Positions 1 through 48,575 of a DNA stretch of 48,575 nt are shown here, one piece after another. The translations under genes and the position numbers were made by a program. Where the stretch lies: sequence record SRR31156797_6029; one strand, written 5' to 3'. Position 1 is the stretch's first letter; every line of letters starts with the position of its first letter. The notes beneath the pieces are model-generated. The model was not told where the DNA came from and ran no database searches. It saw nothing but the letters and a program-made list of their open reading frames with translations.

Positions 1-615
1 CACTTCGCGGGCAAAGCCCATTTCGTGGGTAACCACGACCATGGTCATACCTTCTTTCGCTACGGTTTTCATTACATCCAAAACTTCTCCGACCATTTCC
101 GGGTCAAGAGCGGAAGTGGGTTCATCAAAGAGCAGTACCTTGGGTTCCATGGCTAGTGAACGGGCAATGGCAACGCGCTGCTGCTGTCCGCCGGAAAGCT
201 GGGTGGGGTATACACCGGCCTTGTCATGGATGCCTACTTTCTTGAGCAGTTCCATGGCTACTTCACCGGCTTCCTTTCTTGACCTTTTGCGGACAACAGT
301 CTGAGCGATGGTCAGGTTTTCCAGCACTGTCTTATGTGGAAAAAGGTTGAAGGACTGGAATACCATGCCTACTTCTTCGCGGATTTTGTTAATATTTGTC
401 TTAGGAGAAAGAATATCTACACCGTCAATGAAAATGTGACCGGAATCAGCGTATTCAAGTCTGTTCAGGCAGCGCAGGAAGGTTGATTTACCGGAACCGG
501 AAGGTCCGATTACAACTACAACCTGTCCTTTGTTCACAGTGTGTGAAACATTGGAAAGGGCCTGAACTTCATGAGGAACATAGAACGTTTTGTATATATT
601 TTTTACTTCAATCAT
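1..615 (-). CDS. Polar amino-acid ABC transporter ATP-binding protein (GlnQ-like), truncated by the window edge
   Basis: Manual minus-strand translation from ATG at 615: [11 protein letters not shown]...GPSGSGKST (Walker A)...[13 protein letters not shown]...[13 protein letters not shown]...[13 protein letters not shown]. The start overlaps the permease stop (TAATG). Confidence 0.95.
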
Positions 616-1628
616 TATCTCTGCACCATTTTCTTCTCAAGGTACTGTACAAACATGGAGAAAGCAAAAGTCAGCACTAGGTAGAGCAGCGCACAGAGGA
701 ACCATAGTTCAAAAGGCTGCAGGCTTGTGGAAACCGCTTCTCTTGTACCCTTGGTTAGCTCCCTAATGGCGATAACACCAAGTAGCGATGAGTCTTTGAT
801 CATGCTGATAAACTGTCCTGCCAGCGGGGGGAGGATTCTCCTGAAGGCCTGAGGCAGGATGATATGCTTCATGGCATAGAATTTTGACATGCCAAGCGAG
901 CGGGCTGCTTCCATCTGTCCGCGGTGTACGGACTGGATACCGGCACGCACAATTTCAGCAACATAAGCACCCGCAAAAATGGCCAGTGAGGCGATACCGA
1001 ACCAAAGCGGGGGAATCTGAGATATATCGTATTGGGCGAGCATGTTGTTGATCAAAGTTCCCAGCACGAAGTACCAGATGAACATCTGGACCAGCAAAGG
1101 TGTCCCACGGATAAGCTCAATATAGGTGATCGCGGAAAGCTTTAATGCCGGGTTCTGGGAAATTCGGGCCAATCCGGTGAAAAGTCCGAGCAGGATAGCG
1201 AAGACAATGGCTATGGCACTGACCTTGAGGGTTACAAATAAACCGTCGAGGATTACACCTGGTTTCCATTCTTTTTCGATTCCGATAGTGTCACCGACAA
1301 AAACAGTATCGTCCTCGTATACATTTAATCCTGAAGCGGGAACTTCATACTGTTCGGATTCGTGGTTTTCTCCGGTTACAGTAACGATGGCATTGTCACC
1401 CTGTTCTTTAATAGAAGTAATGCTGCCTTCGATATCTGTATTGATGCTGATTTCGTCCTGATAATAGAAGTAGTTCGGAATACGCTCCCAACGCCAGACA
1501 TAGTCAACCTGTTGTGTTGCCCAGTAAAGTCCGGACATGGTGGCAAACAGGCCGATAAAAAATACCGTCTTCCAGAAAATTTCGTAGTTCCGGCCTTTGC
1601 CGGGAGCTCTCATTGATGTTCCACTCAT
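615..1628 (-). CDS. Amino-acid ABC transporter permease (HisM/GlnP family) with an extra ~65-aa extracytoplasmic insert
   Basis: RGTPLLVQ motif, EAA loop ([10 protein letters not shown]), [16 protein letters not shown]. Confidence 0.93.
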
Positions 1629-1692
1629 AATATAAGCCGATTTTTAAAATTTATGTTCTTACTAAAAAAGCAAAAATTCAGATTGCCGGGAA

Positions 1693-1764
1693 GGGGTCGA
1701 TGAATATGGCGCTATCGACCCTTTGTCAACAATCTGAATAAAGGGGCGGATGTGCCGCCCCTCT
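1693..1764. other. Two intercistronic stem-loops between the binding-protein and permease genes
   Basis: Inverted repeats GGGTCGAT...ATCGACCC (~1694-1721) and GGGGCGG-atgtg-CCGCCCC (~1743-1761). The position is typical for mRNA-stabilising or attenuating hairpins after SBP genes. Confidence 0.55.
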
Positions 1765-1782
1765 GTAAAATCAGTGATGTTA

Positions 1783-2598
1783 CTACATGTTTTTACGCCA
1801 AGAGGTGCTTTCGAACCACTTGTTGTAAAGTTTGTCGTAACGTCCATCGTTCTTGATCTGGTGCAGGAAATTTCCGAGGAAGTTCAGGAAATCGGGATCA
1901 CCTTTGCGGATACCCCAGCCCAGAGGCTCGTAAGTGAAAGGTTTGTCGAGGAATACGAGTTTACCGTTACCCTGTTCAGCCATGAAGATGGCGTTGAAGG
2001 GCAGATCGTAAATCATTGCGTCAGCTTTGCCGTTGAGAACTTCAAGCGCTGCGTCGGTTTCAAGATCGAAAGACTTGTACTTGGCTTTAGGGATAAAGCG
2101 TTTTGCAGCTTGTTCGCCTGTTGTGCCGAGTTTGGAAACAATGGTGTACTCAGGCTTGTTCAGGTCTTTGTATGACTTGATTTTGCCTTCAAGTTTCTTG
2201 TTCAGCAGAACAGTCTGGCCGACAACCATGAAAGGCTCTGCAAAGTTAATCTGCAGGTTACGTTCCTGGTTGACGGTCATACCGGCGGTGATGATGTCAA
2301 TTTTGTCAGTAAGAAGAGCGGGGATGATGCCGTCGAATTCCATGTTGACCGGAACAAATTTTACACCCATGGCTTTAGCCATTTCACGGGCGAGGTCGAT
2401 TTCAAAACCGACGATGCGGCCTTTTTTGTCAGTCATCTGAAAGGGAATGTAACCGGAAGCGATACCGCAGCGCAGTTCACCTTTTTTCAGTATGGAGTTG
2501 AGGGTTGATTTCTTGGCCAGATCGATGTCGGATGCATTGGCGGTGGCTGCGAAACACAGAGCCAGCACCATGATCAGCATCATGCAAATTCTCTTCAT
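1783..2598 (-). CDS. Amino-acid ABC transporter substrate-binding protein (SBP family 3)
   Basis: Signal peptide MKRICMMLIMVLALCFAATANA, GFEIDLAREMA, FDGIIPALLTDKIDII, KLGTTG. ATG at 2598 follows an AAGGAG RBS. Confidence 0.93.
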   Translation of the reverse strand: MKRICMMLIMVLALCFAATANASDIDLAKKSTLNSILKKGELRCGIASGYIPFQMTDKKGRIVGFEIDLAREMAKAMGVKFVPVNMEFDGIIPALLTDKIDIITAGMTVNQERNLQINFAEPFMVVGQTVLLNKKLEGKIKSYKDLNKPEYTIVSKLGTTGEQAAKRFIPKAKYKSFDLETDAALEVLNGKADAMIYDLPFNAIFMAEQGNGKLVFLDKPFTYEPLGWGIRKGDPDFLNFLGNFLHQIKNDGRYDKLYNKWFESTSWRKNM

Positions 2599-2657
2599 AA
2601 CTTTCTCCTTTAAAGTCCTTGTCTGCATTTAAGTCAAAATACCTGCGGTAAAACCGA

Positions 2658-2825
2658 TCAACCGTATTTGCCTTCAGTAAGTACTTCCTTAACAATCATT
2701 TCGACCTTGCAGACAGGGCAGATCGGCATTGATTCCTTAGGGAAATAGACAATACGGGTTTCCCGGCACTTGGGGCAGATCACCTCTACGGCTTCCTGCC
2801 TTTCTTCTTTGACCTTGTTTTTCAT
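2658..2825 (-). CDS. Small (55 aa) zinc-ribbon-like protein with two CxxC motifs
   Basis: MKNKVKEERQEAVEVICPKCRETRIVYFPKESMPICPVCKVEMIVKEVLTEGKYG, with AAGGGG upstream of ATG 2825. Confidence 0.75.
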   Translation of the reverse strand: MKNKVKEERQEAVEVICPKCRETRIVYFPKESMPICPVCKVEMIVKEVLTEGKYG

Positions 2826-2947
2826 GAGTAATGCCCCTTTGAAAAAAGAATCTGGAAAATTAACTTTTTTTTGAATAAAGTTCAAGAAAACATTTTTTTA
2901 CATGCTTTATAATTCAAAGAAAACAATATTGTCCATGGAAACCGTTA

Positions 2948-2975
2948 TTGACACGGTTACTTTTTTGTATAATTT
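2948..2975 (+). promoter_or_regulatory. Candidate sigma70 promoter for the plus-strand ABC operon
   Basis: TTGACA at 2948-2953 and TATAAT at 2968-2973 have only a 14-nt spacer. The alternative -10 TAATTT at 2970-2975 gives 16 nt. Confidence 0.4.
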
Positions 2976-3022
2976 TCATGTTTGTTATTTAGAGGGTATT
3001 TTAACTTATTGGAGGAATATTT

Positions 3023-3766
3023 ATGAAGAGGATTATAGTTGCTCTGTTGTTGACTATTCTTGCTGTAACACCTGCTCTTGCCGGAAAAAAGGTGATTAAC
3101 ATTGCATCTGACTGCACATGGCCCCCCATGGAGTTCGTCAATAAAGATAAACAGATTGTTGGTTTTTCCGTTGATCTTATGAAAGCTTGTGCTGTTGCAG
3201 CTGGCTATGATGTAAAGATCAAAAACGTTGCTTGGGATGGTATTTTTGCTGGTCTTGCCGCTGGAAAATACGATGCTATCTGCTCTTCTGTTACAATTAA
3301 CGAAAAGCGCAAAAAGGTAATGGATTTCTCCGCTCCTTACTTTGAGGTTCAGCAGTCCGTTGTTACCGCAAAGGATTCCACTGCTAAATCTCTTTCAGAT
3401 TTCAAAGGCAAAAACCTCGGTGCCCAGATTGGAACCACCGGTTATTTTGCAATCAAAGCTGTGGATGGTGTAACCCCCAAATCTTATGATGAGATCGGTC
3501 TCGCTATGGAAGATCTGTACAACGGTCGTCTCGCAGCAGTTGTTTGTGATGATCCCATTGCAGCTGATTTTGCTCTTCAGCAGGAAGATTACTCCAAGAG
3601 GCTTAAGATTGCCTTTGTTGTAAAAAGCGATAAAGCTGAATACCTTGGTGTTGCTGTTAAGAAAGGCAACTCTGACGTTCTGGATCTGATCAATAAAGGT
3701 CTCGCAGCTGTAAGAGCAGACGGCACTTACGATAAAATCAAAGCTAAGTGGTTCGGCAGCAACTAA
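3023..3766 (+). CDS. Basic amino-acid ABC transporter substrate-binding protein
   Basis: Signal peptide, ASDCTWPPMEF, WDGIFAGLAAGKYDAI, QIGTTG, GGAGG RBS. Confidence 0.93.
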   Translation: MKRIIVALLLTILAVTPALAGKKVINIASDCTWPPMEFVNKDKQIVGFSVDLMKACAVAAGYDVKIKNVAWDGIFAGLAAGKYDAICSSVTINEKRKKVMDFSAPYFEVQQSVVTAKDSTAKSLSDFKGKNLGAQIGTTGYFAIKAVDGVTPKSYDEIGLAMEDLYNGRLAAVVCDDPIAADFALQQEDYSKRLKIAFVVKSDKAEYLGVAVKKGNSDVLDLINKGLAAVRADGTYDKIKAKWFGSN

Positions 3767-3802
3767 TTGCGCAGACCCGTAGGCTTGAGTTTAAAACAAA
3801 TG

Positions 3803-3840
3803 GCCGGGATCGGACGTTAACAGGCCGGTCCCGGCATTTT
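3803..3840 (+). terminator. Stem-loop after the SBP gene (partial terminator or stabiliser)
   Basis: GCCGGGATCGG...CCGGTCCCGGC followed by ATTTT. Confidence 0.5.
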
Positions 3841-3860
3841 CATGCAGCCCGGATATATAT

Positions 3861-4643
3861 ATGAAAGAAAAACAAGTTAAGATTGAGGTTACGGACGGGG
3901 CCAGCATTCCAGATAGCAGTGATAGAGGGCTGCTGAATGCATGGTGGGTTTCCTTTATCGGTGCAGTTGGGATCATTGCTTATTTGATCATTACCAAGCC
4001 TGACCCTTACAGGGATATCCTGCTATTTATTCCTGATGGGATTGTTGTGACCTTTGAGGTTACCATCTGTTCTATTTTCGGGGCGCTGATCATCGGCCTT
4101 TTCACCGGGCTGGGACGAATTTCAAGTAATAAAGTTATTAACCTTGTAGCTTCAACATATGTAGAAATTGTCAGGGGAATTCCGCTGCTCGTTCAGCTTT
4201 TCTACATTTATTATGCAATGGGCCGGGTGCTTCAGGTTCCGGACATGCTCTCGGCTATCATCGCTATGAGTGTTTGTTACGGGGCGTACATGGGTGAAGT
4301 TTTCCGCGCCGGAATTGAATCCATTGATGACGGACAGACTGAAGCTGCAAGGTCTCTCGGGTTTAATAAAAAAGAAACAATGTTTCTGGTTGTCCTGCCG
4401 CAGGCATGGCGGACCATCCTGCCCCCGGTTGGTAACGAATTTATTGCTCTTTTGAAGGATTCTTCTCTTGTTTCTATTCTGGCCGTTGCCGATATTCTCC
4501 GGCGCGGACGTGAATTTGCTGCTGAGAGTTTTCAGTATTTTGAAACCTATACAATGATCGCACTTGTTTATCTGTTGATTACTCTGATTCTTTCAAGAGC
4601 GGTGAGCCACATGGAAGAGAGGTTGAACCATTATGACCGCTAA
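3861..4643 (+). CDS. Amino-acid ABC transporter permease
   Basis: [25 protein letters not shown]. Confidence 0.95.
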
Positions 4644-5370
4644 TCCCATTATTGAAATCAAGAATGTATACAAATTCTTCGGCGATCTGGCTGCCCTCAG
4701 TGATGTTTCACTTGATATTAAGCAGGGCGAGAAGGTTGTTATTATCGGGCCTTCCGGGTCAGGTAAAAGTACCTTGCTGCGTTCCATTAACCGCCTTGAA
4801 GAAATAAACAAAGGTTCTATTTTCGTTGACGGGCTTGATGTGCATGACAAGGAAAATGACATCAATACCATTCGTCAGGAACTGGGTATGGTGTTTCAGT
4901 CGTTTAACCTTTTTCCGCACAAGACCGTACTGGAAAACCTGACCATGGCTCCGATCCGCCTCAAGGATATGGAGAAGGAAGAAGCAAGAGCCATTGCTGT
5001 AGATCTTCTCAAGAAAGTTGGTATTCGCGAAAAAGCTAATGTCTATCCTTCAAAGCTTTCCGGCGGGCAGCAGCAGCGTGTGGCAATTGCCCGCGCCTTG
5101 GCCATGAATCCTAAGATTATGCTTTTTGATGAACCGACTTCTGCGCTGGACCCGGAAATGATCGGGGAAGTTCTTGATGTAATGAAAAATCTGGCACGTG
5201 AAGGCATGACCATGGTTGTAGTAACCCATGAGATGGGCTTTGCCCGTGAAGTTGCGGACAGGATTGTTTTTATGGAAGATGGTAGAATTATTGCTTGCGC
5301 TCCCCCGGAGGAGTTTTTTAGCAGTGCCGATCATCCGCGTTTGAAGCAGTTCTTAGATCAGATTTTATAA
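4633..5370 (+). CDS. Amino-acid ABC transporter ATP-binding protein
   Basis: [36 protein letters not shown]. Confidence 0.96.
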
Positions 5371-5396
5371 AATTAAAGTTTGTTTCACATGTTATT

Positions 5397-5430
5397 AAAC
5401 CGACCCTGATATTTTCAGGGTCGGTTTTTT
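5397..5430 (+). terminator. Rho-independent terminator
   Basis: AAACCGACCCTGA-tattt-TCAGGGTCGGTTT followed by T residues. Confidence 0.85.
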
Positions 5431-5527
5431 AGTATTTAAATAAACAGAATGTGTTTTCAATTCAGTGAATATTTATTATACCGTGAATGATGCTTATTTC
5501 TAAATAAATGTTAATGGGGTAGACCTG

Positions 5528-7483
5528 ATGGCTGGTAAGCGGATTCTGGTTGTTGACGATGAAAAGATAGTCAATCTCGATATTCAGGCGACATTAAAGC
5601 GCTTAGGATACATTATAGCCGGTGATGCCGGAGCTGGGGATGAGGCCATTGACAAGGTTGGTGCGACCCGTCCTGATCTGGTTCTGATGGATATTAAGCT
5701 TCAGGGTGAAATGGATGGTATTGAAGCTGCTAATATTATTATCAAAACGTATGATATCCCCGTTGTCTTTCTAACCGCCTTTTCTGATGAAAAGACCCTT
5801 AACAGGGCTAAGTTGTCAGGTCCGTTCGGCTATTTGCTGAAACCTTTTGAAGAACGTGAGTTGCGTTCGTCCATTGAAATTGCCCTATATAAACATGGTA
5901 TGGAGCAGGAATATCGGCAGGCCGTAGCTGATGCCGAAGCTGCAAACGAAGCCAAGAGTTCTTTTTTAGCAACCATCAGTCATGAATTACGCACTCCCAT
6001 GAATGGAATTCTGGGATTAAGCGAAATCCTGCTGGGCAGCGGCCTTGCCAGTGAGCAGCAGGAGTACGTTGAATTGATTAAAGGGTCCGCTTCTTCCTTA
6101 CTGCGAGTGCTTAATGATATGCTCGACTATTCTAAGATTGAGCGGCGCATACTTGAATTGCGGGAAGGAATTTTTGATGTTCGCCAGATATTATCGCTGG
6201 TTATGAATTCTCATAGTCCGAATGCATTGAATAAAGGATTGAGCATCGAGTGTTTTCTTCATCCGGAAGTTTCCGGTGAATTGCAGGGTGATTCAGGTAG
6301 ATTGACCCAGATTTTAAATAATATTGTCAGCAATGCGATAAAATATACTGATAAAGGCGGGATCACGATTGAGGTTATGCCGGATGATTGTGAGCATGAT
6401 CCATATCCTGCCGGTTGCATCCGGTTGCTTTTTGTTGTTTCTGATACCGGGGTAGGTATTTCCCGAAGCAAGGCTGATACGATTTTCGAAAGTTTTACCC
6501 AGCTTGAAGATTACATGACCCGTAAACATGGTGGGATCGGTCTTGGACTTGCGATTACTCACAATCTTGTCAATATGTTGCAAGGTGCCATATGGGTAGA
6601 GACTAAGCCTGCGCAGGGAAGTAGTTTCTTTTTTACCGCTGTGTTCAAGCCTGTGGCGGATAAGCTGAAGGGCACGTATCACGAATCTGTTTATGAATGT
6701 ATGGATTTCAGCAGATTTAAGTGGGTTTTATTAGCTGATGACAATATTATCACCCGGAGGGTTGTTTCTGCTTTTCTTGAAGATGCCAACTGTGAATTGG
6801 AGATGGTTGAGAATGGTCAGGAAGCAATCAGTCTTTTGGCGACTAAGCCTTTTGATCTGGTAATTATGGATATTCAGATGCCGGTTATGGATGGTCTGGA
6901 AGCTACCCGACTGATCCGCACTGGCTACATAGATAATGTTGAACCGCAAGTTCCTGTTCTTGCGCTCACAGCTCATGCCATGAAAGGGGATCGGGAACGA
7001 TGTCTTGAAGTGGGGATGAATGGTTATCTGTCCAAACCTTTTAATTCCAGTGAGTTGATGCAGGCAATGCTTTTAGTTGTGAAGGGGGAGGGGAGTGCCG
7101 ATCCGGTCCGGATTGAACAGGATACTGATTTCGAGAAAACTATCAATCTTGATTTAAAGGGGACGATCAGAAGGCTTGATGGTAATGATCAGCTTGTACG
7201 GGAAATTTACCGTCATTTCTTGAAACTTGTTCCAGATCATCTTGTTAAGGTGGATCAGGCCATTGCGAGTTCTGATCTGGAAGTTTTGAAGTCTGAGGTG
7301 ATCTTTCTGCGCGGTTTGTCACTCGATGTTGGAGCTCATAAGCTTTCCTCTTTAGCCAGTGAGATCGAAAAGTATCTCCAGAATGGAAGCATGGCGACTG
7401 TGGAAGGATTGGTTTCCCGGATGAAGAAGGAGGCAGACAATACTTTTGAGGTGATGTCTGATTATATTTTCAAATCTACCTGA
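5528..7483 (+). CDS. Cytoplasmic hybrid histidine kinase (REC-HisKA-HATPase-REC-degenerate HPt)
   Basis: N-terminal REC (VVDDE...LMDI...KPF), H-box FLATISHELRTPMNGI, N-box NIVSNAIKYT, DTGVGI, GIGLGL, second REC (LADDN...IMDIQMP...SKPF). No transmembrane segment is evident. Confidence 0.93.
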   Translation: MAGKRILVVDDEKIVNLDIQATLKRLGYIIAGDAGAGDEAIDKVGATRPDLVLMDIKLQGEMDGIEAANIIIKTYDIPVVFLTAFSDEKTLNRAKLSGPFGYLLKPFEERELRSSIEIALYKHGMEQEYRQAVADAEAANEAKSSFLATISHELRTPMNGILGLSEILLGSGLASEQQEYVELIKGSASSLLRVLNDMLDYSKIERRILELREGIFDVRQILSLVMNSHSPNALNKGLSIECFLHPEVSGELQGDSGRLTQILNNIVSNAIKYTDKGGITIEVMPDDCEHDPYPAGCIRLLFVVSDTGVGISRSKADTIFESFTQLEDYMTRKHGGIGLGLAITHNLVNMLQGAIWVETKPAQGSSFFFTAVFKPVADKLKGTYHESVYECMDFSRFKWVLLADDNIITRRVVSAFLEDANCELEMVENGQEAISLLATKPFDLVIMDIQMPVMDGLEATRLIRTGYIDNVEPQVPVLALTAHAMKGDRERCLEVGMNGYLSKPFNSSELMQAMLLVVKGEGSADPVRIEQDTDFEKTINLDLKGTIRRLDGNDQLVREIYRHFLKLVPDHLVKVDQAIASSDLEVLKSEVIFLRGLSLDVGAHKLSSLASEIEKYLQNGSMATVEGLVSRMKKEADNTFEVMSDYIFKST

Positions 7484-7560
7484 TTTTAATTGTGCTTGTT
7501 TTTTTTATCTGGAAGTATGGGCATCCCTTAGCATAATTAATCAGATTCAAGGACTTGTTC

Positions 7561-8655
7561 ATGACTCCTCCTGACGGTAAAATAATCAAATCTCCGGCAA
7601 TCTATACTTTTTTTCTTATTCTATTGCTTATCTCCGCTATTGCGCTGGGGTATTCTGTTATCAAGCCTTTCATCAATACGATTATTATTTCAGTTGTTTT
7701 GAGTGGTATTTTTTACCCCTTAAGCAAGAAAATATGTCGTCGGCTTGGTGGCAGGCCTGCTCTCGGGGCGTTCTTGACCGTTTGTATTATCATTTTCGCC
7801 ATCATTATCCCGGCAGTTGTGTTCTTTTTTGGTCTTATCGGCCAGGGTGTTGATTCAGTTACAGCTATTAACGAATGGCTGCGTACAACCGATTTTTCAA
7901 CTCTTTTTGATTCGCAGCATTACAGTACATATCTGCAGTGGGTTGAGCAGAAATTCCCGTTCTTTGAGATTAGCTCCAGCGATATTCAGGCCAGAATTCT
8001 TGAGATTTCGAGAAGTTTTGGGCAGGCAATGCTAACTTCCGGAACGTGGCTTGCTGCCAACATGGCAAGTCTTGTCGCTCATTTTTTGATCATGAACTTT
8101 CTTGTTTTTTCCTTTTTAAAGGACGGAGACAGGTTTATTGAACGGGTACGATATCTTTCTCCCTTAAGGTCTGAGCAGGAAGATTTTATCATTGAAAGTC
8201 TCAGAAAGGTCTCGAAATCTGTTCTTTTCGGGAGCCTTTTTATTGCTTTTCTCCAAGGTATTGTCGGTGGAATAGGGCTGGCAATAGCTGGTATTCCGGC
8301 GCTATTTTGGGGTGCAATGATGAGTTTTGCTTCCCTTATTCCTGTTTTGGGGACCGGTTTGATCTGGGTTCCGGCTACTATTTATTTGTTGATTGTGGGT
8401 AAAATGAAGGTTGCTATTTTTCTGCTGCTCTGGTGCGGAGTGTTGGTAACCGGTATTGATACGGTGCTCCGGCCCATGATTGTCCGTGAAGCTTCACGGG
8501 TTTCCACTATTTATGTTTTTCTTGCCATTCTTGGCGGTATTAACGCTTTTGGTCCATTGGGAATTTTGTATGGTCCGCTGATTTTGTCTTTCTTGATGGT
8601 TATGCTCCATATTTATGGGGTGGAATATCAAGACGTTTTGAATCACAAGAAATAA
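7561..8655 (+). CDS. AI-2E family transporter (PerM/YdiK-like)
   Basis: Polytopic hydrophobic protein with SLIPVLGTGLIWVP, IDTVLRP, GGINAFGPLGILYGP. Confidence 0.9.
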   Translation: MTPPDGKIIKSPAIYTFFLILLLISAIALGYSVIKPFINTIIISVVLSGIFYPLSKKICRRLGGRPALGAFLTVCIIIFAIIIPAVVFFFGLIGQGVDSVTAINEWLRTTDFSTLFDSQHYSTYLQWVEQKFPFFEISSSDIQARILEISRSFGQAMLTSGTWLAANMASLVAHFLIMNFLVFSFLKDGDRFIERVRYLSPLRSEQEDFIIESLRKVSKSVLFGSLFIAFLQGIVGGIGLAIAGIPALFWGAMMSFASLIPVLGTGLIWVPATIYLLIVGKMKVAIFLLLWCGVLVTGIDTVLRPMIVREASRVSTIYVFLAILGGINAFGPLGILYGPLILSFLMVMLHIYGVEYQDVLNHKK

Positions 8656-8716
8656 ATATTTCTTTGAGCGGAAATTATTTAGGGATTTAGCCCTGTTTGG
8701 TGGCAGGGAGTGAAAA

Positions 8717-10342
8717 CTAATTTTTATAAACTGATCCGTCCGGAGTATAAATTACCGGAGGGAAGTCTGTTTTCAATGTTTTCATTTTCAGCATGCCTGA
8801 CTTAATCACTTCGTTGACTTTCACAAATGTTGCGACTTTTTTGGGCACGTCTTTAAGCATGATGTAGCCGTCGCCGCCTCTTGCAAGGTAGGAGTTGGTG
8901 GCTATGGAATATTTGCGAGTTTCATTCAGGGACTTGTAGTTTCCTGACTTATCTATAATTTTAATGTTAGAAACTCGGGAACCGGCGGTTTTTATCTTAT
9001 CGGGCTTGCCCTTGCTGTTAATTTCCAGCCCCTGAGGCTGTCCGTTAAGGTCAAGAGTGAATTTAAGACCTGAAATTTGAAGGAATGCCCCTGAAGATGC
9101 AGGTAGCTTGTGAACTGAACGTTCGAGGATTTGTTTCAGGGTTTTTCCTGAAATTTTAAGAACAGTCATTTTGTTTCCGAAAGGAAACATGGTGTTGATC
9201 TCCTGATCTGTTATCGGGCCTGCCGGTATGATTTTGTTTCCCCTGAATCCGCCACCGTTCTGGAATGCTATGTCAGTATTGAATTTTTCACGCATGATGG
9301 AACTCACCAGTTTTCCGGCAATTGTTTCGCCTGTACGTATGGAAGCTGCACGTGTGTCAAGCGCAACCGGGGAAATGGCGACAGGAATACTTGTGGTGTC
9401 TTTTACCTTTGATGAGAGGAATGCTTTTATCCGGGTATCTTCCTGAGTGTTGTCTGTTACCGGGATAATTGTCCATTCGTGTTTATGGATGGATTTGGCA
9501 TCCATGTTGATCTTCAAAACGCCGACATAGCGCCCCTGACTTCCGCACTGAACCATTAAGCCGGGAGTAGCAGCATCACGCGCGATGATTTCTTGTCCGG
9601 GAAAGATATCTTTATAGCTTTGCCCTCCGCAGATCACGTCTATTTCAGGCACTTCCTGCAGGATGTTTTTTTGGGCTTCAAGAGGAAGGTGGCTCAACAG
9701 GACAATCAGATCTGCCTTTTGGTTTTGTTTCAAGTCCTGTGCTGTTTCCCGGGCGGAATTGATGTAGTCGGCAGGGATTGAAATCGCCGAACCGGGGTTG
9801 GATATGAGTTTGAGTTCGGGCAGAATCATTCCCATGAATCCGACTTTAATGAAATTCCGCTCAAGTGTAGCTGTGCTGGTGATGTAGTTACGTAGGGGAT
9901 TGCCTTTGGCTATTTTGAGATTACTGCATACGGTTGGGAATTTTTTGGCTTTTAGGCAATTGACCAGAAATTTTGTCCCTCTGTTGAATTCATGGTTACC
10001 AAGGGTGGAAATGTCGAACCCCATCTTATTCATGGCTTCAAAAACAGTCTTGCCTTTTTCGTTAGTCAGTGATTCTCCCATAAGGTCGTCGCCGGTTGCC
10101 ACGGTTATTGTGGCTCCGGGATATTGAGCTCTATATGATTCAAATACTGACTGAATTCTTGCAAATCCTCCGAAAGTACGTACCATGCCGGTACTATGTT
10201 GCTCATTCTTTTCTTCTGCTGGAAGCAATTGCCCGTTGAGGCCGGAGGTTGTAAGGATCACCAAGTCCCAGCGGTCGGCTAAACCGGGAGAAGAGGTCAT
10301 CAAAATGGCAATGATAGCTGCTAGGATAGGAAAGAAACGCAT
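8717..10342 (-). CDS. Exported 5'-nucleotidase/UshA-family protein (metallophosphoesterase plus C-terminal domain) with a degenerate metal site
   Basis: Signal peptide, TGDD, LGNHEF, LSH, NGGGFRG, MFPFGN, GAFLQISG, YLARGGDGY. Confidence 0.85.
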   Translation of the reverse strand: MRFFPILAAIIAILMTSSPGLADRWDLVILTTSGLNGQLLPAEEKNEQHSTGMVRTFGGFARIQSVFESYRAQYPGATITVATGDDLMGESLTNEKGKTVFEAMNKMGFDISTLGNHEFNRGTKFLVNCLKAKKFPTVCSNLKIAKGNPLRNYITSTATLERNFIKVGFMGMILPELKLISNPGSAISIPADYINSARETAQDLKQNQKADLIVLLSHLPLEAQKNILQEVPEIDVICGGQSYKDIFPGQEIIARDAATPGLMVQCGSQGRYVGVLKINMDAKSIHKHEWTIIPVTDNTQEDTRIKAFLSSKVKDTTSIPVAISPVALDTRAASIRTGETIAGKLVSSIMREKFNTDIAFQNGGGFRGNKIIPAGPITDQEINTMFPFGNKMTVLKISGKTLKQILERSVHKLPASSGAFLQISGLKFTLDLNGQPQGLEINSKGKPDKIKTAGSRVSNIKIIDKSGNYKSLNETRKYSIATNSYLARGGDGYIMLKDVPKKVATFVKVNEVIKSGMLKMKTLKTDFPPVIYTPDGSVYKN

Positions 10343-10484
10343 ATTTGTTCCTTTGGCAGTGGCATTTATTTTAGGTTTTGAGTAATAGCATCTATTAAAT
10401 GTATACTTCTGGTTATGTAAGCCAATCTCATTTTTTTTTCCAGTCTAATCGTTAATAATATATCATCAAATAAGGTGGGCTTAG

Positions 10485-11720
10485 GTGTTGTTTTTGAGTT
10501 TTAAGAAATATTTATTGGCTTTTTTTTGTGGAATAGTAATCCTTGTTTTTTTTGGGGGCTGCTCGACCCACAGTGTTCGGCCAGAGTCTCCGATTAAAGG
10601 ATATAATAAGATAGAAGCAGCTCAAGTTTCGGGTCTTATAAACCGTTTGCAATATCAGGGCGGTGAAGATTTTTCATGGTTGGATCTGCAGAAAGGTATT
10701 GAGCGGAACATCAGATTTTTATCACGTAAACCTGATAAAGGTGTGGCTGCAAAGTACGGACGCATGCAGATTACATGGGGAATGCTTAAGCGTACCAATG
10801 AAGAAATGCTTAAGCTTCTGCCTCAGCTTGAGGAATATCCGGAGCTTTTGGATGAGAAATTCGTCTGGTATTCCATGGCTCCGCGAACTTTATTGACCGG
10901 ATATTATGAACCGTATCTGGAAGCTTCACTTGTTCCGCATCCAGATTATCCGTATCCGCTCTACAGTATTCCCAGCGATCTCCAGACCCTTGATCTTGGA
11001 AAATTTCATCATCGTTGGAAAGGCCAGCACCTTATTTACCGTCAGGAAGAGGGATCGGTTCGGCCTTATTACGATCGTGAAGATATTGATTTTGAGGGAG
11101 CCTTGCAGGATAAGGGCCTTGAAATCGCATGGGTCAAAGATTTAGTGGATGTCTTTATTCTTCAGATTCAGGGCTCAGGACGTCTTGTTTTGCCGGATGG
11201 GAGTGTAAAGCATGTGCTTTATGCCGGTAAAAATGGACTGAAATACGTTTCACTTGGAAAGGTGCTGATCCAGCGCGGATTTCTTCCCAAGGAAGGCATG
11301 AGCATGCAGAAGATCAAGGCTTTCCTTAGTGCTAACCCCGATCTGGTTCAGGAACTGCTGACCACTAATCCCAGCTATGTGTTCTTTAGAATAGATGATG
11401 AAGGTCCATTCGGTTCCATGGGCGCACCGCTTACACCTATGGCCAGTGTTGCTGTGGACAGTAAGGTTCTCCCACTCGGTTCGCTGGCTTTATTGACCAC
11501 CCGCCTTCCGCAGCAGGATGAGAAGAGTAAGACTCCTTTTGCTAAAATAGTCATGGCGCAGGATCGCGGCGGGGCCATCAAAGGAACCAGGGTTGATTTA
11601 TTTTGCGGTTCCGGTCCAGATGCGGAATATCTGGCAGGTCATCTGACTTCATGGTCCCATGTGTATTTTCCGGTCAGCCGTGCATTTATGGAAGAGCAGG
11701 AAGCTGCAAAAGTCGAGTAG
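10485..11720 (+). CDS. mltA: Membrane-bound lytic murein transglycosylase A (lipoprotein)
   Basis: Lipobox-like FGGC, LTGYYEP, LQIQGSG, NPSYVFF, AQDRGGAIKG-RVDLFCGSG (3D domain). Confidence 0.93.
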   Translation: MLFLSFKKYLLAFFCGIVILVFFGGCSTHSVRPESPIKGYNKIEAAQVSGLINRLQYQGGEDFSWLDLQKGIERNIRFLSRKPDKGVAAKYGRMQITWGMLKRTNEEMLKLLPQLEEYPELLDEKFVWYSMAPRTLLTGYYEPYLEASLVPHPDYPYPLYSIPSDLQTLDLGKFHHRWKGQHLIYRQEEGSVRPYYDREDIDFEGALQDKGLEIAWVKDLVDVFILQIQGSGRLVLPDGSVKHVLYAGKNGLKYVSLGKVLIQRGFLPKEGMSMQKIKAFLSANPDLVQELLTTNPSYVFFRIDDEGPFGSMGAPLTPMASVAVDSKVLPLGSLALLTTRLPQQDEKSKTPFAKIVMAQDRGGAIKGTRVDLFCGSGPDAEYLAGHLTSWSHVYFPVSRAFMEEQEAAKVE

Positions 11721-11724
11721 TTTT

Positions 11725-12453
11725 ATGCAGGTTCGCATTGTCCATATTTTTCATAACTGTTTTGTGATCGAAGCAGGGGAAAACAGTTATGTTTTCGATA
11801 TCCCGGCTGATAGATTCAGGAGTAAAAAGGTTCTGTCCGTTTTGCAGGATGTTCTTGCCGGACGGAAAGTAACAGTCTTCTTTTCGCATAGCCATCTTGA
11901 TCATTTCGCACCGGACTACCGTGAAGTCTGCGCAAGGGCTGCGTCTTTGCAAGTCGTGATTTCAGATGACATTGAAGAGATGTACCCTGATCTTGATTTT
12001 GGTGATGCGCTTATTGTTGAGCCGGATGAAAAGTATGATTTTAATGGACTGGGAATTGAAACTCTCATGTCTAATGATCTGGGAGTGGCTTTTCTTTTCA
12101 GCACTACCGATGGTTTGAGAGTCTACAACGGTGGTGATCTGGCCTGTTGGGATTGGGATACAGCTTCACAGAATGAACTTGATTTTACCCGTTCATTCTT
12201 TCGTTCAGCTGTGGATAGAGTTATCAATTACGGCGTCCATATTGCTTTTTCCAACGTGGACAGAAGACTGGAAAGTCTTGCCGGAGGCGGAGAGCTTGCG
12301 AGGACGGTAAAACCTCAGGTCTTTGTGCCGACCCATTCTCTTGGGCGGACACAGTGGCTGCAGGGAATTCATGAAAAACTGGGTATTCCAGAAGATAATT
12401 GTTTCACTTACCTCCGAGCAGGTGATGCTCAACTATATAATATCCAAGCTTAA
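11725..12453 (+). CDS. Metallo-beta-lactamase-fold hydrolase
   Basis: SHSHLDH (HxHxDH), YNGGDL, VPTH. ATG 11725 lies 4 nt after the mltA stop. Confidence 0.85.
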   Translation: MQVRIVHIFHNCFVIEAGENSYVFDIPADRFRSKKVLSVLQDVLAGRKVTVFFSHSHLDHFAPDYREVCARAASLQVVISDDIEEMYPDLDFGDALIVEPDEKYDFNGLGIETLMSNDLGVAFLFSTTDGLRVYNGGDLACWDWDTASQNELDFTRSFFRSAVDRVINYGVHIAFSNVDRRLESLAGGGELARTVKPQVFVPTHSLGRTQWLQGIHEKLGIPEDNCFTYLRAGDAQLYNIQA

Positions 12454-12465
12454 ATAGCATACGTA

Positions 12466-12501
12466 AAAGAACCCCGGAGGCATAAGCTTCCGGGGTTCTT
12501 T
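12466..12501. terminator. Bidirectional terminator between convergent genes
   Basis: AAAGAACCCCGGAG...CTTCCGGGGTTCTTT with an A-tract on one side and a T-tract on the other. Confidence 0.8.
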
Positions 12502-12531
12502 GTTTGTAGTTTGAAAATTTTAGGTTTGGTT

Positions 12532-12741
12532 TTATCCGCAGCCGTTGCAACCTTTACATGGCTCTTTATATCCGCCCATTCCCTTGGGAATGCCGTTGGG
12601 GCGCACATTGCCCATGGAGAGCAGCTTTTCACATTCTTTCTGGCCGCATTCGGGGCAGTCAGCCTTAGCATCCTTCCCAGGCATTACCAGTTCATCAAAT
12701 TCTTTACCGCATTTTGGGCACTTAAATTCATATATAGGCAT
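12532..12741 (-). CDS. FmdB-family zinc-ribbon protein
   Basis: MPIYEFKCPKCGKEFDEL...CPECG...LLS, and a C-terminal CKGCNGCG. Confidence 0.9.
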   Translation of the reverse strand: MPIYEFKCPKCGKEFDELVMPGKDAKADCPECGQKECEKLLSMGNVRPNGIPKGMGGYKEPCKGCNGCG

Positions 12742-12849
12742 TAGCTGACTCCTTTTAGCTCTTGTGATTGTACTTAAGGGAGCATTGCTCCGTATTTAGT
12801 CCTGCTGAAGTCAGGGGTAAGAGAAAATTACGTGCTTTTCAAGAGAAAT

Positions 12850-13842
12850 CTATATGCTTCGTGAGAGCAGCGTCCCTCCGCCCAGCCTTCCCAGTTGGGA
12901 GAAAAAGCCGTTAAGCTGCCCGTGAACCTGTCCGGCCTGCTTGTCCTGCTGCTCCTGAATTTTTGCGGCTTTATCTAGCAGAGTGTTGATATTCTTTGTT
13001 ATTTTGGCAAGCTTGTCCTGCTCTTCGTCAGATAGTCCGGATTCCTTGGCTTTTGCTTTAAGGGCATCTGATTGCTCATCAAGTTTGTAATAAAGAGTTT
13101 TTTCCACTTTGCTGAGACCGTGAGTGACCAAGCTGCCTGCAATTCTTTCCATTTCGGCAAGGATTGTTTCAGCCCGTTTGCTTTCTTCTTCGTTGAGTTC
13201 TTTTTTTGTGGTCCCTTTGATTTCGTCTATCTGCTTGTTCAGGTCATCCGCTTTGGCTTGCTCTTCTTTATTTAAAGTTTTGGGGCCGGTTATGCCGAAT
13301 AATTCTTTCAGTTCTTTCTGGATGGAAGCTTCTTTCCGTTTTTCCGCAGCAGAGAGTACTTTGCCTTCAGGATAGTACATTTTTTTCAGTTCCCATTTCA
13401 GGCTTTCAGCTCTTCGGCGGTCTGCGCCCTGCGGGTCCTTGGTTGGAACGATTTCATAAAGTTCGTCCAGTTTTGTCTGGAGTTCATCTACTTTCTTTTG
13501 TTCTTCGGAAGTGAGTTTTTTTGGGTCCTTATCAAGACCGTAAAGTTCATCCAGCTCTTTTTTCAGTTTTTTAAACTTTGCTTCCTGTTCTTCGCGGAGA
13601 GACGAATCGTTGACACCATAAATATTGTTCAGCTGTGAGAAGTATCCATTTACCTGCTGTTGTTCGCTGGAGTTCAGCCCAAAGCTCATGGTAGCGAATT
13701 GCATCTGCAGCTGTCTACGTATCTGAGAAGGAGTTAAGCTGTTTGAAATATTGGGAGTTCTTGCGCTTTGGGAGTTGTTGGCTATGTTAGAAAAATAGCT
13801 TCCGGCAGTGCTTGATCCACTTAAAACTGAGCTGGTGAACAT
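12850..13842 (-). CDS. Hypothetical protein: Ser/Asn-rich N-terminus plus about nine helical 26-28-aa repeats
   Basis: Long ORF with AGGAG RBS before ATG 13842. Repeated L(T/S/N)xEExxKxxxLxxxLxELYG-like units. Confidence 0.8.
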   Translation of the reverse strand: MFTSSVLSGSSTAGSYFSNIANNSQSARTPNISNSLTPSQIRRQLQMQFATMSFGLNSSEQQQVNGYFSQLNNIYGVNDSSLREEQEAKFKKLKKELDELYGLDKDPKKLTSEEQKKVDELQTKLDELYEIVPTKDPQGADRRRAESLKWELKKMYYPEGKVLSAAEKRKEASIQKELKELFGITGPKTLNKEEQAKADDLNKQIDEIKGTTKKELNEEESKRAETILAEMERIAGSLVTHGLSKVEKTLYYKLDEQSDALKAKAKESGLSDEEQDKLAKITKNINTLLDKAAKIQEQQDKQAGQVHGQLNGFFSQLGRLGGGTLLSRSI

Positions 13843-13903
13843 TTTCAGGCTCCTGAGAATATTGTTAGGAAATCTTTTCCGTAAATTTATTTTTCTTAAG
13901 AAA

Positions 13904-13919
13904 AGCAAAAAATGTGCCG
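13904..13919 (-). promoter_or_regulatory. Sigma54 (RpoN) -24/-12 promoter
   Basis: Minus strand reads CGGCAC-ATTTT-TTGCT, matching YGGCAC-N5-TTGCW with exact GG-N10-GC spacing, about 60 nt upstream of ATG 13842. Confidence 0.7.
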
Positions 13920-14096
13920 GGATATGATTTTTGGGTTCAGGATATTTAAGTAAGTGGCTGGGGAAGGGGGGGGCGCCATTAAAAAATTAAAGTTCATGTT
14001 TTTAAAATTACTTGGTTGCGCTGGCTTAATATTTGTGAGAATCACGGAGTGTTTACGGGGAGGATGGATCAAAAATTTTAAAAAAGGTTTAAATTC

Positions 14097-14125
14097 TTGA
14101 TTTGAAATCGTCCTTGGAGTATAGT
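14097..14125 (+). promoter_or_regulatory. Candidate sigma70 promoter
   Basis: TTGATT-N17-TATAGT, upstream of the AGGAGG RBS and ATG 14165. Confidence 0.55.
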
Positions 14126-14164
14126 CCTTTTTCGTTATAAACACGATCATTTAGGAGGAAAAAA

Positions 14165-14620
14165 ATGAGCGCAGCAACTGAAAAAGTGCATCAGATCGAA
14201 GATTACCAGCAGAATGAAGAAGTGCTGGGTGAAGACATCGCAGCTGGTGTCGGTGAAACTGCTCAGAAAGACATGGGTAAGGTAGCAATTATCATCTCTT
14301 TCATGGCAGTTGTTCTTCTTGTAGTATTTTTCTACGGCCTGAATCAGAATCTGACCAGCCTGACCGCTGAAGTTAAAGATCTGCAGACCGTACGCGGTGA
14401 CGTGGAAGCCCTGAATTCCCAGATGACTGTTGTAGACGGCAGACTGGTTGAACTCGAAAAACTTCCCACTAAAACCAGACATATTATTATGGACGGCATT
14501 ATTGAAGAAATGAACCAGAAAGCTGCTTACGTTGGAGCTCAGCTCAGCGAAGAAGAGCAGGCTAAGCTTGCAAAGGTTCAGGAGCTCCTCAAGGACGTAC
14601 AGTCCGGCCTCCAGAAATAA
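14165..14620 (+). CDS. Hypothetical single-pass membrane protein with a C-terminal coiled coil
   Basis: Strong RBS, acidic N-terminus, one TM (VAIIISFMAVVLLVVFFYGL), heptad-rich tail. Confidence 0.85.
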   Translation: MSAATEKVHQIEDYQQNEEVLGEDIAAGVGETAQKDMGKVAIIISFMAVVLLVVFFYGLNQNLTSLTAEVKDLQTVRGDVEALNSQMTVVDGRLVELEKLPTKTRHIIMDGIIEEMNQKAAYVGAQLSEEEQAKLAKVQELLKDVQSGLQK

Positions 14621-14643
14621 TAGCTTTGAGCGATCAAAGTTCG

Positions 14644-14676
14644 GGCGCACCGGGAATTCCCGGTGCGCCTTTTTTT
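14644..14676 (+). terminator. Rho-independent terminator (perfect 26-bp palindrome plus T-tract)
   Basis: GGCGCACCGGGAATTCCCGGTGCGCC followed by TTTTTTT, between convergent genes. Confidence 0.85.
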
Positions 14677-14754
14677 ATACACATCGTTCCAGTTTTTTCT
14701 TGCGCCTTGCATCTGGCTCTTTCTAAGCCGTTTGATAGTTTTTGTTTTGGAAGT

Positions 14755-16863
14755 CTATTCTACTTTTTCTCCGACCCGGTTGGTGAATACATTTTCCAGC
14801 GGGACATCCCGATCATAGCAGGTCAGCCCGCAGCGCAGGCAGCGAGAGGTTTCGTGACGTAGTTCTTCTTCGCTGAGACAGCCTTCAATTTCTTTGAAGG
14901 TTGAAGTGCGGTCTTCTCCGGTGCAGTTGTGGGGCATTTCGGTGCGGTCTTTGTTTTTGCAGCCGTCCACATCCTTAAAAAGAGTATAGGGAATCAGGTC
15001 TCGCATGGTGTTATCGGCTACAGGTATTTCACCTGTAGTCAGCAGATAGTGAATGGAACGGGCAGCATGCCTTCCGGCTCCTACTGCTGATATGACCAGA
15101 TCTGGTCCTGAAACAGCATCTCCTCCGGCAAAAACCATGGGGATAGATGTCTGCATGGTCTCCGGGTTTGCATCGATAGTTCGCCAGCGGGTGAAGTCGA
15201 TATTGCACTGCTCTTCGCCTTCAGTGTAAAAGCAGGAAAGCTGGGGCTTTTGTCCGATGGCGGAGATGATTGTGTCCACTGGATAACGTTCTTCCGTTCC
15301 TTCTATCGGTACAGGGCGGCGGCGTCCTGATTCGTCAGGTTCACCCAACTCCATTTTTATGCATTCCAGATGAGTGGCTTTGCCTTTGTCATCAATGATG
15401 ACTTTGGTCGGTGCTGCAAGAAATTCATATTTTACGCCTTCATCTTCGGCTCCGACGATTTCTTCCATGTTGGCGGGCATTTCATTGCGTGTGCGCCGAT
15501 AGAGCAGGGTGACTTCGCATCCATAGCGTATGCACGTTCGAGCAGCATCAATAGCAGTGTTTCCGCCTCCGACAACAATGACTTTTTTGCCGATATTAGG
15601 TGTCTGGCCCAGTCCTACAGCGGTAAGAAATTCAGTGCCGGAAATCACGCCTTGGGCATTTTCTCCGTCAATGCGCAGGGTGCCGCTGGCCCATGCTCCG
15701 ATGCCCATGAAAAATGCTTCAAATCCTTCTTCTGCAAGGTCGTTAATAGTGAAGTCTGTTCCCAATTTTTGCTCTGTACGTACATCTATACCGAGGTCCA
15801 GTATGCCTTGGATTTCCCATGCGAGATCTTTTTTAGGCAACCTGTATTCCGGGATACCGTAACGCAACTGACCACCCAGTTCAGGCATGGCTTCGATTAT
15901 GGTCGGGCTGTGTCCAAGGCGGCGCAGATAGTTGGCACAGGAAAGTCCTGCCGGTCCGCCGCCGATGATGGCGACCCTGTGACCGGTGTCTTTGGCGCAG
16001 GGAATAGGTAAACGCAGGTTGTTATTCATTTCCCAGTCGGCCACAAACCGTTTAATCATGTTAATGCCAACAGCTTCATCCACATGGGTGCGGCGGCAGA
16101 TTGCTTCACAGGGGCGCGGGCAGACCCGGCCGCAAACCAGCAGCAGGGGGTTGCGTTCACGGATAATATTGACCGCTCCAGCGTAATCGCCCTTGTTTGC
16201 GGCTTCGATATAGCGGGGGATGTTGATGTTGGCAGGGCATTCCTGCTGGCAGGGTGCAAGGCAGTCGTTAACCTCTTCCGCATGCAGCAATTTAGCACTC
16301 ATGGAGACAATGGAAAGCACTCCGCGCGGGCAGGCTTCTACGCATTTGCGGCAGGCTCGGCAGGCCAGCGGGTCAACCACGGGCAATCCTTCCGGGCCCA
16401 TGTGGATGGCATCAAAAGGGCAGACTGCAACACAGGTCCCAAGGCCGAGACAGCCTTCGGGACAGGTCTTGGCTCCGTCATAGAGTAAGGCCTGTGCGCG
16501 GCAGTTGTTGGCTCCTTCGTAATTGAAAAGTTCTTCGGCACGTTCCCCACCTGTGCAGTCCCGGAAAGCAAGTTCCGGTTCCATTTCCAGTACTTCCAGT
16601 CCCATGACAGAGCCTACGGCTTGTGCTGTTTCAATGCCGCCGATGACGCAGACGTTGGCTCCGGATTTACCTTCCACCACGGCATTGGCCGCACCATTAC
16701 ATCCTGCATAACCGCAGCCACCGCAGTTCACTCCGGGTAAAACGTCCTCAACCTGCGCAATACGCGGGTCTTCTTTGACGTACAGGATTTTGGAGGCCAC
16801 AGCGAGAATCGTTGCGGCGGTGAAGCCCAAGCCCATAAGTACGAGAAGTGAATTAAGAATCAT
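14755..16863 (-). CDS. rnfB: RnfB fused to a GltD/NfnB-like FAD- and FeS-containing NAD(P)H oxidoreductase
   Basis: N-terminal TM, LPGVNCGGCGYAGC, ferredoxin motifs CLGLGTCVAVCP and CRACRKCVEACP, then APCQQECP...VCGRVCPRPCE, GGGPAG, GGGNTAID, YRR, FAGGD. Confidence 0.9.
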   Translation of the reverse strand: MILNSLLVLMGLGFTAATILAVASKILYVKEDPRIAQVEDVLPGVNCGGCGYAGCNGAANAVVEGKSGANVCVIGGIETAQAVGSVMGLEVLEMEPELAFRDCTGGERAEELFNYEGANNCRAQALLYDGAKTCPEGCLGLGTCVAVCPFDAIHMGPEGLPVVDPLACRACRKCVEACPRGVLSIVSMSAKLLHAEEVNDCLAPCQQECPANINIPRYIEAANKGDYAGAVNIIRERNPLLLVCGRVCPRPCEAICRRTHVDEAVGINMIKRFVADWEMNNNLRLPIPCAKDTGHRVAIIGGGPAGLSCANYLRRLGHSPTIIEAMPELGGQLRYGIPEYRLPKKDLAWEIQGILDLGIDVRTEQKLGTDFTINDLAEEGFEAFFMGIGAWASGTLRIDGENAQGVISGTEFLTAVGLGQTPNIGKKVIVVGGGNTAIDAARTCIRYGCEVTLLYRRTRNEMPANMEEIVGAEDEGVKYEFLAAPTKVIIDDKGKATHLECIKMELGEPDESGRRRPVPIEGTEERYPVDTIISAIGQKPQLSCFYTEGEEQCNIDFTRWRTIDANPETMQTSIPMVFAGGDAVSGPDLVISAVGAGRHAARSIHYLLTTGEIPVADNTMRDLIPYTLFKDVDGCKNKDRTEMPHNCTGEDRTSTFKEIEGCLSEEELRHETSRCLRCGLTCYDRDVPLENVFTNRVGEKVE

Positions 16864-16865
16864 AA

Positions 16866-17441
16866 CTAAATCATCCCTTTAAATGCAAAAAAAGCAAGAG
16901 ACATTAAGCCTGCCATGACTAGCGCAATGGGTGTTCCTTTCATGGATTTTGGTGTCCTTGAAACCTCAATCCGCTCCCTGATGGCTGAGAGTACAATCAA
17001 GGCGAGCATGAAGCCCAACCCGGAAGCAAAGGAAAAGGCCACGGTTTTGATGAAAGTGAACTCCTCCCGCTGACAGATGATGGCAATACCCATTACCGCA
17101 CAGTTAGTGGTAATCAACGGCAGAAAGATACCGAGCGATTTGTAAAGCGGGGGCACAGCTTTTTTTAGGAACATTTCCACGAACTGGACCAGTGAGGCGA
17201 TGACGAGGATGAAGGTCAGGGTCTGGAGATATTGCAACCCCAGCGGATCGAGCAGGTATTCCTGCACTGCCCAAGTTATCGATGCAGCCATGGTGGCAAC
17301 GAAGACCACAGCTCCGCCCATGCCCATGGCTACGGAAATTTTTTTGGAAGTACCAATGAACGGGCAGTTACCCAAGTATTGGGCAAGGACAATGTTGTTT
17401 ACGAATATGGCCGAGATGAAGAGCAGGAAATATTCTTTCAT
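16866..17441 (-). CDS. rnfA: Rnf complex subunit A
   Basis: NNIVLAQYLGNCPF, LPLITTNCAVMG. Confidence 0.95.
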   Translation of the reverse strand: MKEYFLLFISAIFVNNIVLAQYLGNCPFIGTSKKISVAMGMGGAVVFVATMAASITWAVQEYLLDPLGLQYLQTLTFILVIASLVQFVEMFLKKAVPPLYKSLGIFLPLITTNCAVMGIAIICQREEFTFIKTVAFSFASGLGFMLALIVLSAIRERIEVSRTPKSMKGTPIALVMAGLMSLAFFAFKGMI

Positions 17442-17453
17442 ATTCTATCTCCT

Positions 17454-18119
17454 CTATCGGCTGCATATGCCGCAGGTTTTGCAGTCATGACCGGGATTAT
17501 CCAGTACAGCCTGTCCTTTTCGTCTGGCCTGCCAACTGGTGAATATATTCATGGCTGAGAGCATAAGTCCAAGGCAGACAAAAGCTCCCGGCGCCTCGAC
17601 CATGAATGAAAAAGGTTTGAAACTGGTGGGCATGATTTGATTTCCGAAAAGGGTGCCATAACCGAAAAGTTCACGCAGGCCGCCGAGCAGGGTCAGGGAA
17701 ATGGTGAAACCGATGCCCATGCCCAGACCGTCCGCAGCGGAAAGCAGAATGGGATTCTTGGAAGCAAAGGCTTCGGCCCGACCAAGGATGATACAGTTGA
17801 CCACAATGAGCGGAACGAAGATGCCCAGTTGCTGGTAGAGCGGATAGGCAAAGGCTTGCATGAGCAACTCCACCGAGACAACCAGTGAGGCCGCGATAAC
17901 GATAAAGCAGGCAATACGCACCTTGGGCGGAATTATTTTGCGGAAAATGGAGACAAGTATATTGGACATAGTCAGCACGAAGATTACTGCCATGCCCATG
18001 CCGAAACCGTTATCCGCAGTCTTGGTCACTGCCAGTACAGGGCAGAGACCGAGCACAACCTTGAATGGGGGCAGGTCCTTCCAGAGTCCTTTTGAAAATT
18101 CTTTCCATAATCTGCTCAT
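17454..18119 (-). CDS. rnfE: Rnf complex subunit E
   Basis: LGLCPVLAVT, PLIVVNCIILGRAEAFASKN, APGAF. Confidence 0.95.
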   Translation of the reverse strand: MSRLWKEFSKGLWKDLPPFKVVLGLCPVLAVTKTADNGFGMGMAVIFVLTMSNILVSIFRKIIPPKVRIACFIVIAASLVVSVELLMQAFAYPLYQQLGIFVPLIVVNCIILGRAEAFASKNPILLSAADGLGMGIGFTISLTLLGGLRELFGYGTLFGNQIMPTSFKPFSFMVEAPGAFVCLGLMLSAMNIFTSWQARRKGQAVLDNPGHDCKTCGICSR

Positions 18120-18132
18120 ATTATGACCCTCA

Positions 18133-18720
18133 TTATGAACCTGCGTTCCATGCTTTTACTATTTGCGGCTTGATTTTCTGGAAAATGGAAATAGCCTGTT
18201 TGACGGCTTCAACCGAGGCAGTTGAGGAGATGGTTGCTCCGGCAATTCCCTCGATATTTCCGCCTTTGGATGCCAGTTCAACGGCTGTAGCATGTCCCTT
18301 GAACTGGCTGGTGAAGCCGTGTCCCGTTACTTTTGATCCTACGCCGGGAGTTTCTTTCATGGTGGTTATTCCGATACCGGAAAGATTCTCTTTATTTATA
18401 TTGAATCCTACCATAACTCCCACGTCTCCGCCGTAACCTTTAGCAAAAGTTTCAAGGGCTACTTCGAGAAGTTGTCCGTTTTTTATAGCTGGAAAAACAG
18501 TGATCTCGTTCTCTGTTCCCGGGACAGTGAATTTCATGCGGTCTTTTACCGGAGAATTGTCATATCCGCTGAGTACTTCATTAATCGCCGGCCCCTGTAC
18601 ATAGGTCAGCACCTGTTCTTCAATGCGGCTTTCAGTAGCTTCCTTCAACGTAGCGAGGGTCACGCTGAACATCCCGCAAATCAGGGTCAGTACTGCGATC
18701 ATTTTTAAGCCTTCTTTCAT
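18133..18720 (-). CDS. rnfG: Rnf complex subunit G (FMN-binding)
   Basis: N-terminal TM, GYGG, ETPGVG, flavinylation motif AGATISS. Confidence 0.93.
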   Translation of the reverse strand: MKEGLKMIAVLTLICGMFSVTLATLKEATESRIEEQVLTYVQGPAINEVLSGYDNSPVKDRMKFTVPGTENEITVFPAIKNGQLLEVALETFAKGYGGDVGVMVGFNINKENLSGIGITTMKETPGVGSKVTGHGFTSQFKGHATAVELASKGGNIEGIAGATISSTASVEAVKQAISIFQKIKPQIVKAWNAGS

Positions 18721-19697
18721 GACCGCCTCCGCAGGTGAATATTGGTTATGCCTCCGAATGGTCCGGGTTTGATTTTATCAACCAGCGGAGTCATCAGGTT
18801 AGCCAGCAGGATGGCAAAGGGCACGCCGTCCGGGTAAATGCCATAGACCCGGATGATGACGACCAGTGTTCCTCCTATGAATCCGTATAGCAGCATGGGG
18901 ATATGACCAGCGGGTGAAGACGGGCCGTCCGTTGCAAGAAAGAATGCCCCGAACAGGGTGGAACCGCAGAGCAGATGGTATTCCGGGGAAGCGTACTCAA
19001 GGGGATCAATGAAAAAGTATATGGCAGCAGTTGCAGCTACCCCGGCTATGAAGGCCAGCGGAATGTCCGGCCTTACAATTCTGCGGGCCAGCAGATAAAC
19101 TCCGCCCAGCATCATAGCTCCAACCTGAGCTGCTCCTGTGCCACCAAGCTGAAAGCCGAGCAGCAGGGACTTGAGCGAGTATTCATCCAGTGTTTCCGGA
19201 CCGAAATTTTTTAACTGGCTCAATGGATAAGTCAGTTCCGAAGCTAACATGGTCATGTCAAAATCCATAAGCTCAGGCCATGAAACAGCCAGCACGGCCC
19301 AGCCTACCAGCGGTACGCAGAGAGGGTTGGTGCCAAGACCTCCGAAAATCATGCGGCCCATGAAAATTGAGATGCCGCTTCCTGCGGCGACCAGCCACCA
19401 TGGCGCTGCCGGGGGGACCAAAAAGCCGAAAAGAAGACCATAGAGCAGGGCTGTATAATTATCCGCTTCAATTTCCCGCTTCATAAAATACAGGCAGATG
19501 GTTTCGGTAATTACCGCCGTAAAGCAGGAAAAGGCCAGTACGCGCACAGCCAGCATCTGATAATGCCAGACAGCAAAGGCCGCAGCCGGAAGCAGGGCGA
19601 TGATTGTTTCCAGCGCATCCTGCTTGAATGTCCTTCCGCAATGGGCATGGGGAGGAATGGAGACGGTCAGTACGGGAGAACCGTTTAATGGTTTCAT
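18717..19697 (-). CDS. rnfD: Rnf complex subunit D
   Basis: PPHAH, IFGGLGTNP, GAFFLATDGPSSP, YPDGVPFAILLAN. Confidence 0.93.
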   Translation of the reverse strand: MKPLNGSPVLTVSIPPHAHCGRTFKQDALETIIALLPAAAFAVWHYQMLAVRVLAFSCFTAVITETICLYFMKREIEADNYTALLYGLLFGFLVPPAAPWWLVAAGSGISIFMGRMIFGGLGTNPLCVPLVGWAVLAVSWPELMDFDMTMLASELTYPLSQLKNFGPETLDEYSLKSLLLGFQLGGTGAAQVGAMMLGGVYLLARRIVRPDIPLAFIAGVAATAAIYFFIDPLEYASPEYHLLCGSTLFGAFFLATDGPSSPAGHIPMLLYGFIGGTLVVIIRVYGIYPDGVPFAILLANLMTPLVDKIKPGPFGGITNIHLRRRS

Positions 19698-20854
19698 TGT
19701 TGCTCCCTGAGGTCTTCAATTATCGGCTTGGCTGCCAGTTCTTTTTTAGCCAGACGGATGTATTGCAGCAGCGGTCTTTGGGCTCTGCACCAGTATCCGC
19801 AAAGTCCGCACTCAATGCAGGAGGCAATGTTGTAGGTCAGTGTATTTTCATAAAGCCCGAATTCCGCGTGGCGGGATATCATGTTCGGTTCCAGTCGGGC
19901 CGGACAGTGGATAACGCATTCGCCGCAGCCCACACAGGGATTATCTTTTACCGTGGGACCATTGTGCGCTTTGAGTATGGTTATGGCCTGTGTCTCCGGG
20001 GATACTCCGTGTTTCAGGCTGTATACAGCTTCTCCGGTTAATGGTCCGCCCAATATGACGCGGTCATGTTCGGCTGGCCGGAATCCGGCAAGTTTAAGCA
20101 GCATACCCACGGGTGTTCCTACCGGAGTAAGAAATGGTGTGGAGCCTACTTTGACTATGACCAGAGTTACAGGCTGGCGGCCGTGGATGGTTCTGCCGAT
20201 GCGATAAAGAGTTGTTGCATCGATCACGCAGACTTCGGGAGGCATTTCTTTGCCAGTTATAACCTTGGTGAGCAGTTCCGGGAGGCTGTTGGGATAAACC
20301 GGATTGATCTCGTGTCCTGTGCAGCCGGGAATGGTCCAATCCATTCCGGTGGGACAGGCTAAAGCACAGGCCTTGGGGGAAATTGCTTTTTTAAGGTAAT
20401 TAAGCCCGGTAGTCATGATATCACTGAATTTTTCAATCAGATAACGGTGCCCATCCATTCCTACTTCATGGGGCATGGCGTTGATTATCATGGTACACTC
20501 TTGCTTAAGACCCCGGACATTTATTCCATTTTCACGCAGTGCATTAAGCATTTCCCGGGAACCTGTATTGGGAAATTCCACGGGCATGGCAACGCGGGTA
20601 CCTTCTTCTTTGATGGTAATGAAATCTTTTTTTACGTCCGTCACAGTGCCGGAGATGGAACTGTGAATTGTTGGCTTAATTGCTGCCTGATCAACTGCTA
20701 CGGGTTGGGCTTTTGCCACCTGTTCGTTTATTTGTACAAGCGGTTCAAGTCCGGTGATTTCAAGGGATATTTCCAGCGGGCCGCTAAGGTTCTGCTCCCA
20801 TGTGTTGACTATGGGGCCACGCTCAGATGGAACAAGTGAAAATAGAGGATTCAT
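19694..20854 (-). CDS. rnfC: Rnf complex subunit C (short, divergent form)
   Basis: IHSSISGTV, YP, PVGTPV, ILGGPLTG, two [4Fe-4S] motifs (CVGCGECVIHCP, CIECGLCGYWC), and operon position. An alternative TTG start is at 20860. Confidence 0.88.
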   Translation of the reverse strand: MNPLFSLVPSERGPIVNTWEQNLSGPLEISLEITGLEPLVQINEQVAKAQPVAVDQAAIKPTIHSSISGTVTDVKKDFITIKEEGTRVAMPVEFPNTGSREMLNALRENGINVRGLKQECTMIINAMPHEVGMDGHRYLIEKFSDIMTTGLNYLKKAISPKACALACPTGMDWTIPGCTGHEINPVYPNSLPELLTKVITGKEMPPEVCVIDATTLYRIGRTIHGRQPVTLVIVKVGSTPFLTPVGTPVGMLLKLAGFRPAEHDRVILGGPLTGEAVYSLKHGVSPETQAITILKAHNGPTVKDNPCVGCGECVIHCPARLEPNMISRHAEFGLYENTLTYNIASCIECGLCGYWCRAQRPLLQYIRLAKKELAAKPIIEDLREQQ

Positions 20855-20869
20855 ATTCAATTTTCCCGT

Positions 20870-21616
20870 TTATTTTAAATGACATTTAGAGCAGTCACTG
20901 TCCTTGTAAGGGCCGCGTTTCAGTTTTTTGTGGCAATCCATGCATTGGTCATGGAAAGCATTGGTCCGGTTGAGTACAAGATCCTTGTCATTCTCCTGAT
21001 GACATTGTCCGCAGGCGGTGAAGTCTCCTGAGTAATCTTTCATATTCTGCATTTTATGGCACGGAGTGCAGCCCTTAAGCCCTGCCTCGAACATATCATC
21101 ATGGCAGTCGATACAGCGGTCATGTGCGGCGTCGCGTACACTGGGAATTTCTGCGGTTCCCGCGTTGGTATGGCAGTTTCCGCACTTCTGCGGTTCTTCT
21201 TCAATATCAGTATCATGGTGGCAGGCCTGACAATCTTCATCCGCATATTCTTCATGGGCTGTATGGTCAAAATTGAGCTTGCCAAGTTCCGCATGATGGC
21301 ATTGCACACAATAGCTGGTGTCGGGGAATGAGCGGATATGTTCGCGCACATAGTCCTTATCAAAAGCTTCCGGATGGCAGGAGCCGCAGGGTAGCGGTTC
21401 CTGATCGCTGGTTTCGCGTTCGTGGTGGCACTTGTCACAGGGGATTTCGTAATCCCGGTGATGGCGTATATGGGTGAAAATTACTTTACCTCCGCTGTTC
21501 TTGAATAGGATGCGGACAGGTATTTTTTCTTTTTTCTCAGGCGATACATAGCCGGCAACAGCCAGTCCGAAGAGAACTGTAAGTATAATAGAGATGGGGA
21601 GAAATTTGTTACGCAC
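20870..21616 (-). CDS. dhcA: Membrane-anchored decaheme cytochrome c (cytochrome c3 family), first gene of the rnf operon
   Basis: Ten CxxCH motifs counted (CDKCH, CGSCH, CVQCH, CQACH, CGNCH, CIDCH, CTPCH, CGQCH, CMDCH, CSKCH) and an N-terminal hydrophobic segment. GTG 21616 follows an AAGGA RBS; the ORF extends to TTG 21643. Confidence 0.9.
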   Translation of the reverse strand: MRNKFLPISIILTVLFGLAVAGYVSPEKKEKIPVRILFKNSGGKVIFTHIRHHRDYEIPCDKCHHERETSDQEPLPCGSCHPEAFDKDYVREHIRSFPDTSYCVQCHHAELGKLNFDHTAHEEYADEDCQACHHDTDIEEEPQKCGNCHTNAGTAEIPSVRDAAHDRCIDCHDDMFEAGLKGCTPCHKMQNMKDYSGDFTACGQCHQENDKDLVLNRTNAFHDQCMDCHKKLKRGPYKDSDCSKCHLK

Positions 21617-21952
21617 CGGGGTGTTCCTTGTTTTGTTAAACAATATTAACTGTCTATTGTATACTTAAGACGGATGGAATTGTCCAGCTTAAAAATATGT
21701 ATGTGCAAAATGTATCATAGGGGTATTTGTTTGCATGATAGCATATGTATCAATAGAAAATAAGCTTTTGATGAATTAATGAGGTTAAAAAATAATACAA
21801 ATTGAATTTTAGTCTGATGACGTTCTTATGTGTTGGTTTTCATAAACTCCTTCCCCTTGTGACATGATGGACACATTGCCCTGATAAGACTCCCTTTGTG
21901 AAATGGGTACGTGATTCCCGTTTTGAAATAAATAAATTATCAGGAGAAAGTG

Positions 21953-23467
21953 ATGAGATTTTCCAACAAGCTCAGAGTATTGATGGTTCTTATGGTCTGT
22001 ACCATGTTTATGGCTGCAGCACCTGCATACGCTAAGGCTAAAAAGGTCCGCGTATACAAAGGCAAGCCTGCCAAGTACGTATTCCTCTTTATCGGTGATG
22101 GAATGGGACTGCCTCAGAAGGGCGCTACCGAAGCATTTACCGGGGAACAGCTTCTCATGAACACCTTCCCCGCACAGGGAATGACCACCACTTACGCTGC
22201 TGACAGATTCATTACCGGGTCCGCAGCTTCTGCTACTTCTCTCGCCAGCGGTCAGAAAACCAATATTGGTATGCTCGGGATGGCTCCCAACCAAAAGCAC
22301 GTTAAGTCCATTGCTGAAATGGCTAAAGCTGACGGCAAGAAAGTGGGTATTGTTTCCAGTGTCTCCATTGACCACGCTACTCCGGCTGCCTTCTACGCAC
22401 ATGTTCCCACCCGCGGACAGTATTATGACATCGATGTTGCTCTTTCCGAAAGTGATTTTGATTTTTTTGGCGGTGGTGGTCTGAAAGACGTCACCAACAA
22501 GAAGAAAAATTCTAAAAACTATAAAGGTAGTGCTCTCGAACTGATTAAGAAAGCAGGCTACAAAGTAGTTACCGACAAAGAAGAGTTCATGGCTCTTAAG
22601 CCTGCTGACGGTAAAGTCCTTTCTTGGAACGCATGGCTGCAGGATTCCAAGGCTCTGCCTTACGCCATGGATATGCGCCCTCAGGATATTACTCTTCCTG
22701 AATTTACTGCCAAAGCAATCGAAATGCTTAACAACCCCGAAGGGTTCTTCCTTATGGTTGAAGGCGGCAAGATTGACTGGGCCTGCCACGCTAACGATGC
22801 AGCAGCTTTCATTCAGAACACCATTGCTTTTGATAACTCCATTGCCAAGGCTGTTGAGTTTGCTAAGAAGCACCCCAAAGAAACTCTCATCGTTGTAACC
22901 GGTGACCATGAGTGTGGTGGGCTGACCCTTGGTTTCGCAGGTACCAAGTACGGTTCCTATTACGATGCTCTCAAGCCTCAGACGATTTCTTTCCAGCAGT
23001 TTTCTGATGAAGTTGTTAAACTCTGGAAAGAAGAACACAAGGGCAAGGCCAGTTTTGAAGATTTTCAGCCCACCATCACTCATTTCTTCGGTCTTGAGTT
23101 TGAGGGTGATGCCAAGAAGAATCCCCTTGTTGTAAAGGATTATCAGCTTGCCATGCTCAAGGATGCTTACGAGCGCACCATGAAGGGTGAAAAGAAGTTT
23201 AAGAATCCCGAACTCTACAACCTCTACGGCGGATATGATCCCCTGACCGTAACCATTACCCACGTACTGAATAATAACGCAGGTCTCGGTTGGACTTCCT
23301 ACAAGCACACCGGTGTTCCCGTTGCCACTTCAGCAATGGGTGTAGGTTCCTCTTCCTTCAACGGTTATTACGATAACGTTGATATTGCATACAAAATTAT
23401 GGCTATCATGGGCATGACTCCTAAAGTTCATGCTAGCATCAATAACGCTGAATTTGCTGCCAAATAG
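21953..23467 (+). CDS. phoA: Alkaline phosphatase (PhoA family), exported
   Basis: Signal peptide, FIGDGMG, catalytic Ser in TGSAASAT, HATPA, VEGGKIDWACH, TGDHECGG, HTG, AGGAG RBS. Confidence 0.92.
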   Translation: MRFSNKLRVLMVLMVCTMFMAAAPAYAKAKKVRVYKGKPAKYVFLFIGDGMGLPQKGATEAFTGEQLLMNTFPAQGMTTTYAADRFITGSAASATSLASGQKTNIGMLGMAPNQKHVKSIAEMAKADGKKVGIVSSVSIDHATPAAFYAHVPTRGQYYDIDVALSESDFDFFGGGGLKDVTNKKKNSKNYKGSALELIKKAGYKVVTDKEEFMALKPADGKVLSWNAWLQDSKALPYAMDMRPQDITLPEFTAKAIEMLNNPEGFFLMVEGGKIDWACHANDAAAFIQNTIAFDNSIAKAVEFAKKHPKETLIVVTGDHECGGLTLGFAGTKYGSYYDALKPQTISFQQFSDEVVKLWKEEHKGKASFEDFQPTITHFFGLEFEGDAKKNPLVVKDYQLAMLKDAYERTMKGEKKFKNPELYNLYGGYDPLTVTITHVLNNNAGLGWTSYKHTGVPVATSAMGVGSSSFNGYYDNVDIAYKIMAIMGMTPKVHASINNAEFAAK

Positions 23468-23493
23468 CGGACTTGTCGTATTTTAGCTGTTTT

Positions 23494-23526
23494 GGGCGGG
23501 GTTCCAAAAAAAGGAACTCCGCCTTT
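23494..23526 (+). terminator. Stem-loop between the alkaline phosphatase and YibE/F genes
   Basis: GGCGGGGTTCC-aaaaaaa-GGAACTCCGCC then TTT. Confidence 0.6.
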
Positions 23527-23550
23527 AATATATTTTTAACCCCCGAGATT

Positions 23551-24678
23551 ATGTCTGGATTATTCAAAAACAGAGAGTTCATTCTTGTCGCGGTTTTCGC
23601 AGTATTGACCGCCATTTTTTATTTTATTCCCACTGAATTTGACCAGCGTGTAGCGGAAAATGCCGAACGCTGCCGTGCGGAAGTTGTTTCGGTGGACAAC
23701 TCGGATATTGACCAATTCGGCATGGTAAAAACCGGTCCGCAAATTGTGACCATGAAGGTTCTTGAAGGGCGTTTTGAGGGGCAAGTATTTATGGGAACCA
23801 ACGAACTTCTCGGCCAAATGGATAAGGATAAGTTCTTTGTGCCGGGTGACGAGGCCCTTGCGGTGATCACTTATGATGCGCAAGGGAAACCTATGTTTGC
23901 CGTTCCGCAGGATCATTACCGTATTGATTTGGAACTGACCATGCTGCTGCTTTTTTCTTTTTTATTACTTATCTTCGGAGGCTGGACCGGGGCCAAGGCG
24001 TTGTTCTCGTTTATGTTTACGGCACTGGTGCTCTGGAAGTTGCTTGTACCGGCACTGCTTGAGGGAGTCGATCCGGTCTGGATTACTTTAGGGGTAGTCG
24101 CCGGACTCTGTGCTGTCATCATCTTCATGGTTGCGGGGTTGAACCGCAAGGGCGTGGTAGCTTTTCTGGGGGCTTTTTTTGGAGTGTTTACCAGTTGCCT
24201 GCTGGCGATTTACTTTACCGGGGAGTTGCACCTGCATGGCGCGGTAATGCCATTTGCCGAGACCCTTCTTTATTCTGGTTTCGGGCATCTTGACTTGACC
24301 CGCATTTATATTGCAGCAGTTTTTTTGGCTTGTTCCGGAGCCGTTATGGATCTAGCCATGGACGTCGCTGCAAGTATGGATGAGGTCGTGCGGGCCAACC
24401 CGGAAATCAGCCATATGCAGGCCCTTGCTTCTGGGATCAGGGTTGGCAGGGCGGTGGTGGGAACCATGACTACTACTTTGTTGCTGGCATATTCCGGCGG
24501 ATTCATTACCCTGCTCATGGCTTTTATGGCTCAGGGAGTGCCGTTGATAAATACCTTCAACTTTGTCTATGTCTCCGCAGAAATTTTGAAGACTCTGGTG
24601 GGTAGTTTCGGGCTGGTGACGGTTGCTCCGTTTACCGCTGTAGCTGGGGCTTTTGTTTTCATCAGGAAAAACAAATAG
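23551..24678 (+). CDS. YibE/F-family membrane protein
   Basis: N-terminal TM, periplasmic beta-rich region, many TMs, GAVMDLAMDV, GTMTTTLLLAYSG, EILKTLVGSFG. Confidence 0.88.
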   Translation: MSGLFKNREFILVAVFAVLTAIFYFIPTEFDQRVAENAERCRAEVVSVDNSDIDQFGMVKTGPQIVTMKVLEGRFEGQVFMGTNELLGQMDKDKFFVPGDEALAVITYDAQGKPMFAVPQDHYRIDLELTMLLLFSFLLLIFGGWTGAKALFSFMFTALVLWKLLVPALLEGVDPVWITLGVVAGLCAVIIFMVAGLNRKGVVAFLGAFFGVFTSCLLAIYFTGELHLHGAVMPFAETLLYSGFGHLDLTRIYIAAVFLACSGAVMDLAMDVAASMDEVVRANPEISHMQALASGIRVGRAVVGTMTTTLLLAYSGGFITLLMAFMAQGVPLINTFNFVYVSAEILKTLVGSFGLVTVAPFTAVAGAFVFIRKNK

Positions 24679-24758
24679 CTCAGTTGTGCGTACTTGTCGG
24701 CAGTGACTTCCTTGTGCTAATTCCCCTTAAATAGGATTTTTTGCTGGAGGGAAATAGT

Positions 24759-25436
24759 TTGAAGTTGCGGTTGATTTGTTTATTTTTAATGCTGGTCTTC
24801 GCCAGTGGGTGTGTTGCTTCTAAAAAGCGTATAGTTAAGGCTCCCGCAGAAATGGTTTCACTGCCTGATGTCCGGGGACGGATTGTAGCTTATCACGAGA
24901 GTGGTAAATACAAGGAAGATGTTTCACACAAGGCGGAGTCCGTTGCAGATGTTGCGGTCAAGGCGATTCAGGAGCAGGTGAAGTATCCAGCGGTAGTGAT
25001 GGTGGTGGAGGATGTGCTGCTCTCCACCTATGCTGCGCGCATGAAGCAGGGCTTTTCAGATAATCCTGCTGCGGTCAGCGATCTGGAATCAAATGTTATT
25101 CTGAGCGCGCTTCCAGCTGTTAAGCCCTCGGTTGTCCTGTTTAATTTTTTGCTGCAACGGAATATTCCTGTCTTTTTGGTTTCTTACAGGGTAGAAGGAT
25201 TCCGCATTCCACTTATAGAGAATTTATCTAAAACCGGATTTTCGGGTTGGCAGAAATTATTTATGTTACCCTCAAATTATCCGGAAGTTTCAAATTATTG
25301 CGAGGAAGTTCGTAAGGGATTACAGAGGACCGGTTACAACATTATCGCCACTATCGGGGTGTTGCCGGAAGATGTTTCAGGTAAATTTGCCGGGAAAGCG
25401 GTACTATATCCTAACTATATTTATTCAGAGCGCTAA
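24759..25436 (+). CDS. HAD subfamily IIIB (acid phosphatase)-like lipoprotein lacking the catalytic aspartates
   Basis: Lipobox FASGC, Y.ESG.Y..D, AVVMVVEDVLLS, LPAVKP, NLSKTGFSGW..LFM, GYNIIATIG...D. TTG start follows GGAGGG. Confidence 0.72.
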   Translation: MKLRLICLFLMLVFASGCVASKKRIVKAPAEMVSLPDVRGRIVAYHESGKYKEDVSHKAESVADVAVKAIQEQVKYPAVVMVVEDVLLSTYAARMKQGFSDNPAAVSDLESNVILSALPAVKPSVVLFNFLLQRNIPVFLVSYRVEGFRIPLIENLSKTGFSGWQKLFMLPSNYPEVSNYCEEVRKGLQRTGYNIIATIGVLPEDVSGKFAGKAVLYPNYIYSER

Positions 25437-25478
25437 AAAAAACCGAGCCATCCTTAAGTCTGGCTCGGTTTTATTTTT
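25437..25478. terminator. Bidirectional terminator
   Basis: AAAACCGAGCCA...TGGCTCGGTTTT between convergent genes. Confidence 0.8.
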
Positions 25479-25554
25479 ATCAGGGATTTTGGCTCCTTTG
25501 GCCGTCAGAGGCGGAATCAAATAGAGAACAGTGCGTAGCGTTTCAAAATTAGAA

Positions 25555-26466
25555 TTAAGCTTTGCGGACGTATTTGGCGGCGCTTAAACCTGCAACGCAC
25601 CCTTCACCCACGGCTTTTGCCATCTGGAGTGGTGGCCCGCAGATATCTCCGGCAGCGAATATACCGGGAACGTTGGTGCGTTGTTGTTTGTCTGTTTCGA
25701 TAAATTTCATGGATTCATCAAGCTGGATACCCAATTCAGCGGCGAGGGACATTACTCCCTTTGCGCCTAGTTCTATGAATACTCCTGTTACATCAAGCTT
25801 GTCGCCGTCCTTTAGCACTAGGCCGTCAACACCGCTTCCTCCGGTAATCTTTTCAACTTCAACGTCTTCGTGGATGATGATGTTTTCTGCTTTAAGTTTT
25901 TCCATAAGTTCTGGGGCGAAATTAAATTCTTTTGAAACAAGGTGCACCTTGGATGCAAGGTGTGCGAGGTGAAGTGCTCCGCCCGCAGCGGCACTTTCAC
26001 CGCCGACAATCGCAACTTCTTCACCTCGGAAGAAGTTACCGTCGCATTCCACGCAATAACTAACGCCTTTTCCGAAAAGATCTTTTTCGCCGGGAACCCC
26101 GAGTTTATTGCGTGTGGTGCCGGTGCAGATGATGATCGCTTTTGTCTTGAATTCCTTTGTCTCGGTGGTCACGGTAAAACCGCCACCGCTGAGGTCCATA
26201 AGGTCGGGGGTTTTGATTTTTAATACGTCTTCGTTGAAGAAAACAGCACCAAAACTCTCGGCCTGTTGCTGACCCGTTCTCAGAATCTGCTCACCGGAAA
26301 TTTCCAGTGTGCAGCAGAAGTTTTCAATGTGAGCCCACCAGAGGCTGCTCTTGTCGTTTTTACCAAGGATGAGTACTTTAAGTCCTTTTCTTGCAGAATG
26401 AATGGCAGCCTGCAGTCCCGCAGGGCCCGCTCCCAGAATGATAATATCGTAATTGGTTTCGGTCAT
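25555..26466 (-). CDS. Thioredoxin reductase-like FAD oxidoreductase (atypical pyridine-nucleotide site)
   Basis: GAGPAG, GKGVSYCVECDG (CxxC), TNVPGIFAAGD. Confidence 0.88.
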   Translation of the reverse strand: MTETNYDIIILGAGPAGLQAAIHSARKGLKVLILGKNDKSSLWWAHIENFCCTLEISGEQILRTGQQQAESFGAVFFNEDVLKIKTPDLMDLSGGGFTVTTETKEFKTKAIIICTGTTRNKLGVPGEKDLFGKGVSYCVECDGNFFRGEEVAIVGGESAAAGGALHLAHLASKVHLVSKEFNFAPELMEKLKAENIIIHEDVEVEKITGGSGVDGLVLKDGDKLDVTGVFIELGAKGVMSLAAELGIQLDESMKFIETDKQQRTNVPGIFAAGDICGPPLQMAKAVGEGCVAGLSAAKYVRKA

Positions 26467-26576
26467 ATTCTAGCTGTCCGTGGTAAGTTGTTGTGTTTTT
26501 TAAAGTCTACTTGAAAAGGTAAGTTTAAATTTACGAATGACAAGAGATCTTGAATTTCATTATTCCATAAAATCGA

Positions 26577-27338
26577 TCAAGAGTTAAGCTGTTCCATTAT
26601 AGGATTGTGAAGTGAATGTATTTGATCTGTATCAGGAAGCTGGTTCATGAGAGTTTTAACGTACCCGCGTTTGATCATTTCCTTGCGTGACCATTCAAAA
26701 TTTAGGTCATAAGCCCAGCTAAGCAGAAGCAGCCGGAAATCGTTCAGGCAGCTCATAGCCTGATAAGCGCCTTGCCTGCCTTCCTTTACTGCTTGAAGAA
26801 GAGCAGGAGTTACCTCATCGGGTTTTTCTTTCAGCCCCATGAGCGGGACTTCGTTACCTGATTGAATCTCGGTCATATGCGGGATCAATACCTTGATGAT
26901 ATCAATTTTGTCTGAGTCGCGAACGATTTCAGTGCAAATCCTGAGTTCGTCAGAGATGAAAGCAGGTAGTGCGCTGCGGTTGTGCAGAGCAATGGCGCCG
27001 AGGACCGTGTTGCGCTGTTTTCTAGGGAGGCCGTTCAGGAGCTTTTGTTTTAAAACCGTTCTGGCGCCCAGAGTCCCGTGGTTGCAGGACTCTGAATCTT
27101 TGAAAGTTCCGTACGCACGATATTGCGGGAATCTTCCTGTGTCATGGTAGAGGGCCGCGATTTGGGCTGTCTCAGTCAGCTTCGTTGGAAGCGAAAGCGA
27201 TTCACAGATGTTTCGGCTGTTCTCAAAAACATCAAATGAGTGATCTATTTTCAGCTGAATATCAGGCCGTTCCTTATTATTTGCATTTTGCAGGTATGGA
27301 CTGACAAACTGGCTGAAAATTTCTTTTAAATGAGTCAT
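26577..27338 (-). CDS. HD-domain phosphohydrolase
   Basis: KIDHS...LYHDTGRF...NHG...LHN...RDSDKID. Confidence 0.88.
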   Translation of the reverse strand: MTHLKEIFSQFVSPYLQNANNKERPDIQLKIDHSFDVFENSRNICESLSLPTKLTETAQIAALYHDTGRFPQYRAYGTFKDSESCNHGTLGARTVLKQKLLNGLPRKQRNTVLGAIALHNRSALPAFISDELRICTEIVRDSDKIDIIKVLIPHMTEIQSGNEVPLMGLKEKPDEVTPALLQAVKEGRQGAYQAMSCLNDFRLLLLSWAYDLNFEWSRKEMIKRGYVKTLMNQLPDTDQIHSLHNPIMEQLNS

Positions 27339-27342
27339 CTGT

Positions 27343-27669
27343 CTACAGCATGATTCTTTTTTTCTTGAATTTGTAGTCGATCTCGGAAATTTTGCCTGAT
27401 TTTAGGTCTTCCTCAAGCTGGGCTAAGGCTTTTTCTCGCATTTCCGCTGCCTCGCGGTCGAGGTCCGGGTCTCTGAATTTTCCGTTGGGACCGAAAAGGA
27501 CGCGCAGGAAAAGTACAATTACACCAAGTATTGCTGCAACAAAGAGCATTTTTGTGACTGAAGCCCAGAAATCTCCATATCCGGGTCCGAATGGCCAGTG
27601 GTCCCAATGTGGATTGCTTTCGTATTTGCCTGAAATAAATGAAAATATGGATGATATTGTTTCGATCAT
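27343..27669 (-). CDS. Small membrane protein with a SHOCT-like C-terminal helix pair
   Basis: One TM, then EKALAQLEEDLKSGKISEIDYKFKK (SHOCT-like GxIsxxEY pattern). Confidence 0.7.
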   Translation of the reverse strand: MIETISSIFSFISGKYESNPHWDHWPFGPGYGDFWASVTKMLFVAAILGVIVLFLRVLFGPNGKFRDPDLDREAAEMREKALAQLEEDLKSGKISEIDYKFKKKRIML

Positions 27670-27826
27670 GAATAATTCCTGTGATTTTTTTTGTGAAAAC
27701 TACTCCTCATTTCAACTCTGCGCAACATAAACCGTAATTGATAATTTTGTGTATATAATTGCATATATAATCTCAGTATGCTTTAATGTGATTCTATAGA
27801 AGTCTACGATGTGATGAGGAGAATAT

Positions 27827-28237
27827 ATGAGGATTTTAATTGTTGAAGATGAGCTTGCGAGCAGAAAATTTCTTACGCATGTGATGACAAGTTATGGCGC
27901 ATGTGATGCCGTTGAAGACGGAGCCGAAGCCTTGCAGGCTTTTACTGATGCTTTGGAATCCGGGAATCGGTATGATCTGATCTGCTTGGACATTATGATG
28001 CCTGAAATGGATGGGCAGGAGGCATTGAAAGAAATTCGCGAGATAGAAAAAGAATACGAAATTCCTCATAATCTTGAAACAAAGGTTATGATGACCAGTG
28101 CTCTTGCTGATCCATCTAACGTAATGGAGGCTTACTATAAAGGAGGAGCCTCTATTTACCTTACCAAGCCTCTTGATGTGGAAAAGATTCGGGAGGCAAT
28201 GATTGAATTAGGCTTTTTGAAAAAAAGTCTGGAATGA
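27827..28237 (+). CDS. Single-domain response regulator (CheY-like)
   Basis: LIVEDE, CLDIMMP, MTSA, LTKP, GAGGAG RBS. Confidence 0.93.
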   Translation: MRILIVEDELASRKFLTHVMTSYGACDAVEDGAEALQAFTDALESGNRYDLICLDIMMPEMDGQEALKEIREIEKEYEIPHNLETKVMMTSALADPSNVMEAYYKGGASIYLTKPLDVEKIREAMIELGFLKKSLE

Positions 28238-28279
28238 GTCCGATATCACTGGACAGGTAGCGTTAGCGTAATTATCTAA

Positions 28280-28310
28280 AGGACTGCGGCTTCGGTCGCG
28301 GTCTTTTTTT
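28280..28310 (+). terminator. Rho-independent terminator with a UUCG tetraloop
   Basis: AGGACTGCGGC-TTCG-GTCGCGGTCT followed by a T-tract. Confidence 0.75.
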
Positions 28311-28335
28311 ATAACCTAAGTAAATGAGGTATTAG

Positions 28336-29274
28336 ATGAAACTACTCGGGTATTTGGTTCTTCCCCTAACCGTTGTTTGCCTGCTGGCTTTCATGGCTGG
28401 TGATGCGGACGCGAAAAGAATGGGCGGGGGAAAATCCTTCGGCAGCAAGCCATCTTTTTCAAAGACTTACAATAAACCGACTTCAACAGCTACTTCCCAG
28501 AAGCAGACAAGCGGTGCCAACAAACAGCAGGGCGGTATTGCTCGTCCTGGTATGGGGCTCCTCGGTGGTCTGCTGGCCGGTACTTTTCTCGGCTCATTAT
28601 TCGGCGGTTTCGGTGGAATGGGAGGCGGTTTTTTTAACATTCTGATCATCGGTTTGCTTGTTTATCTCGGATTTAAATTTTTCAAGTCCCGCAGCCGTGG
28701 GTCGGACGATATGTATCGGCAGGGTAATTATCAGCGCGGTCCTGATTACTCCCAGCCTAAACAGAACAATACAAATACTGATCCTTACGCCCGCAGGGAA
28801 CAAACTGCACAGAATGCATGGGATCATCTTTCTTCCAAGCCTTCTTCCCCGCAGGCTTCTGGTTCTGCAGCGCAGGAGGCTGGTCCTACTGTAAATATTC
28901 CTGCCGGATTTGATGAAGAGGATTTCCTTGAAGGCTCAAAAGCCGTTTACACCCGTCTTCAGAAATCATGGGATAACCGTGATATGGCGGATATTGAGCA
29001 GTTTGCAACCGCTGGGGTGGTAAACGAAATCAAGGAGCAGGCCAAGGAAGATCCCGGCCCGTCCCAGACTGACGTGCTCATGATTAATGCAAGATTGTTG
29101 GAAGTCAAAGAAGAGGGTGGCGTTACTAAAGTCACTGTTTACTATGATGTCCTTCTGCGCGAAGATCCTTCCCAGTCCCAGCCTTCGCAGGTTCGTGAGG
29201 TTTGGCATTTTGTGAAGCCTGTCGGCTCTGATGGGATGTGGAAACTGGATGGTATTCAGCAGCTTGAAGAATAG
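28336..29274 (+). CDS. Tim44-domain protein
   Basis: Signal peptide, AKRMGGGKSFG, Gly-rich TM hairpin, PAGFDEEDFL...LQKSWD...EVWHF...WKLDGIQQ. Confidence 0.92.
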   Translation: MKLLGYLVLPLTVVCLLAFMAGDADAKRMGGGKSFGSKPSFSKTYNKPTSTATSQKQTSGANKQQGGIARPGMGLLGGLLAGTFLGSLFGGFGGMGGGFFNILIIGLLVYLGFKFFKSRSRGSDDMYRQGNYQRGPDYSQPKQNNTNTDPYARREQTAQNAWDHLSSKPSSPQASGSAAQEAGPTVNIPAGFDEEDFLEGSKAVYTRLQKSWDNRDMADIEQFATAGVVNEIKEQAKEDPGPSQTDVLMINARLLEVKEEGGVTKVTVYYDVLLREDPSQSQPSQVREVWHFVKPVGSDGMWKLDGIQQLEE

Positions 29275-29341
29275 CAGTCATAAATTATCAGTCGTTTTGG
29301 TAATTAGTTTTTGCCTGCGGCTGTTCTAATTGATAATAGAT

Positions 29342-29373
29342 AAGGGTATCGCTGAAAAAGCGGTACCCTTTTT
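29342..29373 (+). terminator. Rho-independent terminator
   Basis: AAGGGTATCGCT-gaaaa-AGCGGTACCCTT followed by TTT. Confidence 0.7.
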
Positions 29374-29437
29374 CGTTTGCAGGGGGTGCAGAAGCTATTT
29401 GTTTTGGAGTTCTATATACGGGTAGGGATTGATGGTT

Positions 29438-29734
29438 ATGAAGATTATTGAAAAAATTGATAAAGATCTTCAGGGACTTATTCCTGGTTTTATGGAGATT
29501 ACCCATAAAGAAATCAAGGATCTTGAGCTGGCTCTGGGAGTCGGAGATATGACTGTGGCAGCACGTATAGGTCATAACCTCAAAGGCTCGGCTTTGAATT
29601 ATGGTTTTTTGCAGCTTGGTGGTATCGGTCGGAGAATTGAAAGTAGCGCAGCACAAAACCAGCCAGAAAAGGTTCGGGCTGAGTTAGAGGTGCTCAAAGA
29701 TTATGTGAATCTGGTGGAAGTGGAGTTTGTGTAG
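29438..29734 (+). CDS. Stand-alone HPt phosphotransfer protein
   Basis: GHNLKGSALNYGF, an intact HxLKG motif. Confidence 0.9.
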   Translation: MKIIEKIDKDLQGLIPGFMEITHKEIKDLELALGVGDMTVAARIGHNLKGSALNYGFLQLGGIGRRIESSAAQNQPEKVRAELEVLKDYVNLVEVEFV

Positions 29735-29743
29735 CTGTCAAAG

Positions 29744-30886
29744 CTACCAGAGGAACCTATTCAGTTCGAGCTTAAATGTCTTCGGATGAATGCATTCTAC
29801 AATTTCAAGGTTGTTGCCTTGAGTGTCGGTAGATCTTTTGGATAAGTCTATAAATTCTGGGTGAATAGCCTTAAATCTGCTGCTGAATACTACCTTAACC
29901 TGTGGCAGAAGCGGGGCTTTCGGGGTGTTGGTCACTACTACACCGTACCGTCCGTCAGAAAGTTTTACAAAGCAGCCCACAGGATAAATACCTACACATT
30001 TGATGAAACTTTCCAGATATCTGGGATGAAATGCCGTATTGGTCATGGAGTAGAGATGCTTAATGGCTGAGTTCGGAGTCATGGCGTCGCGATAGGGGCG
30101 ATCAGAGGTCAGTGCGTCGTATGAGTCGCAGATGGAGATGATACGTGCAAATTGAGGAATATCGTTGCCGGACAATCCTTGCGGGTATCCTGATCCATCA
30201 TATTTTTCGTGATGTGCTTTTATAGAGTTGGCTATGGTCTGAGGTGAGTTTTGTCCGGCAAGGTATTCACAGCCCTTTAAAGGGTGGAATTTTATTTTTT
30301 GGAACTCGTCTCTGGATAATTTGCCTTTCTTATTCATTAATTTTTTCGGCAACCAGAGCTGGCCGATATTCATCAGCATTGCTGTGATTGAAAGTTCTTC
30401 AACTGCTTCTCGTGAAAGTCCAATGTAACGCCCTAGTATGGCACTGAGGATCGCAGTGTTTAGGCTGTGGGTGTAAAGATATCTATCAGATCGAGCTAGC
30501 ACGGTAAGGCTTGCTGCTGCGCTATTGTTTCTGTCGATGGAGTCGATTAAAGGGCTTACTCCATTTTTATATTCGGCAAGCTCAAGTATGCCTTCCTGTT
30601 CTACTGTCTCAAATATTTTTTGAACGTAGTTAAGGGCGTCGTTGTACGCTTCACGGGCAAAGAGAATTTCTTCAGAGTAGGTTGTCTGGGGAAATGAGTT
30701 TGCAACGGCACTTTTTTCGGAATCAATCAGGACTTCATTGATGTTGAGCTGAAGGATAGCGGAAATGTCTGCTTTTGAAGATATCGCATGGTTGGAAAGT
30801 TCCGTTGGTAGGCTGGAATAGCCATTGGCAGAACATACGATAAACATGCCTTCTTGAAGATTTGTGGTCTTGATTTTTTCTAACAT
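29744..30886 (-). CDS. HD-GYP-domain protein (DUF3391-like N-terminus) with the HD dyad replaced
   Basis: KIKTTNLQEGMF, YTHSLN, HHEKYDGSGYP, DSYDALTSDRPYR, GIYPVG. Confidence 0.88.
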   Translation of the reverse strand: MLEKIKTTNLQEGMFIVCSANGYSSLPTELSNHAISSKADISAILQLNINEVLIDSEKSAVANSFPQTTYSEEILFAREAYNDALNYVQKIFETVEQEGILELAEYKNGVSPLIDSIDRNNSAAASLTVLARSDRYLYTHSLNTAILSAILGRYIGLSREAVEELSITAMLMNIGQLWLPKKLMNKKGKLSRDEFQKIKFHPLKGCEYLAGQNSPQTIANSIKAHHEKYDGSGYPQGLSGNDIPQFARIISICDSYDALTSDRPYRDAMTPNSAIKHLYSMTNTAFHPRYLESFIKCVGIYPVGCFVKLSDGRYGVVVTNTPKAPLLPQVKVVFSSRFKAIHPEFIDLSKRSTDTQGNNLEIVECIHPKTFKLELNRFLW

Positions 30887-31217
30887 CTTGTGGCGCTTTA
30901 TTATTTCGGGCTGAACTATCCCCGTTTCTCCTGATTGATAAATACACCTGAAGTATTAGGCAGGGCAAGAGAAAAGTGCGCATGCCACGCTACGTGGCTG
31001 TGGGATGTTACTCCGTCACTTTACGCACTATAATTGTTTTTCATGAAGGCGACTCAATTCGCATATTGTTTTTTGTTTAGCTCCTATTTCCACATACCCT
31101 CCGTCAATATTTTTCCCATCTATATATTAAATTAATCATGAAATTTAGTTTGTCCACTTTGTTTGTTCAACTGATCAAAATGAGCTGTTGCTTGAACATA
31201 TCGTTGTTCATTGGCTG

Positions 31218-31246
31218 TTGACTTGTTTGCTTTTGGGGGTTATTGT
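31218..31246 (+). promoter_or_regulatory. Candidate sigma70 promoter of the MerR-like gene
   Basis: TTGACT (31218-31223)-N17-TATTGT (31241-31246). Confidence 0.55.
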
Positions 31247-31286
31247 TTGTTTGAAGTTATAAATGATCAACAGATGAGCAGGAGAT

Positions 31287-32222
31287 ATGTCAAATCAATA
31301 CTTGAGTTTGAGAGAGGTTGGAAGGAGGTTGGATATCCCTCCGTCAACAGTAGTCTATTATAAGGATAAGTATTCAAAGTTCTTGCCTTCTGTAGGTGGA
31401 ATGGGGCGTAGGCAGAAGTATTCTATAGAGGTCGTTGAAATTTTCAGGAGGATACGTGAGATGTATGGAATGAATTGGACAACTGAACAAATTGAAAATG
31501 AATTAAGCTTAAAATTCGGAATGTTGGTTGAGAATATAAAAAATGATCAACAGTTGATCAGTGGGGCGGGTCTTGAGTCTAGCTCGGATATGGAGACAGT
31601 CATTAAGGGATTGTCATCGGTTCTAGGCAAAGTCTCTGATTTGTTGTCCAACCAATCTCTTTTTCAGGCTGAATTGCGTGATTTGCGGGAAGAAGTTTCA
31701 ATTCTTAGGACTGAAAAGCGCAGGCTTTCTGCTGACACAAATGAAAGAATTATGGATATGGCCATGGAAATTGGTCGGTTGAAGCGTGATCGAGCTGAGC
31801 TGTTCAGGTTGTTGAGAGCTGGGGAGTCTGGCCCTGATGAATCTTCTTTTCCTTCGTCTGATTATTTGGAGCGTCCTTTAGTTATACGTAATTCTGAAGG
31901 AGAGTATCTTGGGGTGTCAGGAAAAGGGCGTAAGCACTTTTCACTGGAAGATTTTGTTAAGCTTCTTGAAAATAGTATCAACTCAAACAGAAGTGTGGAT
32001 CTTGAGTGGCAAGAGAAGAGCGGGCAATGGATTCTTGTTATCGATGCAAGTGAAGGGCAAGCGGTGTCGCAGAAAAAGATTGTACTTGTAACTGAAGAAA
32101 ATGTTACACCTAATAATAATACTGTAGTGCGTATTGATAGTATGGAAATTAACGGCAAGACTGTGCCCGGAGCTCTTTTGTTCAGTCTTTTTAAGCAGAT
32201 ACGCGAGAGTTTTGATCGCTAG
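31287..32222 (+). CDS. MerR-type HTH DNA-binding protein with a central coiled coil and an unknown C-terminal domain
   Basis: LSLREVGRRLDIPPSTVVYY...RRQKY...FRRIRE, coiled coil AELRDLREEVSILRTEK, AGGAG RBS. Confidence 0.85.
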   Translation: MSNQYLSLREVGRRLDIPPSTVVYYKDKYSKFLPSVGGMGRRQKYSIEVVEIFRRIREMYGMNWTTEQIENELSLKFGMLVENIKNDQQLISGAGLESSSDMETVIKGLSSVLGKVSDLLSNQSLFQAELRDLREEVSILRTEKRRLSADTNERIMDMAMEIGRLKRDRAELFRLLRAGESGPDESSFPSSDYLERPLVIRNSEGEYLGVSGKGRKHFSLEDFVKLLENSINSNRSVDLEWQEKSGQWILVIDASEGQAVSQKKIVLVTEENVTPNNNTVVRIDSMEINGKTVPGALLFSLFKQIRESFDR

Positions 32223-32320
32223 AATGTTTTGGTGATTTTCTAGAAAAAGTCTTGATATATCTGGTTAATATAGTTATTAAGTTAATGTTATAAGTCGTGG
32301 AGTAGCCTTAGGAGGAAAAA

Positions 32321-32749
32321 ATGCCGCAGGTTGCAGCTAGAATTACGCATGATCACGAGCAATGGCTTAAGAATTATTTCAAGACCAAGAGTGCAGGGGC
32401 AGAATTTATTTTGCCTTGGGCAGTGGATATGTTTTTTAAGTCCATGCGCGCTGTTGCACAGGAGTTAAATGTAGCTGAACTTAAGACAGTTCTGGAAGCA
32501 TATCGGGGAGTTAAAATTCTGCCGAACCAATGCAAAGGGGCTTATCTTTTTTTGCAGGTTGAGGAAGCTTGCGAAACAGAGAATGTTCACAGCAATCATG
32601 GTGTGAGTTGGCCTAATCTTGAGGCTAAGTTGAAGAGACTTTCAGATGTGCATTCCACTGCACTGATGATTTGGGCTTCCGCTTATTGGGTAAGTAAGGT
32701 TTGGAATGGTGTCAGTTTTGAAGAGTATATTAAACTGACTTGTACTTAA
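32321..32749 (+). CDS. Hypothetical protein
   Basis: 142-aa ORF with a strong AGGAGG RBS and no motif I recognise. Confidence 0.8.
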   Translation: MPQVAARITHDHEQWLKNYFKTKSAGAEFILPWAVDMFFKSMRAVAQELNVAELKTVLEAYRGVKILPNQCKGAYLFLQVEEACETENVHSNHGVSWPNLEAKLKRLSDVHSTALMIWASAYWVSKVWNGVSFEEYIKLTCT

Positions 32750-32788
32750 CGGAATTTTTTATATGTCTGTCTTTTTGTCCGGGCGGAA

Positions 32789-33199
32789 CTATTTTGTCCC
32801 GGTGTTTTCGTTGCTGAAAGCTATTAGTCCTCTTTTTCCTAAATCTCTCAGAAATGAAGCTGTCGCGACTTCTGCTTCGCGGGGCAGAACCTGATATTTC
32901 TGTGCAAAACTTGTCGCTATTTTACGGACATTGTTTTTCCCGTCAATCATATCCCAGACCAGAGTTCCCATTTCATCAAGTTCTAACCTTTTTATGGGCG
33001 GAGTTCCGTCTTTCCACATCCCGAACCTCTTCGCCACATCAGCGAAAAGCGGTTTCAGCCGCAATGGATAGGAGAGCATTACCAGTCCATTTTCCGTGCG
33101 CGTTTCAGTTATATCCCGGTTCTTCAGGGGCTTGCAGGCCATGGCTTCGCCCCTGGTCATTTCCGGAATGACTGCTTTTTTCTTACTGAATAATTTCAT
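32789..33199 (-). CDS. PqqD-family (RiPP recognition element-like) protein
   Basis: ELDEMGTLVWDMIDGKNNVRKIATSFAQKY...AEVATASFLRDLGKRGLI, the PqqD winged-helix pattern L(N/D)xxGxxxWxxxDG...FLxxLxxxGLI. Confidence 0.82.
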   Translation of the reverse strand: MKLFSKKKAVIPEMTRGEAMACKPLKNRDITETRTENGLVMLSYPLRLKPLFADVAKRFGMWKDGTPPIKRLELDEMGTLVWDMIDGKNNVRKIATSFAQKYQVLPREAEVATASFLRDLGKRGLIAFSNENTGTK

Positions 33200-34079
33200 A
33201 ATTTTTGAAAATATTTTTTGCCCTGTCTTCTGGGATGATCTGCCGGGACTTAATCATTACAGCGAGAATGCGGTTACTTCCCTGTGTGTAGCGGATTTCA
33301 ATCTGTCCATATGGACGACTTTTAGAGTTAAATTTGGCAAGAGCTAATTTAGTGGCAGAAGGGCTCTTCTCCTGTCCAAACATACAGGTGGAACCTTTGT
33401 CGTATTCAAGCTCAGCTATGGAAAGTCCTAATGATTTAATATCTTCTTTGAAGAGTTCTCTGGAAAAATCACCCAGAGTGCAATCTTTGAGGATCACATC
33501 GGCAGGACTGAAACGGAAGAGTTCTATGGTCTCTGTCTGGTCTGTGAGACTAATATTGAATCTGCCGGGTTTGAATTCAAAAGATTCAAGAGCCATTGAT
33601 CCGGGGAGAGCTACTTTCATATCGTAAATCTGCCAGAGTCGTTCAGCCTTGGAATCATTGAATTTTAGACTGCTAAACAATTTTACAGCGGCATCATCGA
33701 TATGATTGTCGCATTTGCCGATAAATTGAACCAGCATAACTTTGGCAGAATTTTTACAGTAAAACATAACCCCGCGCCCTGTGGCGAGGTCTGACTGCCA
33801 ATAGAAAGCGGTAGTATTAAATTTCTTGAGCGGTGCTTTCCACGAAGAGGGCAGGACTGTGGATTCTATCTTAAGGCCAGAAGCGGATTCAATCTTTTTG
33901 GCAAGCTGCCTGAAATATGTTTTTTCCTTATATGTCCTCCCGGCATCATACCAGCGAAGTTCAATACAAGGGTATTCTCCATTATCGAGTTGCAGGAATT
34001 TCTTATCAATTCCGCTGACCTCGAAGTTGGACGGGATCGCAAAGCTGATGCCGTCCCATGCTATATTCTTAAAATCCAT
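33183..34079 (-). CDS. Hypothetical cytoplasmic protein, possibly tandem PsbP/Mog1-like domains
   Basis: ATG 34079 follows AAGGA. Overlaps the PqqD gene start. Two similar segments: WDGISFAIPSNF and YDMKVALPGSM. Confidence 0.75.
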   Translation of the reverse strand: MDFKNIAWDGISFAIPSNFEVSGIDKKFLQLDNGEYPCIELRWYDAGRTYKEKTYFRQLAKKIESASGLKIESTVLPSSWKAPLKKFNTTAFYWQSDLATGRGVMFYCKNSAKVMLVQFIGKCDNHIDDAAVKLFSSLKFNDSKAERLWQIYDMKVALPGSMALESFEFKPGRFNISLTDQTETIELFRFSPADVILKDCTLGDFSRELFKEDIKSLGLSIAELEYDKGSTCMFGQEKSPSATKLALAKFNSKSRPYGQIEIRYTQGSNRILAVMIKSRQIIPEDRAKNIFKNYEIIQ

Positions 34080-34257
34080 TATTTGTTTCCTTATTGAAAA
34101 GGCTTCCCTTCTGATTGGCAGGAAAGTCGAATAATCATATTGCTGCAAATACAATGCGGATAACCAAGCCGAAGCAAGCTTACCTAAAACATTTTCTAAT
34201 CATCCGCAAAGTTTTAATTCTTATTTAGAATTGTTTTAAATAAAGAGTTCAACTGAA

Positions 34258-36219
34258 TCAATAAGCCATTTTTCCTAATGATTTCAAGATAAGTGTGCAA
34301 CCCATGGCAAACATACCTGTTAAACCCATGCCGCAGGAGAAACCTGCCAGCAGGACCGGGGCATACTGGCGCCACATGGTTCCGTATTTTTTCTGGAAGA
34401 AATAGCGTCCGATCAAAGCTCCGGCAACTTCCAGAATAAAGCCGTGCGGCGTACTTTGCCCGAGACCTCTAACTACGCCGTAAACGAGCAGAATTGGTAG
34501 CCCCAAGGTGTTAAGTATGGCGTAAAGCACAAGTCCAAGGCTAATCCCGCCCATGACTACCGGTCCGCTAAGAGCTTGAAAGAACAGGGAGTTGCCTTCA
34601 AGGGTAGAGGTTTGCATGAGCAGGGTGTTCAGAGCCTGCAAGTGCCAGAGTTCCTGCGCGTAAGGATAGTTTGAGGATGGAATGGGCGCAAGTTGCCAGA
34701 TGAATTGTGAGAAGAGCAGGCTGGCGATCATGACTACCGGGAAAACCACAAGTTCAGCTTTGATGATACCCCGGATGGAAGTACCGGTCAGTTCAATTTC
34801 GCGGAAGTGGACAGTCGCTTCCCCGTAGTTGTGAATAGGGATCGGTGCATACCAGATTTCAATACCCTGATAGCCGAAGAATTTTGCCCCGGCGATGAAG
34901 CTTGCTTCTCGCACCAGCGGCAGGCTTACAAACTGTCCGGCAATACCTTCCATACGCGCGGTGATGTATGAGATTACCGGGGTGTAGATAAAACCGTAGA
35001 GCAGAAAGAAAATCCACGGGAAATTGGGTACCAGCAACAGGCTCATGCCTACGTAGGCAAGAGTGGAGAACACATAGATGGCGATGGATACCCAGAAGTT
35101 GATGTCTCCACGTCCTTCCGGTGGCTCGAAAAGTTTGCTCCATGACTCTCGATGCTTGGCATGTTCTCCACGGAATGATTTGACCACGTACCAGATACCG
35201 ATCAAACCGATAGCCAAACCGAGGCCGATGGAAAAACTCATGTAAAAATCAAAGTTGTTGGCAAAGACCGTTTCAACAGTCTCCATGCCCGGATGCCAGC
35301 GGTGCAGGATGCCGTGTTCATATAGAAAAGGGTTGGCGATAAAAGTAATGACGATTCCGATCAAGCCGCCGATAACAGCCCAGAAAGGCAGAACCATACC
35401 GATGAAGAACAGCCCGAGGTCAAATTGGATACCAGTAGCAACGGCCGGGAGAATTTTTTCCGTATAGGGCGTAAGTTCTACCCACGGTATTGGAATAATC
35501 CTGATCGGTTCAGTAAATAGCAATCCCGATACAGCGGGCAGCAGCACATAAATAGCACCGAAAGCCAGTCCGATGACTCCTCCTACTGAGAATACCCGCC
35601 ATTTCCAGCTGGCCTTTTTTTCCTCGGTGGATTCAGCCAAAGCCATGGTACCCAAAGCACCGACAGGGGCCATGGGAAAGGGCAGTTTTTCCACATCAGA
35701 AGTAATGCGGTAAAGAGCATACCCCAGTCCGAAATGGTCTATTCGCTGGACAATCTGCGCACCTACCAACAGCAGAATCGGTATGAGCCAGTCGCGGTGG
35801 AAGAAAGTTCGTTCAATGAGTGAATCTGATCCCGGTTGCGGGGCAACCCATGTGGGGATGAACTCGGTCAGGCCCAGCATACGTGCCGCGTCCGATTGTA
35901 CTAAATACTGTTGCCATAGCAGGCCCGAGAATGGCGAAGCCAACGCTGCCCCGGCCATGTAGTAGAGCAGGAATATTTCCTGTTGTTTCAGTTCGGTATA
36001 GGAACGTTTGGCAATCTCGGCGAAAAGAATAATGGTTACCCAGCGTGCCGCAGGGCCGATACCCTGACCAATGACCAGCTGCAGGTACATACTTCCCGGC
36101 ATCATCAGGAAGCCGATGAAGATGGCACCGACTACGGTTTTCCAGTCAAAGCCTTCTTCAAAATGGGTCGGGGTTTTTAATAGGTCCCGATATTCTTGTA
36201 GCTCTTTATCATTATGCAT
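34258..36219 (-). CDS. OPT/YSL-like polytopic membrane transporter (putative peptide transporter)
   Basis: 653 aa with roughly 14 or more hydrophobic segments, and the motif DVEKLPFPMAP, which resembles the OPT-family LxFP loop. Confidence 0.72.
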   Translation of the reverse strand: MHNDKELQEYRDLLKTPTHFEEGFDWKTVVGAIFIGFLMMPGSMYLQLVIGQGIGPAARWVTIILFAEIAKRSYTELKQQEIFLLYYMAGAALASPFSGLLWQQYLVQSDAARMLGLTEFIPTWVAPQPGSDSLIERTFFHRDWLIPILLLVGAQIVQRIDHFGLGYALYRITSDVEKLPFPMAPVGALGTMALAESTEEKKASWKWRVFSVGGVIGLAFGAIYVLLPAVSGLLFTEPIRIIPIPWVELTPYTEKILPAVATGIQFDLGLFFIGMVLPFWAVIGGLIGIVITFIANPFLYEHGILHRWHPGMETVETVFANNFDFYMSFSIGLGLAIGLIGIWYVVKSFRGEHAKHRESWSKLFEPPEGRGDINFWVSIAIYVFSTLAYVGMSLLLVPNFPWIFFLLYGFIYTPVISYITARMEGIAGQFVSLPLVREASFIAGAKFFGYQGIEIWYAPIPIHNYGEATVHFREIELTGTSIRGIIKAELVVFPVVMIASLLFSQFIWQLAPIPSSNYPYAQELWHLQALNTLLMQTSTLEGNSLFFQALSGPVVMGGISLGLVLYAILNTLGLPILLVYGVVRGLGQSTPHGFILEVAGALIGRYFFQKKYGTMWRQYAPVLLAGFSCGMGLTGMFAMGCTLILKSLGKMAY

Positions 36220-36253
36220 GTGTATATCTCGTTATGCTTGTTAACTGGAATTA

Positions 36254-38227
36254 CTAGCCGGGGAGCACTTGATAACTTTGTCCTGCGTATAGTCCGTAGA
36301 GCGCCCATGCTCCGCCCATGAGAAAATCTCCCATGATCAGGCCGAAGAAAAGGTAACGGACCCTTTTAAACAGTCCCACTCCGCCATAGCGCAGGGTCAG
36401 CTGGTTGCAGACCCAGCCGAGGAAAAAGCTGAACCAGAGGATTTTCATGGCTGAGCTGTAGGCGGTCAGGTAACCAATGGGATGCAGCGGCCACCACGGC
36501 AGTCTGTTATATGCCAGTATCAGTGCGAACATAACAACTGCCCCCACTGTGGCGAAGGTGCTTACCCAGTGTGAAGTTGCTGCGGGTTCCTGTATTATGC
36601 GTACCACGTTATCGTAGACGTTCATGGATGTGCGGGTAGCCCAGTCCAGCTGCAATTCGCGGATACCGTATTTGTAGCAGACCATGAGCATGGCCCCGAA
36701 TGAGACTATTACACCCAGTAGCAGGATGATGGTTATGCCGAGCAGGAACAATCGCTTATTTTTGATCCATTCATTGATCTTGGAACCGTGCACTAGTGAA
36801 GGCATGAGTGATTCCCTGAGGTCAACGAAAAGTATTTTTTGGCACATGGCGGTGATGGCAATTCCCACCGAGCCGAAGAATTTAGATCCGAAGATTGTAG
36901 TCACGCAGTCAATGGGGGCGGCTGTCAGGGTGAAGTAAGCGATACCGCCCTGACATATTGCCTTGGATGCTACCAGTGTGAAGACAAAGAAAGCCAGCAG
37001 AACCACCACAGCTACCAGTAGCGGGATACCGAAATATACGCACCATGCGGTGAGCAGCAGTCCGGAGACTGCGAGTCCCCAGAAAGAAAATCTAAGGGAC
37101 ATCCATTCGGCGTCACCACGTGTAGACTCTGCACCGAATGCTTCTTTAATTACCTGCTTGAGGTGCTGGCGGGCCAGCCAGATAATGAAGCAGAAAAATA
37201 CAAGATAAGCCCCGATCATCTGGGTTTCCTCGGGTCGGGTCAGGGTCGGTCCGAAGGTCACGCCCAGCGCGGAGGCGGGAATGTTCAGTCCGCCAGCACT
37301 CAGGATTCCATAGAACAATCCGCCGAGCAGAAAAAAGAACCAGAAGCTGAACGAAATCTGTCTTGAAGCCAGAAAGGCGAATCCCACAAAAGCGGGGTAA
37401 AAGTAAATTTTCAGTTTGTGGAAACCGGAGAACAACCCGGTTTTGGCAAAATATTTACCGGCCAGAATCAGAGTAGGTACTTCCGGTACCGAGGGGATGT
37501 AAAAATGCAGCCCGTTGATCAGATGCAGACAGATGCAGAATATCAGCCCGATCAGGAAGAATTTGTTACCGAGAAATGATCCGTACAACCCTTGATCCAT
37601 GGCTTCTTCCATGAAGCGAGGCAGCTGCAGCAGCGGGAAGTTCAAGCGTTCATTTTCTACCCATTGCCTGCTGAAAATATTGGTTAGGCAGAGCATCATG
37701 AAATAGCAGAGCAGGATGAATGCTCCCCACCACATGAGCGGAGTCAGCCACGAAGCCCAGGGGATGGAATTGAATATTTCAAGGTTGTCCATGAACGGAC
37801 CGCCCTTGATGCCGTTATAGAGTTGTTCCACCGCTTTGGGGTCGGTTGGATGCAGTGCCTCAGGCAGTAGCGGCTGCAGCACTTCCTTCCACCTGTTGCC
37901 GATGGTGGCAAAGTGAAAGGGCGCGGTCAGGTTGATGAAAAATGTTCTGGCCAGTCCTGTGTAGGAAATACCGGAGACAATGACCATAAGAATCCACATG
38001 GTCATCAGGTCCAGTCCGGTCAGCAACGGGTGCGAGCGCAGTAGCTTGCGATGCAGCGCGCAGATTGCGGTCAACCATGCCAGTATGAAGAACGGGGCCA
38101 GCGGGAAATGTCCCCCGGCCAGCGGAGTCGCGTTCAAGTAGGTGTTGTTGAAAGGTGTGAAAGCGCAGATGAGCAGCCCGAAGAGGGTACCCAGCAGAAT
38201 CGCTCTTTTCCTTATTCTTCCATGCAT
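36254..38227 (-). CDS. DUF6785/DUF6784-type polytopic membrane protein, related to the downstream OPT-like transporter
   Basis: 657 aa, highly hydrophobic, with IPWASWLTPL, RQWVENERLNFPL, WWPLHPIG, RYGG...F.GLIMGD. Confidence 0.72.
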   Translation of the reverse strand: MHGRIRKRAILLGTLFGLLICAFTPFNNTYLNATPLAGGHFPLAPFFILAWLTAICALHRKLLRSHPLLTGLDLMTMWILMVIVSGISYTGLARTFFINLTAPFHFATIGNRWKEVLQPLLPEALHPTDPKAVEQLYNGIKGGPFMDNLEIFNSIPWASWLTPLMWWGAFILLCYFMMLCLTNIFSRQWVENERLNFPLLQLPRFMEEAMDQGLYGSFLGNKFFLIGLIFCICLHLINGLHFYIPSVPEVPTLILAGKYFAKTGLFSGFHKLKIYFYPAFVGFAFLASRQISFSFWFFFLLGGLFYGILSAGGLNIPASALGVTFGPTLTRPEETQMIGAYLVFFCFIIWLARQHLKQVIKEAFGAESTRGDAEWMSLRFSFWGLAVSGLLLTAWCVYFGIPLLVAVVVLLAFFVFTLVASKAICQGGIAYFTLTAAPIDCVTTIFGSKFFGSVGIAITAMCQKILFVDLRESLMPSLVHGSKINEWIKNKRLFLLGITIILLLGVIVSFGAMLMVCYKYGIRELQLDWATRTSMNVYDNVVRIIQEPAATSHWVSTFATVGAVVMFALILAYNRLPWWPLHPIGYLTAYSSAMKILWFSFFLGWVCNQLTLRYGGVGLFKRVRYLFFGLIMGDFLMGGAWALYGLYAGQSYQVLPG

Positions 38228-38244
38228 CTGAGGAATCCTTATAT

Positions 38245-41200
38245 TTAAAGGTCTGCAAGCTTTTTGCTAGTATTCAGTCCGGTAAAACCAAAGGCCATCA
38301 TTTCCGGTACTTTTTCGCGGAAGCTCTTTTGTTTTTCCGGATCAAGTGAACGCCAGACTAAGAATTGCTTCCTGATGGCGTTGATGAAGTCTTTGTTAAG
38401 TCGTTTCCATGCTCCAATCTCTCCAGACTCGCGAGTGATGAACAGAACTGCTTCAAGGAATTGTGGATGTGCCTTGGCTGGTCTGAAGCGGAGTTCGACC
38501 ATCTGTTTTACACCGAAATCAAAGGGAGCCAGCCAGACCCGCACGTTGAAACGGAAACAGGTGATGTGGTCCGGGCAGCCTTCCAGCAGGTCACAGACCG
38601 ATTCCGGCAAAGGTTCCTGACTGAAGTTAACTTCGATTTCTGAAGTCGAAAACAATCCATGGGAGACTTCAGTATGCGATTCAAGGTATTCAAGCAGGAA
38701 GCCACCTGCATCTTGTTGCTCGGCATGTTTGAGCAGGAAAGGCAGGGGGGCCTCGATGGTGTTGGTGTCGGTATCCGGCATTTTCCAGGAACGGTTAACG
38801 TCCGGGATGGCTATGTTTGCCGCTACCTTGGAGGGATAAATGACCGAGATAAGGGTTACGGCAATGACCAGCAGCATTGCAGCTACTCCTGCCATAGACG
38901 AATAGTTGGCGGTCATGCCTGCCCAGAGAGGAGTCCCGGCCAGCAGGCCCGAAGCTGTCTGAGCTATCAGGTAACCGACCACCACACTGATTACTGCAAA
39001 GGCGATGGCCTCGGCAATGAACAGGAATGAAACGTGGGTCGGGGCCATACCGATAGAAGTATAGACTGCGATTTCTTTTTTGCGTTCGTAAACACTGGTA
39101 ATCATGGTGTTAAGAACGATCAGAGCGGAAATGATCAATGGGATCATTATGTTGCCCATTCCCGAATAATTCATGGTGTCCGAGGACTGGCAAATGTAGG
39201 TGCCGCTTGTGTCGCAGGCGAATATAGGCAGTCCGTACCGGTCAGTCATGTTGTCTACTGTTTCCGTGGAGAACTTTCCTGATACAGGTGCGATTGCCAC
39301 TGCCTTGAGGTTTCCGCCCATGGCCATGAGAGTTTCATAGGGAATGATGGCGGTAACTTCTCCGGGCACATGGGTATAGCGTCCTTGAAAGGTGTCGATA
39401 TCTTCGCCGGATTCAATGGCTTCAGCCTCAACTTCGCTCAGTTCCTGTGCTGCGGCGGAGGGGAAGATGACCGGAGTCATAGGTTCGCCGTCAAGGTCAG
39501 TGTGTTCGCTGAATTTTTTGCCGTCAAAGATACCTGTGAGCGTGAATTTGCTGCCCCACACATTCACCATATCTCCGGCGGATGCACCGAGGCGGGAGGC
39601 CATCTTTTGTGAAAGCAAGATCTGGTTGGTCTTGTTGGGTGCAAGCCATTTGCCATCTACAAGGATATTATCAATGCCGCTGACATGCGGTTCCATGGCT
39701 CCAAGCCCCACGAGCCCTTTGACTTCTTCCTGTTTGTTACCGAAGCTGACCGGAGTTACTGCGGATGTTGTCTTGTCCTTCAACTCCATCCAACCGCGCG
39801 GAGCCACAATGCCGTTTTCATCAAAATCGTTGCTGACAATGCCCAGTGTTTCTCGGGGTAGGTCGTGCCAGCCTAAATTTTTCATGAACAGGCCGTGGTA
39901 GGGCATGTTGTCGCTGAATTTTACGTATGTATGCTCGCGCAGTGATTTTACCGCGGTAAAGCTCATGATGGTGAAAGTCAGGATGGTCAAGGTCAAACAG
40001 GTCAGGAAAGTCCTGAGCTTTCTGCGGCGCAGGTTGCTGACCCCGATAACAAAGGCAGAAGTGAAGGCCTTCCATTTGCTGATTTCCGAGGTCTGGGTTT
40101 TATGTGCCCGCTGCTGGAGCAGGATCATTTCTTTTTCAAAGCGGAAGAAAATGATCAGCGAAACCATGACTGAGAGTCCGAGAATAAAGAAGGCCAGAAT
40201 TACAACCATGGGGCTGTAAGTCAGTTCAAATGCCGGATGTACGGAGTAGATGACCGCGATAACTGCCGAAAGGATCGCCAGAAATCCGATGATTCTTTTG
40301 TGGATATCCGCGAACGAAAAGATCAGCCTTTCCATGCAGTATGCAAAAGGAATAAACAGGGCGATGTAAAAGAGAACACCGACTAGTACGTCCTTTTGGG
40401 TCTGGTCCACGTCAAGGTAGACTTTGGAGGCCAGCGCCCACGCACTGCGGGCATTGGTCATAAAATCGTCATAACGGCGCTCTTTCCATGCTGTTTCAGC
40501 ATCTGCGAGGGCCTTGGTGCCTTTTTGCTCCAGATTTCTGATCTGCTGGTTTACGATTCCATGTGATTCAAGGTTTTTGATACGGGGATCAAGCAGGGTC
40601 CACATATCCTTTGCCGCGCGATAGTCGGTAGCCGGGATAATGGGCCATTCCTTGAGGTTGTATCCTTTACCTGCCGGATCATTAGGTTTGGATTGGATGA
40701 GGATCATTTTCCGATTCAGAACCGAATCAGAGAGAGTCATCTTCAGCGGAACATCCGGCTCAAGAAAGACACTGGCAATGGTTGATGATCGGGTATCAAT
40801 ACGGCTGTACCAGTAATGCATAGGCGTAGCATCGCGGGTACCGTCCAGTACTTCTACCTTGGTCATATAGCGGAAGGTACGTGGGGTCAGCAGATCGAAC
40901 AGGGTTGTCTGACGGCAGCCGAACATGACCAGCTTGGTTTCCATATCCAGCCTGCGCATTTTCAGCCTGTAGGAATTTTTTCCGGTCTGTTCTTTATCAA
41001 TGGCCCAGATAATCCTGCCGTCATCATTGTACTTATAGCCTTCGATAATCAGCTTGGACTGGACCAGCTTTTTAGAGGCAACTCCTTTGTACTTGAAGTC
41101 TCCTTCTGAATCGGACAGGGCGTAAAATCTGGTTTTACCCTGAAAAGCCATGAATACGGCTTCGGGTGCGGGCTGGTCCGCGAAAAGTTCACCCTGACGG

Positions 41201-43113
41201 ATAAAACGGGCCTTGCCGTTGACCATGGCATAGCCTTTACGCGGCAGCTTGGAGGTCAAGGGGCCTTCGCTGTTTGAAATCTTACGAATCAGACCTTCGG
41301 TCAGTTCGGCTTGTTTGTCGATGTTATCCCAGTTGACATTTTCAACGGTATCAAAAGGGGTGCCCCAATATTCCCGTCCGTCGTTTACTGTGGCAAAGGT
41401 GAACCCGAGTTTACCGGACATGGTGGCTACTTCACTGCTGAATTGCGGTTTGTCGAGCAGCCATGTCTGCCAGGGGCGGGTGCGGTCCGGGCGCAGGGTG
41501 TCTTTGTACATCCCGTCTGTGCCAGTCAGTTTTTCCACTTCCGGTACAGCGTCTTCAAGGATGTCATTGATGCGGGAAAATGTGCGTGAAAGATTGATTC
41601 TCGGGCGGAGTTCGTAGAACCAGCCTTCTCCAAAGGCCCCGACGCCTTCTCCATGGCTGGAAAGATGCAGGGATACGGCGCAGACCATTTCTTTGGAGCG
41701 TACGATCTTGCGTAACTCACGGGCACTTTTGACTGCTGTGAGTTGTTGTTTGATGTCCTGTTTGGTATTGAGGACTTTTTCCTTTACTTGAGGAAAAAGG
41801 TCCTTAACCGCTGCCATTTCTTCAGAAGGCAGGGTGGAGTAATCAGTTTTCCATGAAATACGGCGCAGGAGTTTACGTTTGTCATCCAGCTTGGTGATAG
41901 CGTCCTGATCAGCATTTTCCTGCAACCTGAGCTGCATGAGCTTTTTGCTGACAATGTCCACTTCATCTTTAATCTGGTTCTTCAGGGTTTCGTAGAGCAA
42001 AGCGAACAGTTTTGGATTCTCAATGGCAAGTTTTGTTGCCAGTGGATTATCCAGTTCCAGTCCGTCAAGGATTTTGGATGCATCATTTTTTTTATTGCGT
42101 AGCTCCACCTTGATCTTTTTGAGAGTTTTGCTCTTTCCGGAAACAGCGGATGCATATTCCCTTATACCGCGCAGGGACTGGCCATGTCCAGTTGTTGCCA
42201 GTAGTAGTACTGAACGCTTAGGCGGATTTGCAGCCATCTTTTTACCGATTTCAAGGAGCGATGCAATGGAAAGAGCTTCATCAGCTCCCGGTGAATTACC
42301 CATGACGTAGGCAGAGCTGTCGTAAAAAGCTTCAATTACGATCAGTTCTTCACTCATTTCCGGGTCACTGCCTTGAATCATGCAGTAGACATTTTCTGCT
42401 TCAATACGTTCCCATTTGCTGTGGGATTTAAGCTCTCCAGATTCGGCAATAAGTTTATTTCCGATTCCTGCATCAAAGCCCAGTTCATTGAGTGCTTCTT
42501 CAGCACTCATGTAGTAGCGGGGAAAATCCAGAGGTGAAAGTTCGAGTTTTTCTTCGAAAAAGCCTTTCAAGGTTGGTCCATTATCAACATAGATAAGGGC
42601 CGATGCTCCGAGGCTGGCTGCATTTAGCCAGTTTTTGCCGGAATCTATGTCCATAAGCACAATGGCATCTTTGACCGGAAGTCCGTTAAAGTCATCAAGA
42701 CTTCCTTTTCCCACATAGATTACCGGACCGCTTAAACCTTCCGCAGGTGTTGCTGGCGGGGAAATAGCATTGAATTTAGCCGGTTTGATACTGATCTGTT
42801 TTCCATTTGATATACTGAAAACAGTTTTGGAAACAGTCATAGCCGGAGCGAGAAAAAGGTGCTTCCCGGTTTTGAAATCACCCAGCTCCTCAAATTTCAT
42901 TTCAATATAATCCGCAGCTCTTCTTGCTCCCGGAGAACCAAAAGAACGGTCGCCGAAAGATGCAAGATCTGTGATGGTCTGCTGGATGGATTCTGCGGAA
43001 CAATAAGCCTTGCCGGGTGTTCCTGCGCAGAACATCAGTAGTGCTGCCAGCAGAAATATTACAATTCTGCTGTGGCGGTGCGGAAATCTATTATTAGATG
43101 ACAGTATGGACAT
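38245..43113 (-). CDS. Giant fusion: signal peptide, M28-peptidase-like and PA domains, TM bundle, MacB-like periplasmic domain and FtsX permease domain
   Basis: DRSFGSPGARRAADYI (M28 N-terminus), PVIYVGKG...DAIVLMD (PA), ENV...AFYDS...PGADE, NLRRRKLRTFLT (MacB TM1 lead-in), SVYERKKEIAVYTSIG...EAIAFA (FtsX). Confidence 0.82.
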   Translation of the reverse strand: MSILSSNNRFPHRHSRIVIFLLAALLMFCAGTPGKAYCSAESIQQTITDLASFGDRSFGSPGARRAADYIEMKFEELGDFKTGKHLFLAPAMTVSKTVFSISNGKQISIKPAKFNAISPPATPAEGLSGPVIYVGKGSLDDFNGLPVKDAIVLMDIDSGKNWLNAASLGASALIYVDNGPTLKGFFEEKLELSPLDFPRYYMSAEEALNELGFDAGIGNKLIAESGELKSHSKWERIEAENVYCMIQGSDPEMSEELIVIEAFYDSSAYVMGNSPGADEALSIASLLEIGKKMAANPPKRSVLLLATTGHGQSLRGIREYASAVSGKSKTLKKIKVELRNKKNDASKILDGLELDNPLATKLAIENPKLFALLYETLKNQIKDEVDIVSKKLMQLRLQENADQDAITKLDDKRKLLRRISWKTDYSTLPSEEMAAVKDLFPQVKEKVLNTKQDIKQQLTAVKSARELRKIVRSKEMVCAVSLHLSSHGEGVGAFGEGWFYELRPRINLSRTFSRINDILEDAVPEVEKLTGTDGMYKDTLRPDRTRPWQTWLLDKPQFSSEVATMSGKLGFTFATVNDGREYWGTPFDTVENVNWDNIDKQAELTEGLIRKISNSEGPLTSKLPRKGYAMVNGKARFIRQGELFADQPAPEAVFMAFQGKTRFYALSDSEGDFKYKGVASKKLVQSKLIIEGYKYNDDGRIIWAIDKEQTGKNSYRLKMRRLDMETKLVMFGCRQTTLFDLLTPRTFRYMTKVEVLDGTRDATPMHYWYSRIDTRSSTIASVFLEPDVPLKMTLSDSVLNRKMILIQSKPNDPAGKGYNLKEWPIIPATDYRAAKDMWTLLDPRIKNLESHGIVNQQIRNLEQKGTKALADAETAWKERRYDDFMTNARSAWALASKVYLDVDQTQKDVLVGVLFYIALFIPFAYCMERLIFSFADIHKRIIGFLAILSAVIAVIYSVHPAFELTYSPMVVILAFFILGLSVMVSLIIFFRFEKEMILLQQRAHKTQTSEISKWKAFTSAFVIGVSNLRRRKLRTFLTCLTLTILTFTIMSFTAVKSLREHTYVKFSDNMPYHGLFMKNLGWHDLPRETLGIVSNDFDENGIVAPRGWMELKDKTTSAVTPVSFGNKQEEVKGLVGLGAMEPHVSGIDNILVDGKWLAPNKTNQILLSQKMASRLGASAGDMVNVWGSKFTLTGIFDGKKFSEHTDLDGEPMTPVIFPSAAAQELSEVEAEAIESGEDIDTFQGRYTHVPGEVTAIIPYETLMAMGGNLKAVAIAPVSGKFSTETVDNMTDRYGLPIFACDTSGTYICQSSDTMNYSGMGNIMIPLIISALIVLNTMITSVYERKKEIAVYTSIGMAPTHVSFLFIAEAIAFAVISVVVGYLIAQTASGLLAGTPLWAGMTANYSSMAGVAAMLLVIAVTLISVIYPSKVAANIAIPDVNRSWKMPDTDTNTIEAPLPFLLKHAEQQDAGGFLLEYLESHTEVSHGLFSTSEIEVNFSQEPLPESVCDLLEGCPDHITCFRFNVRVWLAPFDFGVKQMVELRFRPAKAHPQFLEAVLFITRESGEIGAWKRLNKDFINAIRKQFLVWRSLDPEKQKSFREKVPEMMAFGFTGLNTSKKLADL

Positions 43114-43132
43114 TAACGGGTGCCTCCGGTGA

Positions 43133-43867
43133 TCAGGCCATGCGGATGCAGCCCACGTCGATGTTGAGCTGGTCGCGGTGTTCGATTTTTTTGATCAGTC
43201 CGTCTTCGATCCAGACAACCCGGTCAGAGGCGTTGAGCATTTTATAGTCGTGAGTTGCGGTGATGATGGTCACCCCGCGTTCCTTGCTCAGCTCATTCAT
43301 TAGTTTAATGATTTCCTCTCCGGTGGAAAGGTCGAGGTTCCCGGTTGGTTCGTCCGCAAGGATGATGGCCGGGTCGTTGGCCAGCGATCTTGCAATGGCC
43401 ACGCGCTGCTGCTGGCCTCCGGAAAGTTCCTGCGGTTTGTGGTTGTAGCGTTTGTGGAGTCCGACGAGATCGAGCAGTTCAATGCCTTTGGCGACTGCCG
43501 CGTCGTTGTGCACCCCGGCGAAGATCATGGGCAGGGTTATATTTTCCAGCGCGGTCATTACCTGAATAAGGTTGAAGGTCTGGAAGATGTAGCCGATTTT
43601 GCGGTTACGCAGCCAGGCTAGTTCAAAGGCATCCAACTGGGCGATATCCACTTCATCGATATAGACCTTGCCTTCTGATGGTTTATCCAGTCCCCCGATC
43701 ATGTTGAAGAGGGTGGATTTACCGGATCCGGAAGGTCCCATGATGGAAAGGTATTCCCCGGCATAGATTTCAAGATCCACTCCTTTGAGGGCCTGAACAT
43801 CAGTGTTGCCGAGTTTGAAATTGCGTTTAACTCCGGTCACCCGGACGATGGTGTGCTGGTCGGCCAT
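43133..43867 (-). CDS. ABC transporter ATP-binding protein, LolD/MacB type
   Basis: [51 protein letters not shown]. Confidence 0.95.
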   Translation of the reverse strand: MADQHTIVRVTGVKRNFKLGNTDVQALKGVDLEIYAGEYLSIMGPSGSGKSTLFNMIGGLDKPSEGKVYIDEVDIAQLDAFELAWLRNRKIGYIFQTFNLIQVMTALENITLPMIFAGVHNDAAVAKGIELLDLVGLHKRYNHKPQELSGGQQQRVAIARSLANDPAIILADEPTGNLDLSTGEEIIKLMNELSKERGVTIITATHDYKMLNASDRVVWIEDGLIKKIEHRDQLNIDVGCIRMA

Positions 43868-43932
43868 AACTCTCGCCTTTTTATATAATTTAAGTTGTTG
43901 TTCTGTTTTAAATTTATTCGTCTGTTTGGAGT

Positions 43933-44610
43933 TTATTCTTCGGTCCGCATGGCCTCGATGGGGCGCATGCGTGCAGCAATAAAAGCCGGGTAAAGTACAC
44001 CCAGCAGGCTTAAGCCGAAGCCCACGCCAATGGAGTAAAGGAGTGACATACTGACCTCATCAAGGGGCAGCATGGTCAAAGCATCGAATCCGAAGCGGAG
44101 CATGCCCACTAGGATAGCGATGATTGCTCCGAACATGGAGCCGAGCAATGCTCCGGCTGTCCCCTGCATGGATGCTTCGAGCAGAAATAGGCGCAGCACG
44201 AAGCTGTCCAGTGCGCCAAGGCATTTCATGGTCCCGATTTCGCGGAACCGTTCGGTAACGGCCATCAGCTGGGCGTTGATGATACCCACTGTGCAGACCA
44301 ATAGTGAAAGGATGACAATCCAGCGTTCCTTGGCACTACCTCCAGGTTCATAGCCGGTTTTGTCCAGTATCTTGACCAGGCTGGAGTCGCCTGAATGGTA
44401 GAGTCCGCTGGAAATATCCGCCCCCACGAGAACGTAAGCCAGAAAGGAGACCGCCAGAATTAAACTGGTCACGGTTACCATGTTTCGTAAGAACCTTGAT
44501 TTCAGGCTTTTCAGGCTGATTTCAAAAGATTTTTTAAAGGGCAGAACTACTTGCGCGGCGATGTCCGGCTGCGCGTTCTGAGCTTGGAATGGAATTCTAT
44601 TTTTCGACAT
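43933..44610 (-). CDS. Minimal FtsX/MacB-family ABC permease (four TMs, almost no periplasmic domain)
   Basis: KSLKSRFLRN, GIINAQLMAVTERFREIGTMKCLGA, LYPAFIAARMRPIEAMR. Confidence 0.88.
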   Translation of the reverse strand: MSKNRIPFQAQNAQPDIAAQVVLPFKKSFEISLKSLKSRFLRNMVTVTSLILAVSFLAYVLVGADISSGLYHSGDSSLVKILDKTGYEPGGSAKERWIVILSLLVCTVGIINAQLMAVTERFREIGTMKCLGALDSFVLRLFLLEASMQGTAGALLGSMFGAIIAILVGMLRFGFDALTMLPLDEVSMSLLYSIGVGFGLSLLGVLYPAFIAARMRPIEAMRTEE

Positions 44611-44839
44611 GTCTTGCTCGGTAGATATGAATGTATCTGAGTCTCATGATTCGACCCCGTGAACCATGAGTGAATAATTAGCGTAAGCTATTTATAAATA
44701 ACTGAAACGGGCTGAAATGCAAAGGGAAAATGCAAAGATTGGCACTACTTCGCCATTAGAAACCCCAATTGTGAGGGATATACAGCAAAATATGCCATCA
44801 ATGCATTACGATGTGGTAATTTTGATTACAAATGTGTAA

Positions 44840-45625
44840 TTAAAATATGTTCCGGATGTCTTTAACGCGCAGTCCGGAAGTATTGTTTATTTTACCGAGC
44901 AGGTAATGGAGGAAAAGTTGGGATGTTTTATTCATCCGCTGATGGTGGAGCATGAATCCTGCACAGCCTGATTTTACAGCATCAATCATCAGGGATTGCA
45001 GGGTTTTCAACCCTTGTTCAGGAGTTGATCCTTTTACTGTGTGCAGGTCAATATTAACCGGAACGTCTGGTAGATCCTGAGGCGGTTGCGGGGAAACATT
45101 GGTGCTTCTTGACATCGCATTAAAGCCTAGTTCAACAAGACTGTCCATTGTTTCTGCTGAGCAGCGGTTCCATGGCGGGGTGAATATGGGACTGAAATGA
45201 TCGCCCAGCAGTTTGCCGAGCTTGTCTTTGCCCCGGCTCAGTTCTCCGGTAATTATATCTTTATCACGCGAGGGCCCGAACTCGAATTTTTTGCCCGACT
45301 GCTCGTGATTTATGTGTCGGTAACCGTGCTGGTGTAGACACCATAGATTTAAGTCCGGTCCTAATTCAGTAAGTAGCGCATCTCGGCGCTGTTCATTCAG
45401 CCATGCCGGAACGACCGCTAATGCCAGCGGGGTCTTGTGCTTTTGAAATGCGTCAATCATGGCGGAAAGTTGTTTGCCTGGGTAACCGATATCGTCAGCC
45501 CTGAAGAAGACTTCACAACCATCTTGCGGAATGGCTTTGTTGAAGTCATCCCACCAAATATCAAAGGATTCTGTGAGGGTGGAAAGATGATTTTTCCAGA
45601 AAGCTGAAACGGGTCTGCCGGACAT
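44840..45625 (-). CDS. Polysaccharide deacetylase (NodB/CE4-like)
   Basis: FFRADD, LAVVP, HQHGYRH, FTPPWN, MLHH. TAATG coupling to the upstream gene. Confidence 0.85.
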   Translation of the reverse strand: MSGRPVSAFWKNHLSTLTESFDIWWDDFNKAIPQDGCEVFFRADDIGYPGKQLSAMIDAFQKHKTPLALAVVPAWLNEQRRDALLTELGPDLNLWCLHQHGYRHINHEQSGKKFEFGPSRDKDIITGELSRGKDKLGKLLGDHFSPIFTPPWNRCSAETMDSLVELGFNAMSRSTNVSPQPPQDLPDVPVNIDLHTVKGSTPEQGLKTLQSLMIDAVKSGCAGFMLHHQRMNKTSQLFLHYLLGKINNTSGLRVKDIRNIF

Positions 45626-46782
45626 TAAATTTTCCTTAAATTTCTGATTAATTCTGCCGATTTGCTCGCGCCTTCCAGATCAATGCCATGGTTTGTCTTG
45701 TTGCGGTTTTGGTTGAGCAGATTACACATGGTGGCGGTCATTGCTGATCGGTTTGTAGAATCAAGAATTTCCAGTGGGATATATTTTGCAATCCTTTCCG
45801 CGCGCATACGTTGCTCATGATTCTGGGCAAAAGGCAGTACTGCTGTCGGAATACATGAAGTCAGGATGTCCATACAAGTATTATATCCTGCCATGGAGAT
45901 CATTGCATCCCCGGCAGTGAGTAGATCAGTAAAATCTGTTGCAAAGCGCTGGATGGTTATATTTTCGTGTACTTTTGCTGTGGCGTAGAGTGCATCGAAT
46001 TTATCATTATCCAGAAATGGTCCGCTTAGTATTAGCAGTTTGTTGTTTTGCTGTTGTAGATCGATGAAAGATTCAAGTGCTGCCTGCATCAACGGTCCGC
46101 CAACCTTGCCGCCCCCCGCACTGGCGATGAGCAGCTTTTCGTCCGTTTTTATATCCAAGCTTTCACGTATTTTATCGCGTACGTTGTCCGCTGGTTTGCG
46201 GGCCGCAAATCCAGTGTACTCACATGGTATTTCAATCTGCTTAAAAGCCTGAAAGGTTTCATCCAGTGCTGCGATCTTGGGATCGGCATGGATGAGCAGC
46301 AGATCGAAATATTTATTCAGGTATTTTACAACACGGGCTTCATGCTTGCCTCCGTCGTCGCGTTCCACGAGGATATCTCGCAGGGAACACACAACCTTTA
46401 CATCACCGAACTGACCCTCTTTTATAGCATCGAGAACAGGCAGCAGCTCAAAACGAAAGGCCTTGCGTCCGAAGGGAAACAGTTCAATGAGGAAAACATC
46501 AGGCTTTTCCTCTTCAAATATTTTGAAAAGGGTAGTGCTACGTTCTTCCTTGACCTCTTCAAGTTTGCGGTCTTCGTCAGTAGGCATGAGTCCACCGAAA
46601 TTTTCATCCATGCACAGACCGGGCAACTGACGGTATTCCACATTTGGCGGCAGCGGTTGATTCGGGCGTTCGCCACCTGCCACGAAAAGAATTTCTTCTT
46701 TATCTAAAGCCTTAGCGATTTCAAGGCTGCGGAAAAAATGTCCCATTCCCAGCACGTGCTGGCAGTAATGAATTATTTTCAT
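45625..46782 (-). CDS. GT-B glycosyltransferase (GT28 C-terminal-like)
   Basis: YCQHVLGMGH, ELFPFGR, CSLRDIL, SAGGG, SMAGYNT, EQRMRA. Confidence 0.88.
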   Translation of the reverse strand: MKIIHYCQHVLGMGHFFRSLEIAKALDKEEILFVAGGERPNQPLPPNVEYRQLPGLCMDENFGGLMPTDEDRKLEEVKEERSTTLFKIFEEEKPDVFLIELFPFGRKAFRFELLPVLDAIKEGQFGDVKVVCSLRDILVERDDGGKHEARVVKYLNKYFDLLLIHADPKIAALDETFQAFKQIEIPCEYTGFAARKPADNVRDKIRESLDIKTDEKLLIASAGGGKVGGPLMQAALESFIDLQQQNNKLLILSGPFLDNDKFDALYATAKVHENITIQRFATDFTDLLTAGDAMISMAGYNTCMDILTSCIPTAVLPFAQNHEQRMRAERIAKYIPLEILDSTNRSAMTATMCNLLNQNRNKTNHGIDLEGASKSAELIRNLRKI

Positions 46783-47396
46783 AACTCGTCATTCAACCTT
46801 TCAATGGAAAATTCGCCGTTCCAGTTCAGCCAGTGCAATCTGCGTTTTTTCAGCAGCTTTCTTTCTTCGGGCATGAAGTCATGGTCCAGAAGTTTATAGA
46901 TCACGGATTTAATTACGCCCTCGTGAGCCACGGCAAGAATCTTGATTTCGTCTTTGTCTATAGTTCTGATAATTTCGTTTACTCCGTCTTCAAGAGCCTT
47001 GAATCCGCGGTCGGCACATTCAATACGGTTTTCACCGCTGTCAGGAGTAAAATACCAACCCTTGGTAACTTCTTCATCAAGTTTGCCGGGAAATTTTGCA
47101 TGCAGTTCGTCCATGGTCAGACCGGACCACTTACCCCAATCCTGCTCGCGTAGACCAGGAAGGTGTAGCGTGGGCAGCTCCAAGCCTTCGGTGATGATAT
47201 TTGCGGTCTCGATTGTCCGACCAAGATCACTGGTCAGCACAGCATCGAAGGTTTGCGGCTCAAGAGTCTTCTTCCAGCCTGCAGCCAGTTCCCGTCCGTA
47301 TTTTGTCAGCGGGGAATTAAAGTGGCCCTGAATACGGCCTTCCTCATTCCACTCAGTTACTGAGTGGCGGATAAATGCGATTTTTACGGATTTCAT
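46779..47396 (-). CDS. Histidine phosphatase (PGM/CobC family)
   Basis: RHSVTEWN...QG, SDLGRTIET, LREQDWG, VAHEG. TGATG coupling. Confidence 0.9.
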   Translation of the reverse strand: MKSVKIAFIRHSVTEWNEEGRIQGHFNSPLTKYGRELAAGWKKTLEPQTFDAVLTSDLGRTIETANIITEGLELPTLHLPGLREQDWGKWSGLTMDELHAKFPGKLDEEVTKGWYFTPDSGENRIECADRGFKALEDGVNEIIRTIDKDEIKILAVAHEGVIKSVIYKLLDHDFMPEERKLLKKRRLHWLNWNGEFSIERLNDEL

Positions 47397-48520
47397 CAAT
47401 ATCTCCAATGGTTGATGCTGGTAAGTTCTTGCTCAACATTCTGAAGGTTTTTGTTCAAGTCGAAATTTTCTCTTATGTGTTTTGGAGCTGCTTTAGCCAT
47501 TTGCTTCCGAAGATTGTCGTCCGTCAGAAGTTTGGTCAGGTTGGCGGACATGGCTGCAATATCCCGTTCCGGGGAGAGTAAGCCTGTCTCCCCGTGGATA
47601 ACCGCTTCCTTAGGACCTCGCGTTGAATATGCTACCACAGGGAGACCGCAGCATTGGGCTTCAAGGTAAACCATACCAAGTGATTCATTAATTCCCGGAT
47701 AGGCGAAAAAATCGGCGGCGCTGTAGTATTTGCAAAGCTCTTCACGCTTGACCTGACCGAGGAAAATTATTCGATTTCTGGCTTTATCTACTGCCAGCTT
47801 TTCAAGGCGCGAGCGGGCTTCACCGTCCCCGGCAATGAGCAGTATTGCTTCAGGGATTTCTTTTGCTACCGGGGAAAAAGCATTTATCAAGTCAGTGATG
47901 CTTTTAGCTTTGACATCTTCGCGAAGCATGGCTGTGCTGAGAATTATCTTTTTCCCATTCAGTCCGTATTTATTGCGTATATCTTCCGCACCCTGCGGGC
48001 AAAAGTTGAACTTGTCAGGTTCAATTCCGGGGTAGGTACGCGAAAGCTTTTCTGGAAGAATGATCCGCGAGAGATTATGGAAGTCTATGTCCTTGTTGGC
48101 AAAAACATGGTCGGCGTTAAGCAAGGCGTGTTTGTTCGCCATGTAACCTGCCCATGTTTTGTAATTGCGGCGGTATTTAGTGGCGAACACACCTTGATAG
48201 ATCACATAGGGTATGCCGAGTTTTGCAGAGATGTTTGGACCAAGCAGGTCCGGGGATTTGTAGTAGCTGTGGTAGGTCAGCCAGAGATCGGGCTTGAAGT
48301 CTTCAACCCGCTTTAGGGTGCGTTTGAATTCAAGGTAGAGGGCAGGCCATTTTAAAGGCTTTTGAGTGATATGTCGTAGCCTGAAATAACTTGCAATCAG
48401 TAGCTCGTGGTCTCGGGAGCGTAGGAAATCATGCAGAGTCTTCCCGATGATCAAATCCCCGGAAGGAAGCGGATGATCAATGGGTTTATGAGGAGCAAAA
48501 AAAGCAATTCTCATCTGCAT
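47396..48520 (-). CDS. GT4-family glycosyltransferase
   Basis: FAPHKP.DHP.PSGD, TYHSYYKSPD, AGDG, ESLGMVYLEAQCCGLPVV (Ex7E). The true start may be ATG 48514. Confidence 0.9.
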   Translation of the reverse strand: MQMRIAFFAPHKPIDHPLPSGDLIIGKTLHDFLRSRDHELLIASYFRLRHITQKPLKWPALYLEFKRTLKRVEDFKPDLWLTYHSYYKSPDLLGPNISAKLGIPYVIYQGVFATKYRRNYKTWAGYMANKHALLNADHVFANKDIDFHNLSRIILPEKLSRTYPGIEPDKFNFCPQGAEDIRNKYGLNGKKIILSTAMLREDVKAKSITDLINAFSPVAKEIPEAILLIAGDGEARSRLEKLAVDKARNRIIFLGQVKREELCKYYSAADFFAYPGINESLGMVYLEAQCCGLPVVAYSTRGPKEAVIHGETGLLSPERDIAAMSANLTKLLTDDNLRKQMAKAAPKHIRENFDLNKNLQNVEQELTSINHWRY

Positions 48521-48575
48521 GGCTCCCTGTGTAGTTTGACTCAGTGAAGCTTAATAAAAGTTTTAGGAGAGTCCA

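Follow-up and report, generated by a model that had tools for sequence, protein, structure and literature searches.

A conserved but unstudied membrane system appears to be encoded by seven adjacent genes of a marine sulfate-reducing bacterium. Judged from the sequence, it would combine a MacB/FtsX-type ABC motor, a dead peptidase-like head, two OPT-fold proteins, one of which (g4) is more distantly linked to OPT, and two small cytoplasmic partners. The seven genes, g1 to g7, very probably constitute one functional system. Our favored reading, to which we give a probability of roughly 45%, is that one inner-membrane system captures and imports a periplasmic oligomer with the aid of ATP. No published description of the seven-gene system was found in the literature searched, consistent with the original prediction that no characterized system has this composition.

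The genes lie in a window of 48,575 nucleotides, the whole stretch of DNA analyzed (sequence record SRR31156797_6029). The list of open reading frames places all seven on the minus strand with the coordinates given below. Successive gaps between g1 and g5 are 65, 19, 17 and 34 nt, g5 and g6 are 178 nt apart, and the end of g6 overlaps the start of g7 by 17 nt, in agreement with the expected arrangement of seven co-oriented genes with gaps mostly below 70 nt and one of about 180 nt. The reading frame of g6 (33183-34154) gives 323 aa from a TTG start, which reduces the gap from g5 to 103 nt, or 298 aa from the ATG at 34079; the median length of its homologues is 298 aa. Pfam and NCBIfam agree with the families originally assigned to g1, g2, g3 and g7. 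The extent of the cluster was less well judged, as all seven genes are present but the block runs on upstream into four co-oriented glyco-genes, u1 to u4.

The ABC component is of the type VII, MacB-like kind, as had been proposed. The permease g1 (43933-44610, 225 aa) matches FtsX in Pfam (3.6e-15) and the MacB/LolCE C-terminal families in NCBIfam (about 1e-12). Its hydropathy profile has four hydrophobic segments, with TM1 and TM2 separated by only about 30 residues, and we regard it as a 'mini' permease that, in contrast to those of known type VII systems, lacks a periplasmic domain. The ATPase g2 (43133-43867, 244 aa) matches ABC_tran (1.9e-35, Pfam), with intact Walker A, signature, Walker B-Glu and H-loop motifs, and in the PDB it matches MJ0796 (2.5e-68) together with MacB and LolD. 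The best NCBIfam match is LolD (6.4e-68), with MacB at 2.6e-64; because no equivalog cut-off is reached, g2 is an ATPase of the MacB/LolD/FtsE type and not LolD, MacB or FtsE itself.

The largest protein, g3 (38245-43113, 1622 aa), is a fusion. In Pfam it matches Peptidase_M28 (7.6e-10) and FtsX (6e-12), together with PA at 0.0034, under the cut-off, and MacB_PCD at 7.7e-6, its 26.8 bits falling just short of the 27 required. The FtsX part matches MacB (3.9e-8), YtrF and LolC in the PDB. There are eight hydrophobic segments in total, four of them in the C-terminal module. From our reading of the protein and a conservation profile of 58 sequences, g3 would begin with a signal or anchor, followed by a periplasmic head of about 870 residues made up of a weak PA region, an M28-like region, a charged helical insert and a beta-rich region. 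Three extra TM segments would then lead into a MacB-type permease, whose periplasmic core domain would lie between TM1 and TM2-4. A conserved cytoplasmic tail of about 180 residues would close the chain. The four-TM FtsX-type permeases and the ATPase with its intact motifs are shared with type VII systems, and g1 and g3 resemble LolC and LolE as a heteromeric permease pair; a MacB-type core domain, just under the cut-off in g3, may be a further common trait. A periplasmic enzyme or pseudoenzyme partner also has parallels in FtsEX-EnvC and YbbAP-TesA, as these are presented in the available part of PMC12646458. In g3, however, the partner domain is very large and fused to the permease, with the extra TM segments and conserved tail as further differences. 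The cluster also departs from type VII systems in having no gene for an adaptor or outer-membrane duct, and in that its genes are locked to those of permeases with the OPT fold and of the Mog1/PsbP-like and PqqD-family proteins.

As originally supposed, the M28-like domain of g3 is a pseudo-peptidase. We scored the site from an alignment to the Aeromonas/Vibrio proteolytica aminopeptidase (AAP, PDB 1amp/2anp) at the equivalents of His97, Asp99, Asp117, Glu151 and Glu152. We take the di-zinc ligands of AAP to be His97, Asp117, Glu152, Asp179 and His256, and the general base to be Glu151. Among 58 homologues of g3 the position of His97 is never His (Phe in 46, Ala in seven, Pro in three and Ser in two), and that of Glu152 is never Glu (Ala in 34, Gly in 17, Ser in four, and otherwise Trp, Asn or Asp). 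The Glu151 position is occupied by His in 43 of the 58; the equivalent of Asp99 is kept in all 58 and that of Asp117 in 54. We therefore reject the head as a genuine family M28 peptidase, two zinc ligands being missing in every homologue. Pseudo-peptidases of the PA-M28 type exist, the transferrin receptor being an example. The head retains the M28 fold signal and a PA-like insert, and differs from AAP in the above substitutions, in its fusion to an ABC permease, and in a large insert that breaks the fold. This insert (residues ~330-470) is poorly conserved and highly charged, and on our reading would be helical.

Both of the ~655-aa polytopic proteins had been labeled OPT-like. The label holds for g5, on the basis of its relatives and fold; for g4 the family profile makes it a weaker assignment, and a direct HMM match is found in neither. 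The protein g5 (34258-36219, 653 aa) has no match above threshold in Pfam or NCBIfam, and no Pfam family even at E ≤ 1, while among 44 relatives 21 reach Pfam OPT with an E of 1 or less (the lowest 1.3e-17). We accordingly place g5 in the OPT superfamily and fold and not in PF03169. Its AF2 model (pLDDT 89.1) superposes over nearly its full length on the barley Yellow-Stripe transporter HvYS1 (PDB 7wsr/7wst; Foldseek to 7wsr_A, E 6.5e-12, probability 1.00, TM 0.65/0.70), but with an identity of just 13-14%. HvYS1 is the sole chain matched at E ≤ 0.001, the runner-up having an E of 9e-3. The most conserved gene of the set is g5, with 76-85% identity across sulfate-reducer orders for full-length matches, indicating strong purifying selection. 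At 50% identity its family numbers about 1,000 representatives, and in some relatives PDZ, beta-propeller or FGE-sulfatase-like domains for binding are inserted. Unlike OPT/Yellow-Stripe-like transporters, g5 is as a rule encoded with an ABC motor.

Its neighbor g4 (36254-38227, 657 aa) matches DUF6785 (2.6e-168, 561.1 bits) and DUF6784 (8e-35, 119.5 bits) in Pfam, both above the cut-off; no mention of DUF6785 was found in the literature searched. The OPT family HMM (PF03169) gave no match to g4, and HMM-to-sequence searches turned up no support for an OPT kinship. Alignment of the g4 and g5 family profiles with hhalign gave an E of 4e-4 and a probability of 35% over 558 collinear columns, and the Atlas feature neighbors of g4 are 'peptide transporter'/OPT at 0.77-0.78, which we treat as a lead only. 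These comparisons hint that g4, which diverges from the OPT/Yellow-Stripe-like transporters still further than g5, and g5 itself are probably OPT-superfamily paralogues, though very distant ones. HvYS1 works as a homodimer and imports by a proton-coupled elevator mechanism (PMC9691689), and by analogy with this dimer a g4-g5 pair is plausible.

The remaining two genes encode the small soluble proteins. No Pfam family was matched by g6 (33183-34079, 298 aa), and no signal peptide, TM or hydrophobic segment was found in its sequence, from which we predict that it is cytoplasmic. Its AF2 model (pLDDT 89.7) is related by Foldseek to TplEi/Tli4 (5h7z_B, E 2.2e-5), and also to Mog1, PsbP and RseB, with TM scores of 0.46-0.57 for single-domain targets and about 0.3 for the whole chain, at 9-10% identity. 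In the model g6 is two Mog1/PsbP-like alpha/beta domains in tandem, each an alpha-beta-alpha sandwich as in Mog1, PsbP and the T6SS immunity proteins TplEi/Tli4; it differs from TplEi/Tli4 in its predicted location and in having no T6SS context. The other protein, g7 (32789-33199, 136 aa), matches PqqD (PF05402, 5.5e-10, 39.9 bits against a cut-off of 23.4) over its C-terminal ~65 residues, preceded by an N-terminal extension of ~70 residues that is conserved in an alignment of 21 homologues. Lasso and SCM PqqD chaperones were weakly matched in NCBIfam, every PqqD subfamily falling under its cut-off. The view of g7 as an orphan member of its family is upheld, since a Pfam scan of the window (28 further open reading frames at E ≤ 1e-5, and the seven genes and their neighbors at E ≤ 0.01 or 0.001) revealed no RiPP enzyme family. 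Thus g7 resembles the RiPP recognition elements in its C-terminal domain, but it has no RiPP enzyme or precursor nearby, carries the extension, and is paired with g6.

The genes g6 and g7 adjoin in 28 of 29 loci and in all four relocated copies. Their binding score is 0.56 against 0.02 for the best control, in a range where passes are often wrong: passes at 0.60 or less came from only five of 78 solved complexes, but from all four passing mismatches (of 180). The runs share at least 76% of contacts, with a partner pLDDT of at least 72, and the mark for binding was reached by 51 of the 78 solved complexes and two of 108 mismatched pairs. The score suggests, faintly, that g6 and g7 may bind each other.

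That the seven genes belong together, as the original prediction held, is borne out by their distribution. A tblastn comparison of the window proteins with 80 genome loci found g1-g5 in order wherever the flank allows. We then called genes with custom HMMs in the 43 Desulfobacterota loci whose flanks reach 7 kb or more to either side of g4. The order g1<g2<g3<g4<g5 on one strand is kept in 40 of these; g3 and g5 are each present in 42, g1 and g2 in 40, and g6 and g7 in 29. Of 301 genomes sampled from the phylum 17 gave DUF6785, and of 14 controls none. With no more than seven candidates scored per genome, g6 is found in eight of the 301, all of them DUF6785-positive (8/17 versus 0/284), leaving nine DUF6785-positive genomes with no g6 match among those candidates. 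Among 80 metagenome loci anchored on distant g5 relatives, 36 had at least 6 kb upstream, and g3 lies near the OPT-like g5 relative in 29 of these, directly upstream in 24; no g3 was found nearby in seven. Within these loci and genomes, the HMM and neighborhood searches that had been suggested as a check speak for co-occurrence. The gene order is shuffled in distant loci, as in g6 g7 g1 g2 g3 g5 or g3 g5 g6 g7 g1 g2, and some of the ABC ATPases labeled 'g2' there may be unrelated. Of 19 such loci just five have g4. Two features had been overlooked. The conserved core across distant lineages is g3 plus g5, and g6-g7 is a detachable module sometimes encoded away from the cluster, an adjacent g6-g7 pair being present elsewhere in four genomes whose cluster lacks both.

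In the uptake reading that we favor, g1, g3 and two copies of g2 would assemble into a heteromeric ABC motor of type VII (MacB/LolCDE/FtsEX-like). By turning over ATP, g2 would set in motion the periplasmic MacB-type domain of g3 and its PA/M28-like head. The head, having lost its di-zinc site, would act as a receptor or clamp and not as an enzyme, taking up a periplasmic oligomer, most likely peptide-like, and passing it to g5. The second, DUF6785-type permease g4 would assist g5, and the two may pair via scaffold domains in the style of the HvYS1 homodimer, with an elevator movement of g4/g5 carrying the cargo inward. The cytoplasmic g6-g7 pair would bind either the cargo or the machine itself on its cytoplasmic side; both this role and the g4-g5 pairing we infer. 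Physical coupling of the motor to the permeases is rather more probable than its absence, net import falls a little short of an even chance, and a peptide-like cargo is held more loosely still. To our knowledge each characterized OPT transporter is a proton symporter that acts alone, and few studies have dealt with those of prokaryotes. Type VII systems such as MacAB-TolC, LolCDE, FtsEX-EnvC and YbbAP-TesA expel, extract or activate (PMC12646458) and do not feed an importer, so that both the coupling and its direction would lack precedent. It is possible, though doubtful as a whole, that the machine is a hybrid primary/secondary transporter of an undescribed kind, using ATP and proton-motive force together for oligomer uptake. 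The dead-peptidase receptor would let the motor mechanically load or gate the OPT-fold elevator pair, with the Mog1/PsbP-PqqD proteins as receiver. If physical, the ABC-OPT genetic lock would be a new way to couple an ABC motor to a secondary transporter, and would give a first functional handle on DUF6785/DUF6784 and the unnamed g5 family. Related loci occur in the cultivable hosts Solidesulfovibrio, Desulfovibrio inopinatus and Maridesulfovibrio, so the question is open to genetics.

Against the uptake reading, the glycosyltransferase block often found upstream would agree equally well with a glycoconjugate or a peptide. A glycosyltransferase/phosphatase/DUF2334 block, missed in the original prediction, usually lies directly upstream in Desulfobacterota, and the machine in this group may be tied to its product. 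Here the block (u1-u4, 44840..48520, minus strand) is a lineage-specific companion outside the core. By Pfam it encodes a deacetylase-like DUF2334 protein (u1), a GT28_C-like glycosyltransferase (u2), a histidine phosphatase (u3) and a GT4 glycosyltransferase (u4). The system might then export or extract a cell-made glycoconjugate or glycolipid built by u1-u4, the OPT-fold proteins taking it across the inner membrane and the ABC motor extracting it or passing it on in the periplasm in the manner of LolCDE or YbbAP. Consistent with this, 24 of the 43 loci, from several orders, have u1 and u2 immediately upstream and co-oriented (27 have them anywhere in the locus). Genes for a STELLO-like glycosyltransferase and for DUF7796 separate u1 from g1 in some loci, and in the closest genome a further GT4 and a further GT28_C-like gene precede u4. 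Sub-threshold NCBIfam matches of u4 include BshA, MshA, monoglucosyl-diacylglycerol synthase and GlcNAc-phosphatidylglycerol synthase. However, u2 and u4 are each found in only one of 19 distant loci still keeping g3 and g5, a spacer with its own conserved element parts u1 from g1, and DUF2334-type proteins, over the cut-off in 82 of 301 genomes, are too widespread in the phylum to be system-specific at the family level. The characterized OPT members are, as far as we know, importers. In favor of export, the characterized type VII systems covered by the available part of PMC12646458 all act outward or on membrane-embedded substrates. Overall we judge export of a glycoconjugate to be unlikely, while the strongest competitor to uptake.

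Slightly less likely again is a regulator like FtsEX-EnvC, in which the motor would switch the dead M28/PA head to activate or restrain a separate envelope hydrolase, with the OPT-fold proteins recycling the fragments. A dead enzyme joined to an FtsX-type permease parallels FtsEX with EnvC (dead LytM), PcsB and RipC, in what is available of PMC7668044 and PMC10694151. The charged, putatively helical insert in the M28 fold would suit such a switch, and the window also encodes an MltA lytic transglycosylase, at a distance of 21 kb. Yet related loci have no conserved hydrolase gene with the cluster, and the close conservation of g5 suggests that the permease is the functional center.

The idea that the ABC genes, the two transporter genes and the PqqD gene are unrelated neighbors is already disfavored and very improbable: promoter-like and terminator-like sites are no more frequent than chance and g6-g7 can lie far from g1-g5, but the conserved order, the retention of the set in shuffled order in distant lineages and the confinement of g6 to DUF6785-positive genomes all speak against it. 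Least probable of all is a RiPP biosynthesis or export cluster with g7 as its leader-peptide recognition element, which the PqqD and chaperone matches of g7 might suggest, but the window Pfam matches include neither a radical SAM protein, a cyclase or a protease nor any other RiPP enzyme family, such enzymes are not recurrent in related loci, and g7 always accompanies the non-enzymatic g6.

The gap between u1 and g1 is 229 nt and contains two direct copies of CTTTGCATTT with a 13-bp period (44715..44737, minus strand), located about 105-127 nt upstream of the g1 start. The element is unique in the window, with 0.03 expected by chance. It is conserved in nine of nine Maridesulfovibrio loci while the remaining spacer diverges, and it is a candidate promoter or regulator site for g1-g7.

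All seven ORFs of the cluster lie on the minus strand of the window, in the place and common orientation given by the original prediction. The first, g1 (43933-44610, 225 aa), is an FtsX protein, and g2 (43133-43867, 244 aa) is a MacB/LolD/FtsE-type ATPase with intact ATPase motifs, to which MJ0796, MacB and LolD are the closest proteins of solved structure. These are followed by g3 (38245-43113, 1622 aa), with a weak PA domain, Peptidase_M28, a borderline MacB_PCD and FtsX, then g4 (36254-38227, 657 aa), assigned to DUF6785+DUF6784, g5 (34258-36219, 653 aa), g6 (33183-34154) and g7 (32789-33199, 136 aa), assigned to PqqD. The assignments come from Pfam and NCBIfam and agree with the families named beforehand for g1, g2, g3 and g7; g5 and g6 have no family match in either scan. 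Read from a TTG codon g6 has 323 aa, and from the ATG at 34079 it has 298 aa, which is the median length of its homologues. The intergenic gaps from g1 to g6 are 65, 19, 17, 34 and 178 nt in order, with a 17-nt overlap between g6 and g7. The closest database proteins are from Maridesulfovibrio, with 93% identity, and identities of 94-97% are found in related loci. We regard g1-g7 as a type VII ABC system whose partners are without precedent. A literature search on DUF6785/DUF6784, OPT, FtsX, MacB and M28, with most subscription-journal papers outside its scope, found no description of the gene combination, as had been anticipated for a system of such composition.

A profile of g4 located 471 loci in species-representative genomes, and the best 80 of these, all with Desulfobacterota titles, were fetched. 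Searched by tblastn with the window proteins, these 80 have the same order of g1-g5 wherever the flank suffices. Near-full-length matches outside the genus have identities of ~76-85% for g5 and 69-84% for g2, with 55-62% for g4, 51-63% for g1, 45-53% for g3, 38-49% for g7 and 21-29% for g6. Purpose-built HMMs were then run on all ORFs of the 43 Desulfobacterota loci where g4 has 7 kb or more of flanking sequence on each side, and these detected g3 and g5 in 42 loci each, g1 and g2 in 40 each, and g6 and g7 in 29 each. The order g1<g2<g3<g4<g5 on one strand is found in 40/43; the exceptions are L017, where g1-g3 are not nearby, and L043 and L044, which have truncated genes. At a separate locus in a Maridesulfovibrio MAG (L009 10001-13900) g4 is split into two ORFs of 439 and 262 aa and g5 is shortened to 570 aa, which may be due to a frameshift, a pseudogene or an assembly error.

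More distant relationships were examined in 80 metagenome loci anchored on g5 relatives. The alignment of 44 g5 sequences had no conserved stretch, and the search profile was a narrower alignment, headed by a sequence with 38% identity to g5. Thirty-six of the loci have 6 kb or more of upstream sequence; a giant protein of g3 type is present in 29 of the 36, and in 24 it is encoded immediately upstream in the same orientation. In the 19 loci that have 7 kb or more on each side we find g3 in 15, g2 in 9 (a label that may include unrelated ABC ATPases), g6 and g7 in 8 each, g1 in 6 and g4 in 5. The universal core is g3 plus g5, and the remaining genes are frequent companions. The gene orders include g6 g7 g1 g2 g3 g5, g6 g7 g1 g2 g4 g3 g5, g3 g5 g6 g7 g1 g2 and g3 g5 g6 g7 g2. 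That the set is retained across distant lineages in shuffled order is a classical indication of functional coupling.

In an even sample of the phylum DUF6785 is over cut-off in 17 of 301 genomes, and in none of 14 control genomes. The g6 profile matches eight of the 301, all of them DUF6785-positive (8/17 vs 0/284), with at most seven candidates scored per genome so that misses are possible. Four genomes that lack g6 and g7 at the cluster (those of L028, L018, L014 and L078) encode g6 elsewhere, and in all four g7 adjoins it on the same strand, once together with c11, a ~205-aa exported protein. In one complete genome the relocated pair lies ~0.77 Mb from the main cluster. These relocated pairs, and the confinement of g6 to DUF6785-positive genomes, indicate that g6-g7 is a module that can be detached from the cluster yet stays faithful to the system.

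Hydropathy places one hydrophobic segment at the N-terminus of g3, three between residues 909 and 988, and a further four within the FtsX module. In our reading an outside head of ~870 residues would lead through a three-helix hairpin region into a MacB-type permease, followed by a cytoplasmic tail. The conserved tail of ~180 residues contains a WLAPFDFG block, and its cytoplasmic placement is likewise a reading of the hydropathy. The head aligns with the Aeromonas aminopeptidase (AAP; best match 2anp, 7.7e-5), and among 58 g3 homologues Asp99 is kept in 58 and Asp117 in 54. In contrast, the His97 position is occupied by F in 46, A in 7, P in 3 and S in 2, and the Glu152 position by A in 34, G in 17, S in 4, and by W, N and D. 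The Glu151 position is His in 43/58. In the numbering of AAP, His97, Asp117 and Glu152 are zinc ligands of M28 enzymes and Glu151 is the general base. Since both the His97 and Glu152 positions are substituted across the homologues the canonical di-zinc site has been lost, which supports the proposal that the head is a pseudo-peptidase domain. The CA_C2195 protein (PMC4000134) was considered and set aside, as it belongs to a different metallopeptidase-like family.

A phmmer search of 1.84 billion representatives gave 1008 relatives of g5 at E ≤ 0.001. Pfam OPT is matched by 21 of 44 full-length relatives (26-51% identical) at E ≤ 1, the best at 1.3e-17; g5 itself has no Pfam match in the same scan. 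An AlphaFold2 model of g5 made from the 44-relative alignment has a pLDDT of 89.1 and a pTM of 0.90. Comparing this with the PDB using Foldseek, only two chains match at E ≤ 0.001, and both are barley Yellow Stripe 1 (HvYS1; 7wsr_A, 6.5e-12, TM 0.65/0.70), a likeness of fold. The next match has E 9e-3 and TM 0.10. HvYS1 is described in the accessible text of PMC9691689 as a homodimeric, proton-coupled, elevator-type importer. Searches of PDB sequences with g4 and with g5 gave nothing meaningful. The two proteins align with each other at equivalent positions by BLASTP (E 0.065), and by hhalign over 558 collinear columns (E 4e-4, probability 35%), which brings the NER(M)NFPLL and EKLPFPMA motifs into register. 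No significant match came from HMM-to-sequence searches of one family against the other. In the Atlas, a g4 homologue has language-model neighbours in 'peptide transporter'/OPT clusters with values of 0.77-0.78; these fall short of the 0.9 mark and count as a lead. From these comparisons g4 probably, not certainly, has the OPT fold. Of the paired OPT-like transporters originally predicted, g5 is supported by its fold and g4 is a probable member. Longer relatives of g5 (811-1083 aa; P0126, P0130, P0132, P0134, P0147, P0150 and P0151) have domains inserted near g5 residue 540, these being Reg_prop or WD40 beta-propellers, PDZ, or an FGE-sulfatase-like domain.

The model of g6 (pLDDT 89.7) comprises two Mog1/PsbP-like domains, and hydropathy finds no hydrophobic segments. 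Its best structural matches are the T6SS immunity proteins TplEi/Tli4 (2.2e-5), with which it shares a domain fold although the whole-chain TM is just ~0.3; single domains match Mog1 and PsbP with target TM of 0.46-0.57. In g7 the PqqD domain lies on the C-terminal side of a conserved extension of ~70 residues. A predicted g6-g7 complex scored 0.56 against 0.02 for the best control, with at least 76% of contacts shared between runs and a partner pLDDT of at least 72. The mark of this test is reached by 51/78 solved complexes and 2/108 mismatches, and passing scores of 0.60 or below include only 5/78 solved complexes vs all four passing mismatches (of 180). The prediction thus lends weak support to binding of g6 by g7. 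No RiPP enzyme family was found among Pfam matches (E ≤ 1e-5) on the 28 other window ORFs of at least 120 aa, four of which are matchless. A convergent gene (32321-32749, plus strand, 142 aa, no Pfam or NCBIfam match) lies beside g7 in 9/9 Maridesulfovibrio loci, and also in L016 with 46% identity.

The families, folds, lost catalytic residues and co-inheritance are observed, and the reading to which we commit is one of ATP-assisted capture and import, for which we infer the contacts, the direction and the cargo. A motor of g1, g3 and two copies of g2 would move the dead PA/M28 head, which would bind a periplasmic oligomer and present it to g5. A second permease would be provided by g4, perhaps forming a dimer, and g6-g7 would act at the cytoplasmic face. 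A bolder possibility, that g1-g7 make up a hybrid primary/secondary transporter, is tentative, with a probability of roughly 0.3. Every characterised OPT protein is to our knowledge an importer, HvYS1 included, and this favours import. So do the position of g5 as the most constrained gene of the set, the PDZ, beta-propeller or FGE-sulfatase-like binding domains inserted in its relatives, and the occasional presence of peptidase genes (M32, S49) as neighbours. Against import, the type VII ABC systems known so far are described in PMC12646458 as working outward or serving as switches, and a block of glycosyltransferase genes fits a self-made glycoconjugate.

That block lies upstream of g1 on the minus strand, and comprises u1 (DUF2334), u2 (GT28_C-like), u3 (histidine phosphatase) and u4 (GT4). 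In the 43 Desulfobacterota loci the HMMs find u1 and u2 in 27 each, u3 in 24, u4 in 23 and c11 in 16, and in 24 loci both u1 and u2 lie upstream in the same orientation. Of the 19 distant loci, one has u2 and one has u4. The surroundings past the window end were taken from the genome of the closest relative (G001), where u4 is preceded in the same orientation by another GT4 gene (420 aa) and another GT28_C-like gene (388 aa) (L161 1612-4040, minus strand). The block thus has at least six genes in that relative, and the window ends before the additional pair. Co-occurrence of DUF2334 with the system is uninformative at family level, as it is over cut-off in 82/301 genomes.

Within the 229-nt spacer between u1 and g1 there are two copies of the direct repeat CTTTGCATTT (44715-44737), unique in the window. 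It is kept in 9/9 Maridesulfovibrio loci while the rest of the spacer has diverged, which suggests that g1-g7 may be under their own regulated promoter. In our own reading the conserved upstream block is not a sigma-54 promoter, as its GG and GC elements stand two bases too far apart in the aligned loci. A promoter and terminator scan of 32000-48575 gave counts no greater than shuffled expectation, and Rfam gave zero matches at gathering score in the whole window.

Additional neighbours occur in other bacterial orders. Between g5 and g6 many loci have c11, with no Pfam match (L027 14048-14674 and 16 further). The cluster in the window is without it, and a homologue lies ~0.76 Mb away in the closest genome (G001:C1:1063415-1063960); other genomes have up to three copies. 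We reject c11 as a core part, given several copies per genome and its location elsewhere in Maridesulfovibrio. In loci of Desulfobacterales and Desulfocapsaceae (L027 15977-19950, L067 13998-17079, and similarly L021, L022, L045, L052, L061, L063 and L075) the cluster adjoins or encloses genes for an ABC exporter of ~840 aa (ABC_membrane with a split ABC_tran) and for a cNMP-binding protein, and the genes after g7 often encode a STAS protein and a kinase of anti-sigma type (HATPase_c_2). Two Desulfopila loci have a Peptidase_M32 (Taq-type carboxypeptidase) gene between u1 and g1 (L047 1905-3455, and the same position in L050). Unlabelled recurrent neighbours of the distant loci include DUF1559/pilin-like, S49 peptidase, HEPN, lectin-like, SBP_bac_1, GrpE and TPR proteins; no consistent functional theme is shared among such neighbours in the distant and Desulfobacterota loci, and the largest cluster of them is an artefact of antisense ORFs over g5.

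Elsewhere in the window, Pfam matches point to amino-acid ABC transporters, an Rnf operon, phosphatases and regulators. The Rnf-type operon (14755-21643, minus strand) encodes RnfC-like, RnfD and FMN-binding RnfG proteins, two Rnf-Nqr membrane subunits and a 702-aa Fe-S/flavin oxidoreductase, and is preceded by a gene for a class III multihaem cytochrome c. Genes of phosphate-scavenging type lie within 25 kb of the cluster, at 8717-10342 (minus strand) and 21950-25436 (plus strand), and encode a 5'-nucleotidase, an alkaline phosphatase, a YibE/F membrane protein and a class B acid phosphatase.
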